Assembly (NCBI GenBank): GCA_035510175.1
Contig: DATKHQ010000061.1
Location: forward strand, 1-37,499
Origin: Candidatus Sulfotelmatobacter sp.
GTDB lineage: Bacteria; Acidobacteriota; Polarisedimenticolia; Polarisedimenticolales; DASRJG01
Direction of reading: 5' to 3'
Length of the DNA: 37,499 bases
The notes below the pieces were generated by a model. It did not search any database, was not told the origin of the DNA, and saw only the letters and a list, made by a program, of their open reading frames with translations. Made by a program: the position numbers and the translations under genes. How positions within the stretch are numbered: position 1 is the first letter of the stretch; every line of letters begins with the position of its first letter. Shown here piece by piece: positions 1 to 37,499 of the stretch.

Positions 1-1085
1 GGCGCATCGGCCTGACGATGCCGGTCGCGGTCAACGACACGAAGCTCTACGGCGCGTTCGGCGTTCACACGCTCCCCACCGTGCTCCTCGCCGACAAGGA
101 AGGACGCGTGCGCTCGCGCTGGGACGGATACCGGCCGGGCCTCGAGAACACGATCGCGGAGGCCGTCTCCAAGCTCATCGCCGACGATTCCGAGGGAACG
201 CAAGTCGAGCTGGCCTCGGTGCTGTCCGGCCGCGCCGTCCTGCGGGGAGAGTGGAGCCGCGAGCTTCCCGGCACGCTCGAGGGCGTCGTGGTTCTCCCCG
301 CGGCGGCCGGCGAGCGCTCGCGAGTCGTCGCGGCGATCGGAGGGATGATCGTCGGCTTCGACCGGCGAGGCGAGATGACCGCGCGCACGCAGGCCCCGCC
401 CTGGGCGGGTCGCGTCATCGACTTCGGCGCCGCACCGGGGGGCTCGCGCGAGATCGTCGGCTTCCGGCGCGGCGGGACGACCCTCGGCGTGATCGATCTG
501 CGGACGGGAAGCGCGCGCTCGATCGAGGCGCCGGCACCGCTCGTCGACGTCGCCGTGGACGGGATCTCCGGCGCGGGGACGGGAAAACGCATCGCGATGG
601 CGACGCTCGCCGGCCCCGCGATCGGAAATCCTTCGGGCGGCGTGACGATGCTCGGGGACAAAGCCTCGGGACGCGACATTGCCTCGCGCGCGGAGGGCGG
701 CTTTCTCACGCTCGCCGAGGACGGCTCGATCGCGCCGGTCGCATCCGCGGGGACGCGCTGGCCGGCGGGAGTCCCGGGCGCCGAGCGGCTCGTCGTGGCC
801 GAGGGCGATGGCGTGGTCGCGGGGCCGCGCACGGTGATCGCGTCGACCTCCGGGCGGTTCCTTCCGGGGCACGGCCGCCAGATCGCGGTCGCGACGTACT
901 CGGGTCACGTCGTGCTCCTCGACGCGCGCGACGGAACTCTGATGTTCGACGCCGTGTGGGCGGACGTCCGCGACCTCGCGTCGGGCGATCTGGACGGCGA
1001 CGGGCTCGACGAGCTGGTGGTCGCGGCGGGCCGGAAAGTGGCCGCGCTGTCTGCCGCCATCGCGCCGGACGACGGCCGCCGGTAG
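1..1085 (+). CDS. 5'-truncated exported protein: end of a TlpA/ResA-like thioredoxin fold followed by an FG-GAP/VCBS-like region
   Basis: The reading frame is open back to base 3 (RIGLTMPVAVNDTKLYGAFGVHTLPTVLLADKEGRV resembles the C-terminal part of thiol:disulfide oxidoreductases). A C-terminal DLDGDGLDELVV motif is FG-GAP-type. Stop TAG at 1083-1085. Confidence 0.6.
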   Translation, partial: RIGLTMPVAVNDTKLYGAFGVHTLPTVLLADKEGRVRSRWDGYRPGLENTIAEAVSKLIADDSEGTQVELASVLSGRAVLRGEWSRELPGTLEGVVVLPAAAGERSRVVAAIGGMIVGFDRRGEMTARTQAPPWAGRVIDFGAAPGGSREIVGFRRGGTTLGVIDLRTGSARSIEAPAPLVDVAVDGISGAGTGKRIAMATLAGPAIGNPSGGVTMLGDKASGRDIASRAEGGFLTLAEDGSIAPVASAGTRWPAGVPGAERLVVAEGDGVVAGPRTVIASTSGRFLPGHGRQIAVATYSGHVVLLDARDGTLMFDAVWADVRDLASGDLDGDGLDELVVAAGRKVAALSAAIAPDDGRR

Positions 1086-1093
1086 CGCTTCTC

Positions 1094-1795
1094 GTGAACG
1101 CCTGGTCGGCGCTCGATCGCGACGTGGTCGCCTGCGAGCGCTGCCCGCGCCTGCGCGCCCACTGCCTCGAGATCGCCCGCGTGAAGCGCCGGGCCTTCCG
1201 CGACGAGACCTACTGGGGGAGGCCGGTCCCGTCGTTCGGGGATCGGCGGGCGCACATCCTTCTCGTCGGTCTGGCACCCGCGGCGCACGGGGCGAACCGC
1301 ACGGGGCGGATGTTCACCGGAGACGATTCCGGGAACTGGCTCTACGCGGCGCTTCATCGCGCGGGCCTCGCGAACCGTCCGGTCTCGACCTCGGTCGATG
1401 ACGGACTCGAGCTCACCGGAGCGCGCATCACCGCGTCCTGCCGCTGCGCGCCTCCGGACAACAAGCCGACGCCCGATGAGCTGGCCGCCTGCGCGCCGTT
1501 CCTCGACCGGGAGATCGCGCAGCTCGACGATCTACGGGTCGTCGTGGCTCTCGGGAAGATCGCCTGGGACGCGGTCCTGCGCGCCGCGGCCCGAAACGCT
1601 CCGAATTCGGTTCTGCGCCCAAGACCCGCATTCGGACATGGGGCGCAAGCGCGGATCGATCTCCGGGAGGACGCGCCCTCCGTGACGCTCCTGGGCAGCT
1701 ACCATCCGAGCCGCCAGAACACGAACACCGGAAAGCTGACGCGGCCGATGCTCGATCGCGTGATGAAGAAGGCGGTCGCGCTGGCGACGCGCTAG
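1094..1795 (+). CDS. Uracil-DNA glycosylase, family 4/5 (Fe-S cluster type, UdgB-like)
   Basis: Cys cluster ACERCPRLRAHC, motif A GLAPAAHGANRTGRMFTGD, motif B SYHPSRQN. GTG at 1094 is the first in-frame start after the upstream stop. The Arg-rich 5' part of track ORF 251-1795 overlaps the upstream gene and was rejected. Confidence 0.8.
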   Translation: MNAWSALDRDVVACERCPRLRAHCLEIARVKRRAFRDETYWGRPVPSFGDRRAHILLVGLAPAAHGANRTGRMFTGDDSGNWLYAALHRAGLANRPVSTSVDDGLELTGARITASCRCAPPDNKPTPDELAACAPFLDREIAQLDDLRVVVALGKIAWDAVLRAAARNAPNSVLRPRPAFGHGAQARIDLREDAPSVTLLGSYHPSRQNTNTGKLTRPMLDRVMKKAVALATR

Positions 1796-2499
1796 TCGAT
1801 TCGCATCGCCCGGAGCACCGCGTCCGCGTCGGTGAGGTCGCGGAACAGACCGTCGGGAGCGGAGGCCTCCAGCTCGTCTCGGGACATCCACGGGGATTCG
1901 ACCGCGATCGCCACGAAGCCGTTCGCCCGCGCGCAGGCGACATCGAGCTCGGTATCGCCGACGACCACGACCCGCTCGGGAGGGAAACGAAGACCGACCC
2001 GTCGCGATAGCCGCTCGTGCGCGATGCGCGCGATCTCCGCGCGCTCGGGGTGGTCGGAGGCGAACCCGCCGTCCGGGAAGAATCGATTGAGATCGAACAC
2101 CGAGAGCTTCGCCCGCGCGCCTTCCTCGATGTTTCCCGTGATCAGGCCGAGCGTCACGTCGTCCCGGCGCGAGAGGATCTCGAGCAACGGAACGACGCCC
2201 GGCAAGACCGCGCGCCGGGGATCGGGACTCCTGAGCTCGGCGCGCAGCGCGTCGAGGTACGCGCGCTGCAGCTCCGGGTACCGCCGCTCGATCGAGGCGC
2301 CCGGGATCCCCGCCTCGCGCGCGATGTCGGCGATGATCGTCGGATCGCTCTTCCCGTTGAACCGGACCCGCGACGCGGGCTCCGCGATGTCGGAGAGGCC
2401 GAACACCTCCCGGAACGAGCGCTCGAGCGCGCGCCGGCCCGCGCCCGCGGTGTTGACGAGTGTTCCGTCGACGTCGAAGAGGACCAGGGTGGGGGACAT
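1792..2499 (-). CDS. HAD-superfamily hydrolase (phosphoglycolate phosphatase-like)
   Basis: HAD motifs are visible: LFDVDGTLVNT (motif I DxDGT), LITGN (motif II), VVVGDTELDVACA (motif IV). Confidence 0.8.
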   Translation of the reverse strand: MSPTLVLFDVDGTLVNTAGAGRRALERSFREVFGLSDIAEPASRVRFNGKSDPTIIADIAREAGIPGASIERRYPELQRAYLDALRAELRSPDPRRAVLPGVVPLLEILSRRDDVTLGLITGNIEEGARAKLSVFDLNRFFPDGGFASDHPERAEIARIAHERLSRRVGLRFPPERVVVVGDTELDVACARANGFVAIAVESPWMSRDELEASAPDGLFRDLTDADAVLRAMRID

Positions 2500-2625
2500 C
2501 GGCGGCAGATGATAGCTGCCCCGAGGTCGGGCTGTTCAAACGGATCATTCTTGTCCTCGATCCGAGCATTCGCTCCTGGCCACCGGGCCGGTCTCCTCGT
2601 AACTCCATGCGGGAGACCGCCGCCG

Positions 2626-4188
2626 ATGCGTCGACATTGGGTCCGCTTCTGCCGGAGCGTGTGCGCCGGCCTCCTCATGGCGCTCGTCGCCGCAGGCCTC
2701 GCGTGGGGCGGCTCCGTCCAGGATCGAGCCGAGGATCCGGCTGTCGTCTCGGCGTCGATCCTCCCCGAGCTGGCCGGTACTCCGGTCGAGCGCATCTTCG
2801 TGTTTCGCTACGACTCGGCCTCCGGCGGGTTCGTGCCGATCCCGTTCCAGGTGGACGAGCGCGTCGACCACGTGATCGACGCGGGCTCGACGCCCAACGT
2901 CCACGAGGTCATGTACGACGTCTTCGGCGAGGACGACGGCCTTCTCGACTCCCTCGACGAAATCGCGCTCATGTACGCGGACGCCGGGGACCAGGCGCCG
3001 TCCGGCGCCGCCTGGCCGGCCCGGGTCGATCCGGACCGGTTCGAGATCCGCATCGCGGACCCGCGCCCCGGGGGACCGTACCCCGACCGCTTCGCCTACG
3101 TCTTCACCGGGATCGGCCTGACGAGGTCCGCGACGCATTACGTGTCGTGGAGCGAGCTTCCGGCCTCGACCGTCTCGAGCGCGAAGTTCTCGGTGGAGTA
3201 CCAGGACAACTGGATCCTCACCGGCTATCGCGTGGCCTCGCCCTGCGGCACCGGCGACAACCTCCTCGACCGGGTGAAAGGACGCGCGGGGCTGTCGCCG
3301 CAGCAAGCGGAGAGCGAGAACACCTGGAACGCAACGTCGCAATTCCTCGGCGGGATCGAGGGCCCGGTGCGCTCGATCCGCTACGTGCGCGGTGCGGCGA
3401 GCGGCATCGACACCGTACATCACGACGTGATCTACCGCGGCCTGTGGGATCGCGTCGTCAACCTGCGCGTGCACCCGATCAACGGCGTGTGGCTCTACTT
3501 CGACATGCTTCCCAGAAGCGGGACGACGTTTCTCGCCTCCACCGTCCGCGCGGGCGTGCCGGTCGACGGGGTCAACGACGCGGTGCCGGCCACGCTCCCC
3601 GCGTGGACCATTCTTCGCGGCACGGGCGGCGGTCTCGCGACCGTGTGGGACGTGCCGCCGTCGCCGTTCTACGGGTCGGCGAGGATCTACTACCGCGACG
3701 ACGCGTCGTACAACGATGCCCCGGCACTCGAGCCCGACTACGCCGATCGCGACAACAGCGCGATCGGCGATCACGGGGTCTATCTCGACGGGCTGACGAG
3801 CAGCACGACCGACACGATCCCCGCCTCGTTCCGTCTGTATCCCCTCTGCGCAAGCGTGGGAGACGCGACCCTGGGAGACACGTACCGTCAAGTGTACGAC
3901 GCGCCGCTGCAGATGACGGCGACGCGTCAGTCGGAAGCGGCGTCCGCGGTCCGGAATCTGTCGCTGAGCCGGTCCGGGATCGACGCCGTGTTGTCGTGGG
4001 CGCCGGTCGATGGGGCCCTCGGCTACCGCGTCTATTCGTCGACCGATCCCGCGCAGTCCCGCGAGAGCTGGACGCTGCTCGGAACCCCGGTCTCGTTGGG
4101 ATTCGTCGACGCCGGCGCGTGCGGCGATACCGTCCCGCGCTTCTACTCGGTGACGGCGGTGAGCTTGGCCGGGGAGGGGCCCTGGTAG
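2626..4188 (+). CDS. Exported hypothetical protein with a C-terminal fibronectin-III-like domain
   Basis: ATG 2626 gives MRRHWVRFCRSVCAGLLMALVAAGLAWG, which looks like a signal peptide. The tail VRNLSLSRSGIDAVLSWAPVDGALGYRVYSS..RFYSVTAVSLAGEG is FN3-like. The upstream part of track ORF 2017-4188 lies antisense to the HAD gene and was dropped. Confidence 0.6.
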   Translation: MRRHWVRFCRSVCAGLLMALVAAGLAWGGSVQDRAEDPAVVSASILPELAGTPVERIFVFRYDSASGGFVPIPFQVDERVDHVIDAGSTPNVHEVMYDVFGEDDGLLDSLDEIALMYADAGDQAPSGAAWPARVDPDRFEIRIADPRPGGPYPDRFAYVFTGIGLTRSATHYVSWSELPASTVSSAKFSVEYQDNWILTGYRVASPCGTGDNLLDRVKGRAGLSPQQAESENTWNATSQFLGGIEGPVRSIRYVRGAASGIDTVHHDVIYRGLWDRVVNLRVHPINGVWLYFDMLPRSGTTFLASTVRAGVPVDGVNDAVPATLPAWTILRGTGGGLATVWDVPPSPFYGSARIYYRDDASYNDAPALEPDYADRDNSAIGDHGVYLDGLTSSTTDTIPASFRLYPLCASVGDATLGDTYRQVYDAPLQMTATRQSEAASAVRNLSLSRSGIDAVLSWAPVDGALGYRVYSSTDPAQSRESWTLLGTPVSLGFVDAGACGDTVPRFYSVTAVSLAGEGPW

Positions 4189-4198
4189 CGCCCCTCGA

Positions 4199-5017
4199 TC
4201 ACTCGTCCCCGTACGCCTCGTAGTAGTTCGAGATGTGCGCCCAGGCTTCGGCCGCCGTGTCGGCGTAGCGGAACAGCCGCAAGTCCTCGGGGGCGATGAG
4301 CCCGTCGGCGACGAGAAGGTCGAAGTTGATCGCCTTCTCCCAGAACTCGCGGCCGACCAGCACGACCGGAAGGTGCTGCACCTTTCCCGTCTGCACGAGC
4401 GTGAGCGCCTCGAACAGCTCGTCGAACGTGCCGAACCCTCCGGGGAACGCGACGAGCGCCTTCGCGCGAAGCATGAAATGCATCTTGCGGATCGCGAAGT
4501 AGTGGAACTCGAAGCAGAGCCCGTACGAGATGAACGGATTCGGGTGCTGCTCGTGCGGGAGCGAGATGTTCAGACCGATCGTCTTCGCACCGACGTCGTG
4601 CGCGCCGCGGTTCGCGGCCTCCATCGTGCCGGGCCCGCCGCCGGTGACGATGACGAATTCGGACGGTCCGTCGGTCTGGCAAGCCGCGGACACGATCCGT
4701 CCGAACTCGCGCGCGATGTCGTAGTAATGCGCGTGGGCGACGCGGCGCTCGGCGATGCGCAGCGCCTGCTCGGCGCTCGGGTCGCCCGGACGCCGGGCCG
4801 ACTCCGCGCGCGCGGCTTCGAGCGTTGCCTGGGCCGCCGCGGGAGGCAGGAGACGCGCGCTGCCGAAGACGACGATCGTCGAGCGAATGCCGGCATCGCG
4901 CTGGAGGATCTCGGGCTTCGTCAGCTCGAGGAGGAGGCGAACGGGGCGCAGCTCGTCGCGACGGAGGAACTCGATGTCCTCGTAGGCCTTGACGTAGGAA
5001 GGGTCTTCTTCGCTCAT
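4199..5017 (-). CDS. LOG family / TIGR00730 nucleotide 5'-monophosphate nucleosidase-like protein
   Basis: Family signatures GGGPGTMEAANRGA and PGGFGTFDELFEALTLVQTGK. Start ATG (MSEEDPSY) is preceded by GAGGA, 8 nt after the upstream gene stop. Confidence 0.8.
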   Translation of the reverse strand: MSEEDPSYVKAYEDIEFLRRDELRPVRLLLELTKPEILQRDAGIRSTIVVFGSARLLPPAAAQATLEAARAESARRPGDPSAEQALRIAERRVAHAHYYDIAREFGRIVSAACQTDGPSEFVIVTGGGPGTMEAANRGAHDVGAKTIGLNISLPHEQHPNPFISYGLCFEFHYFAIRKMHFMLRAKALVAFPGGFGTFDELFEALTLVQTGKVQHLPVVLVGREFWEKAINFDLLVADGLIAPEDLRLFRYADTAAEAWAHISNYYEAYGDE

Positions 5018-5024
5018 CGGATCC

Positions 5025-5858
5025 TCAGCCGCGATGCGCGGCGAGCGCGGCCAGGACCGCGCCCAGGTAGAGCACCCCGATGATCGCGTTCGCATTCAGG
5101 AATGCGACGCCGACCTGCGAGAGGTCCTCGGCTCGCACGAGACGGTGCTCCCAGACGAGCACGCCGAAGATCACCGCGAGACCGGCGAAATAGACCGGAT
5201 GAAGCGCGGCCTCCATCCCGACGGCGATCATCGCGAGGAACGCGAGCGCGTGGAATCCTCGGGCAATCCAGAGCGCTTGCCGCGTGCCAAACCGCACGGG
5301 AATCGAGTGGAGCCCCGCGCTCCGATCGAACGCCTCGTCCTGCAGCGCGTACAGCGTGTCGAACCCCGCCACCCAGAACGCCACAGCGAGCGCCAGGAGG
5401 AGCGGGACGAGATCGAAGCGCCCGGCGACCGCGATCCAGCCGCCGACCGGCGCGATCGCGAGGGCGATGCCGAGCACGACGTGGCTCGCCCACGTGAGCC
5501 GCTTCGTGTACGAGTAGCCGAAGACGACGGCCAGAGCGACCGGCGAGAGCGCGCCGCACAGGGGATTGAGCGACCAGGCCGCGGCGACGAAGATCGCCGC
5601 AAGGACGAGCGTGAACGCCCACACGGCGCCGCGCGAGAGCTTGCCGGCGGGAAGCTCGCGGCCGGCCGTGCGCGGATTCCGGGCGTCGATCTCGTGGTCG
5701 GCGAGACGGTTGAAGCCCATTGCCGCGTTCCGTGCGCCGACCATCGCCAGGACGATCAGGAGGCCCTGCCGCGGCGTGAACCCGTAGCGGGCGGCCGCGA
5801 GCGCCGCACCGGACAGCGCGAACGGCAGCGCGAACACGCTGTGGGAGAACTTGACCAT
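5025..5858 (-). CDS. mqnP: UbiA-family aromatic prenyltransferase, MqnP-like (futalosine-pathway menaquinone synthesis)
   Basis: N-terminus MVKFSHSVFALPFAL, Asp-rich motifs NRLADHEID and YALQDEAFD, about 8 hydrophobic helices. Sits next to an amidohydrolase of the aminofutalosine-deaminase type. Only the last 277 codons of track ORF 5025-6947 are credible. Confidence 0.7.
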   Translation of the reverse strand: MVKFSHSVFALPFALSGAALAAARYGFTPRQGLLIVLAMVGARNAAMGFNRLADHEIDARNPRTAGRELPAGKLSRGAVWAFTLVLAAIFVAAAWSLNPLCGALSPVALAVVFGYSYTKRLTWASHVVLGIALAIAPVGGWIAVAGRFDLVPLLLALAVAFWVAGFDTLYALQDEAFDRSAGLHSIPVRFGTRQALWIARGFHALAFLAMIAVGMEAALHPVYFAGLAVIFGVLVWEHRLVRAEDLSQVGVAFLNANAIIGVLYLGAVLAALAAHRG

Positions 5859-5902
5859 CCGCCCCCACGTGCGGACGACCGACAGTGCTACGGGCGCACC
5901 GC

Positions 5903-7153
5903 TCAACGGGTCGCCGGCTCGAACGCCGCCTGCTCGATCGGGACCACGCTCTCGGACGACCACGTCACGGCATCGAGCGGTGCTTCGTCCGGATCGGACA
6001 GGGCGACGACCGCGAGCGCGCCGAGCTTTCCCACCTCGATCGTGCCGAGGTCCCGCGCGAGCCCGAGCGCCCGCGCGCCGTTGAGCGTGGCGATGCGCAG
6101 CGCCGTCGCCGGCGACACCTCGGGATGCTCCTCCCGCAGCGCCGCGAGCTCGTTGAACACGTCCGTGTCCGGCGCCGTCGCCGCGGAATCGGTGCCGAGG
6201 GCGACCGGAATCCCGGACGCGAGGAGCTTCGGGACTGGGGCCTTCCCGACGCCCAGGCGCTTGTTGCTCCGCGGGCAGGTGACCACGGTCACGCCGCGCG
6301 CCTGGAGCCGCGTCAGGTCCTGGTGGTCCAGGTGGACGCAGTGGACCGCGAGCGTTCGCCGCGAGAGGACGCCGAGCCGGTCGAGGTACTCGACGGGCGT
6401 GAGGCCCGGCGCCGACCAAGCATCGTCCCACGCGCCGCGGGAGACGAGGAAATCGCGGAGGGGCCCGGTTCCGTCGCGCAGGAGGCGGATCTCGTCGTCG
6501 CTCTCGGCGACGTGGATCGAGAGCGGCTCGCTCGAGGCCGAGGCCCGTCCGCCCAGCGCCTTCAACAGCGGCCCTGACGTCGAGTACGCCGCGTGCGGCG
6601 TGAGGATCGAGACGAGCCGCGCGCGTGCCGCGGCGACGTCCGGATCGGCGTCGATCGTCTCGAGGCGGGCGGCCGCGGCGGCGAGGACCGGCTCCGCGTC
6701 GGCGGACCGGAACGCGTACACCTCGTGGAAGAGAAGTCCCGCGAGCGGGGAGCGGGCGATGATCGGCGCGACCCAGGTGCCGTTGGCGATGTCCCCGACC
6801 GCGACCGTGCCGCGCGCCACCATCGCGTCCACCGCCGTTCTCGCGGCCTGGGCCGCGGCCGATGCGTCGACGGCGGCACGGCGCGCGACCAGATCGGAGA
6901 TCCACCCGGTGAAGGTTCCGCCGGCGGGAGCCTCTCCGGCGGCCCACGACAGCTCGAGATGCGTGTGGGCGTTGACGAGGCCCGGAAGGATGACGGCATC
7001 CCCGAGATCGCGCACCTCGTCGGACGGGTGGGCCTTGATCACGTCCTTGCGGCGGCCGACCGCGACGATGCGGCCGTCGTGCACCGCAACCGCTCCGCTC
7101 TGGATCGGGCCCGACGCCACCGGGAAGACGTGCTTTGCCGTGTAGACGATCAT
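5903..7153 (-). CDS. Amidohydrolase-superfamily deaminase (aminodeoxyfutalosine / MTA-SAH deaminase-like)
   Basis: MIVYTAKHVFPV..AVAVHDGRIVAVG..VILPGLVNAHTHLELS shows the metal-binding HxH, with a later VHCVHL and GTDS. Start ATG at 7153 chosen; the upstream track extension is Arg-rich and lacks family features. Confidence 0.75.
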   Translation of the reverse strand: MIVYTAKHVFPVASGPIQSGAVAVHDGRIVAVGRRKDVIKAHPSDEVRDLGDAVILPGLVNAHTHLELSWAAGEAPAGGTFTGWISDLVARRAAVDASAAAQAARTAVDAMVARGTVAVGDIANGTWVAPIIARSPLAGLLFHEVYAFRSADAEPVLAAAAARLETIDADPDVAAARARLVSILTPHAAYSTSGPLLKALGGRASASSEPLSIHVAESDDEIRLLRDGTGPLRDFLVSRGAWDDAWSAPGLTPVEYLDRLGVLSRRTLAVHCVHLDHQDLTRLQARGVTVVTCPRSNKRLGVGKAPVPKLLASGIPVALGTDSAATAPDTDVFNELAALREEHPEVSPATALRIATLNGARALGLARDLGTIEVGKLGALAVVALSDPDEAPLDAVTWSSESVVPIEQAAFEPATR

Positions 7154-7201
7154 CTTGGCGTCGATTATAGAGGCTCGGAGCGGCGTGGTAGACTCGACCC
7201 G

Positions 7202-7681
7202 ATGTCGCTCGTCCAGATCGGTGCGGAACGATTCGATCCCGAGAAAGGCCCGCCGTGCCACAAATGCACGGCGCGATGCTGCAAGTACTTCGCGCTCGAG
7301 ATCGACCGCCCCGTGACGCCGAAGCACCACGATCACATCCGCTGGTACCTGCTGCACGAGCACATCGTGGTCTGGGTGCAGGACGGGAACTGGTTCCTCG
7401 AAATCCGGACGCCCTGCCGGCATCTGCAGCCGGACAACTCCTGCGGGATCTACGAGACGCGGCCCCAGATCTGCCGGGACTACGGCTGGCCGGAGGCCGG
7501 CGAGACGGACGACCCGTGCGAGTACTTCACGCCCGAAGGCGGGTACGAGCTCTTCTTCGATTCCGCCGCGGCGTTCGACGCCTGGTCGGTCGTCGAGCTG
7601 CGCAAGCGCGAGGATCGTCTGGCAAAGCGCCGCGCGCGCGCCCGGTCCGACCGCAGCGCCGCGCGCCAGGCGATCGCATGA
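7202..7681 (+). CDS. YkgJ-family cysteine-cluster protein (CxxCxxxCC type)
   Basis: CHKCTARCCKYF followed by CRHLQPDNSCGIYETRPQICRDY, typical of the UPF0153/YkgJ family. ATG at 7202. Confidence 0.7.
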   Translation: MSLVQIGAERFDPEKGPPCHKCTARCCKYFALEIDRPVTPKHHDHIRWYLLHEHIVVWVQDGNWFLEIRTPCRHLQPDNSCGIYETRPQICRDYGWPEAGETDDPCEYFTPEGGYELFFDSAAAFDAWSVVELRKREDRLAKRRARARSDRSAARQAIA

Positions 7682-8352
7682 GCGCTCGCGTCGCCACGTT
7701 CCTCGCCGCGGCGCTCTCCGTCGTCGCGTCCGCGCGCGCCGACACCGCGGCCGACGTCTACGCGGCCATGGGGATCAAGCCGTCCTCCGTGATGAACAGC
7801 TCGATCGTTTCGTCGAAGGTGCTGCCGGGCCCGGACAAGCAGACGGTGGCGGTCGTGACCTACCTCACGGGAAAGAAGGAAGAAGCGAGCGCCCTGAACG
7901 TGCGCTTCGAGGTGTACGGCACCCAGGGCGGGAAGCTCGTCTCGCTGTACGGCCGCGACATGGGCGGCGTCAACGGAGGCTACGTCGGGCGCGGCGAGAT
8001 CGCGCTGCTCGATCTCGACGGCGACGGCGTCAACGAGATCGGCGTGTACTACGACAACCTCAAGAACCCCCTGGTCACAGAGCGGCGCCTCGATCTGATC
8101 GTCCATGAGGACTCGGGGTTCCGCATCGCCTGGACCGGGGCCACCGAGTACGACGCGACTAAGGCGGTGCGCGACATCCCGCAGGAGCGGCGCGACCGCT
8201 ACATCCGCAAGCTCGATTATCCGTCAACGCGAAAGACCAAGGGCGTCACCCTCTTCCTGACAAAGACGGTGATCGCCGTCGCCGGCGAGCGGCTCCCGCA
8301 GCCCAAGAAGGTCCAGGAGACCTTCCCGCTCAAGGGCGATCCGCAGCAGTAG
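7678..8352 (+). CDS. Exported hypothetical protein with an FG-GAP-like calcium motif
   Basis: Signal peptide MSARVATFLAAALSVVASARA, motif LDLDGDGVNEIGV. Its ATG overlaps the upstream stop (ATGA at 7678-7681). Confidence 0.55.
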   Translation: MSARVATFLAAALSVVASARADTAADVYAAMGIKPSSVMNSSIVSSKVLPGPDKQTVAVVTYLTGKKEEASALNVRFEVYGTQGGKLVSLYGRDMGGVNGGYVGRGEIALLDLDGDGVNEIGVYYDNLKNPLVTERRLDLIVHEDSGFRIAWTGATEYDATKAVRDIPQERRDRYIRKLDYPSTRKTKGVTLFLTKTVIAVAGERLPQPKKVQETFPLKGDPQQ

Positions 8353-8383
8353 TCCCGCGGCGCGCCCGTCGGCTCCCGTTTCC

Positions 8384-10015
<1,632 letters not shown>

Positions 10016-10169
10016 GGTGGGACAGCACGCACCGGGCGTTCCTTCGAGGGGTCGCTCTCGGGCGCCCTCACAGGCGGTAAGCCGCCTTCCCCGAGCGTCC
10101 GTGCGTGCCGTCCGATGCAGATCATAAGACCGCGGCGGGGCGCCCACACGACCAAATCGCTCGCGAAGG

Positions 10170-10625
10170 TCACTCCGCGACGTGCAAGGCGGGCCAGTAC
10201 CCGTCGGCCTTGGCGATGCGTCCGGGGATGTCGGCCTCCCAGACTTTCTGGATCTTCGCGTCGTAGTTCACGTACAGCTTGCCGTTGACGATCTTGTAGG
10301 CGAGCGGGTCGATGTCCGCGGTGTTGTTCTCGCTGACCGCCTTCGCGCAGTAGCCGCCGTACTGCGGCGCGAACGCCTCCGGGGTCTGGGCGAACTTCTT
10401 CCGGTTCTCTGCGGAGACGAAGTACCAGGTCGCCCCCTTCCAGGAGTAGGGGAACCGGTCACTGCCCTTCTGCGGCGCGGCCCCCGAGAAGTAGGTCACC
10501 GGGTCGTACCCGTGAAGGGCGGCGCCCCCCTTCTGGTTGAACAGCGGGACCTTGCCGGCGAGGGCGGGGGAGGCGGTGACGGCGAGTGCCAAGGCGGCGG
10601 GGAAGACGATGCGGCTCAGCTTCAT
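10170..10625 (-). CDS. Exported YHS-domain protein
   Basis: Signal peptide MKLSRIVFPAALALAVTASPALA; HGYDPVTYF...YSWKGATWYFVSAENRKKF...YGGYCA pattern typical of the YHS family. Confidence 0.75.
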   Translation of the reverse strand: MKLSRIVFPAALALAVTASPALAGKVPLFNQKGGAALHGYDPVTYFSGAAPQKGSDRFPYSWKGATWYFVSAENRKKFAQTPEAFAPQYGGYCAKAVSENNTADIDPLAYKIVNGKLYVNYDAKIQKVWEADIPGRIAKADGYWPALHVAE

Positions 10626-10694
10626 GATCGGGATCTCCTCGGTTTCTTCCTGGCTCGGGGGAGAGAACCCCAGAGCGGGCGCCGATATTCCCGC

Positions 10695-11924
10695 CTATTC
10701 GTACCGGAGGGCCTCGATCGGGTCGAGCGCCGCCGCCTTCCTCGCGGGGTAGAAGCCGAAGAAGACCCCCACCAGCGCGGCGAACCCGAACGCGGTGGCG
10801 ACCGAGCTGCCGTCGATGGCGATCGGCCATCCGGCGAACTTCGCGATGGCGCGCGACGCGCCGATGCCGAGCGCGACCCCGATCGCGCCGCCGGCGACCG
10901 AGAGCGTGACCGCCTCGAGGAGGAACTGGGCGAGCACGTGCCGCGACTTGGCGCCGATCGCCATGCGGATCCCGATCTCGCGGGTCCGCTCGGTCACCGA
11001 GACGAGCATGATGTTCATGATCCCGATGCCGCCGACGATCAGCGAGATCGCGGCGACCGAGGCGAGCAGGACCGAGAGCGTCCGCGTCGTCTGGCTCGCC
11101 GTCGCCGCGATCTCCTCCTGCGAGCGCATCATGAAGTCGTCGTCCTGGCCCGGAGCAAGGCGGTGGCGCTGGCGGAGGAGCGCCCGCATCTCCTCCATCG
11201 CGGCCTGGATCGAACCGGAGGACTTCGCGGCGACCTGGATGAGGTTGAGCCGGGGCGATCCCATCAGCCGCTTCATGACGGTCGTGTACGGCACGATGAT
11301 CTGGTCGTCCTGGTCCGAGCCCATCATGTTCCCGCCCTTGCGCTCGAGGACGCCCACGACGCGGAAGGGGACGTTCTTGATGCGGATGACGCTGCCCACG
11401 GGCTCCGAATCCGGGAACAGGTTCTGCACGACCGACTGGCCGAGCACGGCGACCTTGGCGCCGGCCTTCACCTCGGCCTCGGAGAAAAACGAGCCCTTCG
11501 CGACGTTCCAGGCGCGGATGAACGGCCAGTCGACGCCGGCGCCGTAGATCTCCGTCGACCAGTTGTTCTCGCCGGCGACGACCGGCGCGCCCGTGCGCGC
11601 GCCCGGGGAGACATACGCGACGGACGGGCACTCGTCCTTGAGCGCCTTCGCGTCGTCCTCCGTGAGCGACGACTGCGCCGCGAAGATCCGCGCGCCGGAC
11701 TGCGTCACGGCGCCGGGGAAGACCATGATGAAGTTGGCCCCCAGCGAGTTGATGTTCGACTGGATCGACTCCGAAGCACCGCTGCCCACCGCGTTCATCG
11801 CGATGACGCAGCCGACCCCGATGATGATGCCGAGCATCGTGAGCGACGAGCGCATCTTGTTCCGCAGGATCGACCGGAGGCCGACCTTGACGATGTTCGC
11901 GGTGCGGAGGATGGAGCTCTTCAT
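10695..11924 (-). CDS. MacB/FtsX-type ABC transporter permease
   Basis: [43 protein letters not shown]-terminus, large periplasmic domain, C-terminal FtsX helices (TREIGIRMAIGA). The start overlaps the ATPase stop (ATGA). Confidence 0.85.
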   Translation of the reverse strand: MKSSILRTANIVKVGLRSILRNKMRSSLTMLGIIIGVGCVIAMNAVGSGASESIQSNINSLGANFIMVFPGAVTQSGARIFAAQSSLTEDDAKALKDECPSVAYVSPGARTGAPVVAGENNWSTEIYGAGVDWPFIRAWNVAKGSFFSEAEVKAGAKVAVLGQSVVQNLFPDSEPVGSVIRIKNVPFRVVGVLERKGGNMMGSDQDDQIIVPYTTVMKRLMGSPRLNLIQVAAKSSGSIQAAMEEMRALLRQRHRLAPGQDDDFMMRSQEEIAATASQTTRTLSVLLASVAAISLIVGGIGIMNIMLVSVTERTREIGIRMAIGAKSRHVLAQFLLEAVTLSVAGGAIGVALGIGASRAIAKFAGWPIAIDGSSVATAFGFAALVGVFFGFYPARKAAALDPIEALRYE

Positions 11925-12643
11925 GCGGTCGCTCCCGTGGCGGCAGTCGTCCGCACCTGGGCGATCGCCTCGTCCCGCACGACCTTGCCGTCCCGGAGCT
12001 GGACGATTCGCTTCGCATGGCGCGCGATGTCGGGCTCGTGGGTGATGAGGAGGACCGTCTTCCCCTGGTCGTTCAGCTCCTGAAAGACCCCCAGGACCTC
12101 CTCCGAGACGCGCGAGTCGAGATTGCCGGTCGGCTCGTCGGCCAGCAGGATCGGCGGGTCCGTCACCAGCGCCCTCGCGATCGCGACGCGCTGCTGTTGC
12201 CCTCCGGACAGCTGTGACGAGGTGTGCCGCTCGCGCCCGGCGAGGCCGACCCGGCGGAGCACGGTCATGGCGCGCCCCAGGCGGTGCGACGCCGTCCCGC
12301 CGTTGTCGGAGTAGAGGAGCGGCAGCTCGACGTTCTCGAGCGCCGTCGTGCGCGGGAGCAGGTTGAACGACTGGAAGACGAACCCGATCTTCGCGTTCCG
12401 CACCTCGGCCCGCGCGTTCGCGTCGAGCTTCGAGGCGTCGACGCCGTCGAGCACGTACCGCCCGGACGTCGGGCGGTCGAGGCAGCCGAGAAGGTTCATG
12501 AGAGTCGACTTGCCCGAGCCCGACGGACCCATGATCGCGACGAACTCGCCCTCGTCGATCGACAGCGTGACGCCGTCGAGCGCACGAACCTCCACCTCGC
12601 CGACGGTGTAGTACTTCGTCACGTCGTCGAGGACGATCATCAC
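11921..12643 (-). CDS. ABC transporter ATP-binding protein (MacB/LolD-type)
   Basis: [10 protein letters not shown] Walker [16 protein letters not shown] signature, [12 protein letters not shown] Walker B. Start is GTG 12643 or ATG 12640, overlapping the adaptor gene stop. Confidence 0.9.
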
Positions 12644-13902
12644 CGGCGTCCGCCTCCCGGTCCGCCCGCGCCCGGGAACGTCCCGGTCGAGGTGCTCTTC
12701 GCCGTCGCGTTCCCGATGGCGATGCGGTCGCCTTCCTTGAGATCACCCGACACGATCGCCGTGAAGCGCCCGTCGGAGATCCCGGTCTTCACGGCGACGC
12801 GGGAGAGATCGCCGCCGGCCTGCACGACATAGACGGCCTGCTCGGTGCGCTTGGCCTGGCCGCCGGCCGGAAGCCCCGACGCCGCGCGCGCGAACCCTCC
12901 GCCGGGTCCGCCGCCCGCGTTGCTCGGCCGGGTCGAGGCCATCGCGTCGCCGGCGGACGCTCCGCCTCCGCCGTTCGTCGCGGTTTCCATCGGGTGGAAC
13001 CGGAGCGCCGCGTTCGGGACGCGCAGGACGTCGGCCGCGCGCGCCACCTCGATCGTGACGTCCGCGGTCATCTTCGGCTTGAGGTTTCCGTCCGGATTCG
13101 GCACGTCGATCATGACCGGGTAGGTGATCACGTTCTGGTTCTGCGTCGCGTTCAGCCGGATCTGCGAGATCTTCCCCGTGAACGTCGAGTCCGGGTAGGC
13201 ATCGACCGTGAAGCGGGCGGTCTGGCCGACCGCGACGCGGCCGATGTCGGACTGGTCGACGTCGGCCTGCACCTGCATCTTCGTCAGGTCTTCCGCGATG
13301 TTGAACAGGGTCGGCGCCTGGAACGACGCGGCCACCGTCTGTCCGATGTCGTATTGCCGTGCGACCACGACACCGTCGATCGGCGAGTAGATCTTCGTGT
13401 AGGAAAGGTTCGTCTCGGCCTGCTTGAGCGCGGCCTCGGACTGCTCGACCTGCGCCTTCGCGGCGTCGTACGCCGCCTTTGCGGCATCGCGATCCGCCTC
13501 GGCATTGAGCTGCTCTTCGAAGAGCCGCTGCGCCCGCTTGTACTGGATCTCCCCGTTGGTTTCCTGAACCTTGGCCCCGGTCAGGTCGGCGCGGCGCTGC
13601 TCGACCTGCTGCAGGAACGGCGTCGGGTCGAGCTCCGCGATGAGCTGCCCCTTCTTGACCGGCGAGTTGAAGTCGACGTACAGGCGCGAGACGATCCCCG
13701 AGACCTGGCTTCCGACCTGCACGGTCGTCACCGGGGAGATCGTTCCGGTCGCGGTCACGGTCTCTGCGACGGCGCCGCGGTCCACCAGCTCCGTCCGGAA
13801 CTTGTCCTCGTGCTTGACCGACTGGCGGCGCTGGTAATAGACGGCGCCGGCGGCCGTGCACGCGAGCAGAACGACTCCTATCAACACGGATCGGGTTTTC
13901 AT
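12640..13902 (-). CDS. HlyD/MacA-family periplasmic adaptor subunit
   Basis: N-terminal anchor MKTRSVLIGVVLLACTAAG, lipoyl/barrel motifs (VSGIVSRLYVDFNSPVKKGQLIAELDP), coiled-coil hairpin, then IYSPIDGVV. Only the last 420 codons of track ORF 12640-14223 are credible. Confidence 0.85.
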   Translation of the reverse strand: MKTRSVLIGVVLLACTAAGAVYYQRRQSVKHEDKFRTELVDRGAVAETVTATGTISPVTTVQVGSQVSGIVSRLYVDFNSPVKKGQLIAELDPTPFLQQVEQRRADLTGAKVQETNGEIQYKRAQRLFEEQLNAEADRDAAKAAYDAAKAQVEQSEAALKQAETNLSYTKIYSPIDGVVVARQYDIGQTVAASFQAPTLFNIAEDLTKMQVQADVDQSDIGRVAVGQTARFTVDAYPDSTFTGKISQIRLNATQNQNVITYPVMIDVPNPDGNLKPKMTADVTIEVARAADVLRVPNAALRFHPMETATNGGGGASAGDAMASTRPSNAGGGPGGGFARAASGLPAGGQAKRTEQAVYVVQAGGDLSRVAVKTGISDGRFTAIVSGDLKEGDRIAIGNATAKSTSTGTFPGAGGPGGGRR

Positions 13903-13975
13903 GACGGAACATGTTGATGGAAGGAACGCGGATGTGCAAAACACTCTTTTCGGGGCTTCGCGATATCCTTGGGAT

Positions 13976-15112
13976 GTGAGCGGGGCGTTCGCGATCGGAT
14001 TGCTGCTCGGTGCCGTGCTCGGGGCCCTCGCGGCGGCGCTGTGGTCGTCGCGCGGACAGGCCGTTCTCCGCGAGGAGGTGGCGCACCTCCGGGCGGAGCG
14101 CGAGGCCCAGGACGACGCCGCGACGCGGCAGAGGGACCAGTTCGTCGCGGTCTCCACCGAGGTGCTCCAGAGCAGCCAGCGTTCGTTCCTCGACCTCGTC
14201 CGGCCGGTCGAGACGGCGCTCAAGGAGGTCGACGAGAAGCTCCGCGGGATCGAGAAGGAGCGCGAGGGGGCCTACCGCGAGCTGAGGTCGCAGGTCGCGG
14301 AGATGCGCCAGGCGAACGACCGATTGCGGACCGAGACGGCCGCGCTCTCGCAGGCGCTCCGCGCTCCGCACACCCGGGGCCGGTGGGGGGAGATCCACCT
14401 CAAGCGCGTCGTGGAGCTGGCCGGCCTGCAAGCGCACTGCGATTTCGTGGAGCAGACGACCGTCACGGGCGAGACGGCGACGATCCGCCCCGATCTGATC
14501 GTGAAGCTTCCCGGAGGCAAGCGGCTCGTCGTCGACGCGAAGGTCCCGCTGACGTCCTATCTCGAGGCGCAGGAAGCCACCGACGACGCGGTGCGCGACC
14601 GGAAGCTCGGCGAGCACGCGCGGCAGGTGAAGGACCACATCGCGCGCCTGTCCCTCAAGAGCTACCACGACCAGTTCGACGACGCCCCCGAGTTCGTCGT
14701 GCTCTTCATCCCCGGCGAGGCGTTCTTCTCCGCCGCCGTCCAGCGCGATCCGGAGCTTCTCGAGTTCGGGTTCTCCCGCGGCATCGTTCCCGCAAGCCCG
14801 ACGAACCTCGTCGCGCTGCTCAAGACCGTGCACTACGCGTGGCAGCAGGAGAAGGTCGCCGAGAACGCCGAGAGGATCCGCGACCTCGGCGCCGAGCTCT
14901 ACGACCGGATCGTGACGATGACGGGATACCTCAAGGACCTCGGCGGAAGCCTCGATCGCTCGGTCCGGTCGTACAACGAGGCGATCGCATCGTTCGACCG
15001 CCGCGTCCTCGTCGCCGCACGCAAGATGAAGGAGCTCGGCGCGGGGAGCTCGAAGGAGCTCCCCGACACCGACCCGGTCGAGCGCGAGCCGCGGCCCGTC
15101 GCCTCCGAGTGA
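13976..15112 (+). CDS. rmuC: DNA recombination protein RmuC
   Basis: N-terminal TM helix, long coiled coil, conserved core FVVLFIPGEAFFSAAVQRDPELLEF...ASPTNLVALLKTV. Start is uncertain: GTG 13976 chosen because ATG 13901 would overlap the divergent macA-like start. Confidence 0.75.
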   Translation: MSGAFAIGLLLGAVLGALAAALWSSRGQAVLREEVAHLRAEREAQDDAATRQRDQFVAVSTEVLQSSQRSFLDLVRPVETALKEVDEKLRGIEKEREGAYRELRSQVAEMRQANDRLRTETAALSQALRAPHTRGRWGEIHLKRVVELAGLQAHCDFVEQTTVTGETATIRPDLIVKLPGGKRLVVDAKVPLTSYLEAQEATDDAVRDRKLGEHARQVKDHIARLSLKSYHDQFDDAPEFVVLFIPGEAFFSAAVQRDPELLEFGFSRGIVPASPTNLVALLKTVHYAWQQEKVAENAERIRDLGAELYDRIVTMTGYLKDLGGSLDRSVRSYNEAIASFDRRVLVAARKMKELGAGSSKELPDTDPVEREPRPVASE

Positions 15113-15121
15113 GGCACGCGT

Positions 15122-17977
15122 TCAGCTCGACACGATCCTGAGATGACCGCGCCCGATGGAGGCGAGCAGCCTGTCGGCCGGGCTCCGCTTCGCCGGGGGC
15201 TTGCCGTCCGCGCTCACCGCTTCGAGCGCCTTCCGGAGGTCCGCCTGGGACGCCGGGACGTGCCTCCCCGCGGAATCGAACGAGTCCAGGACCAGCAGTG
15301 CGAACGGTGTCTCGCGGCCCGGAAGCGTGCCGGCCTTCGCGAGTCCGGCGAGGTACTCGATCGCCTTAGCCCTCGCCTTGGCGACCCAAGGATCGCCGGG
15401 CAGAGCCGCCGCGGCTTCCGCGAGCGCCCAGGTCGCGAGCACGTGGACGGGAACGTCGGCCGCCACGGCACCGCTGGGCTGTTGTGCCGCCAGGAGTGCG
15501 GCGAGCGCCGGCCTTCCCTCGGATGCGGTGAGATGCCCGTCGTCGGCGAGGTCCGCGAGAACCCGGAGCGCCGCTTCGCGGAGCCGCGCGCGGGCCGAGC
15601 TCGCATCCGAGGAAGGTGCGTTGCCTTCGCCGTCCACGAGCTGCGGCTCGAGCTCGAGCGTGTGTTGATAGAAGCGTCCGGCAACCGGGACATCCTTCAC
15701 CAGCTCCGAACTGAACTTGGTCGCCTGGTTCGACGCCGTGTCTCCGCCTAAGCTGGACGCGAGCATGCCGCTTGAGACAGGCTGTCCCGCCGGCGCCTTT
15801 TTCGCCTTGGGAGGCGGAGGAGGAGGTTGCGCGTAGCCCCCCCGTGCGCGACCGTATTCCACGCCGGCGCCGGCCGTGACGACGGAGACTTCCTCGATCG
15901 AGTCGGAGGCGGCCTGGCTCACGAACTTTCCCGTGAGCGGATCGACGCTGCTCACGCCGGAGACAAGTCCCTTGAAATCGCGGTCCCGGCTTCCCGACAC
16001 ACGTCGGCTCGCAGTGGTATTCGCACCTGAACCGACTCTGTCCTCGGGCTCGTCCTGACCCGGCGACGGGGCCAGGGATCTCGGACCGCCCGTCCCGAAT
16101 ACGCCATCGAAGGAAACGCCCTCGGGCATCGGCAGCGCCTGCTCCACCGTGCGCGGCCGGCCCGCCGGGTTCGCGAGGTGTGAATCGTCGACGGCGACGA
16201 ACGACGTGAACGGGCTCATCAGGCGGAACTCGAGCGCGAGTGCGGTCACCCCGGCCTCCGTCGAGGGGGCGGGCCCTTCCGGGTCGGCCAGGAGCATCTG
16301 CTCGATCCGCCCGCGCGCCCAGATCGCCCCGAGCGCTTCGTGCCGCGGTTCCTTGTCGGGAAGCACGACGGGAATCGACTGTTCCCAGTAGCGGCCGCCG
16401 AGCTTTCCGCGAACCGTCACCGTTCCGGAACTCCCGGCGAGGTAGCGGCCGACGACCGTGAGCGTCTGACCCGACCCGATGTCCGGGAGCGTTTCGGGGG
16501 AGAGGTCGGCGACGGGCAGCGCTCCCCAGTCGATCGCGAGGTCCGTCAGGTAGGGGCGCGTCACCCACGAGCGGAACGCGTCGAGCGCGTCGTCGGCGCT
16601 CTCGTCGGGGCGCACGAAGACGTAGGCGCCGTGACCGAGATCCGCCATGCGCTCGAGGAGGTAGTGGTTCACCGACGAGCCGATGCCGACCGTGTAGATG
16701 CGCGCGCTGCCGACGACCTTGCCGATAGCGCCGAGAATCTCCGGATCGTTGCCGACGTAGCCGTCGGTGAAGAACACGACGATCCGCATCCGGTTCGGAT
16801 CGGGCGGAAGCGCGAACGACGCGCGCATTGCCGCCAGCATCTCCGTCCCGCCGCCTCCCTGGCGCGCGTTCAGCCAGGCGATCGCGGACTCGATGGAGGA
16901 CGCGTCGCTCGGAAGCGGATGCGGCGAGAAGACCTCGTTGTCTCCGGAAAACCGCACGACATTGAAGGTGTCCCGCGGACCCATCTCGTGCAGCGCCCGG
17001 GCGACGAGCCGCTTCGAGGCGTCGAGGGGAATCCCGCTCATGCTCCCGGACGTGTCCACCACGAAGACGATCTCCTTCGGTGCCGCCTCGGTGGGGCCGA
17101 CCTCTCCCCTGGGTTGCACGAGGAGCGTGAAGAACCCGTCGGCTCCGTCCCGGTGCGCGAGCAGCCCGACGGCCGGCTGCTTCGCCGAGACGCTCCACCG
17201 GAGGAGGAAGTCCTTGTTCGGGATCGTGTCGTTCTCCGCGAGGCGGATGCTCGCCGTCGTGGAGTCGCGCCGTTGAACCTCGATGCGATGGCTGGAGCTT
17301 CCGATCTCGCCGATCGGCACGCCCGCGTCGAGGCTCACCGCGATCTCCACGTCGTGTCCCGACCGCGTGCCGGGCGCAAGCACGCTCGGGGTCACTCGGG
17401 CCGGGTTCTTTGCTCCGCCGCCCGGCATGTACCGCGGACCCACGACGAGCGGAAACGTCAACCGGTAGATGCCGCGCTCGTACTTCAGCGTCTCCACGGT
17501 GCGCAAGCGCACCGTGATCGGCTTGCCGGGCTCGAGGTTCGCGACGGACTGCGTGAAGATGTTCGGCCGCTCCTGCTCCAGGAGAGCCCCCTGGTATCCC
17601 GCATCGCGAGCCTGCTCGTAGACCTGCCGCGCCTCGTCGCGGCGGCGGATCTCCCCGCGGATCGTTCGCTCGCCGACCGAGAGCTCGAAGTCGTCGACGG
17701 CCGCCCGGTCGCCCAAGGGGAAGGTGTAGACCGCCTCCACCGGATCGGGGAAGGGGTTCTCGAAGACTTGCTCCACGGTCGCCCGCGCGACGAACGCGGT
17801 CACGTCGATCGAGACCTTCGTGTGCCGTAGGGGCATATCGACCGGCGTCCCGTCGCTGCCCGTGACCCGCAAGGATCCAGGGGTCTCGGAGGCCGCCGGA
17901 GACGCGGCCGCAGGGAAGCCGAGAACGAGCGAGAACAAAGTCAGGAAGGCTGCCGTACCGGTCTTGAGGGAGCTCAT
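15122..17977 (-). CDS. Exported VIT-domain / von Willebrand factor A-domain protein with a long C-terminal extension
   Basis: Signal peptide; VIT-like region (VSIDVTAFVARATVEQVFENP...YTFPL...AVDDFEL); vWA MIDAS motif VVDTSGSMSG. GGAGG lies 6 nt upstream of ATG 17977. Confidence 0.85.
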   Translation of the reverse strand: MSSLKTGTAAFLTLFSLVLGFPAAASPAASETPGSLRVTGSDGTPVDMPLRHTKVSIDVTAFVARATVEQVFENPFPDPVEAVYTFPLGDRAAVDDFELSVGERTIRGEIRRRDEARQVYEQARDAGYQGALLEQERPNIFTQSVANLEPGKPITVRLRTVETLKYERGIYRLTFPLVVGPRYMPGGGAKNPARVTPSVLAPGTRSGHDVEIAVSLDAGVPIGEIGSSSHRIEVQRRDSTTASIRLAENDTIPNKDFLLRWSVSAKQPAVGLLAHRDGADGFFTLLVQPRGEVGPTEAAPKEIVFVVDTSGSMSGIPLDASKRLVARALHEMGPRDTFNVVRFSGDNEVFSPHPLPSDASSIESAIAWLNARQGGGGTEMLAAMRASFALPPDPNRMRIVVFFTDGYVGNDPEILGAIGKVVGSARIYTVGIGSSVNHYLLERMADLGHGAYVFVRPDESADDALDAFRSWVTRPYLTDLAIDWGALPVADLSPETLPDIGSGQTLTVVGRYLAGSSGTVTVRGKLGGRYWEQSIPVVLPDKEPRHEALGAIWARGRIEQMLLADPEGPAPSTEAGVTALALEFRLMSPFTSFVAVDDSHLANPAGRPRTVEQALPMPEGVSFDGVFGTGGPRSLAPSPGQDEPEDRVGSGANTTASRRVSGSRDRDFKGLVSGVSSVDPLTGKFVSQAASDSIEEVSVVTAGAGVEYGRARGGYAQPPPPPPKAKKAPAGQPVSSGMLASSLGGDTASNQATKFSSELVKDVPVAGRFYQHTLELEPQLVDGEGNAPSSDASSARARLREAALRVLADLADDGHLTASEGRPALAALLAAQQPSGAVAADVPVHVLATWALAEAAAALPGDPWVAKARAKAIEYLAGLAKAGTLPGRETPFALLVLDSFDSAGRHVPASQADLRKALEAVSADGKPPAKRSPADRLLASIGRGHLRIVSS

Positions 17978-18163
17978 CGCGACCTCCGCGGCCCGAAAGA
18001 GGGCATCTGGCTGGATAGGACCGATCTATAGCCGGTTGGTTCCCTGTGGGACCGCGGCCTGCGTTCGAAGCGGCGGCGCCCCCGCGCTGGGGGGGATCGC
18101 ACACGTCTTGGGTGAATTCCCGCACCTCCAAAGGCCTCGACCCCATCTCCGTCGCCGGATCGA

Positions 18164-18179
18164 TGGCACACTGATTGCG
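18164..18179 (+). promoter_or_regulatory. Candidate sigma-54 (-24/-12) promoter element TGGCAC-N5-TTGC
   Basis: TGGCACactgaTTGCg matches the RpoN consensus core with correct spacing, in the 202-nt divergent intergenic region ahead of the cytochrome cluster. Caveat: it abuts the first candidate start codon of the NHL gene. Confidence 0.3.
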
Positions 18180-19136
18180 GTGAGTCCGAGAGTGCGCCTT
18201 CTCGCGAACGTCGCCGTCGGCGTAGCGCTTTGCGCGCTCGCCCAGCCGGCAGGGGCGGTGGAGGTCAAATACCTCTACCGGCTGTCGAATTTTTCCGGGG
18301 TCATCCCTTACTCCGATGTGGAGATGTGCGCGGACCCCGCCCATGACGAGATCTATGTCGGCGAAGGCGACCTGATCCGCGTGTTCAACGCCTCCGGGAT
18401 GGAGATCTACGACTTCAGCCACGACGCGATGAGCTACGGCGCGATCCTGGACATCGGCGTCATGCCGAGTGGCGACATCCTGGTCCTTTCCTACAGGCAA
18501 CCGACGGAGGCCAGGGCAGGGGGCTCGCAGGTCACGCGCTACAACTATCGGGGCGAGCCCCTGGGATCATTCGAGGTCCATGGGCTCCCGAGCGAGCTTG
18601 CCGGATTCACACCGAACCGCCTCGCGATCCGCCAGGATTCGCTCGTGTTCGCGAGCACCGCGTCCCTGCTCGTCGTGACAACCGATTTCGAGGGGACGTA
18701 CCGGCGTCACGTCGACCTTCTGGCGACGCTTCCCAAGAACGACAAGGCGAGAGAAGGCGCCGAGCTGGGCGGTTTCTACGTCGATGATCAAGGCGCCATT
18801 CTCTATACGATTCCAACGGCTTTCCGGGCTTTCCGGCTCAAGCCGGACGGCACCGCGGATTCGTGGGGGAAGCCGGGATCGGGCCCCGGAAGCTTCAGCG
18901 TCGTCGGCGCGATCCTGGCCGCGCCCAATGGATACACCTTGGTCGCCGATCGCGCGCGCGGTGCGGTCCTCGTGTTCGACCCGAGCCTGCGTTTCGTCCG
19001 CGAGTTCGGGAATCGGGGGCCAATCGTCGAGCAGCTCAACCGGCCGGGACTGATGGTCTTCGGCCGGGACGGGAAGCTGTATGTGAGTCAGCTCGGCTAC
19101 CACGGCCTCTCGGTCTTCGCGCTCACCACCCCCTGA
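18180..19136 (+). CDS. Exported NHL-repeat beta-propeller protein
   Basis: Signal-like VRLLANVAVGVALCALAQPAGA. Repeated propeller-blade motifs (GDILVLS, FYVDDQGAILY, GYTLVADRARGAVLVFD, GRDGKLYVSQLGYHGLSVF). Start is GTG 18180 or GTG 18192. Confidence 0.7.
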   Translation: MSPRVRLLANVAVGVALCALAQPAGAVEVKYLYRLSNFSGVIPYSDVEMCADPAHDEIYVGEGDLIRVFNASGMEIYDFSHDAMSYGAILDIGVMPSGDILVLSYRQPTEARAGGSQVTRYNYRGEPLGSFEVHGLPSELAGFTPNRLAIRQDSLVFASTASLLVVTTDFEGTYRRHVDLLATLPKNDKAREGAELGGFYVDDQGAILYTIPTAFRAFRLKPDGTADSWGKPGSGPGSFSVVGAILAAPNGYTLVADRARGAVLVFDPSLRFVREFGNRGPIVEQLNRPGLMVFGRDGKLYVSQLGYHGLSVFALTTP

Positions 19137-19165
19137 CGCCGCCAGTCCCGGTCGGGTCGCTCGAT

Positions 19166-19187
19166 TCCGGAGAAAAACACTCCGGAG
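19166..19187. promoter_or_regulatory. Direct repeat TCCGGAG-N8-TCCGGAG (also foldable as CCGGAG/CTCCGG hairpin) upstream of the omcS-like gene
   Basis: Read directly: tccggag at 19166-19172 and 19181-19187. Each copy contains the palindrome TCCGGA. Located 30 nt after the NHL stop and about 60 nt before ATG 19249. Confidence 0.25.
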
Positions 19188-19248
19188 TGAGTGGGCCGCG
19201 GGCATGCGTTGTGCGATAACTCACGCCCACGTCTTTCAAGGAGGACTC

Positions 19249-20559
19249 ATGAAAGCGATCCGGATTCTTCTCATGGCGGGCGTCGCCGGCCTGGCGGTGA
19301 TCGGCCTCTCGCCGGTGTACGCGTTCCACTCCGGTGGCGTCGCCGAATGCGGCGGCTGCCACAGCATGCACGACGCGGCCTCGAACCCGCTCCTCCAGAA
19401 GGGCGATCCGAGCTCGACGTGCCTCAACTGCCACGAGCATGCGGGCGACACCGGCCCGAGCTCGTACCACATCTCGAGCGCCGTCGTCGACATGCCCGAC
19501 GGCGTGCCGCCGAAACAGCGCGGCCCGGCCGGCGACTTCGGCTGGCTGAAGAAGAACTACACCTACACGCTGCGCGGCACCCCGACGACCGACTTCGGGT
19601 ACACCCACGGCCACAACATCGTCGCGACGGATTTCGGGTACGTCGCCGATCCCGTCAACACCACGGCCCCCGGAGGGACGATGCCGTCCAACCAGCTCAG
19701 CTGCGTGAGTTGCCACGACCCGCACGACCGGACGCGTCGCCTCAACGACGGGACCCTCGTTTCGCCGAACCGGAACCAGGGGCAGACCTACGCACCGATC
19801 ATGGGCTCGGGCTCCTACGGTCTCGTTCCGCCGGCCGGTCTCGCGGCGGGCGTCTACCGGATCCTCGGCGACGTGAACTACGTTGCCTTCGACAACACGA
19901 CGTTCCCGGGCGTTCCCTCCGCGGTGACGCCGTCGACGTACAACCGGACGGAATTGGCGACGCAGACCCGCACCGCCTACGGCCACGCGACGACGGGCGG
20001 GTACGCGAGCTGGGGTCAGTGGTGCGCCACGTGCCACCCGAACATGCACAGCAACAACAACGCGCTGGCCCACCCGGTCGACCAGGCGCTCGGCACGACG
20101 ATCTCCAACAACTACAACGCCTACCTCAAGACGGGCGATCTGACCGGAACGCCGACCACGTCGTTCAACTCGTTGGTGCCCTTCACCGAATCGACGTCGG
20201 ACGTCGCCACGCTGGCCGCCCACGCCAAGACCGACGACTCGTACCTGAACGGGCCGGCCTCGAGCGATCGCGTGAACTGCCTCAGCTGCCACCGCGCTCA
20301 CGCGACGGCGTGGACCTACAGCCTCCGGTGGAACGGCGAGAACGAGTTCGTCACGATGGCCGACAGCACCGGCACGGCCGTGTACCCCGGCAAGGACGCC
20401 GTGGGCAACACGCCGGACGGCAAGGCGCTCAACCAGCAGACCCAGATCTTCAAGGGGTACACGGTGGCCGAGATGCAGGCCGGGTACTACGACCGGCCGG
20501 CGATCAAGTTCGCCGCCTATCAGCGCCAGCTCTGCAACAAGTGTCACATCCAGGATTGA
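19249..20559 (+). CDS. omcS: OmcS-family hexaheme c-type cytochrome (nanowire-forming cytochrome homologue)
   Basis: AAGGAGGA lies 5 nt before the ATG. Signal peptide ends VYA|FHSGGVAECGGCHSMH. Six CXXCH motifs (CGGCH, CLNCH, CVSCH, CATCH, CLSCH, CNKCH). Long runs match my recollection of G. sulfurreducens OmcS: CLNCH.HAGDTGPSSYHIS, GDFGW.KK, GHNIVA, TTAPGGT.P.NQL.C.SCHDPH, YRILG, PSTYNRTE..TQTR.AYG, VNCLSCHRAHA, KFA.YQR.LCNKCH..D. Confidence 0.9.
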   Translation: MKAIRILLMAGVAGLAVIGLSPVYAFHSGGVAECGGCHSMHDAASNPLLQKGDPSSTCLNCHEHAGDTGPSSYHISSAVVDMPDGVPPKQRGPAGDFGWLKKNYTYTLRGTPTTDFGYTHGHNIVATDFGYVADPVNTTAPGGTMPSNQLSCVSCHDPHDRTRRLNDGTLVSPNRNQGQTYAPIMGSGSYGLVPPAGLAAGVYRILGDVNYVAFDNTTFPGVPSAVTPSTYNRTELATQTRTAYGHATTGGYASWGQWCATCHPNMHSNNNALAHPVDQALGTTISNNYNAYLKTGDLTGTPTTSFNSLVPFTESTSDVATLAAHAKTDDSYLNGPASSDRVNCLSCHRAHATAWTYSLRWNGENEFVTMADSTGTAVYPGKDAVGNTPDGKALNQQTQIFKGYTVAEMQAGYYDRPAIKFAAYQRQLCNKCHIQD

Positions 20560-20598
20560 TCGTTCCTGTCTGTCGCGGATCCTCCCTGAAGGGCGGAA

Positions 20599-20628
20599 GG
20601 GGGCCGGTCGAACCGGCCCCCTTTTTTT
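20599..20628 (+). terminator. Rho-independent terminator after the omcS-like gene
   Basis: GGGGGCCGG (20599-20607), loop tcgaa, CCGGCCCCC (20613-20621), followed by TTTTTTT (20622-20628). It starts 40 nt after the stop codon. Confidence 0.85.
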
Positions 20629-20672
20629 GATTGCGTGCTCGGACTAGCCTTAGCGTTCCATCCGGGGGCGTC

Positions 20673-22079
20673 ATGTTGAGGGCCTGCATCGCGATCGGGA
20701 TAATCGGGCTCCTCGCCGTCCCTGGAGACCGCGCCGCGCGTCCCGCGGTTGGGGTACCGAGGGAAGGCGGCTACGTCGCCGTTTACGCCAAGCCGCTTTC
20801 ACCCGCGGCCGCCGGACTCACGCTCACGCTGGGCGGAGTCTCCGCCGTCCGGGAGGACGGCACCGCAGCGCCGCTGACGCTGACGATGCCGAGCTATCCC
20901 GATCCGGGCCCTCCCCGGCAACGGCTGCTGGCCTGGGGCTTCGTGCCTGCCGGAGCGTACGCGGGGCTCGCGATCAAGGTGCGCTCGGCCCGCGCGAGGA
21001 CCGACGGCGAGGGGCACGATCTTGCGGTCGGGACGGATGCTCCCGCAGCCAAGCTCCCGTTCCTCGCAGGGCCGCGCAGCGCCCTCGTCGCCACCGTCGA
21101 GCTCGACGTCGGAGCCTCGCGAAAGTCGGCCGACGAGCTCGCACCCGTGTTCGTGGCGACGATCCCGCCGACGCTCGCCTCGGGCCTGACGGGAGCGGTG
21201 ACGAGCCGCGGAACCGGCGTCGTCTCCTTGTTCGACAAGGTTTCGGGTCAGGTCGCCTCCGCGATCGCCGTCGGGCGGGCCCCGTCCGCGATGGCGATCG
21301 ACGACCTGAGAAACCGCCTTTATGTGGCCATCGGCGGGGACGACGCCGTCGCGACCCTCGACTTGCTCTCCCGTTCCGTGCTCGGCGTGGTACGGCTGCG
21401 CGGGGGCGACGAGCCGGTCTCGCTCGGGTTGACTCCGGACCGGCGCACCTTGCTGGTCGCCAACGCGGGCTCCTCGAGCGTCACGGTGTTCGACGCGTCG
21501 GGCCCGACGCTCGTCGAGCGGACGCGCGTCGAGGTCGGGAGCGGCCCGCGCTATCTCCTGGTCGACCGTGCCGGAACGCGGGCGTGGGTGTTCTGCGCCG
21601 ACGAGGACCGGGTGGTCGCACTCACCCTTCCGACGGGCGCTCTCGCCGGATCGGTGTCCTCCCCCGGCGGCCCCATCCGCGGGGATTTCAGCAAGGACGG
21701 GACCCGCCTGTACGTCCTTCACGCGTACTCGGCCTACCTGGACGTCGTGGACGCGTCGACGCTCGCGGTCACGCAGCGCGTGTTCGTCGGGCCGAAGTCG
21801 GTATCCATCAAGGTGGATTCCCAGACGGACAGGATCTACCTCGGGTTCAAGGGCTCGAAATCGATCTCCGTCTACGATCCGGCCGGACTGCTTCCCATCG
21901 ACGAAATCCGGACAGAAGGAGGCGCCGACTTCCTCACGATCGACGGCCAAGGGAACAATCTTTGCGTCATCGATTCCCTCAGGGGCGAGATTCGCCTCGT
22001 CCGGCTCGTCGGGAAGACGGTCGCGGCGCAGGTCGACCTCCCCGAGCCAAGTGAGGTCGCGCTCCTGGGCGAAAGGTGA
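20673..22079 (+). CDS. Exported protein: Ig-like N-terminal domain (DUF4382-like) plus YVTN/YncE-type beta-propeller
   Basis: Signal MLRACIAIGIIGLLAVPG. Repeated roughly 40-residue blades (GRAPSAMAIDDLRNRLYVA, PVSLGLTPDRRTLLVANAGSSSVTVFD, GPRYLLVDRAGTRAWV, FSKDGTRLYVLHAYSAYLDVVD, DSQTDRIYLGF). Confidence 0.8.
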   Translation: MLRACIAIGIIGLLAVPGDRAARPAVGVPREGGYVAVYAKPLSPAAAGLTLTLGGVSAVREDGTAAPLTLTMPSYPDPGPPRQRLLAWGFVPAGAYAGLAIKVRSARARTDGEGHDLAVGTDAPAAKLPFLAGPRSALVATVELDVGASRKSADELAPVFVATIPPTLASGLTGAVTSRGTGVVSLFDKVSGQVASAIAVGRAPSAMAIDDLRNRLYVAIGGDDAVATLDLLSRSVLGVVRLRGGDEPVSLGLTPDRRTLLVANAGSSSVTVFDASGPTLVERTRVEVGSGPRYLLVDRAGTRAWVFCADEDRVVALTLPTGALAGSVSSPGGPIRGDFSKDGTRLYVLHAYSAYLDVVDASTLAVTQRVFVGPKSVSIKVDSQTDRIYLGFKGSKSISVYDPAGLLPIDEIRTEGGADFLTIDGQGNNLCVIDSLRGEIRLVRLVGKTVAAQVDLPEPSEVALLGER

Positions 22080-24286
22080 CGGATTGCGTGGGGAGATCCG
22101 AGCAGAGGCGATTGCGGGGACGGCGGGGCCTTCCGCTCCTCCTCGTGGCGCTCGCGGCGGCGCTCGGCCCGGCCCGACCCGCGGCTGCGGACGACGAGCT
22201 CAACGGGTACCTCGAGCTGACCGGCGCCGCGTCGCGGCTGAACACCGAGGATGCGACCGGGGCGAGCACCGACGAGACCGCGCGATCGTTCCTGCAGCGC
22301 TACAGCCTCAACTTCGCGCACCGCTTCTTTCCGAACCTCGAGTTCCGCGTCGGTGGCCTTTACGAGCACGAGCGTCTGTCGACCGACCTCTCCGGCATCG
22401 AGAGCGTGGGCAACCGCCAGCGCGTCCTTCCGTACGCCCTGTTCACGCTCCGGACGCAGATCGTCCTCGCCGAGATCGGGTACGACCGGCGAACGGAGCG
22501 GTTCGACAACGATCTGTCCGTCTCGAAGCTTACGCAGGAGAACTGGCGGGCGAATTTCGGCTGGAACCCGCTCGATCTCCCGCGACTGCGCCTCGAGCTG
22601 TCCCGGAGGAACACGTTCGACCTGGGGCGAGAGGGGCTGGACACGACGGAGGATCGCGCGCAGCTGGGCATGCGCTACAGCGCGGAGACCTACGAGGTGA
22701 ACTACCGCGGATCGCTGGAGCGCGATACGGACCACATCCACGGCGGGGCCGTGGAGACGAACTTCCAGAGCGCCCACGCGGCCTGGGGGGACGCGTGGCT
22801 CGACCGGCGCCTCACGTTGAGCACGGACTACACGGTGAGCTACCGCGAGACGACGGCGACCGGCTCGAGCGCGGGGGAGATCATCCAGTCCGTGAACGCC
22901 GTCGCCGGCCTCTCGTCGATCGACGACACGCCGGATCACGATCCCCTCAACCCGAATGCCGCGCTGATCGACGGCAACCTGACCGTCGGCGCCGGGGTGG
23001 ACCTGGGCCTCCCCCCGCCGGGAGGGGACATCCGGCCCCGCAACATCGGTCTCGATCTCGGTTTCGCCAATCAGCTCAACACGATCCTGGTGTGGGTCGA
23101 CCAGACGCTCCCGCCGTCGATCGCGGGTTCGTTCTCCTGGAAGATCTACTCGAGCGACGACAACTTGAACTGGACGCTCACCCAGACCCTGGTCACGGCT
23201 CCGTTCGGGCCGTTCGACAACCGGTTCGAGATCCGCTTCCCCGCGCTGGTCACGCGATACGTCAAGCTCGTGGTCTCGCCGCTGTCGCCGATCGTTCCGG
23301 ATGCGACGAGCTGGCCCCAGATCCTCGTGACCGAGCTCGAGCCGCAGCTGCGCACGGCGGCGTCGGGCGTCGAGAACCACACCTCGGAGGTGTCGCAGCT
23401 GTTCAACGGCAACTTCAGGGCACGGCTGCTGAACGTGCCGGCGTTCTACTACGAGCTCGGCTACTTCCTCTCGAATCCCGGCACGGGGCCCACGCAGTGG
23501 ACGCTCTCGAACGGACTGTCCGTGATCCAGGCGCTCAGCCCGATCCTGACCGGACAGGCCCGTCTCTCGCGGGAGGACCGGCAGGAGCGCATCGGCAGGC
23601 AGACCGCATACCTGTTCAGCGGGGCGCTCACCGCGACCCCGATTTCGACCGTCCAGGAAAGCCTGGTGGTCTCGGCGGTGAACGAGCAGGGGGACTTCGG
23701 GCGGGATACCGCATCGGCCCTCTTCTCGAGCGCGGCGGAGCTCTATCGGGGGATCGGCGCCAATCTGGTGGTGGGCCGCTCGGTCATCCGGCCCCACGAG
23801 GGCGGGCAGTCGATTTCCGACACGGGCGAGATCGGCGTCACCCTGAACCCGAACTCGCAGCTGACGGTCAATCTCCTGCTCCAGGATCGGGTGACGGATA
23901 CGACGTTCCCGACGCCGGCTCAGCCCGAGCAGCGCGACGACACGCGCGCGGCGGAGATCGGCGCCGCCTACCGCCCGCTGCGCTCCCTCTACCTTTTCGC
24001 CTCGACACGCGCGGAGCGGAGCAATCAAACCGGGTCCCGGACGCTACGCAACTACGCGCTGAGCTGGGCTCCCTTCCCGGACGGGACGCTTCACTTCAGC
24101 GTGTTCTACGATTCGACCTACCACACGGAGCTGGCCGAGACGGAGCAGACGCTCGTTCCGTCCGTGCGGTGGGACGTCACGTCGCGGATCTACCTCCAGA
24201 CGTCGTATCAGGATCTTCGAACGGATTCGGTCCTCGGGTCGACGCGGACCAAGGTCTGGACGGCGACGGTTCACGCGGCGTTCTAA
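22076..24286 (+). CDS. Predicted outer-membrane beta-barrel protein carrying an internal discoidin (F5/8 type C)-like domain
   Basis: Arg-rich signal peptide; alternating-hydrophobicity strands (FLQRYSLNFAHRFF, LEFRVGGLYEHE, YALFTLRTQIVLAEIGY); C-terminal TKVWTATVHAAF ending in Phe (OMP beta-signal). Start is GTG 22076 (GTGA overlap) or GTG 22088, which has AAGGTGA 8 nt upstream. Confidence 0.7.
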   Translation: MTDCVGRSEQRRLRGRRGLPLLLVALAAALGPARPAAADDELNGYLELTGAASRLNTEDATGASTDETARSFLQRYSLNFAHRFFPNLEFRVGGLYEHERLSTDLSGIESVGNRQRVLPYALFTLRTQIVLAEIGYDRRTERFDNDLSVSKLTQENWRANFGWNPLDLPRLRLELSRRNTFDLGREGLDTTEDRAQLGMRYSAETYEVNYRGSLERDTDHIHGGAVETNFQSAHAAWGDAWLDRRLTLSTDYTVSYRETTATGSSAGEIIQSVNAVAGLSSIDDTPDHDPLNPNAALIDGNLTVGAGVDLGLPPPGGDIRPRNIGLDLGFANQLNTILVWVDQTLPPSIAGSFSWKIYSSDDNLNWTLTQTLVTAPFGPFDNRFEIRFPALVTRYVKLVVSPLSPIVPDATSWPQILVTELEPQLRTAASGVENHTSEVSQLFNGNFRARLLNVPAFYYELGYFLSNPGTGPTQWTLSNGLSVIQALSPILTGQARLSREDRQERIGRQTAYLFSGALTATPISTVQESLVVSAVNEQGDFGRDTASALFSSAAELYRGIGANLVVGRSVIRPHEGGQSISDTGEIGVTLNPNSQLTVNLLLQDRVTDTTFPTPAQPEQRDDTRAAEIGAAYRPLRSLYLFASTRAERSNQTGSRTLRNYALSWAPFPDGTLHFSVFYDSTYHTELAETEQTLVPSVRWDVTSRIYLQTSYQDLRTDSVLGSTRTKVWTATVHAAF
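22934..23346 (+). other. Discoidin/F5-8-type-C-like domain inserted within the barrel ORF
   Basis: AALIDGNLTV..NIGLDLGFANQLNTILVWVDQ..FSWKIYSSDDNLNWTL..RFEIRFPALVTRYVKLVV..ILVTELEP follows the DG-x-T / VDLG / W-Y-S-DG-W / ARYVRL / E-E pattern of discoidin domains. Confidence 0.5.
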
Positions 24287-24299
24287 AAGGACGGTCGGC

Positions 24300-24893
24300 A
24301 TGCGCACGATGAGATCGGTCTCCTACATGGCACTCGCGGTCTCGCTCCTCCCCGCTTCCGGGTGTGCGGGCCGGCACGCCGCCACGAACACCTTTCACGA
24401 GCCCACGATGGACTTCAGCCTCGTGCACACGGTGGCGGTCCTGCCGTTCTCCAACCTCACGCCGACCCAAACGGCGGCCGACCGGGTCCGGGGCGTGTTC
24501 GTCACGATGCTCCAAGCCCAGGGAGGGGAGATGTACGTGCTGCCCCTCGGCGAGGTCCAAAAGGGACTTTCCCGGACGGAGATCCAGCGCGCGGACCAAC
24601 CCTCCGCCGAAGACGTCGTCGTCCTGGGGAAAGCGCTCAGTGCCGACGCGGTGATCACCGGGAGCGTGATGGAGTACGGAGAAGCGCGCTCCGGCTCCGC
24701 TTCGGCGAACTACGTCTCGGTCTCGGCGCAGATGCTGGAGACCAAGACCGGCCGCCTCGTCTGGAGCGCGCAGTCGACGAAGGGGGGAGTGACCGCCGCG
24801 GACCGGATGTTCGGAGGAGGCGGCCAGCCCATGAACGTGATCACCGCCGATGCCGTGAACGAGCTGCTCGACAAGCTCTTCAAGGCGAAGTGA
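24300..24893 (+). CDS. Lipoprotein with a CsgG/LpoB/DUF799-like fold
   Basis: Lipobox LLPASG|C; VAVLPFSNLT....ADAVITGSVMEY pattern typical of the CsgG/LpoB/TolB-N-like family. AAGGA upstream of the ATG. Confidence 0.75.
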   Translation: MRTMRSVSYMALAVSLLPASGCAGRHAATNTFHEPTMDFSLVHTVAVLPFSNLTPTQTAADRVRGVFVTMLQAQGGEMYVLPLGEVQKGLSRTEIQRADQPSAEDVVVLGKALSADAVITGSVMEYGEARSGSASANYVSVSAQMLETKTGRLVWSAQSTKGGVTAADRMFGGGGQPMNVITADAVNELLDKLFKAK

Positions 24894-25960
24894 GCGCCGT
24901 GCTCCCGCTAGGAGCGCCTCTTCTGGCTCTGGCCGCCCTGGCCGGCCCCCTTCGCGTGGCGGTCCTCCCCGTGGAGAACCTCACCGGCCGCGTGCTCGAC
25001 GGTGCTCCGATCGAGCGGGCCTGGCGGGGGGCGCTCGCCGCGAGCGGCATGGAGGTACTGGACGATCCGACGCGTGGGGCCTTGATGGACCGTCATCGGG
25101 TGCGGTACGTGGGCGGCGTCTCGCCGGACCTCGCCACCGCCTTCCGCGAGGAGGCGCAGGTCCAGGCGGTGATGATCACCTCCGTGGAGCGCTGGATCGA
25201 GCACGCGCCTCCGGTCCTCTCGCTGCATGCCCGCCTCGTCTCGACCGAGGCCGAGCCCTCGATCCTCTGGGTCGGCGGCCTCGGAGCGACGGGCGAGGAC
25301 CACCCCGGGTTCCTCGGGCTCGGAGTCGTGGACGACCCGAAGGTGCTTCTCGCGCGGGTGGTCGCGGATCTCGCGGCGTCGGTCAAGGGGGCTGTCTCGG
25401 GCGGGGCCTCCCGCACGCCGTCCGGCGAGCGCCGGTTCCGGCCCAAGCTTGCGTTCGCCAGCGTGGTCGCCGGCGAAGAAGGAGGGTCGCTTCGGGTCGC
25501 CGTGCTTCCCTTCACGAACCGCACGGACCGCCGGCGCGGCGGGGATCTCGTCGCGGCGCACTTCGTCGCGGCGCTCGCCGGGCGCCCCGGTATCCGAGTC
25601 GTGGAGCCCGGCATCGTCCGCGAGGTACTTCTCAAGCTCCGGGTGATCCCCGAAGGAGGGATCCCCTACGCACAGGCCGAGCTGCTCCGCGAGACGCTCG
25701 GGGCCGATCTCGTGCTGATGGGGGAGGTCCTGGATTACAGCGATGCGGACGTCGACGGTCCCCCTCCCATCGTCGATTTCACCGTGCAAGCGCTCGACGC
25801 CGCCCATCGCCGCGTGGCGTGGTCCGCGTTCAGCCACTCCACCGGTACGGACGGCGTCTGGTTCTTCGAGCGGGGCCGGCTCCGGACCGCCCACGCGCTC
25901 GCTGCGGCGATGGCGCGCTCCGCGGTCGAGGCGCTGCTCACCGCGAAAGGAAAGCCGTGA
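24890..25960 (+). CDS. Exported protein with two tandem CsgG/LpoB-like domains
   Basis: Two copies of the motif (RVAVLPVENLTG ... and RVAVLPFTNRTD ... GADLVLMGEVLDY). The GTG start overlaps the upstream stop (GTGA at 24890-24893). Confidence 0.7.
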   Translation: MSAVLPLGAPLLALAALAGPLRVAVLPVENLTGRVLDGAPIERAWRGALAASGMEVLDDPTRGALMDRHRVRYVGGVSPDLATAFREEAQVQAVMITSVERWIEHAPPVLSLHARLVSTEAEPSILWVGGLGATGEDHPGFLGLGVVDDPKVLLARVVADLAASVKGAVSGGASRTPSGERRFRPKLAFASVVAGEEGGSLRVAVLPFTNRTDRRRGGDLVAAHFVAALAGRPGIRVVEPGIVREVLLKLRVIPEGGIPYAQAELLRETLGADLVLMGEVLDYSDADVDGPPPIVDFTVQALDAAHRRVAWSAFSHSTGTDGVWFFERGRLRTAHALAAAMARSAVEALLTAKGKP

Positions 25961-27660
25961 GAGTACGAATCCCCATCCTCGCCGCAGCACTCTCCGCCGG
26001 GCTCGCATCCTGGGCCCTCGCGGCACCGCCGGCGGCATCCTCGTCGCCTCCCGAGCTCCCACTGATCCAGGGGCGGCGGGCGATCGCCACGGTCAACGGC
26101 CAGCCCGTCACATGGGGCGCCTTCCGGGAGGCGCTTGCGTCCGTTCACGAGAACGCGCCGGAGGCCACCAAGCGCGCGAAGCAGGACCCGCAGGCGCTGC
26201 TCGATCGGCTGATCACGGGAAAGCTGATCGTCCAGGAGGCGCGCAACATCGGTCTCGACCATGAGCCGGCGTACACCGCGGCGCTCGAATCGTTTCGGCT
26301 CGACACGCTCCAGAAGATGGTGCTCGACCGTCCGGCCTCCGAGGTCAAGAAGCCGTCCGATGCGGACGTCCGCTCCCTGTACGTCACGCGGGTCGGGGTC
26401 GCGCGGATCGACTCGGTGCTCTTCAAGACCAAGGCCGAGGCGGACGCGTTCTCCGCCGCCGTCAAGGGAGGGCGCGCGTTCGCCGATGCGGCGCGCGCGG
26501 CGCAGGGCTCCGGCGCGACCTGGCAGCCGAACGAGACGATCAAGCTGGCCGAGGCGCAGACCGAGGTCGCGGGTGCGATCGCGGTCCTCCATCCAGGCGA
26601 GACAAGCAAAGCCCTCCAGGTACAGGACGGATGGACGGTGGTCACCCCGCACGAGGTGACGGTCCCCGACGATCCCGTCGCGCGGAAGGAATCCGAGGAT
26701 CAGGCCCTCGACTACGCGCGACTGCAAGCGGTGGGCGCCTACACGCGCGACCTCCGGAAGCGCTACGCGAAGGTGGACGAGGCGCTCCTGGCGAGCCTCG
26801 ACTTCGAGGCGAAGGAGCCCGGCTTCGCGCGGCTCAAGACGGACGAGCGCGTGGTCGCTAGGGTCACCGGCCAGCCGCCGATCACGGTCGCCGAGATCGC
26901 CAAGGCCGTGGAGGCGAATTTCTTCCACGGGCTCGAAGGCGCAATCGCGAAACACCAGGTCAACCCGCGCAAGCCCGTCGCCTTCGACGAGATCCTGGTC
27001 CGGCGTCTGACCGTCGCGGAGGCGACGCGTCTCGGCATCGAGTCCTCGGCCGACTACCGGGAGCGAAAGGAGCAGTTCGAGGATGGGGCGCTGTTCGACG
27101 CGTTCGTGAAGCGCGTCATCGTTCCCGACGTCCGGGTCGCCCCCGCCGAGGCGCGCGCGTACTACGACGCCCACGCGGACAGCTACGCGACCCCCGCGAT
27201 GCTCCGCCTCGATTCCATCGCGTTCGGGAAGCGATCCGACGCGGAGGTCGCCCTCAAGAAGGTCCGCGACGGCGCCGATTTCGGCTGGCTCAAGCAGAAT
27301 GCGGCTGGCCGGACCGACGCGAGCGACGTCATGAATCTTAACGGCGGAGTCTACTCGGTCAACGGCGTCGATCCCGGAATGAACAAGGCGCTCGCCAATC
27401 CCAAGGACGGGGATGCCCGTCTCTTCTCGGCGGACGACGGGACGAGCTACGTGATCCTGGTGCGGGAGGTGTTCCCGCCGAAGATCAAGCCTTTCGAGGA
27501 GGCGCAGGAGAACGCCACGCGTCAGGTCCTGAACGAGAAGCTCAAGAAGTCCCTGGACGACTGGACGAAGAAGCTGAGATCGGCGTACGAAGTGAAGACG
27601 TTCGTGACCCCCGCGCAGCTCGAAGCGCTCGTCAAAAGGGAATTCGGAGTCAAAGCCTGA
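25957..27660 (+). CDS. SurA/PrsA-like periplasmic chaperone with two parvulin (PpiC)-like domains
   Basis: Signal VRVRIPILAAALSAGLASWALA; SurA-type N-terminal helices (LLDRLITGKLIVQEARNIGL); two parvulin-like segments (ARIDSVLFKTKAEADAFSAAVKGGRAFADAA and LRLDSIAFGKRSDAEVALKKVRDGADFGWL). GTGA overlap with the upstream stop. Confidence 0.75.
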   Translation: MRVRIPILAAALSAGLASWALAAPPAASSSPPELPLIQGRRAIATVNGQPVTWGAFREALASVHENAPEATKRAKQDPQALLDRLITGKLIVQEARNIGLDHEPAYTAALESFRLDTLQKMVLDRPASEVKKPSDADVRSLYVTRVGVARIDSVLFKTKAEADAFSAAVKGGRAFADAARAAQGSGATWQPNETIKLAEAQTEVAGAIAVLHPGETSKALQVQDGWTVVTPHEVTVPDDPVARKESEDQALDYARLQAVGAYTRDLRKRYAKVDEALLASLDFEAKEPGFARLKTDERVVARVTGQPPITVAEIAKAVEANFFHGLEGAIAKHQVNPRKPVAFDEILVRRLTVAEATRLGIESSADYRERKEQFEDGALFDAFVKRVIVPDVRVAPAEARAYYDAHADSYATPAMLRLDSIAFGKRSDAEVALKKVRDGADFGWLKQNAAGRTDASDVMNLNGGVYSVNGVDPGMNKALANPKDGDARLFSADDGTSYVILVREVFPPKIKPFEEAQENATRQVLNEKLKKSLDDWTKKLRSAYEVKTFVTPAQLEALVKREFGVKA

Positions 27661-27678
27661 CATGATGCCGGTGCCGAA

Positions 27679-29643
27679 ATGAGCCTGCGTGGGTGGGGAT
27701 TCCGGTCTTGGGGGGCGAGCGCTGCTGCGGCGCTCGCGGTCGCCGTCCTGCAGGCCCCGATCCTCGGGGCGGAGACCCGGAAGTTCCAGTCCAAGTCGTG
27801 CATCGACTGCCACGGCGCTTTCGTCCAGAAGCTGGCTCCGCTCAAGGTCTTGCACCCCGGCGTGAAGGAGGGGAATTGCGAGAGCTGCCACCTCCGGCAC
27901 GGCATCGTGCCCAAGCTTCTCTTGAAACAGGAAGGCAACGCGCTCTGTCTGAGCTGCCACGCGAAAGAGACGATCGGGCTCGACAAGGCCAACGTGCACT
28001 CGGCGCTCAAGACGGGGAAGTGCGTCCAGTGTCACGACCCGCACGGCTCGAGCGCCCCCCACCTTCTCGCCGGTGAGGGGGCGGGCGCCTGCACGTCCTG
28101 CCACGACCGCAAAGCGTTCGAGCGGCCGGTCGTGCACGCCGTGCTCAAGACGGAGGGCTGCCGGGCTTGCCACCTCGCGCACAGCTCGTCGGAGGCGAAC
28201 CTGCTCGTCAAGGCGGAGGTCCCGCTCTGCCTGTCGTGCCACGATCCGGGCAAGCCGGCGTTCAAGACCGCGCACGGCGGGTACCCCGTCGAGAAAGCCT
28301 CGTGCGTGGGCTGCCACGATCCCCATTCCGCCGAGCAGCCCAAGCTGCTCAAGGCGAGCGCTCACGCCCCTACCGCGGGCGGGAGCTGCGACGCATGCCA
28401 CTCCGGGGCCACGTCGGCGAAGCCCTTCGGTCTCAAGGCCGAGGGCGCGGCGCTGTGCACCTCGTGCCACGACGCCGCGCAGCTCAAGGCGGGCGGGACC
28501 GTCGTCCACGCCCCGTTCGACTCCGGGGACTGCACGTCGTGCCACGATCCGCACGCCTCGGCCCAACCCAAGCTGCTCGCCCGGAAGGGCAATGAGCTCT
28601 GTACGAGCTGTCACACCGATCAGGGCGTCACGCCCGCGTTCCCGCATCCGGCGGTCGACAACGGCTGCGTGACCTGCCACGCGCCGCACGCGGCCAAGAA
28701 CGCGAAGCTCCTCGAGAAGCCGGGCTCGGAGCTGTGCGCCGACTGCCACGGTGAGATCGTCGCCGCCAAGCCGAAGGTCCCGCATGCCCCGTTCGACGCC
28801 GGCGAGTGCGTCGCCTGCCACGATCCCCATGGGTCCTCGACGAAGGGGATCCTCAAGAACCGCCAGGACCAGGTCTGCTTCACGTGCCATTCGGATCAGG
28901 AGCAGGAGTTCAAGCAGGCGACCGTCCACGCTCCGGTGCTGGCGGGAAGCTGCTCCGGCTGCCACCAGCCTCACGGCGGCACGGAGCCGAAGCTGCTCAA
29001 GGCCTCTGGGGCGGCGCTGTGCGCGAGCTGCCACGAAGACCTGATCAAGGAGGAACCCGGCGGGTCGAACCATCCGCCCTTCGCGTCCGGCGACTGCCTC
29101 ACGTGTCACGTTCCGCATGCGTCGTCCGCGCCGCGCCTGATCGGCCAACGGACCGCGGACCTCTGCTACACCTGCCACTCGGACGTGCAGGACGCGTTGA
29201 AGGCGGGGAAGGTCCGGCATGCCTCGGTCGAGGCGGGCGAGTGCACGAAGTGTCACAGCCCGCACAAGTCGAAGCTTCCGAAGTTGCTGCTGGCTCCGGC
29301 ACCCGATCTGTGCGTCACCTGCCACGCCGCGATCAAGACGAAGCTCGCCTCGGAACAGGTGCACCCTCCGGCTGCCCGCGACTGCCTCCGGTGTCACGCT
29401 CCCCATCAGTCCGCGGAGCCCTCGCTGCTCGTCTCGTCTCAGGGATCGCTGTGCGCCGGGTGTCACGACGTCCGGTCCGAGCCGTTTTCGAAGGCGCACC
29501 TCGGCATTGACCCATCCGTGATGAACTGCGTCAGCTGCCACGAGCCTCACGCGTCGAAGGACCCGAAGCTCTTCAAGCCCCAGGTGCACGCGCCGTTCGA
29601 GTCCGGCGCCTGCGAGGAGTGTCATGTCGTTCCGTCGAAGTGA
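27679..29643 (+). CDS. Multiheme c-type cytochrome, 26 CXXCH motifs (13 paired-CXXCH modules)
   Basis: I counted 26 CXXCH in 654 aa. Signal peptide present. Module of about 50 aa: C-x2-CH-DPH-x5-7-KLL-x5-7-LC-x2-CH-x10-13-VH-x-P-x4-6. Confidence 0.9.
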   Translation: MSLRGWGFRSWGASAAAALAVAVLQAPILGAETRKFQSKSCIDCHGAFVQKLAPLKVLHPGVKEGNCESCHLRHGIVPKLLLKQEGNALCLSCHAKETIGLDKANVHSALKTGKCVQCHDPHGSSAPHLLAGEGAGACTSCHDRKAFERPVVHAVLKTEGCRACHLAHSSSEANLLVKAEVPLCLSCHDPGKPAFKTAHGGYPVEKASCVGCHDPHSAEQPKLLKASAHAPTAGGSCDACHSGATSAKPFGLKAEGAALCTSCHDAAQLKAGGTVVHAPFDSGDCTSCHDPHASAQPKLLARKGNELCTSCHTDQGVTPAFPHPAVDNGCVTCHAPHAAKNAKLLEKPGSELCADCHGEIVAAKPKVPHAPFDAGECVACHDPHGSSTKGILKNRQDQVCFTCHSDQEQEFKQATVHAPVLAGSCSGCHQPHGGTEPKLLKASGAALCASCHEDLIKEEPGGSNHPPFASGDCLTCHVPHASSAPRLIGQRTADLCYTCHSDVQDALKAGKVRHASVEAGECTKCHSPHKSKLPKLLLAPAPDLCVTCHAAIKTKLASEQVHPPAARDCLRCHAPHQSAEPSLLVSSQGSLCAGCHDVRSEPFSKAHLGIDPSVMNCVSCHEPHASKDPKLFKPQVHAPFESGACEECHVVPSK

Positions 29644-30943
29644 CGGCCTCCTCGCCCGGCTCGCGGGAAGCGCCATGGCCTCGGTTTTGCTCGCGGGGCC
29701 GGTCGGTGCCGCGCCTCCGTCCGCGCGCCCGGCCGCCGAGGCGGACGACGCGAAGTTCAAGCTCAAGCCCGGAGCCCACGGCAAGGTCTGTCTCGGCTGC
29801 CATTCCGATTTCGAGGACAAGCTGAAGCTGCCCGCGATCCACACGCCCGTCAAGGCGGGCGCGTGCGTGGATTGCCACAGCCCGCACGCCTCCGACCACG
29901 GGAAGATGCTCGCGAAGCCCCCCGAGGCGATCTGCGTGTCGTGCCACGCCACGATCGTCCCGGCCGAGGCGAAGAGTGTGCACGCGGCGCTGCGGAAGGG
30001 GGGATGCGTCGCTTGCCACGACCCGCACGCCTCGCCGAACAAGAACCAGCTCCTCAAGCCGGTCGGCGAGCTGTGCGTCGGTTGCCATCAGGACATCGGG
30101 GCTCAGATCGCGAAGGTCAAGTTCCACCACCCGCCGGTGAGCACCGGCTGCGTCACCTGCCACGACCCGCATGCGTCGGCGAAGTCGGAGACGCTTCTGG
30201 TGCGCGACCAGGGGTCGCTCTGCGCGTCCTGTCACAAGCCGGACCAGCCGGCGATGACCAAGGCCCACATGGGCTATCCCGTGTCGAAGGGGCGGTGCAC
30301 GTCGTGCCACGACCCCCACGGCTCCGACGCTCAGGCGATGCTCTGGCCGAGCGTGCACAAGCCGGTCGCGACCCGCTCGTGCGGCCAGTGCCACAACGAC
30401 CCGGGGTCCGCGAACGCCCTGAAGACCAAGCGCCAGGGGATCGACGTCTGCCGCGGCTGCCATGGCGAGGTCGTGGGCGACGCGATGAACGCAAAGCGCC
30501 TCCACTGGCCGGTGGCGGACAAGATCGCGTGCCTGAACTGCCACGGTCCGCACGCGACCAAGGCGCCGAAGCTCGTGCGCGGGCCGCTGACATCCGTGTG
30601 CGGAAACTGCCACGCCGACACGATCCGGCGTCAGGAGCGCTCGGAAACCAAGCACCCGCCGGTCGAGTCGGGAGACTGCACGAGCTGTCACGCGCCCCAC
30701 GGATCGGACAACCCGTTCCTGCTCGCCGCCCCCGACGAGCTTCAGCTGTGCGGGACCTGTCACGACTGGCAGAACCACACCGGGCACCCGATCGGTCCGA
30801 AGGCGGTGGACCCCCGCAACAAGAACCTCACCGTGAGCTGCGAGAGCTGCCATCGCGCCCACGGCACGGAGTTCAAGCACTTCGCGCATCTGGACACGAA
30901 GGGGGACCTCTGTGTCCAGTGCCACGAAAGGTTCCGGAGGTAA
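29624..30943 (+). CDS. Multiheme c-type cytochrome, 16 CXXCH motifs
   Basis: I counted 16 CXXCH in 439 aa with the same paired module. ATG 29624 is preceded by GAGGAG (29614-19) and overlaps the upstream gene by 20 nt. Alternative ATG at 29675. Confidence 0.85.
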   Translation: MSFRRSDGLLARLAGSAMASVLLAGPVGAAPPSARPAAEADDAKFKLKPGAHGKVCLGCHSDFEDKLKLPAIHTPVKAGACVDCHSPHASDHGKMLAKPPEAICVSCHATIVPAEAKSVHAALRKGGCVACHDPHASPNKNQLLKPVGELCVGCHQDIGAQIAKVKFHHPPVSTGCVTCHDPHASAKSETLLVRDQGSLCASCHKPDQPAMTKAHMGYPVSKGRCTSCHDPHGSDAQAMLWPSVHKPVATRSCGQCHNDPGSANALKTKRQGIDVCRGCHGEVVGDAMNAKRLHWPVADKIACLNCHGPHATKAPKLVRGPLTSVCGNCHADTIRRQERSETKHPPVESGDCTSCHAPHGSDNPFLLAAPDELQLCGTCHDWQNHTGHPIGPKAVDPRNKNLTVSCESCHRAHGTEFKHFAHLDTKGDLCVQCHERFRR

Positions 30944-30946
30944 CCC

Positions 30947-31840
30947 ATGGCCCGAACCGCCGGAGCCGGACTGACGATGCTCGCCGTGCTGCTCGGCGCG
31001 CCCGCCGCGAGCGCGGAGGGAGTCAAGCTGCGGCCGGGACCGGGAATCTACGCCGACGCGAAGAACGCCCCCCTCAGCCTGCCGGAGGGCGTCGCGTGCG
31101 CCGCGACGTCGCTCGTCGTCGCCGACACCGGACACGGCCGCTTCGTCATATACGAGCTGGCCGATCGCCTCGCCACGCCGAAGACCGACTTTCAGGTGCC
31201 CGAGGTTCCCTACCCGATCCGCGTCCGCCTCGACGCGCACGGCGAGATCCTCGCCCTGGATGGAAAATCGCGGCGCATCGCAAGGCTCACCGCCGCCGGC
31301 GCGTTCCAGGGATTCGTCGGCGTGGCCGACGCGCCCGAACCCGTGATCCGGAGCTTCGCCGTCGGCGCCGACGGCCGCCTCTACGTCCTCGACATCGCCG
31401 GGGAGCGGGTGCTCGTGACGGACCCGGCCGGGAAGGTCGAGCGCCGGGTCGCCCTTCCCGCGGACTGCCGGTTCCCCTCGGACGTGACGGTCGATGCCCA
31501 GGGGCGCCTCTACGTGCTCGACAGCGTCGGTGCGCGGATCTTCGCCGCGGCCGCCGGCAAGGCGGAATTCGTCGCGATCGGAGCGAGCCTGAAGGATGAT
31601 CTCGCGTTCGCGACAAGCCTCGGCCTCGACTCCGCGGGGCACCTCGTCGTGATCGACCAGACGGGCGGCGGGATCGTGTTCCTGTCGACGGACGGCTCCT
31701 TCCGCGGGCGGCAGTCGGGGATGGGCTGGACCGACGGGCTGTTGCGCTGGCCGTCCTCGGTGTGCAGCGACGGCCGTGGCGGGCTGTACGTCGCGGATCG
31801 CGAGAACGACCGCATCGCGGTTTTCACCGAGGTGCCCTGA
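30947..31840 (+). CDS. Exported NHL-repeat beta-propeller protein
   Basis: GGAGG lies 8 nt upstream. Signal MARTAGAGLTMLAVLLGAPAASA. Blades include LVVADTGHGRFVIY, DGRLYVLDIAGERVLVTD, QGRLYVLDSVGARIF, GHLVVIDQTGGGIVF, GGLYVADRENDRIAVF. Confidence 0.8.
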   Translation: MARTAGAGLTMLAVLLGAPAASAEGVKLRPGPGIYADAKNAPLSLPEGVACAATSLVVADTGHGRFVIYELADRLATPKTDFQVPEVPYPIRVRLDAHGEILALDGKSRRIARLTAAGAFQGFVGVADAPEPVIRSFAVGADGRLYVLDIAGERVLVTDPAGKVERRVALPADCRFPSDVTVDAQGRLYVLDSVGARIFAAAAGKAEFVAIGASLKDDLAFATSLGLDSAGHLVVIDQTGGGIVFLSTDGSFRGRQSGMGWTDGLLRWPSSVCSDGRGGLYVADRENDRIAVFTEVP

Positions 31841-31876
31841 ATTCTCCCCGGCGTTGCTCCGGCCCCACGGGTCCGC

Positions 31877-33658
31877 TCATCGCGGAGCCTCACCCGCCTC
31901 CGCGGTCGCGAGCAGACGCTGCAGCTCGACGTCGCCCGGCGAGAAACGGGCCGCGGCGGTCAGCTCCACGACCGCCTCCTGTTTTCGGCCGCGGCGCAGA
32001 AGGGCGATGCCGAGCGGCCGGTGCGCCTTCTCGTACGACGGATCGCGGCGCAGCACCTCTTGCAGGCGCTCGATCGCTTCCTCGTTTGCGCCCTCGAGCA
32101 GGAGGGCGTAGCCGAGGTCGAAGATCGCGCCGACGTATCCGGGATCGAGCCGCACCGCTTCCCGGAATTCGGCGATCGCGCCGTCCATGTCGCCGCCGAG
32201 CGCCAGACCGCTCCCGAGGTTGTTGTGCGCCTTGACGTTGTTCGGGTCGTAGCGGATCGCCTCGCGGAATTGCGCGATCGCCTCGTCGCGGCGGCCGAGC
32301 TTGATGAACGCTTCGCCCAGGTTGTTGTGCGCGCCCGCGTGGGAGGGCTCGATCGCGAGCGCGCGCTCGTACTCCTCCACCGCCCGGCCGGGCCGTCCGG
32401 TCTTGGCATAGGCGTTCGCGAGGTTGAACCGTGCGGTCATGCTGTCCGGGCGAATCATCGCCCACTGCGTGTAGAACGCCACCTCGTCGAAGTAGGGCGC
32501 GCGAGAGCGGGAGAGCGCGCCGAGAGCGAGGGCGAGGAGGGCCGCGGCCACGAGGACCGTTCGCTCTCGCGCCGCCCGTCGCGCGATCTCCGAGGCGAGC
32601 GCGGCGCCCGCCAGCACGAGCCCGAGGACCGCCGGGGCGACGTACCGCTCGTCGAACAGCGTCTCCTGCCGCACGAGATTCGCGGTGGGAAGCTGCACGA
32701 CGACGAACCAGCCGATTCCGAAGACGAGCACGGATCGGACGCCGCGTCCGGACCGCCATGCCGTCAGTGCCGCCAGCGCGAGCACGAGCCCGACGACCAC
32801 GAGCTTCGAGGGCGACAGCCACGCCGCGACCGGCGGCTCGTAGAGCAGCGCGCGGAACGGCGTCAGCGTGACCTCGAGCGCGTAGACGTACGTCAGGGGG
32901 ACGTACCCCGGCGTTCCCGTCGACATCTGTCCGCCGGGAAGCACCACGGCGCGGACCGCGGCGTAAGCGGCGAGGACGACGAGGAACGGTGCGGCGCGCG
33001 TGGCGAGGGCCGTCGCGCTCCGTCGCGGCGCTCCGGCAGGCCGGCTCAGCCCGGCCGCTTCGGCCAGCGCGATGACCCCCGGCGTCACGATCGCCGCTTC
33101 CTTGCACAGCAGCCCGGCCGCGAAGACCGCAGCGCTCGCGATCGCGGCCCCCACGGTCCCTCGCAGATAGATCCAGACGGCGGCGACCATGCTCGACGTC
33201 GCCAGCAGCGTGTCGCGACCGGAGACGGGATGGACACACGACGAGACGACCGGGTGGAGGATGAAGATCGCCGCCCCGGCCGCCGCCATCCCAGGGGCGA
33301 GCCCGAAGCAGGGTCTTCGGAACAGCCCGTAGGTCAGCACCGCCAGCGCTCCGGCGAGCGCCACGTTGGCCGCGTGGAACGGCCGGGGGTCGTCCCCCCA
33401 CACGCGGCGCTGGACGAGGAAGCTCGCGGAGGTCACCGGCCGGTAGTAGGGGAGGCCTTCGTAATACGGTCGAGCGAAAAGCTTCGCGATGTCCGCGGCC
33501 GAGCGGGGGACTGCCGGCTTGAGGATCAGGAGGAAGTCGTCGTAGAGAAATCCGTTCCGCAGCGCCGGGAGGTACGCTGCGAGGACGAGCACGAGCAGCA
33601 GGGTCGCCGCCGCGACGGTCTTCCGGTTCGGGGTCGCGGCCTCTTCCAACGTGAGCAT
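31877..33658 (-). CDS. Integral-membrane TPR protein (TMTC/PMT_2-like GT-C N-terminal domain plus C-terminal TPR repeats)
   Basis: MLTLEEAATPNRKTVAAATLLLVLVLAAYLPALRNGFLYDDFLLI (DD motif of TMTC-like proteins), about 9-11 helices, then 5-6 TPR units (AHNNLGEAFIKLGRRDEAIAQFREAIRYDPNNVKAHNNLG..). The track extension to 34426 was rejected. Confidence 0.8.
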   Translation of the reverse strand: MLTLEEAATPNRKTVAAATLLLVLVLAAYLPALRNGFLYDDFLLILKPAVPRSAADIAKLFARPYYEGLPYYRPVTSASFLVQRRVWGDDPRPFHAANVALAGALAVLTYGLFRRPCFGLAPGMAAAGAAIFILHPVVSSCVHPVSGRDTLLATSSMVAAVWIYLRGTVGAAIASAAVFAAGLLCKEAAIVTPGVIALAEAAGLSRPAGAPRRSATALATRAAPFLVVLAAYAAVRAVVLPGGQMSTGTPGYVPLTYVYALEVTLTPFRALLYEPPVAAWLSPSKLVVVGLVLALAALTAWRSGRGVRSVLVFGIGWFVVVQLPTANLVRQETLFDERYVAPAVLGLVLAGAALASEIARRAARERTVLVAAALLALALGALSRSRAPYFDEVAFYTQWAMIRPDSMTARFNLANAYAKTGRPGRAVEEYERALAIEPSHAGAHNNLGEAFIKLGRRDEAIAQFREAIRYDPNNVKAHNNLGSGLALGGDMDGAIAEFREAVRLDPGYVGAIFDLGYALLLEGANEEAIERLQEVLRRDPSYEKAHRPLGIALLRRGRKQEAVVELTAAARFSPGDVELQRLLATAEAGEAPR

Positions 33659-33759
33659 CCGAGCGAGGTCCGAGCGCCGGTGCGCGGGCCGCGATGATAT
33701 CGCAGCGCTCCCTCCGCAGCTTCGTCGAAACCGGTTGACGCCCCCGGAAAGAGACGGTA

Positions 33760-36700
33760 ATGAGTCCGCGAATAGCGTCACGGCACGTGTGTTCGAGGTG
33801 CTTCCTGCGTCCGGTCGCCCGGCTCGCGATGATCTTGACCTTCGGGATGGGATCCGCCGTCCTTGCGGGGAGCCTCGCGCCGCAGCCCGTTTCGTTCTCG
33901 GGCGCCGCCGGCGTTCCCCAGGGGGAGGTGCGCTCGTGGGACTCGGCTCCGGTGGACGTCCCGCGCCTGCTCGCCGAGGATGCGGCCAACGCGAAGATCC
34001 CCGGGATTCCGCTCCGGATCGGTTTTCCGATGGCGGTCGATCTCGAGCCGGCGAACAGCGGAACGTGGGAGACCCTCCCGGGCGGCGACCGCCTATGGCG
34101 CCTCCGCGTGGTCTCCCGCGGCGCGCGGTGGATCGAGCTGGGGTTCGATGCGTTCCGCCTGCGGGCGGGGGCGGCGATGTGGGTCTACGACGCCGGCCAC
34201 CGCACGGTGGTCGGGCCGTACACCTCCGCGGACGTCCGCGATCACGGCGAGCTGTGGCCCCCGCCGATCGAGGGGAGCGAGACGGTCGTCGAGCTCTTGT
34301 GGCCGCGGACGCTCGCGGGCCAGACGCCGCGCCTCCACATCGGGACGGTGTCCCACGGGTACAAGGCTTTCGGGTCGATCGGCCGCGACCTCCTCCCGGG
34401 CGCCGGTGATCTCTCGGCGAACGCATCGGGGTCGTGCAACATCGACATCAACTGCCCGCTCGGCGCGAACTGGCAGGACCAGAAGCGCGGTGTCGTCATC
34501 CTGATGTCGGGCGGATCGTCGTTTTGCTCGGGGTCGATGATCAACGACACCGCGAACGACTGCAAGGCGTACGTCCTCACGTCGTGGCATTGCGGCGCCG
34601 GGGCGAGCACGCAGTTCGGCTTCAACTACGAGCGGTCCGCCTGCGGCAGCGGAGACCCGCCGGGGCCGACGACCTACATGGTCTCGGGCGCGACCGTCCG
34701 CGGCAGTTACTCGACGAGCGACTTCACGCTCCTCGAGATGAGCGCGCTCCCGCCCGACTCGTACAACTTCTACCTGAGCGGCTGGAGCCACGACCCCAAC
34801 CCGGCCACGATGACCTGGGTGATCCATCACCCGAGCGGGGACTTCAAGAAGATCAGCCACGACAACGACCCGCCGGTTGATGGAATCAACTGGGGCCCGA
34901 GCCACTGGCGGATCAACCAGTATGAGCAGGGGACGACCGAGCCCGGCTCGTCCGGCGGGCCGCTGTTCGACCAGAACCATCGGATCGTCGGCCAGCTCCA
35001 CAGCGGCACCGCCTCGTGCACGAGCCTCACGTGGGACGAGTACGGCAAGGTGGCCGTGTCCTGGAGCGGCGGCGGGACGGCCGCCTCGCGCCTGTCCGAT
35101 TGGCTCGATCCGGGAAACACCGGGGCGACGGTGTGGGATGGCCTCGACGGGTCGGTCTGCTACTTCCAGCCCGCGGGAACCATCACGCTCAACCGCAGCA
35201 CCTACTCGTGCTCCGATTCGATGACGATCCACCTGCGCGACGACAACCTGAGGGGGAACCCGACCCAGACCGTCAACGCGAAGTCGACGAGCGAGCCGGC
35301 GGGCGAGACGGTCACGCTGAGCGCGGTCGCGCCCGGCTCCGGCGATTTCCAGGGGAATTTCCCCACGACCGGCGGGGCCGCCGTCACGGGGGACTCCCAG
35401 CTCTCGGTCGCCAACGGCGACACGATCACGGTCACCTACATCGACGCGGACGACGGCGCCGGCGGGACGAACGTTCCGCGGACAGCCACCGCGACCGCCG
35501 ACTGCCTGGCGCCGATCATCTCGGGCGTCGGCTCGACCGACGTCACCGGGAGCTCGGCGCGGATCACCTGGACCACGAACGAGGCGGCCGACAGCCGCGT
35601 CCGGTACGGAACGGCCCCGCCGCCCGGCTCGAGCACGTACGCGGCCCCGCTCGTCACCGCGCACTCGGTGACCCTCACCGGCCTCGCCGAGTGCACGCAC
35701 CACATCTACTCGGTCGAGTCGGCCGATGCGGCGACGAACCTCGCGACCGACAACGCGGGGGGCGCGTACTACGGCTTCGACACGCTCAGGAACACCAATC
35801 CCGCCTTCGCGGGTCCCGGCGGCCTCGCGATTCCCGACAACAACGCGAACGGGGTGACGAGCACGATCTCCGTGTCCGATACACAGACCGTCGTCGACGT
35901 CAACGTGACGGTCAACATCACGCACCCCTACGACGCCGACCTCGAGATCAGCCTCATCGCGCCCAACGGCACGAGCGTCCCGCTCGCGACCCGGCGCGGG
36001 TCTTCGGGCCAGAACTTCGTCGGGACGACCTTCGACGATTCCGCCGCGACCGCGATCTCGGCGGGGTCGGCACCCTTCACGGGATCGTTCCGCCCCGAAA
36101 GCCCGCTCGCGGCGGCCACGGGCATCAGCGCCCAGGGGAACTGGCAGCTGAAGGTCGCGGACCGCGAGGCGGAGGACATCGGGACGCTCGATGGCTGGAC
36201 GCTTTCGCTCCTCTACCCCGGGGAGCCCTGCGGGCCCCACGCCAAGTACGAGACCCACACCCTCGTGCAGGACGCCTGTGCCACGGGCGGCCCGGGAAAC
36301 GGGGACACCTACTGGGATCCGGGGGAGACCGCGCAGTTCTCGGTCACGCTCGAGAACGACGGCACGGTCGCCCTGACCGGGGTCTCGGCGACCCTCGTGC
36401 CGACGACGCCCGGCGTGACGATGATCACGGCGACCGCGACGTATCCGAGCATCGCGACCGGTGCGACCGCCGTCTCGAACGCGCCGCACTTCAAGGCGTC
36501 GCTCCCGACCTCGCTCGCCTGCGGCTCCTCGATCGGCTTCAACGTGGTCGTCAGCTCAGACCAGGGCTCATGGACCACGCCGATGACGCAGACGATCGGG
36601 CACGTGCTCCCCGGCGGCGGCACGCCGATCAACGAAGCCTTCACCTCCGGCATCCCCGGCACCTGGTCGGTGATCGACGGCGGCAGCGGCGGCGGCCCGG

Positions 36701-37499
36701 CATCGACCTGGACCACGGCCAACCCGGGGTCGCGCACGTTCACGGCGCCGCTCGTCAACCCGGTGGCGATCGTCGACAGCGACTTCGCAGGCGCCGGAGC
36801 CACGCAGGACGAGCAGCTGATCACCCCGGCAACCGACCTCTCCTCGGCGACGGGTGTGACGCTCGACTTCGACCAGTACTTCCGCTGGTACAGCGGCGGC
36901 GGGAACGAGATCGGCGACGTCGACGTCCGCTCGACGCTCACGGGGAACGCCTGGGTGAACGTCTTCCGCAACCAGGGCGCCTCGAGCAACAACCCCGACC
37001 ACCGGACGCTCACGATCACCCCGCAGGCCGCCGGGGCCGCGAACGTCCAGATCCGTTTCCACTACTACCAGGGGAGCGACGACTGGTACTGGCAAGTCGA
37101 CAACGTCAAGCTCACCGACACGGCTCCGACCGGATGTTCGATGAACGTCTGCGCGGGGCCGCCGGCGCCGCCTCCGGTCCCCGACGGCAGCTTCGGGCAG
37201 CCCGCAAGGGCCTCGCGCGCCGCGTCCGACGGGTCGTCGATCAACCTCACGTGGGACACCACGACCTGCGTCGCCGGCGATTATCACGTGCTCTACGGAC
37301 CGCTCTCGGGACTTCCGACCACGACGGTCTCCGGGAGCGTGTGCGACCTCGGAACCTCCGGCGCCTACAGCTGGACTCACGTTCCGGCCGGCAACCTCTG
37401 GTTCGTCATCGTCTCCGACGACAACGTGTCGATCGAGGGGAGCTGGGGAACCGCGACCTCCGGGCCGATGGGGGGGACGACGGTCTCCGGGATGTGCGG
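33760..37499 (+). CDS. 3'-truncated secreted multidomain serine protease: S1 lysyl-endopeptidase-like domain, FN3-like domain, proprotein-convertase P-domain, further jelly-roll domains
   Basis: Not in the supplied ORF track because no stop occurs before the window end. I translated frame 1 (positions with pos mod 3 = 1) from ATG 33760, just after in-frame TGA 33736-38, to 37499 and saw no stop. S1 triad context: SCNIDINC, LTSWHC (His codon 34588-90), SDFTLLEM, GSSGGP (Ser codon 34951-53). FN3-like ITWTTNEAADSRVRYG. P-domain VNVTVNITHPYDADLEISLIAPNGTSVPL...QGNWQLKVADREAEDIGTLDGWTLSL. Later WYWQVDNVKL. Confidence 0.8.
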   Translation, partial: MSPRIASRHVCSRCFLRPVARLAMILTFGMGSAVLAGSLAPQPVSFSGAAGVPQGEVRSWDSAPVDVPRLLAEDAANAKIPGIPLRIGFPMAVDLEPANSGTWETLPGGDRLWRLRVVSRGARWIELGFDAFRLRAGAAMWVYDAGHRTVVGPYTSADVRDHGELWPPPIEGSETVVELLWPRTLAGQTPRLHIGTVSHGYKAFGSIGRDLLPGAGDLSANASGSCNIDINCPLGANWQDQKRGVVILMSGGSSFCSGSMINDTANDCKAYVLTSWHCGAGASTQFGFNYERSACGSGDPPGPTTYMVSGATVRGSYSTSDFTLLEMSALPPDSYNFYLSGWSHDPNPATMTWVIHHPSGDFKKISHDNDPPVDGINWGPSHWRINQYEQGTTEPGSSGGPLFDQNHRIVGQLHSGTASCTSLTWDEYGKVAVSWSGGGTAASRLSDWLDPGNTGATVWDGLDGSVCYFQPAGTITLNRSTYSCSDSMTIHLRDDNLRGNPTQTVNAKSTSEPAGETVTLSAVAPGSGDFQGNFPTTGGAAVTGDSQLSVANGDTITVTYIDADDGAGGTNVPRTATATADCLAPIISGVGSTDVTGSSARITWTTNEAADSRVRYGTAPPPGSSTYAAPLVTAHSVTLTGLAECTHHIYSVESADAATNLATDNAGGAYYGFDTLRNTNPAFAGPGGLAIPDNNANGVTSTISVSDTQTVVDVNVTVNITHPYDADLEISLIAPNGTSVPLATRRGSSGQNFVGTTFDDSAATAISAGSAPFTGSFRPESPLAAATGISAQGNWQLKVADREAEDIGTLDGWTLSLLYPGEPCGPHAKYETHTLVQDACATGGPGNGDTYWDPGETAQFSVTLENDGTVALTGVSATLVPTTPGVTMITATATYPSIATGATAVSNAPHFKASLPTSLACGSSIGFNVVVSSDQGSWTTPMTQTIGHVLPGGGTPINEAFTSGIPGTWSVIDGGSGGGPASTWTTANPGSRTFTAPLVNPVAIVDSDFAGAGATQDEQLITPATDLSSATGVTLDFDQYFRWYSGGGNEIGDVDVRSTLTGNAWVNVFRNQGASSNNPDHRTLTITPQAAGAANVQIRFHYYQGSDDWYWQVDNVKLTDTAPTGCSMNVCAGPPAPPPVPDGSFGQPARASRAASDGSSINLTWDTTTCVAGDYHVLYGPLSGLPTTTVSGSVCDLGTSGAYSWTHVPAGNLWFVIVSDDNVSIEGSWGTATSGPMGGTTVSGMC

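Follow-up and report, generated by a model that had tools for sequence, protein, structure and literature searches.

An uncultured, high-GC soil Acidobacteriota probably carries, in the 37.5-kb stretch of DNA analysed here (the window), an orthologue of the Geobacter omcS companion (omcS-osc) cluster, which would export and assemble a cytochrome wire; a probability of roughly 70% is given to this reading. The cluster is an additional member of a known system, and a novel type of machine is not indicated. It comprises ten successive ORFs on the + strand with high GC3 (18180/18192-31840; Table 1), and gene calling done separately on identical metagenome contigs gives the same ten genes. The ten same-strand genes and 48 CXXCH motifs reported in a preliminary description of this DNA agree with the ORF and motif counts, the motifs being distributed as 6 in G2, 26 in G8, and 16 in G9; the start given there for the block (18164) is slightly off, GTG 18180 or 18192 being likely. 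The domains listed in that description agree with the Pfam and NCBIfam profile matches, with one weak assignment: the first gene, called an NHL propeller, matches NHL/ScyF-like profiles only weakly, while its homology to the gene preceding Geobacter omcS holds. The export signals are N-terminal hydrophobic segments judged by eye, and the host MAG has a GC content of 69%.

Table 1. Features of the osc-like locus in the window, with protein lengths and blastp comparisons to the Geobacter counterparts.
Feature	Position	Strand	Assignment	Length, window/Geobacter (aa)	Blastp against Geobacter counterpart	Remarks
G1	18180..19136	+	Exported beta-propeller-like protein, ~314-318 aa	318/315	40% identity, residues 25-316, E 2e-70	Alternative start GTG 18192
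G2	19249..20559	+	OmcS-family hexahaem c-type cytochrome, presumed filament subunit	436/434		Six CXXCH
Terminator	20595..20632	+	Intrinsic terminator between subunit gene and assembly genes			Hairpin 20595-20625, then T7
G3	20673..22079	+	OscD-like YncE/YVTN beta-propeller	468/482	37% identity, E 8e-87, residues 33-468	No CXXCH
G4	22112..24286	+	OscE-like large outer-membrane beta-barrel with CBM32/discoidin-like beta-sandwich insert	724/725	35% identity, E 8e-121, full length	Start uncertain: 22076, 22112 or 22145
G5	24300..24893	+	OscF-like lipoprotein, GNA1162/LpoB/CsgG-like fold	197/199	47% identity, E 4e-56	Lipobox-like ASGC
G6	24890..25960	+	OscG-like protein, tandem-duplicated OscF-like domain	356/392	39% identity, E 2e-72	4-nt overlap with G5
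G7	25957..27660	+	OscH-like periplasmic prolyl isomerase/SurA-like chaperone	567/571	33% identity, E 6e-97	4-nt overlap with G6
G8	27679..29643	+	OscI-like 26-haem periplasmic cytochrome	654/660	51% identity, E 0, residues 17-651	13 paired-CXXCH units
G9	29624..30943	+	OscJ-like 16-haem cytochrome	439/426	50% identity, E 3e-157	20-nt overlap with G8
G10	30947..31840	+	NHL-repeat beta-propeller in the OscK position	297/301	39% identity, E 2e-72, full length	Final gene of block

Locus L088 served as the Geobacter reference; it comes from a close Geobacter relative that has an OmcS 94% identical to PDB 6EF8. The ten genes correspond one-to-one, collinearly and with near-complete coverage, to a GSU2505-like gene, OmcS, OscD to OscJ, and the closing NHL protein (blastp, with which the reciprocal search agrees), at identities of 33-51% and E 4e-56 to 0; these ten full-length collinear counterparts bear out the likeness to the osc cluster noted in the preliminary description. 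The haem counts (6, 26, and 16) are also alike. The gene names were mapped from three locus tags, namely, oscC (GSU2501), oscI (GSU2495), and oscJ (GSU2494), as given in PMC13194489, together with the eight-gene block GSU2500-GSU2493 (PMC12977616) and the exactly eight genes that follow the third hexahaem gene in L088. G1 is the counterpart of the gene adjoining Geobacter omcS upstream, which by locus-tag position would be GSU2505, and its homologue lies immediately 5′ of the OmcS homologue in 54/69 loci.

The presumed subunit, G2, aligns with OmcS (PDB 6EF8/6NEF) over chain residues 1-407 at E 1.1e-106 (phmmer), with all six haem motifs aligned, as its earlier designation as OmcS-type had implied. 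Its blastp identities to the Geobacter hexahaem proteins are 46% for OmcS, 46% for OmcT, and 44% for OscC; being roughly equidistant from the three, it does not qualify as a strict OmcS orthologue, and in a neighbour-joining tree, it clusters among Acidobacteriota sequences. The same protein is entered at NCBI as HUC42859.1. Its predicted mature N-terminus is FHSGGVAEC, and the pattern A-FHSGGVAEC-x-GCH-x-MH is invariant among 93 aligned homologues. H41 and H348, the equivalents of OmcS His16 and His332, are likewise kept in 93/93 of them, and inter-subunit His-haem coordination has been described in OmcS filaments (PMC12307469). The sole hexahaem cytochrome known to form a wire is G. sulfurreducens OmcS itself (PMC12977616).

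A strong terminator 3′ of the hexahaem gene, claimed in the preliminary description, was found as a 14-bp stem with nine G-C pairs, a 3-nt loop, and a T7 tail. A similar hairpin and T-run occur 3′ of the OmcS homologue in 45/60 related loci, and in L088 they lie directly 3′ of omcT (4037-4069); in the window and Geobacter alike, the machinery genes are set off by a strong terminator from the one or more subunit genes. Such an arrangement, we infer, would allow the subunit to be made in large excess over the machinery, as is seen with the main building blocks of other fibres on cell surfaces. Downstream of it, genes G5 to G10 are closely linked, by three overlaps and a 3-nt gap (Table 1).

Among the companions, G3 matches Pfam YNCE (E 6e-13) and TIGR02276. 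CXXCH is absent from the OscD homologues in 63/63 loci, while Geobacter OscD carries one; therefore, any haem-dependent step described for Geobacter OscD cannot apply to G3. G7 matches Rotamase_2 (E 5e-19) and SurA_N_2 and SurA_N_3 (E 1e-4), and G10 matches NHL (E 9e-18). G5 matches the Pfam families GNA1162-like (E 2.8e-8), LpoB (E 7e-5), and CsgG (E 7e-3, below the cut-off). G6 gave no Pfam match, and profile-profile comparison by hhalign agrees with the double domain of the lipoprotein fold proposed for it: G5 matches its N-terminal half at 94.7% (E 6e-8) and its C-terminal half at 99.4% (E 3e-21), and the two halves match each other at 98.6% (E 6e-16). The N-terminus of G6 is hydrophobic and has no cysteine, whereas Geobacter OscG has the lipobox LAAGC.

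The AlphaFold2 model of G4 (mean pLDDT 89.7) is all beta, with approximately 28 barrel strands in a hand count of the DSSP string. Its Foldseek matches are generic large barrels only, namely, TonB-dependent receptors, MtrB (TM 0.34-0.36), and FimD. The insert (~22859-23371), modelled separately at pLDDT 94.8, resembles CBM32/F5/8-type-C modules (4zxe_A, E 1e-6, TM 0.53/0.66), consistent with the discoidin insert that had been read from the sequence. G8 contains 13 Paired_CXXCH_1 matches (E 1e-149) and G9 contains eight; Geobacter OscI and OscJ likewise have 26 and 16 CXXCH, GSU2495 being described as a 26-haem protein of ~70 kDa, and exactly 26 CXXCH were counted in 25/25 complete homologues of G8. 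By comparison with solved multihaem proteins, G8 would be ~20-25 nm and G9 ~13-16 nm long. The barrel and the 26- and 16-haem pair had been described as having no assigned mechanism, which is not supported as worded, as they are regular members of the cluster, namely, OscE, OscI, and OscJ; the secondary literature, in its accessible portions, gives functions for OscD, OscE, OscF, OscG, and OscH only.

Large outer-membrane barrel, periplasmic polyhaem cytochromes, and exported cytochrome together are shared with MtrCAB and Pcc systems and make up the classical porin-cytochrome gene set. OscI and OscJ might thread OscE as MtrA does MtrB and pass electrons to a monomeric or oligomeric surface hexahaem cytochrome, filaments being a later speciality of Geobacter OmcS. 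MtrB (6r2q_B) gave the best TM-score of the G4 model, the fixed number of OscI haems suggests a structural length constraint, and PMC12977616, in which a GSU2501-type hexahaem protein is named as a possible first client of the companion genes, explicitly allows an earlier, pre-OmcS function. However, the likeness to MtrB is weak and generic (TM < 0.4), TonB-dependent receptors and the FimD usher scoring alike, and the Pfam and NCBIfam profiles of the cluster gave no family-level homology to MtrB/PioB, MtrA, or MtrC. The barrel here has ~28 strands against 26 and a CBM32-like insert, and the cluster also has a prolyl isomerase, propellers, and CsgG/LpoB-fold proteins. The invariant histidines, which in OmcS filaments make the inter-subunit bond, and the conserved strong terminator, which fits an excess subunit, also speak against a conduit, as do OscE, OscF, and OscG, reported as necessary for OmcS secretion in Geobacter (PMC13194489). 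A conduit as the function of the locus is therefore considered unlikely, if still the strongest of the alternatives weighed here; the conduit and filament-machine models are compatible and not mutually exclusive.

Like this cluster, curli (CsgG/CsgE/CsgF) and chaperone-usher systems have a periplasmic chaperone of their own and a channel in the outer membrane, and in both the major subunit gene is also transcriptionally separate. The accessory proteins here share the CsgG/LpoB/GNA1162 fold, but the CsgG match falls short as given above. The channel would be a monomeric giant barrel, judging from the model, whereas that of curli is a lipoprotein oligomer; FimD is among the fold matches of G4, but an usher-type plug or chaperone fold is absent here. 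The cargo also differs, being a folded haem protein.

For the preferred reading, wire export and assembly, the following sequence of steps is proposed by analogy with Geobacter. The hexahaem pre-protein would be exported and its signal peptide cleaved before FHSGG, after which six haems would be loaded in the periplasm with the OscH-like prolyl isomerase aiding folding. The subunit would then either pass the outer membrane by way of the OscE-like barrel or be mounted on it, together with the OscF- and OscG-like proteins; a porin-like mounting model has been described. Head-to-tail polymerisation would yield an extracellular haem wire in which haem 5 (C-x-x-C-His332 equivalent) of each subunit receives its remaining ligand from the His16 equivalent of the preceding one, and the OscD-like propeller may tune filament morphology. 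Charging of the filament by G8 and G9 is hypothesized, the two perhaps carrying electrons over the periplasm to its base. In Geobacter, OscH is assigned to folding, OscE, OscF, and OscG to secretion, being needed for OmcS, and OscD to morphology (Shen et al., 2025, as related in PMC13194489).

The window copy is a minimal form of the cluster. It has a single hexahaem gene, whereas Geobacter has three (OmcS, OmcT, and OscC), and it lacks both the OscD haem site and the lipobox cysteine of OscG. OscB, a ~1000-aa spermine-synthase-like membrane protein of Geobacter, was not found anywhere in the 37.5-kb window. No GEMM-I (cyclic-dinucleotide) riboswitch lies upstream of the subunit gene here, in contrast to Geobacter; such riboswitches occur in 28/80 related loci, and many lineages besides Geobacter have one at this position. 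The absence of OscB, the extra paralogues, and the riboswitch is the reason for listing an inactive relic among the readings; no positive support for one was found, and it is very improbable, for all ten high-GC3 ORFs are intact with full-length alignments, 211 blocks of the assembly collection, with contigs reaching 430 kb, contain an identical OmcS protein, and the whole block is kept in relatives at 55-76% identity, the nearest species-level genomes being 73-76% identical.

The predicted co-occurrence of the companions with OmcS homologues in other genomes was confirmed. Where an OmcS-homologue locus extends far enough downstream, the companions follow it immediately and on its own strand in 56/63 (OscD-like), 51/58 (OscE-like), 49/56 (OscF-like), 48/55 (OscG-like), and 44/54 (OscH-like) of cases (81-89%); each of the exceptions that were checked (L046, L057, and L076) is a second paralogue, its MAG having a full cluster besides. 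The block is present across Acidobacteriota, Methylomirabilota, Nitrospirota, Thermodesulfobacteriota, and Anaeromyxobacteraceae. The suggestion that such a system was new outside Geobacter was overstated, because Shen et al. (2025, Cell Chem Biol 32:239, as cited in other papers) had called the cluster “widespread and ancient” and an Acidobacteriota case had been reported in 2021. In the latter, the MAG AM4 of Ca. Polarisedimenticola svalbardensis was found to encode OmcS-like hexahaem proteins amid genes for periplasmic cytochromes and beta-barrels (Flieder et al., 2021, PMC8528874). The osc names came after that report, in which the companion genes were not analysed individually; a Polarisedimenticolia locus (L017) has the same block, and the window represents a different, soil-derived lineage.

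Some lineages that carry the cluster are not known to reduce metals (Methylomirabilota/Rokubacteria, Nitrospirota, and soil Acidobacteriota). Electrons can in principle flow either way along multihaem wires, and the window holds no gene for an inner-membrane quinol dehydrogenase or PpcA-like protein to signal direction, so a Geobacter-like machine run in the opposite direction, with Fe(II) minerals, reduced humics, or partner cells as electron donors, was considered. This direction appears improbable: nothing in the sequence favours uptake, the only characterised member serves extracellular acceptor reduction and interspecies electron transfer, and reduction of metal oxides has been proposed for Acidobacteriota that have comparable cytochromes (PMC8528874). 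Beyond G10, a convergent TPR gene follows on the minus strand (31880-33706).

The ten consecutive genes at the centre of the window were found to be homologous to, and syntenic with, the omcS companion (osc) cluster of Geobacter. Comparison was made with locus L088 from Geobacter (GCA_014883105.1), which encodes an OmcS sharing 94% identity with the PDB sequence; the alignment-derived patterns of the genome-collection scan miss G. sulfurreducens OmcS, and L088 was reached by separate protein searches. It encodes in order a 315-aa protein, OmcS, OmcT, OscB (a spermine-synthase-like membrane protein of 1017 aa) and OscC, followed by eight more genes for proteins of 482, 725, 199, 392, 571, 660, 426 and 301 aa. 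The gene names are fixed by published statements, in which GSU2501 is oscC, GSU2495 is oscI and GSU2494 is oscJ (PMC13194489), and GSU2500-GSU2493 form an eight-gene block tied to nanowire maturation and secretion (PMC12977616); GSU2495 is described as a 26-haem protein of ~70 kDa. In blastp, every match between the ten window proteins (G1-G10) and L088 was essentially full length, the reverse search of L088 against the window returned the same gene pairs, and the block from OscD to OscK is complete and in order directly downstream of G2, the hexahaem gene (E 4e-56 to 0). Geobacter OscI and OscJ carry 26 and 16 CXXCH motifs, the same numbers as G8, at 27679-29643, and G9. The barrel with the discoidin insert and the two cytochromes of 26 and 16 haems, for which the preliminary description knew of no assigned mechanism, are therefore ordinary cluster members matched by OscE, OscI and OscJ. 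Judged from domains, the barrel model and the G5-G6 duplication, counterparts of the prolyl-isomerase chaperone, the channel-like OscE/F/G proteins and the OscD propeller are all present.

Positions of the features discussed, with the blastp counterparts of the window genes in the Geobacter locus L088
Feature	Sequence	Position	Strand	Counterpart in L088	Identity	E value
Ten-gene block	window	18180-31840	+			
G1	window		+	upstream 315-aa protein	40%	2e-70
G2, hexahaem	window	19249-20559	+	OmcS	46%	2e-130
G3	window	20673-22079	+	OscD	37%	8e-87
G4	window		+	OscE	35%	8e-121
G5	window		+	OscF	47%	4e-56
G6	window		+	OscG	39%	2e-72
G7	window		+	OscH	33%	6e-97
G8	window		+	OscI	51%	0
G9	window		+	OscJ	50%	3e-157
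G10	window		+	terminal NHL protein	39%	2e-72
Rejected c-di-GMP-I-GGC match	window	19025-19105				
Intrinsic terminator	window	20595-20625 (whole element to 20632)				
G6 N-terminus, hydrophobic	window	24890-24970	+			
VIT-VWA protein gene	window	15125-17977	-			
TPR protein gene	window	31880-33706	-			
Secreted protein gene	window	33760-37499	+			
GEMM-I riboswitch (RF01051)	L088	1205-1285				
Terminator after omcT	L088	4037-4069				
c-di-GMP-I-GGC riboswitch	L022	2354-2438				
c-di-GMP-I-GGC riboswitch	L049	2188-2265				
c-di-GMP-I-GGC riboswitch	L019	2445-2522				
c-di-GMP-I-GGC riboswitch	L004	1296-1377				
OscB homologue	L023	15511-18486				

The window has a G+C content of ~69%, and the ten open reading frames show the third-position GC bias typical of real genes. 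The same ten genes were obtained from independent gene calls on metagenome contigs that carry an identical hexahaem protein. Translation gave 6 + 26 + 16 = 48 CXXCH motifs in the three cytochromes, so that the ten genes, the 48 haem sites and the terminator of the preliminary description were borne out; only the block start of 18164 given in that description is slightly off. Its domain list was likewise reproduced by profile searches: G3 is a YncE/YVTN propeller, G4 gives a weak F5/8-type-C signal, G5 is a GNA1162/LpoB/CsgG-like lipoprotein, G7 is SurA-like (Rotamase_2 and SurA_N), G8 and G9 consist of 13 and 8 paired-CXXCH units, and G10 is an NHL propeller; G6 had no match in these searches. 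The genes are tightly packed, with overlaps of 4 nt (G5/G6), 4 nt (G6/G7) and 20 nt (G8/G9) and a gap of 3 nt between G9 and G10. The product of G2 is identical to NCBI HUC42859.1, and the same protein occurs on many metagenome contigs, soil samples among them. That the cluster is an inactive relic is very unlikely, since its genes are intact and the identical protein occurs widely.

The hexahaem protein G2 aligned with OmcS (6EF8/6NEF) in phmmer at E 1.1e-106, residues 26-436 covering the mature chain from 1 to 407, and OmcS was its sole significant match among all PDB sequences; its identity to Geobacter OmcS is 46% by blastp. Its six haem motifs coincide in the alignment with those of OmcS, OmcT and OscC, the three hexahaem proteins of the Geobacter cluster. 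In an alignment of 93 homologues including these three, the motifs' twelve cysteines and six proximal histidines are conserved at 99-100%, and the columns of H41 and H348, which correspond to H16 and H332 of mature OmcS, at 100%. We take His16 of one OmcS subunit to be the distal ligand of haem 5 in the next, whose proximal ligand is His332; both residue numbers reportedly go back to Wang and colleagues in 2019. A failure to align with OmcS over all six motifs, named beforehand as speaking against the OmcS assignment, therefore does not apply. The mature N-terminus A/FHSGGVAEC does not vary among 14 aligned sequences from diverse homologues. Histidine-haem bonding between subunits has been described as a principle of OmcS filaments (PMC12307469), and G. 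sulfurreducens OmcS is named as the only known wire former (PMC12977616).

In a neighbour-joining tree, G2 fell within an Acidobacteriota clade about equidistant from OmcS/OmcT and OscC, and the nearest species-level genomes were Acidobacteriota MAGs (73-76% identity). An assignment to OmcS in the strict sense, as distinct from OmcT, OmcJ or the GSU2501 (OscC) type, was given up, the tree not being decisive. By position, G2 is like OmcS/OmcT in standing after a GSU2505-like gene and before a terminator, and like OscC in adjoining an OscD-like gene.

The distribution of the companions was followed in a scan with one genome per species, which gave 250 relatives of the hexahaem protein; the best 80 of these (L001-L080) were examined, together with as much as 10 kb of DNA to either side, by tblastn with the ten window proteins. 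The same gene order was found in Acidobacteriota, including Vicinamibacteria, Thermoanaerobaculia and Polarisedimenticolia, and in Rokubacteria/Methylomirabilota, Nitrospirota, Thermodesulfobacteriota/Desulfobulbaceae, Anaeromyxobacteraceae and others. Where a locus had sufficient downstream DNA, companion genes were counted if they lay directly downstream on the same strand: OscD-like in 56/63, OscE-like in 51/58, OscF-like in 49/56, OscG-like in 48/55 and OscH-like in 44/54. The predicted co-occurrence with OmcS homologues was thus observed at 44/54 to 56/63 loci, in a sample that favours relatives of the window protein. A G1-like gene lies directly upstream of the hexahaem gene in 54/69 loci. 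Five long-flank loci have no OscE-like gene, and the three that were checked (L046, L057 and L076) are second hexahaem copies, with a full cluster elsewhere in the same MAGs. The trio of OscI, OscJ and NHL protein closes the block elsewhere and precedes the G1-like and OmcS genes in some Acidobacteriota (L032, L062, L071, L055, L054 and L046); therefore, the cytochrome module can move as a unit.

Directly after G2 stands an intrinsic terminator, a 14-bp stem followed by a T7 tail. A hairpin with a T-run was identified 3' of the subunit gene in 45/60 related loci, and Geobacter L088 has a strong terminator just after omcT. The stem is often alike across phyla, reading GGGGCCGG...CCGGCCCC and then the T-run. 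The conserved position suggests that transcription of the subunit is uncoupled from that of the machinery in a conserved manner.

A second regulatory element is variable. In L088, omcS is preceded by a GEMM-I riboswitch (56.8 bits), and the omcST riboswitch of Geobacter responds to cGAMP and c-di-GMP (PMC6456294). Rfam placed elements of the related c-di-GMP-I-GGC family shortly before the subunit gene in four related loci (see the table). A covariance model built from five riboswitch examples and run on L088 and the 80 loci gave 31 strong matches of 58-100 bits, in L088 and 27/80 loci; a further riboswitch in L045 is interrupted by the contig end, which brings the total to 28/80. All lie on the coding strand in front of the subunit gene, and three Nitrospirota loci have another one in front of the G1-like gene. 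No riboswitch was detected by Rfam or the covariance model at window positions 17800-19400 or in the nearest relatives of the window, L001-L003. The best window score with the locus-derived model was 9.7 bits, inside the G1 coding sequence; a c-di-GMP-I-GGC match of 21.3 bits (gathering score 59) was dismissed as chance because it lies within conserved G1 coding sequence and reaches only this score with the model of true riboswitches. A degenerate riboswitch in the G1-G2 spacer was also considered and rejected, the alignment with L001-L004 showing a clade-conserved leader and no aptamer. The riboswitch of Geobacter omcST is known from the literature; no publication describing its spread to the many other phyla seen here was found.

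The barrel protein G4 was modelled with AlphaFold2 from an alignment of 31 OscE homologues. The model is all-beta with a mean pLDDT of 89.7, and a hand count on the DSSP string gave 11 strands before and 17 after the insert, i.e., a barrel of ~28 strands. Foldseek found no close solved relative in the PDB, returning generic large outer-membrane barrels only (TM 0.2-0.36), among them TonB-dependent receptors, MtrB and the FimD usher, and homology of G4 to MtrB or to ushers was dropped accordingly. The insert, modelled alone (pLDDT 94.8), matches CBM32 or F5/8-type-C beta-sandwiches at E ~1e-6 and TM up to 0.69 on the target, and by strand parity it should occupy an extracellular loop. G6 consists of two tandem copies of the OscF-like domain found in G5, as shown by profile-profile probabilities of 94.7-99.4%. 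G5 itself scores above the Pfam cut-offs for GNA1162-like (34 bits) and LpoB (23 bits); curli CsgG reaches E 7e-3 and 16 bits (cut-off 20.8), and these profiles place G5 in the fold superfamily of CsgG with a CsgG score below the cut-off.

These results bear on the main alternative, that the cluster encodes a porin-cytochrome conduit and makes no filaments. Its gene content would suit such a conduit, MtrB is the best, albeit weak, match of the barrel, and caution in this direction has been voiced (PMC12977616); an invariant inter-subunit histidine and a conserved terminator argue for a filament instead. Furthermore, the barrel of MtrAB/Pcc conduits belongs to the MtrB/PioB or OmbB family and sheathes an MtrA-like cytochrome; no match to these families was found in the window (Pfam, NCBIfam), and the TM of G4 to MtrB (0.34-0.36) is on par with that to unrelated large barrels.

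The window copy departs from Geobacter in several respects. It has one hexahaem gene, in contrast to three in Geobacter, no second one being present in the window, and a search with the Geobacter locus proteins found no OscB homologue there. The presence of OmcT, OscB and OscC varies among Geobacter genomes (PMC12977616), and an OscB homologue was identified in only 20/80 related loci, at variable positions, so these three are taken as non-defining. The OscB homologue of L023 is a polytopic membrane protein of ~1000 aa with a spermine-synthase-like domain; further examples are in L012, L016, L021, L033, L036, L043 and other loci. In Vicinamibacteria, OscB is inserted between OscF and OscG, and in other loci it is convergent after OscH or lies upstream. 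Geobacter OscD has one CXXCH, CSGCH, which overlaps its lipobox; the motif is absent from G3 and from the homologues in 63/63 related loci. The haem site appears Geobacter-specific, and any haem-dependent behaviour of OscD would thus be confined to Geobacter. Similarly, Geobacter OscG has the lipobox LAAGC and G6 does not, so the OscG-like protein of the window lineage may be periplasmic and soluble, or anchored in a different manner; the hydrophobic segment at the G6 N-terminus contains no cysteine. The OscI homologues have exactly 26 CXXCH in 25/25 complete copies despite only 47-68% identity, which hints at a constraint on wire length.

From these comparisons, the core can be taken to comprise the hexahaem gene, the terminator and OscD-H, with 26-haem OscI and OscJ where the flank reaches them; the GSU2505-like gene would belong to it too, more loosely kept. 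OscB, extra paralogues, the OscD haem site and the riboswitch are best regarded as lineage-specific.

A mechanism can be proposed on the basis of summaries of the Geobacter work, in particular that reported by Shen et al. in 2025. As far as the work of Shen et al. is summarised in PMC13194489, OscH serves folding, OscE, OscF and OscG secretion, and OscD morphology; no function for OscI, OscJ, OscK or the GSU2505-like protein was found in the sources consulted. Following these outlined roles, the OscH-like isomerase would fold the subunit, the OscE/F/G-like proteins would form an outer-membrane route or mounting point, and the OscD-like propeller would influence filament morphology. We further infer that the terminator would set a high ratio of subunit to machinery and that OscI and OscJ would be periplasm-spanning wires feeding the filament. 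Solved multihaem proteins such as MtrA and GSU1996 extend ~1 nm per haem, from which a 26-haem wire would be ~20-25 nm long. No gene for a PpcA-like protein or an inner-membrane quinol-oxidising cytochrome was found within the window. Alternatively, the cluster may take up electrons instead of reducing acceptors; its sequence fits either direction.

A further-reaching reading, which we consider unlikely, is that the single-paralogue form devoid of a riboswitch is near the ancestral design and that the companion block, beyond secretion, serves the filament as a permanent electrical junction. The filament base would then sit in the ~28-strand OscE barrel, which the OscI/OscJ wires would enter from the periplasmic side. 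OscI, whose count of 26 haems is strictly invariant in several phyla, would serve as a ruler across the periplasm, and the CBM32-like barrel loop would bind a cell-surface glycan or the filament itself.

Shen and colleagues are said to have published the osc cluster in 2025 as widespread. A report from 2021 had already noted that Acidobacteriota carry OmcS-like clusters together with periplasmic cytochromes and barrels (PMC8528874). In view of both, the window cluster is a further member of a known system and not a new category, and it contributes a minimal osc cluster, well preserved, from a lineage of soil Acidobacteriota. The public assembly collection, which includes soil metagenomes, has the G2 protein in 211 blocks. 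These sequence data support the notion that machinery for cytochrome filaments is frequent far outside Geobacter, and it may be relevant to electron flow in soils. The interest is modest and lies in the ecological reach and in the division of the system into core and variable parts; the split across 80 loci aids the design of minimal constructs for heterologous expression.

The genes flanking the cluster bear no relation to it. A VIT-VWA protein gene is divergent from it, a TPR protein gene is convergent to it, and beyond the latter a secreted protein of >1246 aa with trypsin-like and proprotein-convertase P domains runs past the window end.

Follow-up and report, generated by a model that had tools for sequence, protein, structure and literature searches.

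The window, the whole 37,499-nucleotide stretch of DNA analyzed here, carries on its forward strand a cluster of ten genes (18192-31840) whose second member encodes a c-type cytochrome (Table 1). Read from the window sequence, the open reading frame at 19249-20559 (+) starts with an ATG at 19249 and encodes a precursor of 436 aa, 411 aa in its mature form. The product is an exact match to GenBank HUC42859.1, where it is annotated as a hypothetical protein. A chance reading frame or pseudogene was excluded by homology, by the GC content at the three codon positions (0.57/0.52/0.93), and by the presence of the identical protein on many contigs (at least 79, from many metagenome assemblies). The predicted signal peptide, MKAIRILLMAGVAGLAVIGLSPVYA, has Lys and Arg in its N-region, followed by a hydrophobic core and the VYA/F junction; the mature N-terminus reads FHSGGVAECGGCHSMH. 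Residue F26 of the precursor fell opposite the first residue of mature OmcS in 6EF8, which supports Phe1 as the N-terminus, and the junction AxA/FH.GG also occurs in homologues from comparison loci L010-L017. Cleavage between VYA and F, with the mature N-terminus proposed in the initial annotation, is thus supported by the alignment of F1 with F1. A tblastn search of the whole window with the cytochrome found no second copy; the remaining matches were weak, at the level of CXXCH motifs (E values of at least 0.006), and lay within the two large multiheme genes at 27679-30943. This agrees with the earlier statement that the window holds a single copy and no OmcT-like paralogue.

Table 1. Features of the cytochrome gene and of the surrounding cluster, with window coordinates
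Feature	Position	Strand	Basis
Gene A: 314-aa secreted protein, homologue of the gene just upstream of Geobacter omcS (GSU2505 position)	18192..19136	+	40% identity to L007:8893-9747
Shine-Dalgarno-like AAGGAGG, 4 nt ahead of the ATG	19238..19244	+	Read from sequence
Gene S: hexaheme c-type cytochrome gene, OmcS family	19249..20559	+	Sequence homology and predicted fold
Predicted Sec signal peptide, 25 codons, cut after VYA to give Phe1	19249..19323	+	Sequence features, alignment
Heme 1 motif CGGCH, mature C9-H13	19348..19362	+	Alignment, sequence
His16 codon CAC, position of the OmcS inter-subunit ligand	19369..19371	+	Alignment
Heme 2 motif CLNCH	19420..19434	+	Alignment, sequence
Heme 3 motif CVSCH, then conserved distal His, mature H134 (19723-19725)	19702..19716	+	Alignment, conservation
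Heme 4 motif CATCH; conserved distal His, mature H250 (20071-20073)	20023..20037	+	Alignment, conservation
Heme 5 motif CLSCH; conserved His, mature H326 (20299-20301)	20278..20292	+	Alignment, conservation
Heme 6 motif CNKCH	20533..20547	+	Alignment, sequence
Intrinsic-terminator-like hairpin, 14-bp stem with 9 G-C pairs, a 3-nt loop, and a T7 tract	20595..20629	+	Between cytochrome gene and next gene
Gene D: OscD-like YncE-type beta-propeller, 468 aa	20673..22079	+	Pfam YNCE, E=7e-13
Gene E: OscE-like, 713 aa, without Pfam match	22145..24286	+	35% full-length identity to Geobacter L007:18770-20866
Gene F: OscF-like lipoprotein, GNA1162-like/LpoB-like, signal ending LPASG/C	24300..24893	+	45% identity to syntenic gene
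Gene G: OscG-like, 356 aa	24890..25960	+	33-42% identity to same-position gene in L009-L017
Gene H: OscH-like periplasmic peptidyl-prolyl isomerase and chaperone, 567 aa	25957..27660	+	Pfam Rotamase_2 (5.9e-19) and SurA_N
Gene I: OscI-like multiheme cytochrome, 26 CXXCH	27679..29643	+	49-57% identity to syntenic genes, L011-L017
Gene J: OscJ-like multiheme cytochrome, 16 CXXCH	29624..30943	+	Motif count, synteny
Gene K: NHL-repeat protein, last gene of the cluster (GSU2493 position)	30947..31840	+	Pfam NHL, 8.5e-18

The ten genes run in the order A, S, D, E, F, G, H, I, J, K, and the cytochrome gene (S) is the only hexaheme gene of this osc (omcS-companion) cluster. Its flanks are those of the omcS locus, with A upstream and D and E to K downstream. 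As far as the osc cluster GSU2505-GSU2493 of Shen et al. 2025 is relayed in PMC13194489 and PMC12977616, genes D-K are colinear with it, and their products share 33-57% identity with their syntenic counterparts from Geobacter sp. and further taxa. Gene A occupies the same position in L010-L017, L023, and L024, and weak NHL-type signals suggest that its product is possibly a beta-propeller. The OscD-like gene adjoins the hexaheme gene on its downstream side, an arrangement shared with OscC; its product is 37% identical to that of the Geobacter gene following oscC, but it lacks the single N-terminal CXXCH of Geobacter OscD. The OscE-like protein ends in AF, a C-terminus that would be typical of outer-membrane barrels. 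The C-terminal half of the OscG-like protein is paralogous to OscF, the OscH-like gene is syntenic in L009-L017 and L022-L024, and the product of gene K is 40-44% identical to those of the syntenic genes in L011 and L013-L017. Three neighboring candidates were rejected as cluster members: the reading frame at 32021-33697 (+), which codon-position GC identified as the antisense of a minus-strand TPR gene; the downstream trypsin/P-domain protease gene; and the upstream VIT/VWA gene, the last two having no homologue in the other loci.

A hairpin and T-run comparable to those that follow the cytochrome gene lie 3' of the homologous gene in L010, L012, L013, L015, and L016. The hairpin would keep the subunit in large excess over the assembly machinery, and the strong ribosome-binding site together with this terminator-like element would fit an abundantly made subunit. 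No Geobacter-type GEMM-I riboswitch was found upstream of the gene at the gathering score, in contrast to Geobacter omcS, where one lies at L007:9896-9976; regulation therefore differs from that of Geobacter omcS. The only riboswitch match, to c-di-GMP-I-GGC (21 bits against a gathering score of 59), falls in the coding 3' end of gene A and is probably due to chance. The window also lacks the upstream pair of histidine kinase and sigma-54 regulator present in L007, L023, and L024.

The initial annotation had identified the protein as an OmcS homologue, and both sequence and predicted fold bear this out. OmcS was a full-length match in phmmer (E=1.1e-106, far outside chance), residues 26-436 of the query aligning with residues 1-407 of the chain (6ef8/6nef), and BLASTP gave 46% identity to Geobacter OmcS (E=1e-130). 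The AF2 model (pLDDT 88.9, pTM 0.86) returned a single match from the PDB in Foldseek, 6ef8_A (E=1.6e-43, TM 0.82/0.88, rmsd 2.9 Å), so that the structural comparison likewise points to OmcS. By sequence (HMMER) and predicted fold (Foldseek), the OmcS filament subunit is the only solved relative, and within the family the only solved filament in the PDB copy searched is that of G. sulfurreducens OmcS. Low AF2 confidence was limited to precursor residues 22-47, the arm that carries heme 1 and His16. Authentic Geobacter OmcS modeled with the same alignment likewise gave low confidence (residues 22-43 and 49-58). For the window protein, the low confidence could simply reflect the absence of heme in the model. 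Few segments of the family are as conserved as this arm.

Similarity to OmcS (GSU2504; PDB 6EF8, 6NEF) extends to mature length (411 versus 407 residues), to cleavage of the signal peptide before FHSGG, and to the order of the six CXXCH motifs, the 12 conserved His residues, and the predicted fold. The two proteins differ in the loop between hemes 1 and 2, which is 14 residues shorter in the window protein (the heme 2 Cys is mature residue 33 rather than 47), and in the replacement of the non-ligand His139 by Ser; moreover, the window protein, at 46% identity, belongs to a different clade. In a neighbor-joining tree (a distance tree without support values), it fell outside the OmcS clade, in another large clade, together with proteins encoded in MAGs of Acidobacteriota, Rokubacteria, Nitrospirota, and others. 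Its identities to OmcS (46%), OmcT (46%), and OscC (44%) place it at about the same distance from all three and do not mark it as the specific orthologue of GSU2504. There is no OmcS-specific NCBIfam model, and only generic doubled-CXXCH models matched. With OmcT (GSU2503) and OscC (GSU2501-like), the protein shares its six hemes and the FH.GG...CXXCHxxH arm with His16.

The six CXXCH motifs begin at precursor residues 34, 58, 152, 259, 344, and 429, and each aligned to its OmcS counterpart, with conserved spacing, confirming the earlier claim that they follow the order seen in OmcS. A published residue-level table of the OmcS axial ligands was not found in the literature searched; conservation of His across the family served instead to place the 12 ligands. 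The alignment comprised 90 sequences: 88 six-heme representatives of clusters at 50% identity, OmcS, and the window protein. Exactly 12 columns contained His at 96% conservation or more, at residues 2, 13, 16, 51, 110, 144, 147, 243, 257, 332, 335, and 404 of mature OmcS, and these were taken to be the 12 axial ligands. The window protein has His in all 12, including His16. Sixteen of the 17 His residues of OmcS are retained; the only one missing, His139, is His in just 7% of the family. A check of the 12 axial ligands against OmcS thus finds every family-conserved position filled in this alignment, and HMMER placed mature F1, C9, C12, H13, and H16 exactly in the OmcS register.

His16 of the mature protein corresponds to H41 of the precursor. 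The inter-subunit ligand of OmcS is reported to be residue number 16 (Wang et al. 2019). In the OmcS filament, the inter-subunit His ligates heme 5 of the neighboring subunit (PMC7096707, PMC6584659, PMC9473688). That the window protein has His at this position, as the initial annotation had claimed, follows from the HMMER register and the conserved column. The residue lies three positions past His13, so that two others separate the pair, in line with the numbering given there; the accompanying description of it as two residues after the first motif was loosely worded. The column is invariant in alignments of 244 and 109 sequences, and in the divergent alignment His16 occurs in 86 of the 90 sequences (96%). 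It is the least conserved of the 12 ligands, being lost in 4 of the 88 cluster representatives, and the few proteins without it may be natural derivatives that do not polymerize. If so, this would provide a sequence marker for filament formation.

The initial annotation had gone further and predicted a polymerizing cytochrome on the strength of His16. A polymerizing cytochrome is plausible, but the argument for it needs revision. The presence of His16 adds little because the trait is family-wide and extends to OmcT and OscC, two Geobacter paralogues not known to form filaments (PMC12977616). According to the same source, sequence methods cannot, outside a genus, separate true nanowire subunits from paralogues such as OmcT, OmcJ, and the GSU2501-like proteins. 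The window protein might instead be an OmcS-family hexaheme cytochrome that does not polymerize and occurs in the periplasm or at the cell surface as a monomer or in loose association, with the osc-like genes exporting or maturing it and no filament being formed. OmcT, OmcJ, and OscC may themselves be proteins of this kind. Filaments are documented for OmcS alone and the paralogues have no known function (PMC12977616), His16 is retained in paralogues not known to polymerize, and the window protein is as distant from OmcS as from OmcT and OscC. The idea put forward in PMC12977616 that the eight-gene block first served secretion and was only later used for nanowires would also accommodate it. 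We nevertheless regard this alternative as rather unlikely. A monomer would leave heme 5 without a sixth ligand, and the family has no thirteenth conserved His to fill in. The highly conserved N-terminal arm is not confidently placed in the predicted monomer, as is the case for real OmcS, and this is a lone hexaheme gene beside a ten-gene cluster whose D-H members, in the parts of the work of Shen et al. 2025 relayed elsewhere, affect OmcS filaments in Geobacter.

Better support than His16 for a polymerizing subunit comes from the genes around it, a complete osc assembly and secretion cluster in which the cytochrome is the only candidate substrate. In Geobacter, OscD-H affect the folding, secretion, and morphology of OmcS filaments (Shen et al. 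2025, to the extent described in PMC13194489 and PMC12977616). The gene is likely to encode the building block of an extracellular cytochrome filament of the OmcS type, set in a complete single-subunit osc assembly cluster of an uncultured soil acidobacterium. The analysis shows family membership, fold, conservation at all 12 ligand positions, and gene context; from these we infer polymerization, export, and the direction in which electrons move, and the roles of the neighboring genes are carried over from genetic work in Geobacter. The precursor would be exported by Sec, and cleavage after VYA would free Phe1. Six c-type hemes would be bound at the six CXXCH motifs, with eleven axial His residues supplied by the same chain. 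The OscH-like prolyl isomerase may assist folding, and the OscE-, OscF-, and OscG-like envelope proteins may carry the subunit across the outer membrane. Subunits would then join in a head-to-tail stack in which each offers His16 of its N-terminal arm as the sixth ligand to heme 5 of its neighbor, creating a continuous heme chain. The OscI- and OscJ-like cytochromes (26 and 16 hemes) are candidate periplasmic electron feeders.

The G. sulfurreducens proteins OmcE and OmcZ are, as proposed for the window protein, multiheme c-type cytochromes that form extracellular polymers, and in OmcE a His of the neighboring subunit also ligates a heme (PMC9473688). Neither has sequence or fold similarity to the window protein, for which HMMER and Foldseek matched OmcS only; they contain four and eight hemes, respectively, compared with six, and all ligands of OmcZ are intra-subunit. 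A filament could also form and yet serve the opposite direction of electron flow, or a purpose other than mineral respiration, such as taking up electrons from Fe(II), humics, or partner cells, or storing charge. The sequence does not dictate which way electrons move, bis-His heme chains conduct reversibly, the host belongs to an uncultured acidobacterial lineage of unknown physiology, and the missing GEMM-I riboswitch indicates that control differs from that in Geobacter. Positive evidence for such a role is lacking, and genes for Fe(II) oxidation, for example Cyc2 or MtoAB, did not turn up in the window; we consider it highly improbable.

Genome contigs were scanned by OscE alignment and two peptide patterns, which yielded 13 loci, a number kept low because only two patterns served as query; G. 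sulfurreducens PCA and the genome of the window lie outside this set. The Geobacter reference locus, L007, was obtained separately; its OmcS shares 94% identity with the 6EF8 chain, and it has the order A-OmcS-OmcT-B-OscC-D-E-F. The order found in the window, with one hexaheme gene, is identical in L010-L017, and the osc gene order is common to Geobacter, Anaeromyxobacteraceae, Nitrospirota, Thermodesulfobacteriota, and Syntrophorhabdus. MAGs of Polarisedimenticolia, Vicinamibacterales, and Rokubacteria contain the core S, D, E, F, G, H. The window lacks OmcT, OscC, and the spermine-synthase-like gene of the GSU2502 position; most non-Geobacter loci also lack them, and for the latter reason they fall outside the conserved core. 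G. sulfurreducens-type genomes carry three hexaheme genes, with a 1017-aa spermine-synthase-like gene (OscB position) between them, whereas the window carries one and has no counterpart of the latter. Compared with Geobacter osc, its cluster is minimal, with just one gene for the subunit.

It is tempting, though tentative, to suggest that the one-subunit arrangement A-S-D-E-F-G-H-I-J-K represents the ancestral layout of the nanowire system and its commonest one, active in an abundant, uncultured lineage of soil Acidobacteriota nearest Polarisedimenticolia, and that the three-paralogue Geobacter operon is a derived expansion. The type of system, the gene cluster, and its wide distribution are already in print (Portela et al. 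2024, PMC10954620; Shen et al. 2025, as far as it is relayed in later work), and OmcS homologues are routine metagenomic markers (e.g., bioRxiv 10.64898/2026.08.10.744021). For this reason, the finding confirms existing understanding and does not alter it: the gene is a further example, in the genome of an uncultured soil acidobacterium, of a system already described as widespread. The cluster offers a minimal set for heterologous reconstitution, one subunit gene and nine companions, that is simpler than the three-paralogue Geobacter operon. If the protein polymerizes, experimentally tractable OmcS-type nanowires would reach the Acidobacteriota, one of the dominant soil phyla, and if the single-subunit form is indeed the ancestral and commonest one, such nanowires would be a routine respiratory organelle of ordinary soils and not a Geobacter speciality.

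The open reading frame of the cytochrome begins with ATG just downstream of AAGGAGG, and its GC content by codon position (0.57/0.52/0.93) is typical for the genes of the window (~69% GC). As first described, it encodes a 436-residue precursor with six CXXCH motifs (precursor residues 34, 58, 152, 259, 344, and 429), reading MKAIRILLMAGVAGLAVIGLSPVYA, then FHSGGVAECGGCHSMH and the remainder. A search of PDB chain sequences matched a single distinct sequence, the Geobacter sulfurreducens nanowire subunit OmcS (6EF8/6NEF; E = 1.1e-106). Residues 26–436 of the query aligned with residues 1–407 of the OmcS chain, so the predicted mature Phe1 falls on the first residue of the filament subunit. From an alignment of 109 sequences, AlphaFold2 gave a model (mean pLDDT 88.9, pTM 0.86) whose sole Foldseek match in the PDB was 6ef8_A (E = 1.6e-43, TM 0.82/0.88, rmsd 2.9 Å). 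Because OmcS was the only match by sequence and by fold, membership of the OmcS family is secure. The protein shares 46% identity with OmcS, 46% with its Geobacter paralogue OmcT, and 44% with the GSU2501-like paralogue OscC; judged by sequence, it is not a specific OmcS orthologue. A distance tree without support values placed it in a large clade separate from OmcS, with MAG proteins from Acidobacteriota, Rokubacteria, Nitrospirota, Syntrophorhabdus, and Anaeromyxobacteraceae, a placement that is indicative only. When the protein was searched against the entire window with tblastn, no second copy of the gene was found, bearing out the single copy claimed in the initial annotation; the other matches (E ≥ 0.006) were CXXCH-level and fell within two large multihaem genes.

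Identical copies of the protein are present on at least 79 contigs. GenBank lists the same sequence as a hypothetical protein (HUC42859.1), and the MAG from which it comes bears the label Candidatus Sulfotelmatobacter sp. This label fits poorly with the ~69% GC and with a neighbouring ABC-F gene whose nearest named relatives (81% identity) are from Candidatus Polarisedimenticolia, a class of Acidobacteriota, and it may be imprecise. The host is an uncultured member of the Acidobacteriota whose exact placement is uncertain.

Six bis-His haems require 12 His ligands. In OmcS, according to Filman et al., 11 belong to the chain that binds the haems, and the neighbouring subunit contributes one, to haem 5 (PMC6584659; PMC7096707). 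The ligand set was derived here from conservation across the family. HMMER, run exhaustively over 1.84 billion cluster representatives, gave 534 OmcS-family clusters at E ≤ 1e-3, of which 362 reached E ≤ 1e-10 and 178 reached E ≤ 1e-30; the 88 full-length six-haem representatives were aligned with OmcS and the window cytochrome. Exactly 12 His columns were at least 96% conserved in this divergent alignment. Among the 17 His of OmcS (mature numbering), these comprise the six proximal ligands (13, 51, 144, 243, 332, and 404) and six others (2, 16, 110, 147, 257, and 335); the remaining five (53, 63, 139, 247, and 309) are variable, with conservation of 3–51%. The window cytochrome has all 12 (mature 2, 13, 16, 37, 97, 131, 134, 238, 250, 323, 326, and 408), so the 12 axial His, whose conservation the initial annotation proposed to check, are present at the sequence level. 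Of the 17 OmcS His, 16 are retained; the exception is His139, which varies across the family.

His16, the inter-subunit ligand of OmcS, was invariant in two closer alignments (244 and 109 sequences) and present in 86 of 90 sequences of the divergent set, making it the least conserved of the 12 ligand columns. The position is I, L, G, or A in the cluster representatives P0422, P0448, P0454, and P0465, which are candidate natural non-polymerising variants; these six-haem sequences keep the other 11 conserved His. Geobacter OmcT and OscC also have FH.GG...CXXCHxxH, and because they carry the same arm, His16 is necessary but not discriminating. The observation in the initial annotation is confirmed, and its reading as a polymerising cytochrome is supported with one correction, which concerns the weight placed on His16. 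Low confidence in the AlphaFold2 model was restricted to residues 22–47, the N-terminal arm that carries haem 1 and His16, and authentic Geobacter OmcS, modelled on the same alignment as a control, was likewise of low confidence at residues 22–43 and 49–58. The models fit an arm that would be ordered only in the polymer; the haem missing from the model could also explain the low confidence of this arm.

Ten genes transcribed in the same direction (18192–31840), with the cytochrome gene in second place, make up the omcS-companion (osc) operon described by Shen et al. 2025. As summarised in PMC13194489, the proposed roles are folding for OscH, secretion for OscE/F/G, and filament morphology for OscD; GSU2500-2493 is described as a block of eight genes for nanowire maturation and secretion (PMC12977616). 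Given a complete cluster, flanked by a VIT/VWA gene in divergent orientation and by a TPR gene that converges on it, the cytochrome is the only plausible substrate of the assembly machinery.

Features of the window and of comparison loci from other genomes (L numbers; L007, Geobacter reference locus)
Feature	Description	Position
ABC-F gene		8384-10015 (+)
A	314-aa secreted protein; homologue of gene upstream of Geobacter omcS	
S	Cytochrome	19249-20559 (+)
D	YncE-type beta-propeller	20673-22079
E	713-aa protein; no Pfam match	
F	GNA1162-like lipoprotein	24300-24893
G	356-aa protein	24890-25960
H	Prolyl isomerase	
I	Multihaem cytochrome, 26 CXXCH	27679-29643
J	Multihaem cytochrome, 16 CXXCH	29624-30943
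K	NHL-repeat protein	
TPR gene	TPR-repeat protein, convergent with K	31877-33700 (-)
Large gene	Very large secreted protein, >1250 aa	33739-37499 (+), past window end
Riboswitch match	c-di-GMP-I-GGC	19025-19105 (+)
Hairpin	14 bp, G+C-rich, then T7	20595-20629 (+)
Similar hairpins	Hairpin and T-run	L010:4144-4187; L012:8264-8311; L013:8197-8226; L015:7922-7947; L016:3201-3246
GEMM-I riboswitch	Geobacter	L007:9896-9976 (+)
OscD propeller	Geobacter	L007:17193-18671
Second OmcS-like gene	Geobacter sp. contig	L011:14135-15436
Spermine-synthase-like gene	Vicinamibacterales MAG	L023:15612-18605
Spermine-synthase-like gene	Rokubacteria MAG	L024:18104-19096 (-)

Several further features of the region were observed. 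The OscF-like lipoprotein is a paralogue of the C-terminal half of the OscG-like protein, each matching the other in tblastn (31% identity), and several other loci show this cross-match too. The OscI-like and OscJ-like proteins are internally repetitive and mutually homologous (30–36% identity in shifted registers), and their genes overlap by 20 nt. A plus-strand reading frame at 32021–33697 was rejected as an antisense artefact of the TPR gene. The large secreted protein beyond it contains trypsin-like peptidase, purple-acid-phosphatase-N, and proprotein-convertase P domains, and no homologue was found beside the osc clusters of the other loci.

In a Geobacter genome encoding an OmcS with 94% identity to the 6EF8 chain, the order is A-OmcS-OmcT-(1017-aa spermine-synthase-like)-OscC-D-E-F, with A, D, E, and F 35–45% identical to their window counterparts. 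The window has one subunit gene versus three in G. sulfurreducens-type genomes and, unlike Geobacter, neither a spermine-synthase-like gene nor an upstream histidine kinase and sigma-54 regulator pair. The haem1–haem2 loop of its cytochrome is 14 residues shorter, and its OscD-like propeller lacks CXXCH, whereas the Geobacter protein has an N-terminal CSGCH overlapping a lipobox-like sequence. The ten-gene order with a single hexahaem gene recurs in Syntrophorhabdus, a Geobacter sp., Nitrospirae, Thermodesulfobacteriota, a deltaproteobacterial MAG, and two Anaeromyxobacteraceae contigs, and the S-D-E-F-G-H core in MAGs of Polarisedimenticolia, Vicinamibacterales, and Rokubacteria. Cluster variants also occur: in a Geobacter sp. 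contig another OmcS-like gene lies 3' of the NHL gene, and a spermine-synthase-like gene lies between F and G in a Vicinamibacterales MAG and, on the opposite strand, after H in a Rokubacteria MAG, which seemingly lacks I and J.

A strong terminator-like hairpin and T-run separate the cytochrome gene from the oscD-like gene, and a similar arrangement 3' of the homologous gene in five loci of other taxa suggests that transcriptional attenuation between subunit and machinery genes is conserved; by inference, an attenuating terminator would yield more subunit than machinery. In Geobacter, a c-di-GMP-I (GEMM-I) riboswitch (56.8 bits) lies just 5' of omcS, whereas the window gave no GEMM-I match at the gathering score. 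Its sole riboswitch match (21.3 bits; gathering score 59), at the 3' end of gene A, is probably due to chance.

Collectively, it is practically certain that the protein is an OmcS-family hexahaem cytochrome encoded in an osc cluster, and the full reading, a secreted, filament-forming subunit, is likely. The predicted polymerisation draws on the osc context and the complete ligand set, not on His16 alone, with context the stronger argument. Earlier publications have described the OmcS-type system together with its cluster and its broad distribution across lineages (Shen et al. 2025; Portela et al. 2024, PMC10954620); this locus is chiefly valuable as a minimal example with one subunit gene, from a phylum dominant in soil.

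Follow-up and report, generated by a model that had tools for sequence, protein, structure and literature searches.

A probable OscE ortholog with a predicted discoidin-like insert in a cytochrome-nanowire gene cluster of a high-GC lineage outside Geobacter

The window, by which we mean the whole analysed stretch of 37,499 nucleotides from Candidatus Sulfotelmatobacter sp. (69% GC), contains at positions 22076–24286 of the plus strand a real gene for a protein of 736 amino acids, with a GC3 of 0.90. Its GTG start codon overlaps the stop codon of the upstream gene (GTGA), and a second copy of the gene, referred to below as the OscE ortholog or the target, was ruled out within the window. All of the neighbouring genes described here lie on the same strand. 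Upstream are an NHL-repeat β-propeller protein (17820–19136), whose PDB sequence matches are NHL domains of TRIM71/Thin (E about 1e-15), and a hexahaem cytochrome of the OmcS/OscC type with six CxxCH motifs (19204–20559), a putative nanowire subunit; the phmmer alignment of the latter with OmcS (PDB 6ef8_A) covers the mature residues 1–407 (E 1.6e-106), which places the target in a cytochrome-nanowire cluster, as the initial annotation had supposed. An OscD-like β-propeller (20631–22079; Pfam YNCE-like, E 7e-13) stands directly upstream of the target, the position that it also takes relative to OscE in related loci and in Geobacter anodireducens.

Downstream of the target, the OscF-like gene (24300–24893) encodes a small lipoprotein with a lipobox-like motif (LLPASG/C) and a GNA1162/LpoB/CsgG-like fold (GNA1162-like, E 2.8e-8; LpoB, E 7e-5), and the OscG-like gene (24890–25960) encodes a protein with two LRVAVLPxxNxT motifs of the kind present in OscF; this second protein gave no Pfam match and, judging from the repeated motif, apparently consists of two copies of the OscF-like domain. 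These are followed by an OscH-like peptidyl-prolyl isomerase chaperone of the SurA type (25957–27660; Rotamase_2, E 4.8e-19, and SurA_N), an OscI-like cytochrome with 26 CxxCH motifs and as many haems (27679–29643; Paired_CXXCH_1, E 1.4e-149), an OscJ-like cytochrome with 16 motifs and 16 haems (29624–30943; Paired_CXXCH_1, E 2.9e-85) and a second NHL-repeat protein (30944–31840; Pfam NHL, E 8.7e-18), which ends the eight-gene block at the position of GSU2493. For comparison, GSU2495 is given as a protein of about 70 kDa with 26 haems in the literature.

The synteny of the OscF-, OscG- and OscH-like genes extends to related loci, and the gene order of the window (OmcS-like, OscD, OscE, OscF, OscG, OscH, OscI, OscJ, NHL) was kept in all 65 of the loci retrieved. 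These loci were gathered by means of an eight-sequence alignment, include no Geobacter locus and come from several phyla and lineages, including Acidobacteriota, Nitrospirota, Thermodesulfobacteriota, Anaeromyxobacteraceae and Rokubacteria; in most of them an NHL-repeat gene precedes the OmcS-like gene, as it does in the window. Geobacter-like loci on metagenome contigs were reached through G. sulfurreducens OmcS and led to the named Geobacter proteins. In G. anodireducens, the locus comprises OmcS, OmcT, a 1017-aa gene product, a hexahaem cytochrome, a propeller and the barrel (725 aa), followed by a GNA1162-like protein, a 392-aa protein, a peptidyl-prolyl isomerase, a 660-aa protein, a cytochrome and an NHL protein (301 aa) in the same block-closing position; from the hexahaem cytochrome to the NHL protein the order is the same as in the window.

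By BLASTP, the target aligns end to end with the G. sulfurreducens protein AAR35872.1 (WP_010943136.1) at 35% identity over 720 amino acids (E 3e-120), an alignment that takes in the central insert, and it matches the G. anodireducens ortholog with an E-value of 9e-122. AAR35872.1 carries the UniRef name ‘F5/8 type C domain-containing protein' and holds the OscE position in the omcS-companion (osc) operon; from this gene order and from the accession numbering, we take it to be OscE/GSU2499. The view of the initial annotation that no characterised component has such an architecture is therefore outdated. In 2025, Shen et al. reportedly described a ‘channel-like OscEFG' of the Geobacter sulfurreducens osc cluster with a role in OmcS secretion. 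In the Geobacter literature, the eight-gene block GSU2500–GSU2493, downstream of GSU2501, is described as ‘nanowire secretion', and OscE, OscF and OscG are assigned to the secretion of OmcS nanowires and proposed as needed for it; a porin-mounted OmcS model is discussed in a preprint (bioRxiv 10.1101/2025.10.22.684050). The target is an additional member of the already described OscE family, known for Geobacter OmcS nanowires, and is very probably an OscE ortholog and the outer-membrane component of the nanowire machinery.

The N-terminus of the target (amino acids 1–38; 22076–22189) looks signal-peptide-like by eye, with a basic stretch, then LPLLLVALAAAL and then PAAA/DD, where we place a putative cleavage site. 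In the full-length AlphaFold2 model, built on 30 homologs, this region has a low pLDDT, with a helix at residues 15–28; the model as a whole has a pLDDT of 86.7 and a pTM of only 0.66. DSSP assignment on this model gives an N-terminal barrel segment of 11 long strands (β1–β11, amino acids 41–263; 22196–22864), a separate domain, and a C-terminal barrel segment of 17 strands (β12–β28, amino acids 433–735), the latter region running to residue 736 and the stop codon (23372–24286). The even total of about 28 strands, the Foldseek matches to large closed outer-membrane barrels (probability 1.0), the terminal Phe (...VHAAF) and the signal-like N-terminus are those of an outer-membrane β-barrel, in agreement with the signal peptide, amphipathic strands and terminal aromatic residue from which the initial annotation had argued; the strand count that it had called for also locates the insert, between strands 11 and 12. 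The structural matches comprise TonB-dependent transporters, which score best, as well as MtrB, the PapC/FimD ushers and SlpA, with TM-scores of 0.19–0.34 that denote generic barrel similarity only. At the sequence level, the target gave no Pfam or NCBIfam match to Usher (PF00577), the MtrB-PioB porins or the TonB-dependent receptor, even at E≤10, and no Pfam match to the TonB-dependent receptor plug.

Direct-coupling analysis of 345–355 homologs of the target provided further detail. The coevolution registries of β3–β4 (i+j=213) and β4–β5 (i+j about 254–259, with one outlier at 265) indicate that amino acids 108–126 form one strand, β4; antiparallel pairs between β11 and β12, the strands that flank the insert, were found at ranks 2, 90, 119 and 141, and the β1–β28 closure was represented by three pairs only, which lend it weak support. 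The eight residues of each strand nearest to the face that carries the termini are 52% hydrophobic and 12% charged, against 27% and 30%, respectively, for the remaining residues, and apart from the insert both faces of the barrel carry minimal loops. With 28 strands, a barrel would be expected to have a Cα diameter of ~49 Å and a lumen of roughly 3.7–3.9 nm, close to the ~4 nm width of the OmcS filament (PMC6584659).

The separate domain comprises amino acids 264–432 (22865–23371); residues 287–423 had initially been proposed, which is the same region with slightly narrower limits. Modelled alone, the insert reached a pLDDT of 95.9 and a pTM of 0.90, and each of its best 14 Foldseek matches in the PDB was a CBM32 / F5-8 type C module or an enzyme carrying one, modules of this type also predominating in the rest of the top 50; the best of them (4zy9, 4zxe, 2v72, 4lks and others) had E-values of 2e-6 to 1e-4, a probability of 1.0 and target TM-scores of 0.5–0.7. 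The modelled insert has a discoidin / CBM32 (galactose-binding-domain-like) jelly-roll fold, so that the initial reading of a discoidin-like jelly roll in a barrel loop stands. The profile search suggested at that time had a divided outcome. In the target itself, the scores for Pfam F5_F8_type_C (PF00754; 16.7 bits, E 0.008) and F5_F8_type_C_2 (PF22633; 16.2 bits, E 0.016) fall below the gathering cut-offs of 28.2 and 27.8, respectively, and G. sulfurreducens OscE is likewise weak (13.4 bits for Pfam F5/8 type C); across the family, F5_F8_type_C_2 matches 24 of 30 homologs (best E 3.4e-6) and F5_F8_type_C matches 16 of 30. We therefore name the insert discoidin-fold / CBM32-like rather than a curated Pfam member, and since its profile found no match among PDB sequences at E≤1, the relationship to CBM32 is one seen by structure alone.

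Conservation within the protein is highest in the insert, where the mean pairwise identity is 53% as compared with 33% and 36% for the two barrel segments. The insert was found in 86 of 97 homologous ORFs, nine of the remaining 11 being short ORF fragments at contig ends or from split genes, and it is present across the OscE family (1,445 cluster representatives). Two of its loops, AGLSxIDDTP and LGLPPPGGDxRPRN, are conserved in a family-specific manner. The invariant D299 (in IDGN) and E420 (in VTELE) resemble usual structural motifs, a resemblance only.

We infer that the insert forms extracellular loop L6, at the end of the barrel away from the two termini and atop a tall polar extension, because the hydrophobic belt adjoins the termini face and strand 11 is odd-numbered; this placement is drawn from strand parity and residue composition, not from model coordinates. 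It does not discriminate among the plug, collar and surface- or mineral-binding roles that the initial annotation had put forward. Coevolution pairs between insert and barrel were at noise level in the direct-coupling analysis (345–355 homologs), and in mirror-tree / Mantel comparisons of the insert with OmcS, OscD, OscF, OscG and OscH, controlled for the barrel, the partial correlations were 0.20–0.35 and none stood out. High conservation of the kind seen in the insert is unusual for a surface-exposed domain, and burial of the insert is an equal reading of it.

The target is probably the OscE-type barrel of an OscEFG module that exports and/or mounts OmcS-type nanowires. Some of the same observations would also suit a sheath of a porin-cytochrome conduit like MtrB/OmbB, in which OscI (26 haems) or OscJ (16 haems) threads the barrel and hands electrons on to the filament while the insert serves as the docking site for an extracellular cytochrome, much as MtrAB does for MtrC; such a role would be compatible with export. 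Of the full-length structural matches, MtrB (6r2q_B) ranks with the best and its query TM-score (0.32) with the highest, the minimal loops on both faces are those of MtrB-type barrels, and the gene block has OscI and OscJ as conserved members. However, a TM-score this low reflects generic large-barrel similarity, MtrB/PioB-type porins are not among the Pfam or NCBIfam matches, and the literature gives OscE, OscF and OscG secretion rather than conduction, so that we consider the conduit unlikely.

Within the preferred reading of an export and/or mounting barrel, the insert would be an extracellular lid and/or a docking collar for the nanowire base, with OscF and OscG acting on the periplasmic side of OscE. 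This proposal is made because the insert is the sole folded element of OscE able to close the mouth or hold a filament, the other loops being minimal; a lid or filament-docking function is a tentative suggestion, which we rate somewhat below an even chance. More doubtful is the specific version in which the insert serves as both extracellular gate and anchoring collar, capping the resting 28-strand pore and then gripping the first OmcS-type subunit; this grip would hold the filament on the cell in alignment with the periplasmic haem chain (OscI/OscJ). If true, this would be the first CBM32 fold used as a filament-docking lid, and it would explain in physical terms how the cell anchors cytochrome nanowires and connects to them electrically.

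Two other roles for the insert were weighed. As a true lectin, it would be a surface CBM32 whose ligand is a mineral surface or a glycan (LPS, exopolysaccharide or a glycosylated filament) and which tethers the export site to matrix or substrate. Its probable outward orientation and its best structural matches, all of them CBM32 modules with galactose, chitosan, alginate or fucose as ligands, speak for this; the insert nevertheless scores below the Pfam threshold, its profile finds no PDB sequence match at E≤1, and it is strongly conserved across phyla with differing surface glycans, all of which leave the lectin role distinctly unlikely. Ushers are 24-strand barrels with a β-sandwich plug inserted between two strands, and the presence of PapC and FimD among the structural matches of the target raises the reading of the insert as a periplasm-facing plug that blocks the lumen from below and swings out on activation; yet the insert follows the odd strand β11 of 28, on the side away from the termini and hydrophobic belt, whereas the usher plug follows the even β6, and a Pfam Usher match is absent in the target, which makes a plug of this type quite improbable. 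Finally, a chance neighbour of cytochrome genes, whether a generic nutrient porin or a transporter of the TonB-dependent type, has the best Foldseek matches in its favour but is hardly credible, given the absence of plug and receptor Pfam matches and a count of 28 strands, not 22, and is contradicted by the synteny with OmcS-like and osc genes in 65 of 65 loci.

How nanowires cross and stay attached to the outer membrane is still called speculative in two sources (PMC12307469; bioRxiv 10.1101/2025.10.22.684050). The target is an unexceptional example of a system already published and widespread, to which the window contributes a clear ortholog of OscE from outside Geobacter, in a lineage of high GC content. 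What is new is modest and concerns the insert: its position between β11 and β12 (probably extracellular), its top conservation and its family-wide presence. The comparative data single it out as the most constrained, probably surface-facing, part of the barrel protein, and thereby make amino acids 264–432 a specific target for the study of export, gating and anchoring.

Several known systems share elements of this architecture. SprA, the translocon of type 9 secretion, is a very large barrel in which folded inserts between strands cap the extracellular end and partners plug the periplasmic end; it has 36 strands and is absent from the top 50 structural matches of the target, with no relationship detected. 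PapC/FimD (PDB 2vqi, 3rfz) export and anchor a polymerising fibre and, like the target, are large barrels with a β-sandwich interruption, matched structurally with a probability of 1.0 and related neither by sequence nor by Pfam; ushers have 24 strands, a periplasm-facing plug after an even strand, and N- and C-terminal periplasmic domains, whereas the target has ~28 strands, a putatively extracellular insert after β11, and no such terminal domains. MtrB of MtrCAB (PDB 6r2q_B; query TM 0.32) resembles the target as a large short-loop barrel encoded in an extracellular-electron-transfer locus, but is built of 26 strands without an inserted folded domain, sheathes the decahaem MtrA and shows no detectable sequence homology to the target. 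The CBM32 / F5-8 type C modules, such as the chitosan-binding DD1 of Paenibacillus (4zxe) and NanJ of C. perfringens (2v72), share the jelly roll of the insert (E 2e-6 to 1e-5, target TM 0.64–0.70) and its adjacent N- and C-termini, which suit an insertion domain; identity is only 14–20%, and the known modules are appended to enzymes whereas the insert sits in a membrane-barrel loop. Closest is the Geobacter OscE. Its host differs from the high-GC (69%) host of the target, whose nearest named relatives are Acidobacteriota MAGs at ~40% identity, and the loci differ in that the window has one OmcS-like gene where the Geobacter osc locus has omcS, omcT and oscC, and is without the 1017-aa spermine-synthase-like gene of the latter. 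The two proteins are nonetheless similar in length (725 versus 736 amino acids), have the OscD propeller on one side and the OscF lipoprotein on the other, and belong to the same gene block after an OmcS-like hexahaem cytochrome.

The open reading frame at positions 22076-24286 of the forward strand has a GC3 of 0.90 in a window of approximately 69% GC and therefore represents a real gene, whose GTG initiation codon overlaps the stop of the gene before it (GTGA). Judged by eye, the N terminus of the 736-aa product resembles a signal peptide, with a basic stretch and a hydrophobic core (LPLLLVALAAAL) followed by PAAA/DD, and the C terminus ends in ...VHAAF. NCBIfam gave no match to the protein, and Pfam returned nothing beyond two sub-threshold matches in its middle, F5_F8_type_C (E 0.008; 16.7 bits versus a cut-off of 28.2) and F5_F8_type_C_2 (E 0.016). 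In an AlphaFold2 model built from a 30-sequence alignment (pLDDT 86.7, pTM 0.66), 11 long strands span aa 41-263 and 17 further strands span aa 433-735, with a separate domain at aa 264-432 between them. Foldseek paired the full-length model with large, closed barrels of the outer membrane at a probability of 1.0, albeit with low TM-scores; among them were TonB-dependent transporters, MtrB, SlpA and the ushers PapC and FimD. These matches identify a large barrel that lacks a close solved relative, and they bear out the barrel read from sequence in the initial annotation.

The same annotation had placed a discoidin-like domain within the barrel, and this domain is present, although somewhat wider (aa 264-432, nt 22865-23371, forward strand) than the aa 287-423 then suggested. 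Modelled alone, the insert reached a pLDDT of 95.9 and a pTM of 0.90, and its best PDB matches were all CBM32/F5-8 type C modules (E from 2e-6, probability 1.0, target TM up to 0.70). The corresponding Pfam families, sub-threshold in the target itself, were matched in 24 of 30 homologs for F5_F8_type_C_2 (best E 3.4e-6) and in 16 of 30 for F5_F8_type_C (best E 5.3e-5). Furthermore, HMMs of all three parts, the insert and both barrel segments, matched 86 of 97 homologous ORFs, and nine of the other 11 were short fragments at contig ends or from split genes.

The topology of the barrel was argued from strand parity, residue composition and coevolution rather than from model coordinates. DSSP shows a break at the conserved Pro119 within aa 108-126; coevolution gave one registry for strands b3-b4 (i+j=213 on either side of Pro119), one for b4-b5 (i+j about 254-259) and no hairpin signal within aa 108-126, so that this segment is a single strand and the total is 28 (b1-b28). 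Antiparallel pairing of b11 and b12, the strands flanking the insert, was seen at coevolution ranks 2, 90, 119 and 141, and closure between b1 and b28 was weakly supported by three pairs. Across the family, hydrophobic, aromatic and charged residues make up 52%, 17% and 12% of the eight strand positions nearest the face bearing both termini, versus 27%, 8% and 30% of the rest of each strand, indicating that the membrane belt adjoins the termini and that the barrel runs on as a polar chimney on the opposite side. The termini of outer-membrane barrels are usually periplasmic; the insert, which follows the odd-numbered b11, is thus probably extracellular, forming loop L6 between b11 and b12. The other loops of the target span 2-8 residues with almost invariant lengths. 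Among 30 homologs at 32-60% identity (alignment A1; window 22196-24283), most loops on both faces differ in length by 0-2 residues, a constancy that would not be usual in the extracellular loops of outer-membrane proteins. The established geometry formula, with n=28 and a shear of about n, gives a C-alpha diameter of ~49 Å, leaving a lumen of roughly 3.7-3.9 nm; the width of OmcS filaments is ~4 nm (PMC6584659).

Two genes upstream of the target lies a gene for an OmcS-like hexahaem protein (19204-20559) whose alignment covers mature OmcS over its entire chain (PDB 6ef8, E 1.6e-106), to the last residue, and which retains the exact mature OmcS N terminus FHSGGVAEC... directly after a signal peptide ending in VYA. 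A YNCE-like propeller gene separates the two. Downstream are genes for a GNA1162/LpoB-like lipoprotein (24300-24893), a 356-aa protein (24890-25960), a SurA-type prolyl isomerase, a 26-haem cytochrome, a 16-haem cytochrome and an NHL protein, in the gene order of osc, the omcS-companion cluster of Geobacter sulfurreducens encoding OscD-OscJ; the nanowire-related context proposed earlier is thereby upheld. The 356-aa, OscG-like protein had no Pfam match and carries two LRVAVLP(V/F)xN(L/R)T motifs, one near the N terminus and one mid-protein, which match VAVLPFSNLT of the OscF-like lipoprotein; judging from these paired motifs, OscG resembles two tandem copies of the OscF-type (GNA1162/LpoB/CsgG-like) domain. 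Start codons overlap the preceding stop as GTGA at 22076-22079 (OscE), 24890-24893 (OscG) and 25957-25960 (OscH), which suggests translational coupling of OscD-OscE and of OscF-OscG-OscH. Just upstream of the NHL/OmcS-like genes, a divergent gene (15122-17977, reverse strand) encodes a 951-aa VIT and von Willebrand factor A protein. Some 2 kb past the osc block lies an ORF of >1253 aa (33739-37497, forward strand) that is cut off by the end of the window; it has a Trypsin_2 domain, a proprotein-convertase P-domain and a purple-acid-phosphatase N-terminal domain. In Geobacter the serine protease OzpA matures the nanowire subunit OmcZ, and any connection of this ORF to such a process would be speculative.

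Named Geobacter proteins were reached from an OmcS query through Geobacter-like metagenome loci, one of whose OscE proteins served as the next query. The resulting 90%-identity cluster contains G. anodireducens WP_066358294 and G. sulfurreducens AAR35872.1/WP_010943136.1, both named 'F5/8 type C domain-containing protein' in UniRef. Against the G. sulfurreducens protein, the target aligns over aa 42 through its last residue (35% identity, E 3e-120), with the insert well conserved. The G. anodireducens locus runs OmcS, OmcT, a 1017-aa gene, a hexahaem cytochrome, a propeller, the barrel homologous to the target, a lipoprotein, a 392-aa protein, a PPIase, a 660-aa protein, a cytochrome and NHL. 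Taken together, end-to-end homology and this order make the target very probably an OscE ortholog and the outer-membrane component of the nanowire machinery.

A search of a 5.8-billion-protein collection yielded 194 full-length relatives of about 700-760 aa, none carrying a name, and an exhaustive profile search gave, at E<=1e-3, 1,445 representatives of clusters formed at 50% identity (826 at E<=1e-30), uniform in length, fragments aside, among the matches listed. In one Geobacter-like metagenomic clade (OscE ORFs at L066 11484-13748, L079 7162-9486, L086 14486-16756 and L124 9659-11980), which has two OmcS paralogs upstream, the barrel is well conserved; the insert, though still in place and with its core motifs retained, has a much diverged sequence and extra loops, and its HMM matched L066 (E 2e-14), L086 (E 2e-12) and L124 (E 7e-18) and gave no match to L079. 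G. sulfurreducens OscE, unlike this clade, has a well-conserved insert, and L064 and L065, the most distant loci, show the reverse pattern, with the insert as the best conserved part. Many Acidobacteriota/Vicinamibacteria loci have ~3 kb of extra sequence between OscF and OscG, which could accommodate one or two further genes not present in the window or in Geobacter (L023, at 12734-15910; also L021, L027-L031, L035, L037, L039, L042, L043, L048, L049 and L052).

On the homology computed here and the function described for Geobacter, the target is very probably the outer-membrane barrel of the nanowire export and mounting module. Within it, we tentatively propose that the insert may act as an extracellular lid and/or filament-docking collar, because it probably faces outward, is the sole folded element able to close or decorate a filament-wide pore, and is under stronger constraint than the barrel (mean pairwise identity 53%, versus 33% and 36% for the N- and C-terminal barrel segments). 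Neither distance-matrix correlation, used to seek a partner of the insert, nor coevolution, used to seek its position, gave any discrimination. An MtrB-like sheath for OscI or OscJ, MtrB being among the barrels matched, appears unlikely. That the insert is a true lectin, as its CBM32 matches would allow, seems rather doubtful, since the stronger constraint argues for a conserved protein partner over variable glycans. A periplasmic plug in the style of the ushers, which the model also matched, is contradicted by strand parity and is improbable. A generic porin has almost no likelihood given synteny: the gene order is kept, wherever the contig extends far enough, in 65 loci of GTDB species representatives, including Acidobacteriota, Nitrospirota, Thermodesulfobacteriota, Anaeromyxobacteraceae, Rokubacteria and others.

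For the osc operon of G. sulfurreducens, two reports (PMC13194489; bioRxiv 10.1101/2025.11.06.686851), both citing Shen et al. 2025, describe an eight-gene block, GSU2500-GSU2493, after the OmcS-like gene GSU2501, and assign folding to OscH, secretion to OscE, OscF and OscG, and filament morphology to OscD. The target adds one more member to the OscE family, its remaining interest lying in the putative role of the conserved, probably extracellular insert. The architecture itself, which the initial annotation had taken to be uncharacterised, is already known, and in public databases the Geobacter protein is flagged as containing an F5/8 type C domain.

Follow-up and report, generated by a model that had tools for sequence, protein, structure and literature searches.

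Two genes that lie side by side in an uncultured soil bacterium encode c-type cytochromes with 26 and 16 heme-binding motifs, a short distance downstream of a gene for an OmcS-like hexaheme cytochrome. The locus raises the question of what these two proteins are and what so long a series of hemes would be for beside a potential nanowire gene. The DNA analyzed here (the window) is a 37.5-kb stretch from a high-GC (69%) soil MAG labeled Acidobacteriota, and the two genes are located in it as follows.

27679..29643, + strand: OscI-like 26-heme c-type cytochrome of 654 aa (ORF A), recognized by CxxCH motifs, family matches, and hydrophobicity
29624..30943, + strand: OscJ-like 16-heme c-type cytochrome of 439 aa (ORF B), recognized by motifs, family matches, and a signal peptide of its own

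Two adjacent multiheme cytochromes and their gene neighborhood

A preliminary description of this DNA had counted 26 and 16 hemes (42 in all) in the adjacent ORFs and had divided them into 13 and 8 modules, and both sets of numbers hold. ORF A contains 26 CxxCH motifs spaced 22 to 28 aa apart, with all of its 52 cysteines inside the motifs and 53 histidines overall, and ORF B contains 16 motifs spaced 23 to 30 aa apart, with 32 cysteines and 37 histidines. An HMM search with PF09699 (Paired_CXXCH_1; cut-off, 20.6 bits), of the kind that the preliminary description had proposed, returned 13 stretches in ORF A (E = 1.4e-149, 486 bits) and 8 in ORF B (E = 2.9e-85, 280 bits), and TIGR01905 agrees with this result for both ORFs. 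As a control for chance, the other four frames of the A/B region contain no CxxCH motif at all, and the six frames of the whole 37.5-kb window contain 48, namely, the 26 and 16 considered here and the 6 of the OmcS-like gene. The GC3 values of ORFs A and B, 0.88 and 0.89, are the signature of real genes, and gene callers applied to near-identical contigs return the same 654-aa and 439-aa genes. Near-identical genes occur on further soil contigs, with identical DNA on two of them (L082 and L083) and one synonymous difference on a third, and the exact 16-heme protein sequence is public as HUC42866.1 and is present on 72 contigs. Each protein has its own Sec signal peptide, and in each the N-terminus is the sole hydrophobic 19-residue stretch. 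Neither has a transmembrane helix or a lipobox, the latter being excluded because no Cys precedes the first heme motif. The genes around the pair, and one intergenic element, are listed here in order.

18180..19136, + strand: NHL-like or propeller-like ORF, start codon uncertain, with a weak ScyF NHL match, upstream of the hexaheme gene
19204..20559, + strand: hexaheme OmcS homologue (OmcS/OscC family) with 6 CxxCH motifs and the mature N-terminus FHSGGVAECGGCH
20595..20625, + strand: terminator-like hairpin with a 14-bp stem (9 G-C pairs) and a T run after it, separating the OmcS-like gene from the accessory genes that follow
20673..22079, + strand: OscD-like YNCE-type beta-propeller of 468 aa (gene call on near-identical contigs), assigned from family match, gene call, and locus comparison
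22145..24286, + strand: OscE-like 713-aa protein with a signal peptide and the C-terminal residues ...HAAF
24300..24893, + strand: OscF-like lipoprotein of 197 aa with the lipobox ...PASGC, matching GNA1162-like and LpoB families and, weakly, CsgG
24890..25960, + strand: OscG-like 356-aa protein, from a gene call
25957..27660, + strand: OscH-like SurA-type peptidyl-prolyl isomerase (PPIase) of 567 aa (gene call on near-identical contigs), matching PF13145 Rotamase_2 and SurA_N
30947..31840, + strand: OscK-like NHL-repeat beta-propeller of 297 aa (PF01436 NHL, E = 8.5e-18)

This arrangement bears on the earlier proposal that the two cytochromes belong to one operon, and it bears out their physical link to an OmcS-like gene. 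A strong terminator-like hairpin (20595-20625) stands between that gene and the rest of the cluster. The PPIase gene lies directly upstream of the 26-heme gene with a gap of 18 nt, ORFs A and B overlap by 20 nt, and a gap of 3 nt separates ORF B from the propeller gene, the last of the unit. An alignment of the hexaheme protein with OmcS (PDB 6ef8; E = 1.6e-106) runs the full length, pairing residues 41-451 with residues 1-407. The core order of PPIase, 26-heme protein, 16-heme protein, and beta-propeller is thus present on one strand in the window, and among 80 related genome loci, many of them truncated by contig ends, the H, F, G, K, and E genes accompany I/J in 50 to 65. The PPIase gene precedes the pair in 65 of the 80, the propeller in 56, the OscG-like gene in 58, and the OscE-like gene in 50, and the best-conserved accessory gene is that of the OscF-like lipoprotein (59/80 loci, 45-62% identity). 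The OscE-like protein has no Pfam, NCBIfam, or PDB sequence match and is probably an outer-membrane protein; a family search with the OscG-like protein likewise gave no match. An ORF resembling 18180..19136 occurs in 27 loci, in many of them upstream of the hexaheme gene, and we regard it as a possible equivalent of OscB.

In 2025, Shen et al. reportedly used the names OscI and OscJ within the omcS-companion (osc) cluster. According to the accessible text of PMC13194489, these names belong to GSU2495 and GSU2494 in the osc cluster of Geobacter sulfurreducens, which have 26 and 16 hemes, respectively. A conserved operon core of PPIase, 26-heme protein, 16-heme protein, and six-bladed beta-propeller was reported by Skennerton et al. 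(2017, PMC5539420), and the pair and its operon have therefore already been described, both in that work and through the naming of the osc cluster. As judged from sequence and gene order, the window pair are orthologues of OscI and OscJ. They share with them the 26 and 16 hemes in adjacent genes of the same order, the PPIase upstream and the beta-propeller downstream, a site that follows an OmcS-like hexaheme gene and the D to G genes, and a signal peptide without a transmembrane helix. They differ in host, which is an Acidobacteriota-labeled soil MAG for the window pair and a member of the Desulfuromonadia for OscI and OscJ. Geobacter comparisons were made with Geobacter sp. AOG1, Geobacter sp. 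L1geo, and other loci, G. sulfurreducens PCA being left out, and tblastn against four of these loci (L006, L018, L037, and L039) gave identities of 49-52% (I) and 45-54% (J). In L006 and L037, the complete set of ten genes is present in the same order. The 26-heme protein is 49-56% identical to 26-heme counterparts encoded in loci of Geobacter, Nitrospirota, and Acidobacteriota. Geobacter sp. L1geo is among the published carriers of the GSU2500-GSU2493 block (10.1101/2025.11.06.686851), and the gene order of the window, B?-C-D-E-F-G-H-I-J-K, is that of L1geo, AOG1, and many phyla, with I/J identities of 45-56%. The window itself is therefore only one more carrier, in an Acidobacteriota-labeled soil MAG, of a system already called widespread; new here are the near-invariant heme counts, the fused 42-heme forms, the (ab)n c architecture, and the spare His per heme, which are set out in the following sections.

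Array architecture, heme ligation, and kinship with MtrA

Both proteins had been described as almost pure arrays of a two-heme module. The paired units stand, but the arrays are less uniform than this implies, in that single-heme units of an a type and a b type alternate and a c-type heme closes each segment, giving (ab)4c(ab)8c for ORF A and (ab)4c(ab)3c for ORF B. With 24-26 residues per heme, both proteins are almost peptide-minimal heme arrays. Recent tandem duplication was considered and rejected, since identity among the repeat copies is as low as 60-79% and Tandem Repeats Finder detected no array, in agreement with the earlier remark that the modules are diverged at the DNA level. For 35 of the 42 heme units, the best match in Geobacter and Nitrospirae orthologues is the unit at the same position. 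Histidines outside the motifs are conserved as well: 26 are invariant or near-invariant among 30 A-family sequences, and 15-16 are conserved among 67 B-family sequences. Heme ligation in both proteins is thus probably bis-His, as the preliminary description had suggested.

The only relative in the PDB by sequence is MtrA (E = 9e-18 and 1.8e-20). In line with this, an AlphaFold model of the 26-heme protein (pLDDT, 86.8) retrieved MtrA alone in Foldseek (6r2q_A; TM 0.56, rmsd 5.1 Å over 239 columns). TIGR03508, the DmsE-family decaheme model (cut-off, 192.2 bits), scored 308.5 bits on ORF A, summed over 4 repeated stretches, and 178.8 bits on ORF B, which is below the cut-off. On these sequence and model comparisons, both proteins appear to be built from MtrA/DmsE-like units. 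Paired CxxCH units are common to the window pair and to MtrA/DmsE (PDB 6r2q chain A), which is itself an elongated bis-His heme wire at the interface of periplasm and outer membrane; the known proteins differ in having 10 hemes rather than 26, 16, or 42, and MtrA is also seated in the MtrB porin. Pfam and NCBIfam detected no MtrB/PioB-family gene among the cluster genes scanned, though a functionally analogous barrel may be present.

Two other families of long, multidomain, heme-dense periplasmic cytochromes, the GSU1996-type dodecaheme "nanowire" cytochromes (c7-domain polymers) and HmcA, resemble the pair in general form and differ from it in their building blocks. Membership of the GSU1996/c7 type was rejected because matches to Cytochrome_C7 and c3 are far weaker than those to Paired_CXXCH_1. 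Membership of the 16-heme HmcA family (NF045713) was rejected at 41.3 bits against a cut-off of 400, and Foldseek to 1h29 gave E = 0.23 and TM 0.08; Skennerton et al. (2017, PMC5539420) had likewise found the 16-heme protein to be unrelated to hmcA.

Split and fused 42-heme forms

A count of 26 plus 16 hemes was found in 61 of the 80 related loci, across many phyla and including four Geobacter loci, and in another 6 the pair is replaced by one colinear 42-heme protein. Among the best 120 database matches, 73 have exactly 42 CxxCH motifs and 32 have exactly 26. Such fused proteins, annotated as "cytochrome c3 family," come from Zixibacteria, Krumholzibacteria, Latescibacterota, Gemmatimonadota, Ignavibacteria, and some Acidobacteriota. 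They correspond to the window pair heme by heme, keep all 42 motifs and the spare His residues, are 32-41% identical to ORF A, and have NHL, E, F, G, and H-like neighbors, but they are single polypeptides with one signal peptide, whereas all split orthologues have their own. In their heme spacing, the 42-heme proteins run through A and then B in order, the linker of the fused form matches the tail of A joined to the mature N-terminus of B, and AlphaFold is confident over the A/B junction in the fused form. On this colinearity, the window pair represents, in split form, a 42-heme protein that other phyla make as one chain. For most of the hexaheme genes beside fused-type loci, phmmer found no similarity to the window OmcS homologue, and their heme spacing differs. 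Many OscI orthologues carry a lipoprotein signal and would therefore be tethered to a membrane.

The length of the array appears to be under selection, as had been proposed, since orthologue comparison shows the heme counts to be near-invariant across phyla. Random loss of modules or pseudogenization among orthologues had been named as evidence to the contrary; when checked, the deviant counts traced to CX4CH variants (L025, L054, and L076), to one fused gene with an in-frame TAA (L080), and otherwise to contig ends. In L076, the first protein carries 22 motifs and lacks them in its last 71 aa, for which a frameshift or an assembly error may be responsible.

Candidate roles of the pair

The pair most likely constitutes a long periplasmic bis-His heme wire for the filament machinery. 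Once the hemes are attached, OscI would dock through its C-terminal heme 26 on the N-terminal heme 1 of OscJ and so rebuild a continuous 42-heme bis-His wire. MtrA is roughly 8 nm long, or about 0.8 nm per heme. By analogy, the predicted lengths are about 20 nm for the 26-heme protein, 13 nm for the 16-heme protein, and 34 nm for the pair, so that the wire would be at least as long as the periplasm is wide, and it is plausible that 26 hemes alone span a periplasm; the chain could be kinked at the c-type hemes that close the segments. At one end of the wire would stand inner-membrane or periplasmic carriers, and at the other the OscEFG outer-membrane apparatus or the base of the hexaheme filament, with electrons able to pass either way; the PPIase and NHL propeller may be folding or docking partners of the wire. 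The proposal of the preliminary description that the pair is a feed line to the filament base is plausible and fits the synteny. For the explanation as a whole, in which OscI/OscJ orthologues form a split 42-heme periplasmic bis-His wire serving the filament machinery, we see the case as evenly balanced.

Published data set limits on any such role. Four cultured species did not express the 26- and 16-heme operon genes while respiring metals, although the cytochromes were detected by seep sediment metaproteomics (PMC5539420). A frameshift is present in oscJ of a high-current lineage of G. sulfurreducens that had evolved on an anode over 17 years (PMC13194489), so the gene is dispensable there, and the small triheme cytochromes PpcA-E have been proposed as direct chargers of OmcS (PMC10954620). 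Together, these findings on expression and mutation speak against OscI and OscJ having an essential role.

Dispensability on the anode (PMC13194489) and the lack of induction in metal respiration (PMC5539420) would also suit a periplasmic electron store, a capacitor whose 42 low-spin hemes buffer respiratory electrons under fluctuating acceptors or donors without fixed wiring, and the proteins are soluble, have signal peptides, and are very dense in heme. A variable number of hemes would be expected of a store, yet 26 plus 16 or 42 are fixed across phyla with positionally conserved units, and the tight synteny with the OscEFGH and K genes is unexpected of a generic buffer; we consider this role unlikely. 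That conserved synteny, with the genes lying between a chaperone-like PPIase and a propeller, is compatible with an assembly factor, in which the heme array would be a redox partner, template, or scaffold for folding, secretion, or polymerization of the hexaheme subunit, for example, by holding its hemes or His ligands in the right state jointly with the PPIase and NHL propeller. The accessible text of two sources does term the cluster a folding, secretion, and morphology machinery (PMC13194489; 10.1101/2025.11.06.686851). Nevertheless, the literature covered, Shen et al. 2025 aside, names only OscH, OscEFG, and OscD for assembly, a 42-heme protein would be a costly scaffold, and the MtrA-like fold indicates electron conduction, and such a function seems to us improbable.

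A wire used mainly for electron uptake, with current flowing inward to periplasmic carriers and supplied by a cathode or a syntrophic partner, differs from the favored periplasmic wire in direction and not in mechanism. Uptake of this kind has been proposed for the sulfate-reducing partners of methanotrophic archaea, bis-His chains are reversible, and SEEP-SRB1 and "Ca. Desulfofervidus" show enrichment of the operon, whose cytochromes were seen in the seep metaproteome, but a cathode elicited no response from the homologues in G. sulfurreducens (PMC5539420) and the organism in the window is a soil bacterium. We consider a predominantly inward flow distinctly improbable. For a second polymer, the other role that had been suggested at the outset, no supporting evidence was found, and secretion of the pair as a second filament or a surface cable is in our view very doubtful indeed. 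A long, wire-like shape is predicted for the proteins, and other, uncharacterized high-heme cytochromes of Desulfuromonadia are predicted extracellular wires (PMC11492766). Against this, the predicted location of OscI/J in G. sulfurreducens is the periplasm (PMC13194489), the lipoprotein signal of many OscI orthologues is a membrane tether, no inter-subunit His or polymerization signature is present, and no filament of the OscI/J kind is reported in the literature covered.

Returning to the periplasmic wire, the invariance of the 42 hemes allows a stronger, tentative version, which we think somewhat improbable. One chain, or a redocked 26-plus-16 pair, would be a fixed-length cable and a multiphylum core of hexaheme-filament machinery, running from the inner-membrane side to or through the OscEFG apparatus and plugged into the filament base. 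It would resemble an insulated MtrA-in-MtrB-like wire at about four times the length, and the c-type hemes that close its segments would act as joints or docking points. OscI and OscJ are the only conserved members of the nanowire cluster for which the literature covered, Shen et al. 2025 aside, yielded no function, and the cable idea is made concrete and testable by the 42-heme total, the fusions, the positional conservation, the MtrA-like fold, and the N-terminal lipid anchoring in many lineages. For structural work, the naturally fused 42-heme proteins would serve well as single-chain subjects.

The cytochrome pair and its gene cluster

Within the window, which has a G+C content of ~69%, two genes with the high third-position GC of real genes encode a 26-heme cytochrome, A (27679-29643, + strand, 654 aa), and a 16-heme cytochrome, B (29624-30943, + strand, 439 aa). 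A contains 26 CxxCH motifs, 53 His and 52 Cys, every Cys lying within a motif, and B contains 16 motifs, 32 Cys and 37 His; in both proteins the motifs are spaced 22-30 residues apart. The Pfam model Paired_CXXCH_1 matched 13 stretches in A (E 1.4e-149) and 8 in B (E 2.9e-85). As a control for chance, the other four frames of the A/B region were searched and contained no CxxCH, and the six-frame total for the whole window was 48, made up of 26, 16 and the 6 motifs of a hexaheme gene. The heme arrays are real and far beyond chance, and the motif counts, the 13 + 8 stretches and the frame control confirm the adjacent 26-heme and 16-heme modular cytochromes noted in the preliminary description. 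In each protein the N-terminal signal peptide is the sole hydrophobic stretch, and neither has a lipobox, since no Cys precedes the first heme motif. The mature masses are ~65 kDa (A) and ~44 kDa (B), or ~81 and ~54 kDa with hemes, at 24-26 residues per heme. Repeat copies within A and B are 60-79% identical, and no tandem DNA repeat was found in the two genes.

The pair lies in a tightly packed + strand cluster, with the following features.

Features of the cluster (gene boundaries are gene calls on near-identical contigs)
18180-19136, +, NHL-like ORF upstream of the hexaheme gene (sequence, family search)
19204-20559, +, hexaheme OmcS homologue (full-length match to PDB 6ef8, E 1.6e-106)
20595-20625, +, strong terminator-like hairpin with a 3-nt loop and a 14-bp stem (9 G-C pairs), then a T run
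20673-22079, +, YNCE-type propeller (gene call)
22145-24286, +, 713-aa protein with C-terminal ...HAAF, ending in Phe (gene call)
24300-24893, +, GNA1162/LpoB-like lipoprotein (family search)
24890-25960, +, 356-aa protein, no assigned family (gene call)
25957-27660, +, SurA-like PPIase (family search)
27679-29643, +, A, 26 hemes (motif count)
29624-30943, +, B, 16 hemes (motif count)
30947-31840, +, NHL-repeat propeller (family search)

A gap of 18 nt separates the PPIase gene from A, A and B overlap by 20 nt, and 3 nt separate B from the NHL gene, beyond which the next gene is convergent. The A and B genes form a translationally coupled pair within a nanowire-companion cluster. The hairpin lies directly 3' of the OmcS-like gene, and a promoter-like site is present at 20676-20704; transcription of the filament subunit gene may be stronger than that of the accessory genes, including A and B, or independent of it. 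The OscE-like 713-aa protein carries a signal peptide and matches MtrB roughly in size; it had no Pfam, NCBIfam or PDB match except a weak one to F5/8 type C, and could form a barrel in the outer membrane. The opposite strand carries, just upstream of the cluster, a gene for a 951-aa VIT and von Willebrand A domain protein (15122-17977, -). Downstream are the convergent gene for a membrane/TPR protein (31877-33658, -) and one for a protease of >1200 aa with Trypsin_2, purple-acid-phosphatase N and proprotein convertase P domains, which exceeds the window end (33829-37499, +); both are overlapped by long ORFs that are spurious, an effect expected at 69% GC.

Previous work had described a four-gene operon core that specifies a six-bladed beta-propeller, a 16-heme cytochrome, a 26-heme cytochrome and a PPIase, each with a signal peptide and no transmembrane helix, in SEEP-SRB1, Geobacter, Anaeromyxobacter, Desulfurivibrio and Ca. 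Desulfofervidus, with the remark that its physiological function was not known (Skennerton et al. 2017, PMC5539420). The 26-heme protein of G. sulfurreducens is GSU2495 (PMC2996986; 10.1101/2025.11.06.686851), and an eight-gene block, GSU2500-GSU2493, always lies behind a GSU2501-type hexaheme gene (10.1101/2025.11.06.686851). In PMC13194489, citing Shen et al. 2025, GSU2501, GSU2495 and GSU2494 are named oscC, oscI and oscJ of the omcS-companion operon; roles are proposed there for OscH (folding), OscEFG (secretion) and OscD (morphology), and for OscI and OscJ the sole description given is periplasmic cytochrome. The window matches the gene order of the G. sulfurreducens osc cluster gene for gene. 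In line with this, tblastn recovered the ten window proteins in unchanged order from several Geobacter, Nitrospirota, Thermodesulfobacteriota, Desulfobulbaceae and Acidobacteriota loci, among them Geobacter sp. L1geo, a named carrier of the GSU2500-GSU2493 block (10.1101/2025.11.06.686851). The pair belongs to the already described OscI/OscJ family, and the finding itself is therefore not novel.

Exact copies of B (HUC42866.1) and of the NHL protein (HUC42867.1) are encoded on a 429,797-bp contig of a TPA soil MAG labelled Candidatus Sulfotelmatobacter sp. The B sequence is present on 72 contigs; two other soil contigs carry identical A and B genes, and a third differs by one synonymous change in A. 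The label of the source MAG (accessions including HUC42851.1, HUC42866.1 and HUC42867.1) implies Acidobacteriota, Terriglobales; the same 90% NHL cluster also includes a partial member with the label Anaeromyxobacter sp., and the nearest relatives of the gene cluster, in MAGs of Acidobacteriota and Nitrospirota, reach only ~55% identity. Caution is advisable with the taxonomic label.

Array architecture and fold

The arrays consist of two single-heme unit types in alternation: type a, in which LCxxCH is followed after ~13 residues by a His, and type b, [G/D]CxxCHxPH. At the end of each segment, a c-type heme without a spare His of its own follows an extended b unit, which has two spare His and 28-residue spacing. 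A can thus be written (ab)4c(ab)8c, with 9 + 17 hemes, and B (ab)4c(ab)3c, with 9 + 7. A long motif is common to A hemes 7-9, A hemes 24-26 and B hemes 7-9, and the N-terminal nine hemes of A and of B are each other's best paralogues. In an alignment of 26-heme proteins (n=30), all 26 motifs are invariant, as are 24 non-motif His, with 2 more near-invariant; B-type sequences (n=67) retain 15-16 conserved spare His per 16 hemes. Because spare His are conserved in both proteins, bis-His ligation of essentially every heme is predicted, and the prediction is well supported by the alignments.

An AlphaFold2 model of A with 30 homologues had a mean pLDDT of 86.8 and a pTM of 0.67. Against the PDB, Foldseek returned only 6r2q_A, from the MtrCAB complex (E 7.6e-7, target TM 0.56, rmsd 5.1 A over 239 columns), which sequence searches also reached (E 9e-18 for A, 1.8e-20 for B). 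We took this 265-333-residue chain as the decaheme subunit MtrA; since 6r2q is from the Mtr complex ('Structure of the Mtr complex' in the Foldseek library), the name 'Cystathionine beta-synthase' in the PDB sequence library is an annotation error. A also scores above the cut-off of a DmsE-family decaheme model, the score being a sum of repeats. Relationships to HmcA and to c7/GSU1996-type proteins were ruled out on score. In the MtrA structure, 10 hemes span ~8 nm. By analogy with this spacing, wires of 26, 16 and 42 hemes would be ~20, ~13 and ~34 nm long. Periplasmic width averages 17 nm (PMC11492766).

Fused 42-heme relatives

Among the best 120 matches to A, 73 have exactly 42 CxxCH motifs and 32 exactly 26. 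These 42-heme proteins (~1050-1090 aa; Zixibacteria, Krumholzibacteria, Latescibacterota, Gemmatimonadaceae) are colinear in spacing with A, a 22-27-residue junction and then B. An adjacent 26 + 16 pair was present in 61 of 80 genome loci and a fused 42-heme ORF in 6; B has its own signal peptide in every split locus. In the window's clade the short A tail, CxxCH[IV]VxK, together with the mature B N-terminus, KFKLKPGAxGKxC, corresponds to the fused linker in length and partly in sequence. In a model of the fused protein P0001 (pLDDT 78.7, pTM 0.57), residues at the heme 26/27 junction are confident. For 35 of the 42 heme units, the best match in Geobacter and Nitrospirae orthologues lies at the same position, against a chance expectation of ~1. 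The 42-heme comparison and these positional matches indicate that the array is ancient and each position individually conserved. A and B are together equivalent to one 42-heme chain in other lineages, and the quantity under selection appears to be the total of 42 hemes. A search of literature outside subscription journals yielded no reference to 42-heme proteins.

The deviations are CX4CH variants, contig ends, one protein of 22 motifs whose long tail is motif-free, and a fused gene interrupted by a single in-frame TAA. CX4CH (CVAGGCH, CSTEQCH) replaces CxxCH at conserved positions, namely heme 1 of the L025 26-heme protein and heme 14 of the L054 and L076 16-heme proteins, so these apparent heme losses are motif variants. 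The TAA, in a Krumholzibacteriota MAG (L080:11800-11900), falls just before heme 26, giving apparent 25 + 17 ORFs; sequencing error, pseudogenisation and stop-codon recoding are possible causes.

The fused loci are L047, L051, L059, L073, L075 and L078 (proteins including P0001 and P0003), and fused hosts include Acidobacteriota, an Anaeromyxobacter-labelled MAG, Zixibacteria, Ignavibacteria, Krumholzibacteria, Latescibacterota and Gemmatimonadaceae. Fused-type or distant loci carry hexaheme ORFs of ~350-415 aa beside the NHL gene (L051:14209-15459, L059:14275-15471, L075:14294-15343, L078:14306-15343, L048:15235-19792). Like OmcS, they have the last heme at the C-terminus; their heme spacing is different, and phmmer found no match between them and the window's OmcS homologue; they may represent a separate filament-subunit family.

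Possible function of the pair

Both A and B are MtrA-like arrays, exported and dense in heme, in which each heme has one conserved spare His. We infer that they would redock end to end as a long periplasmic wire, which would conduct electrons between carriers of the inner membrane or periplasm and either the Osc apparatus of the outer membrane or the base of the filament. The pair might instead be an electron store, but a geometric role is favored because heme number is strictly conserved, because the pair is co-inherited with OscE, F, G, H and K, and because many OscI N-termini are of the lipoprotein type, placing heme 1 beside a membrane. An assembly factor and an inward-directed wire are further candidates. 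The preliminary description had proposed a feed line to the filament base or a second polymer, an interpretation supported in part. Among the rivals, an extracellular polymer has the least support.

Several reports argue against an essential role. Homologues were not expressed in metal respiration in four cultured species (PMC5539420), gsu2495 transcription was low under Pd(II) reduction (10.1101/319194), oscJ was frameshifted in a long-evolved anode strain (PMC13194489), and PpcA-E have been proposed to charge OmcS directly (PMC10954620). gsu2495 was up-regulated in gsu1771 mutant biofilm (10.1101/2023.02.27.530372). For a periplasmic wire, the invariant 42-heme total, natural fusions, segment architecture and MtrA-like fold provide a sharper, testable hypothesis on function.

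About one-third to one-half of OscI orthologues have a lipoprotein-type N-terminus, with the lipobox Cys 10-25 residues before heme 1 (loci L002, L007, L010, L033-L036, L048, L052, L054, L056, L063-L066, L069-L073, L077 and L079; proteins P0009, P0037, P0087, P0099 and others). The N-terminal end of the putative wire would therefore be membrane-tethered in many lineages; A and Geobacter OscI have ordinary signal peptides, without a lipid anchor.
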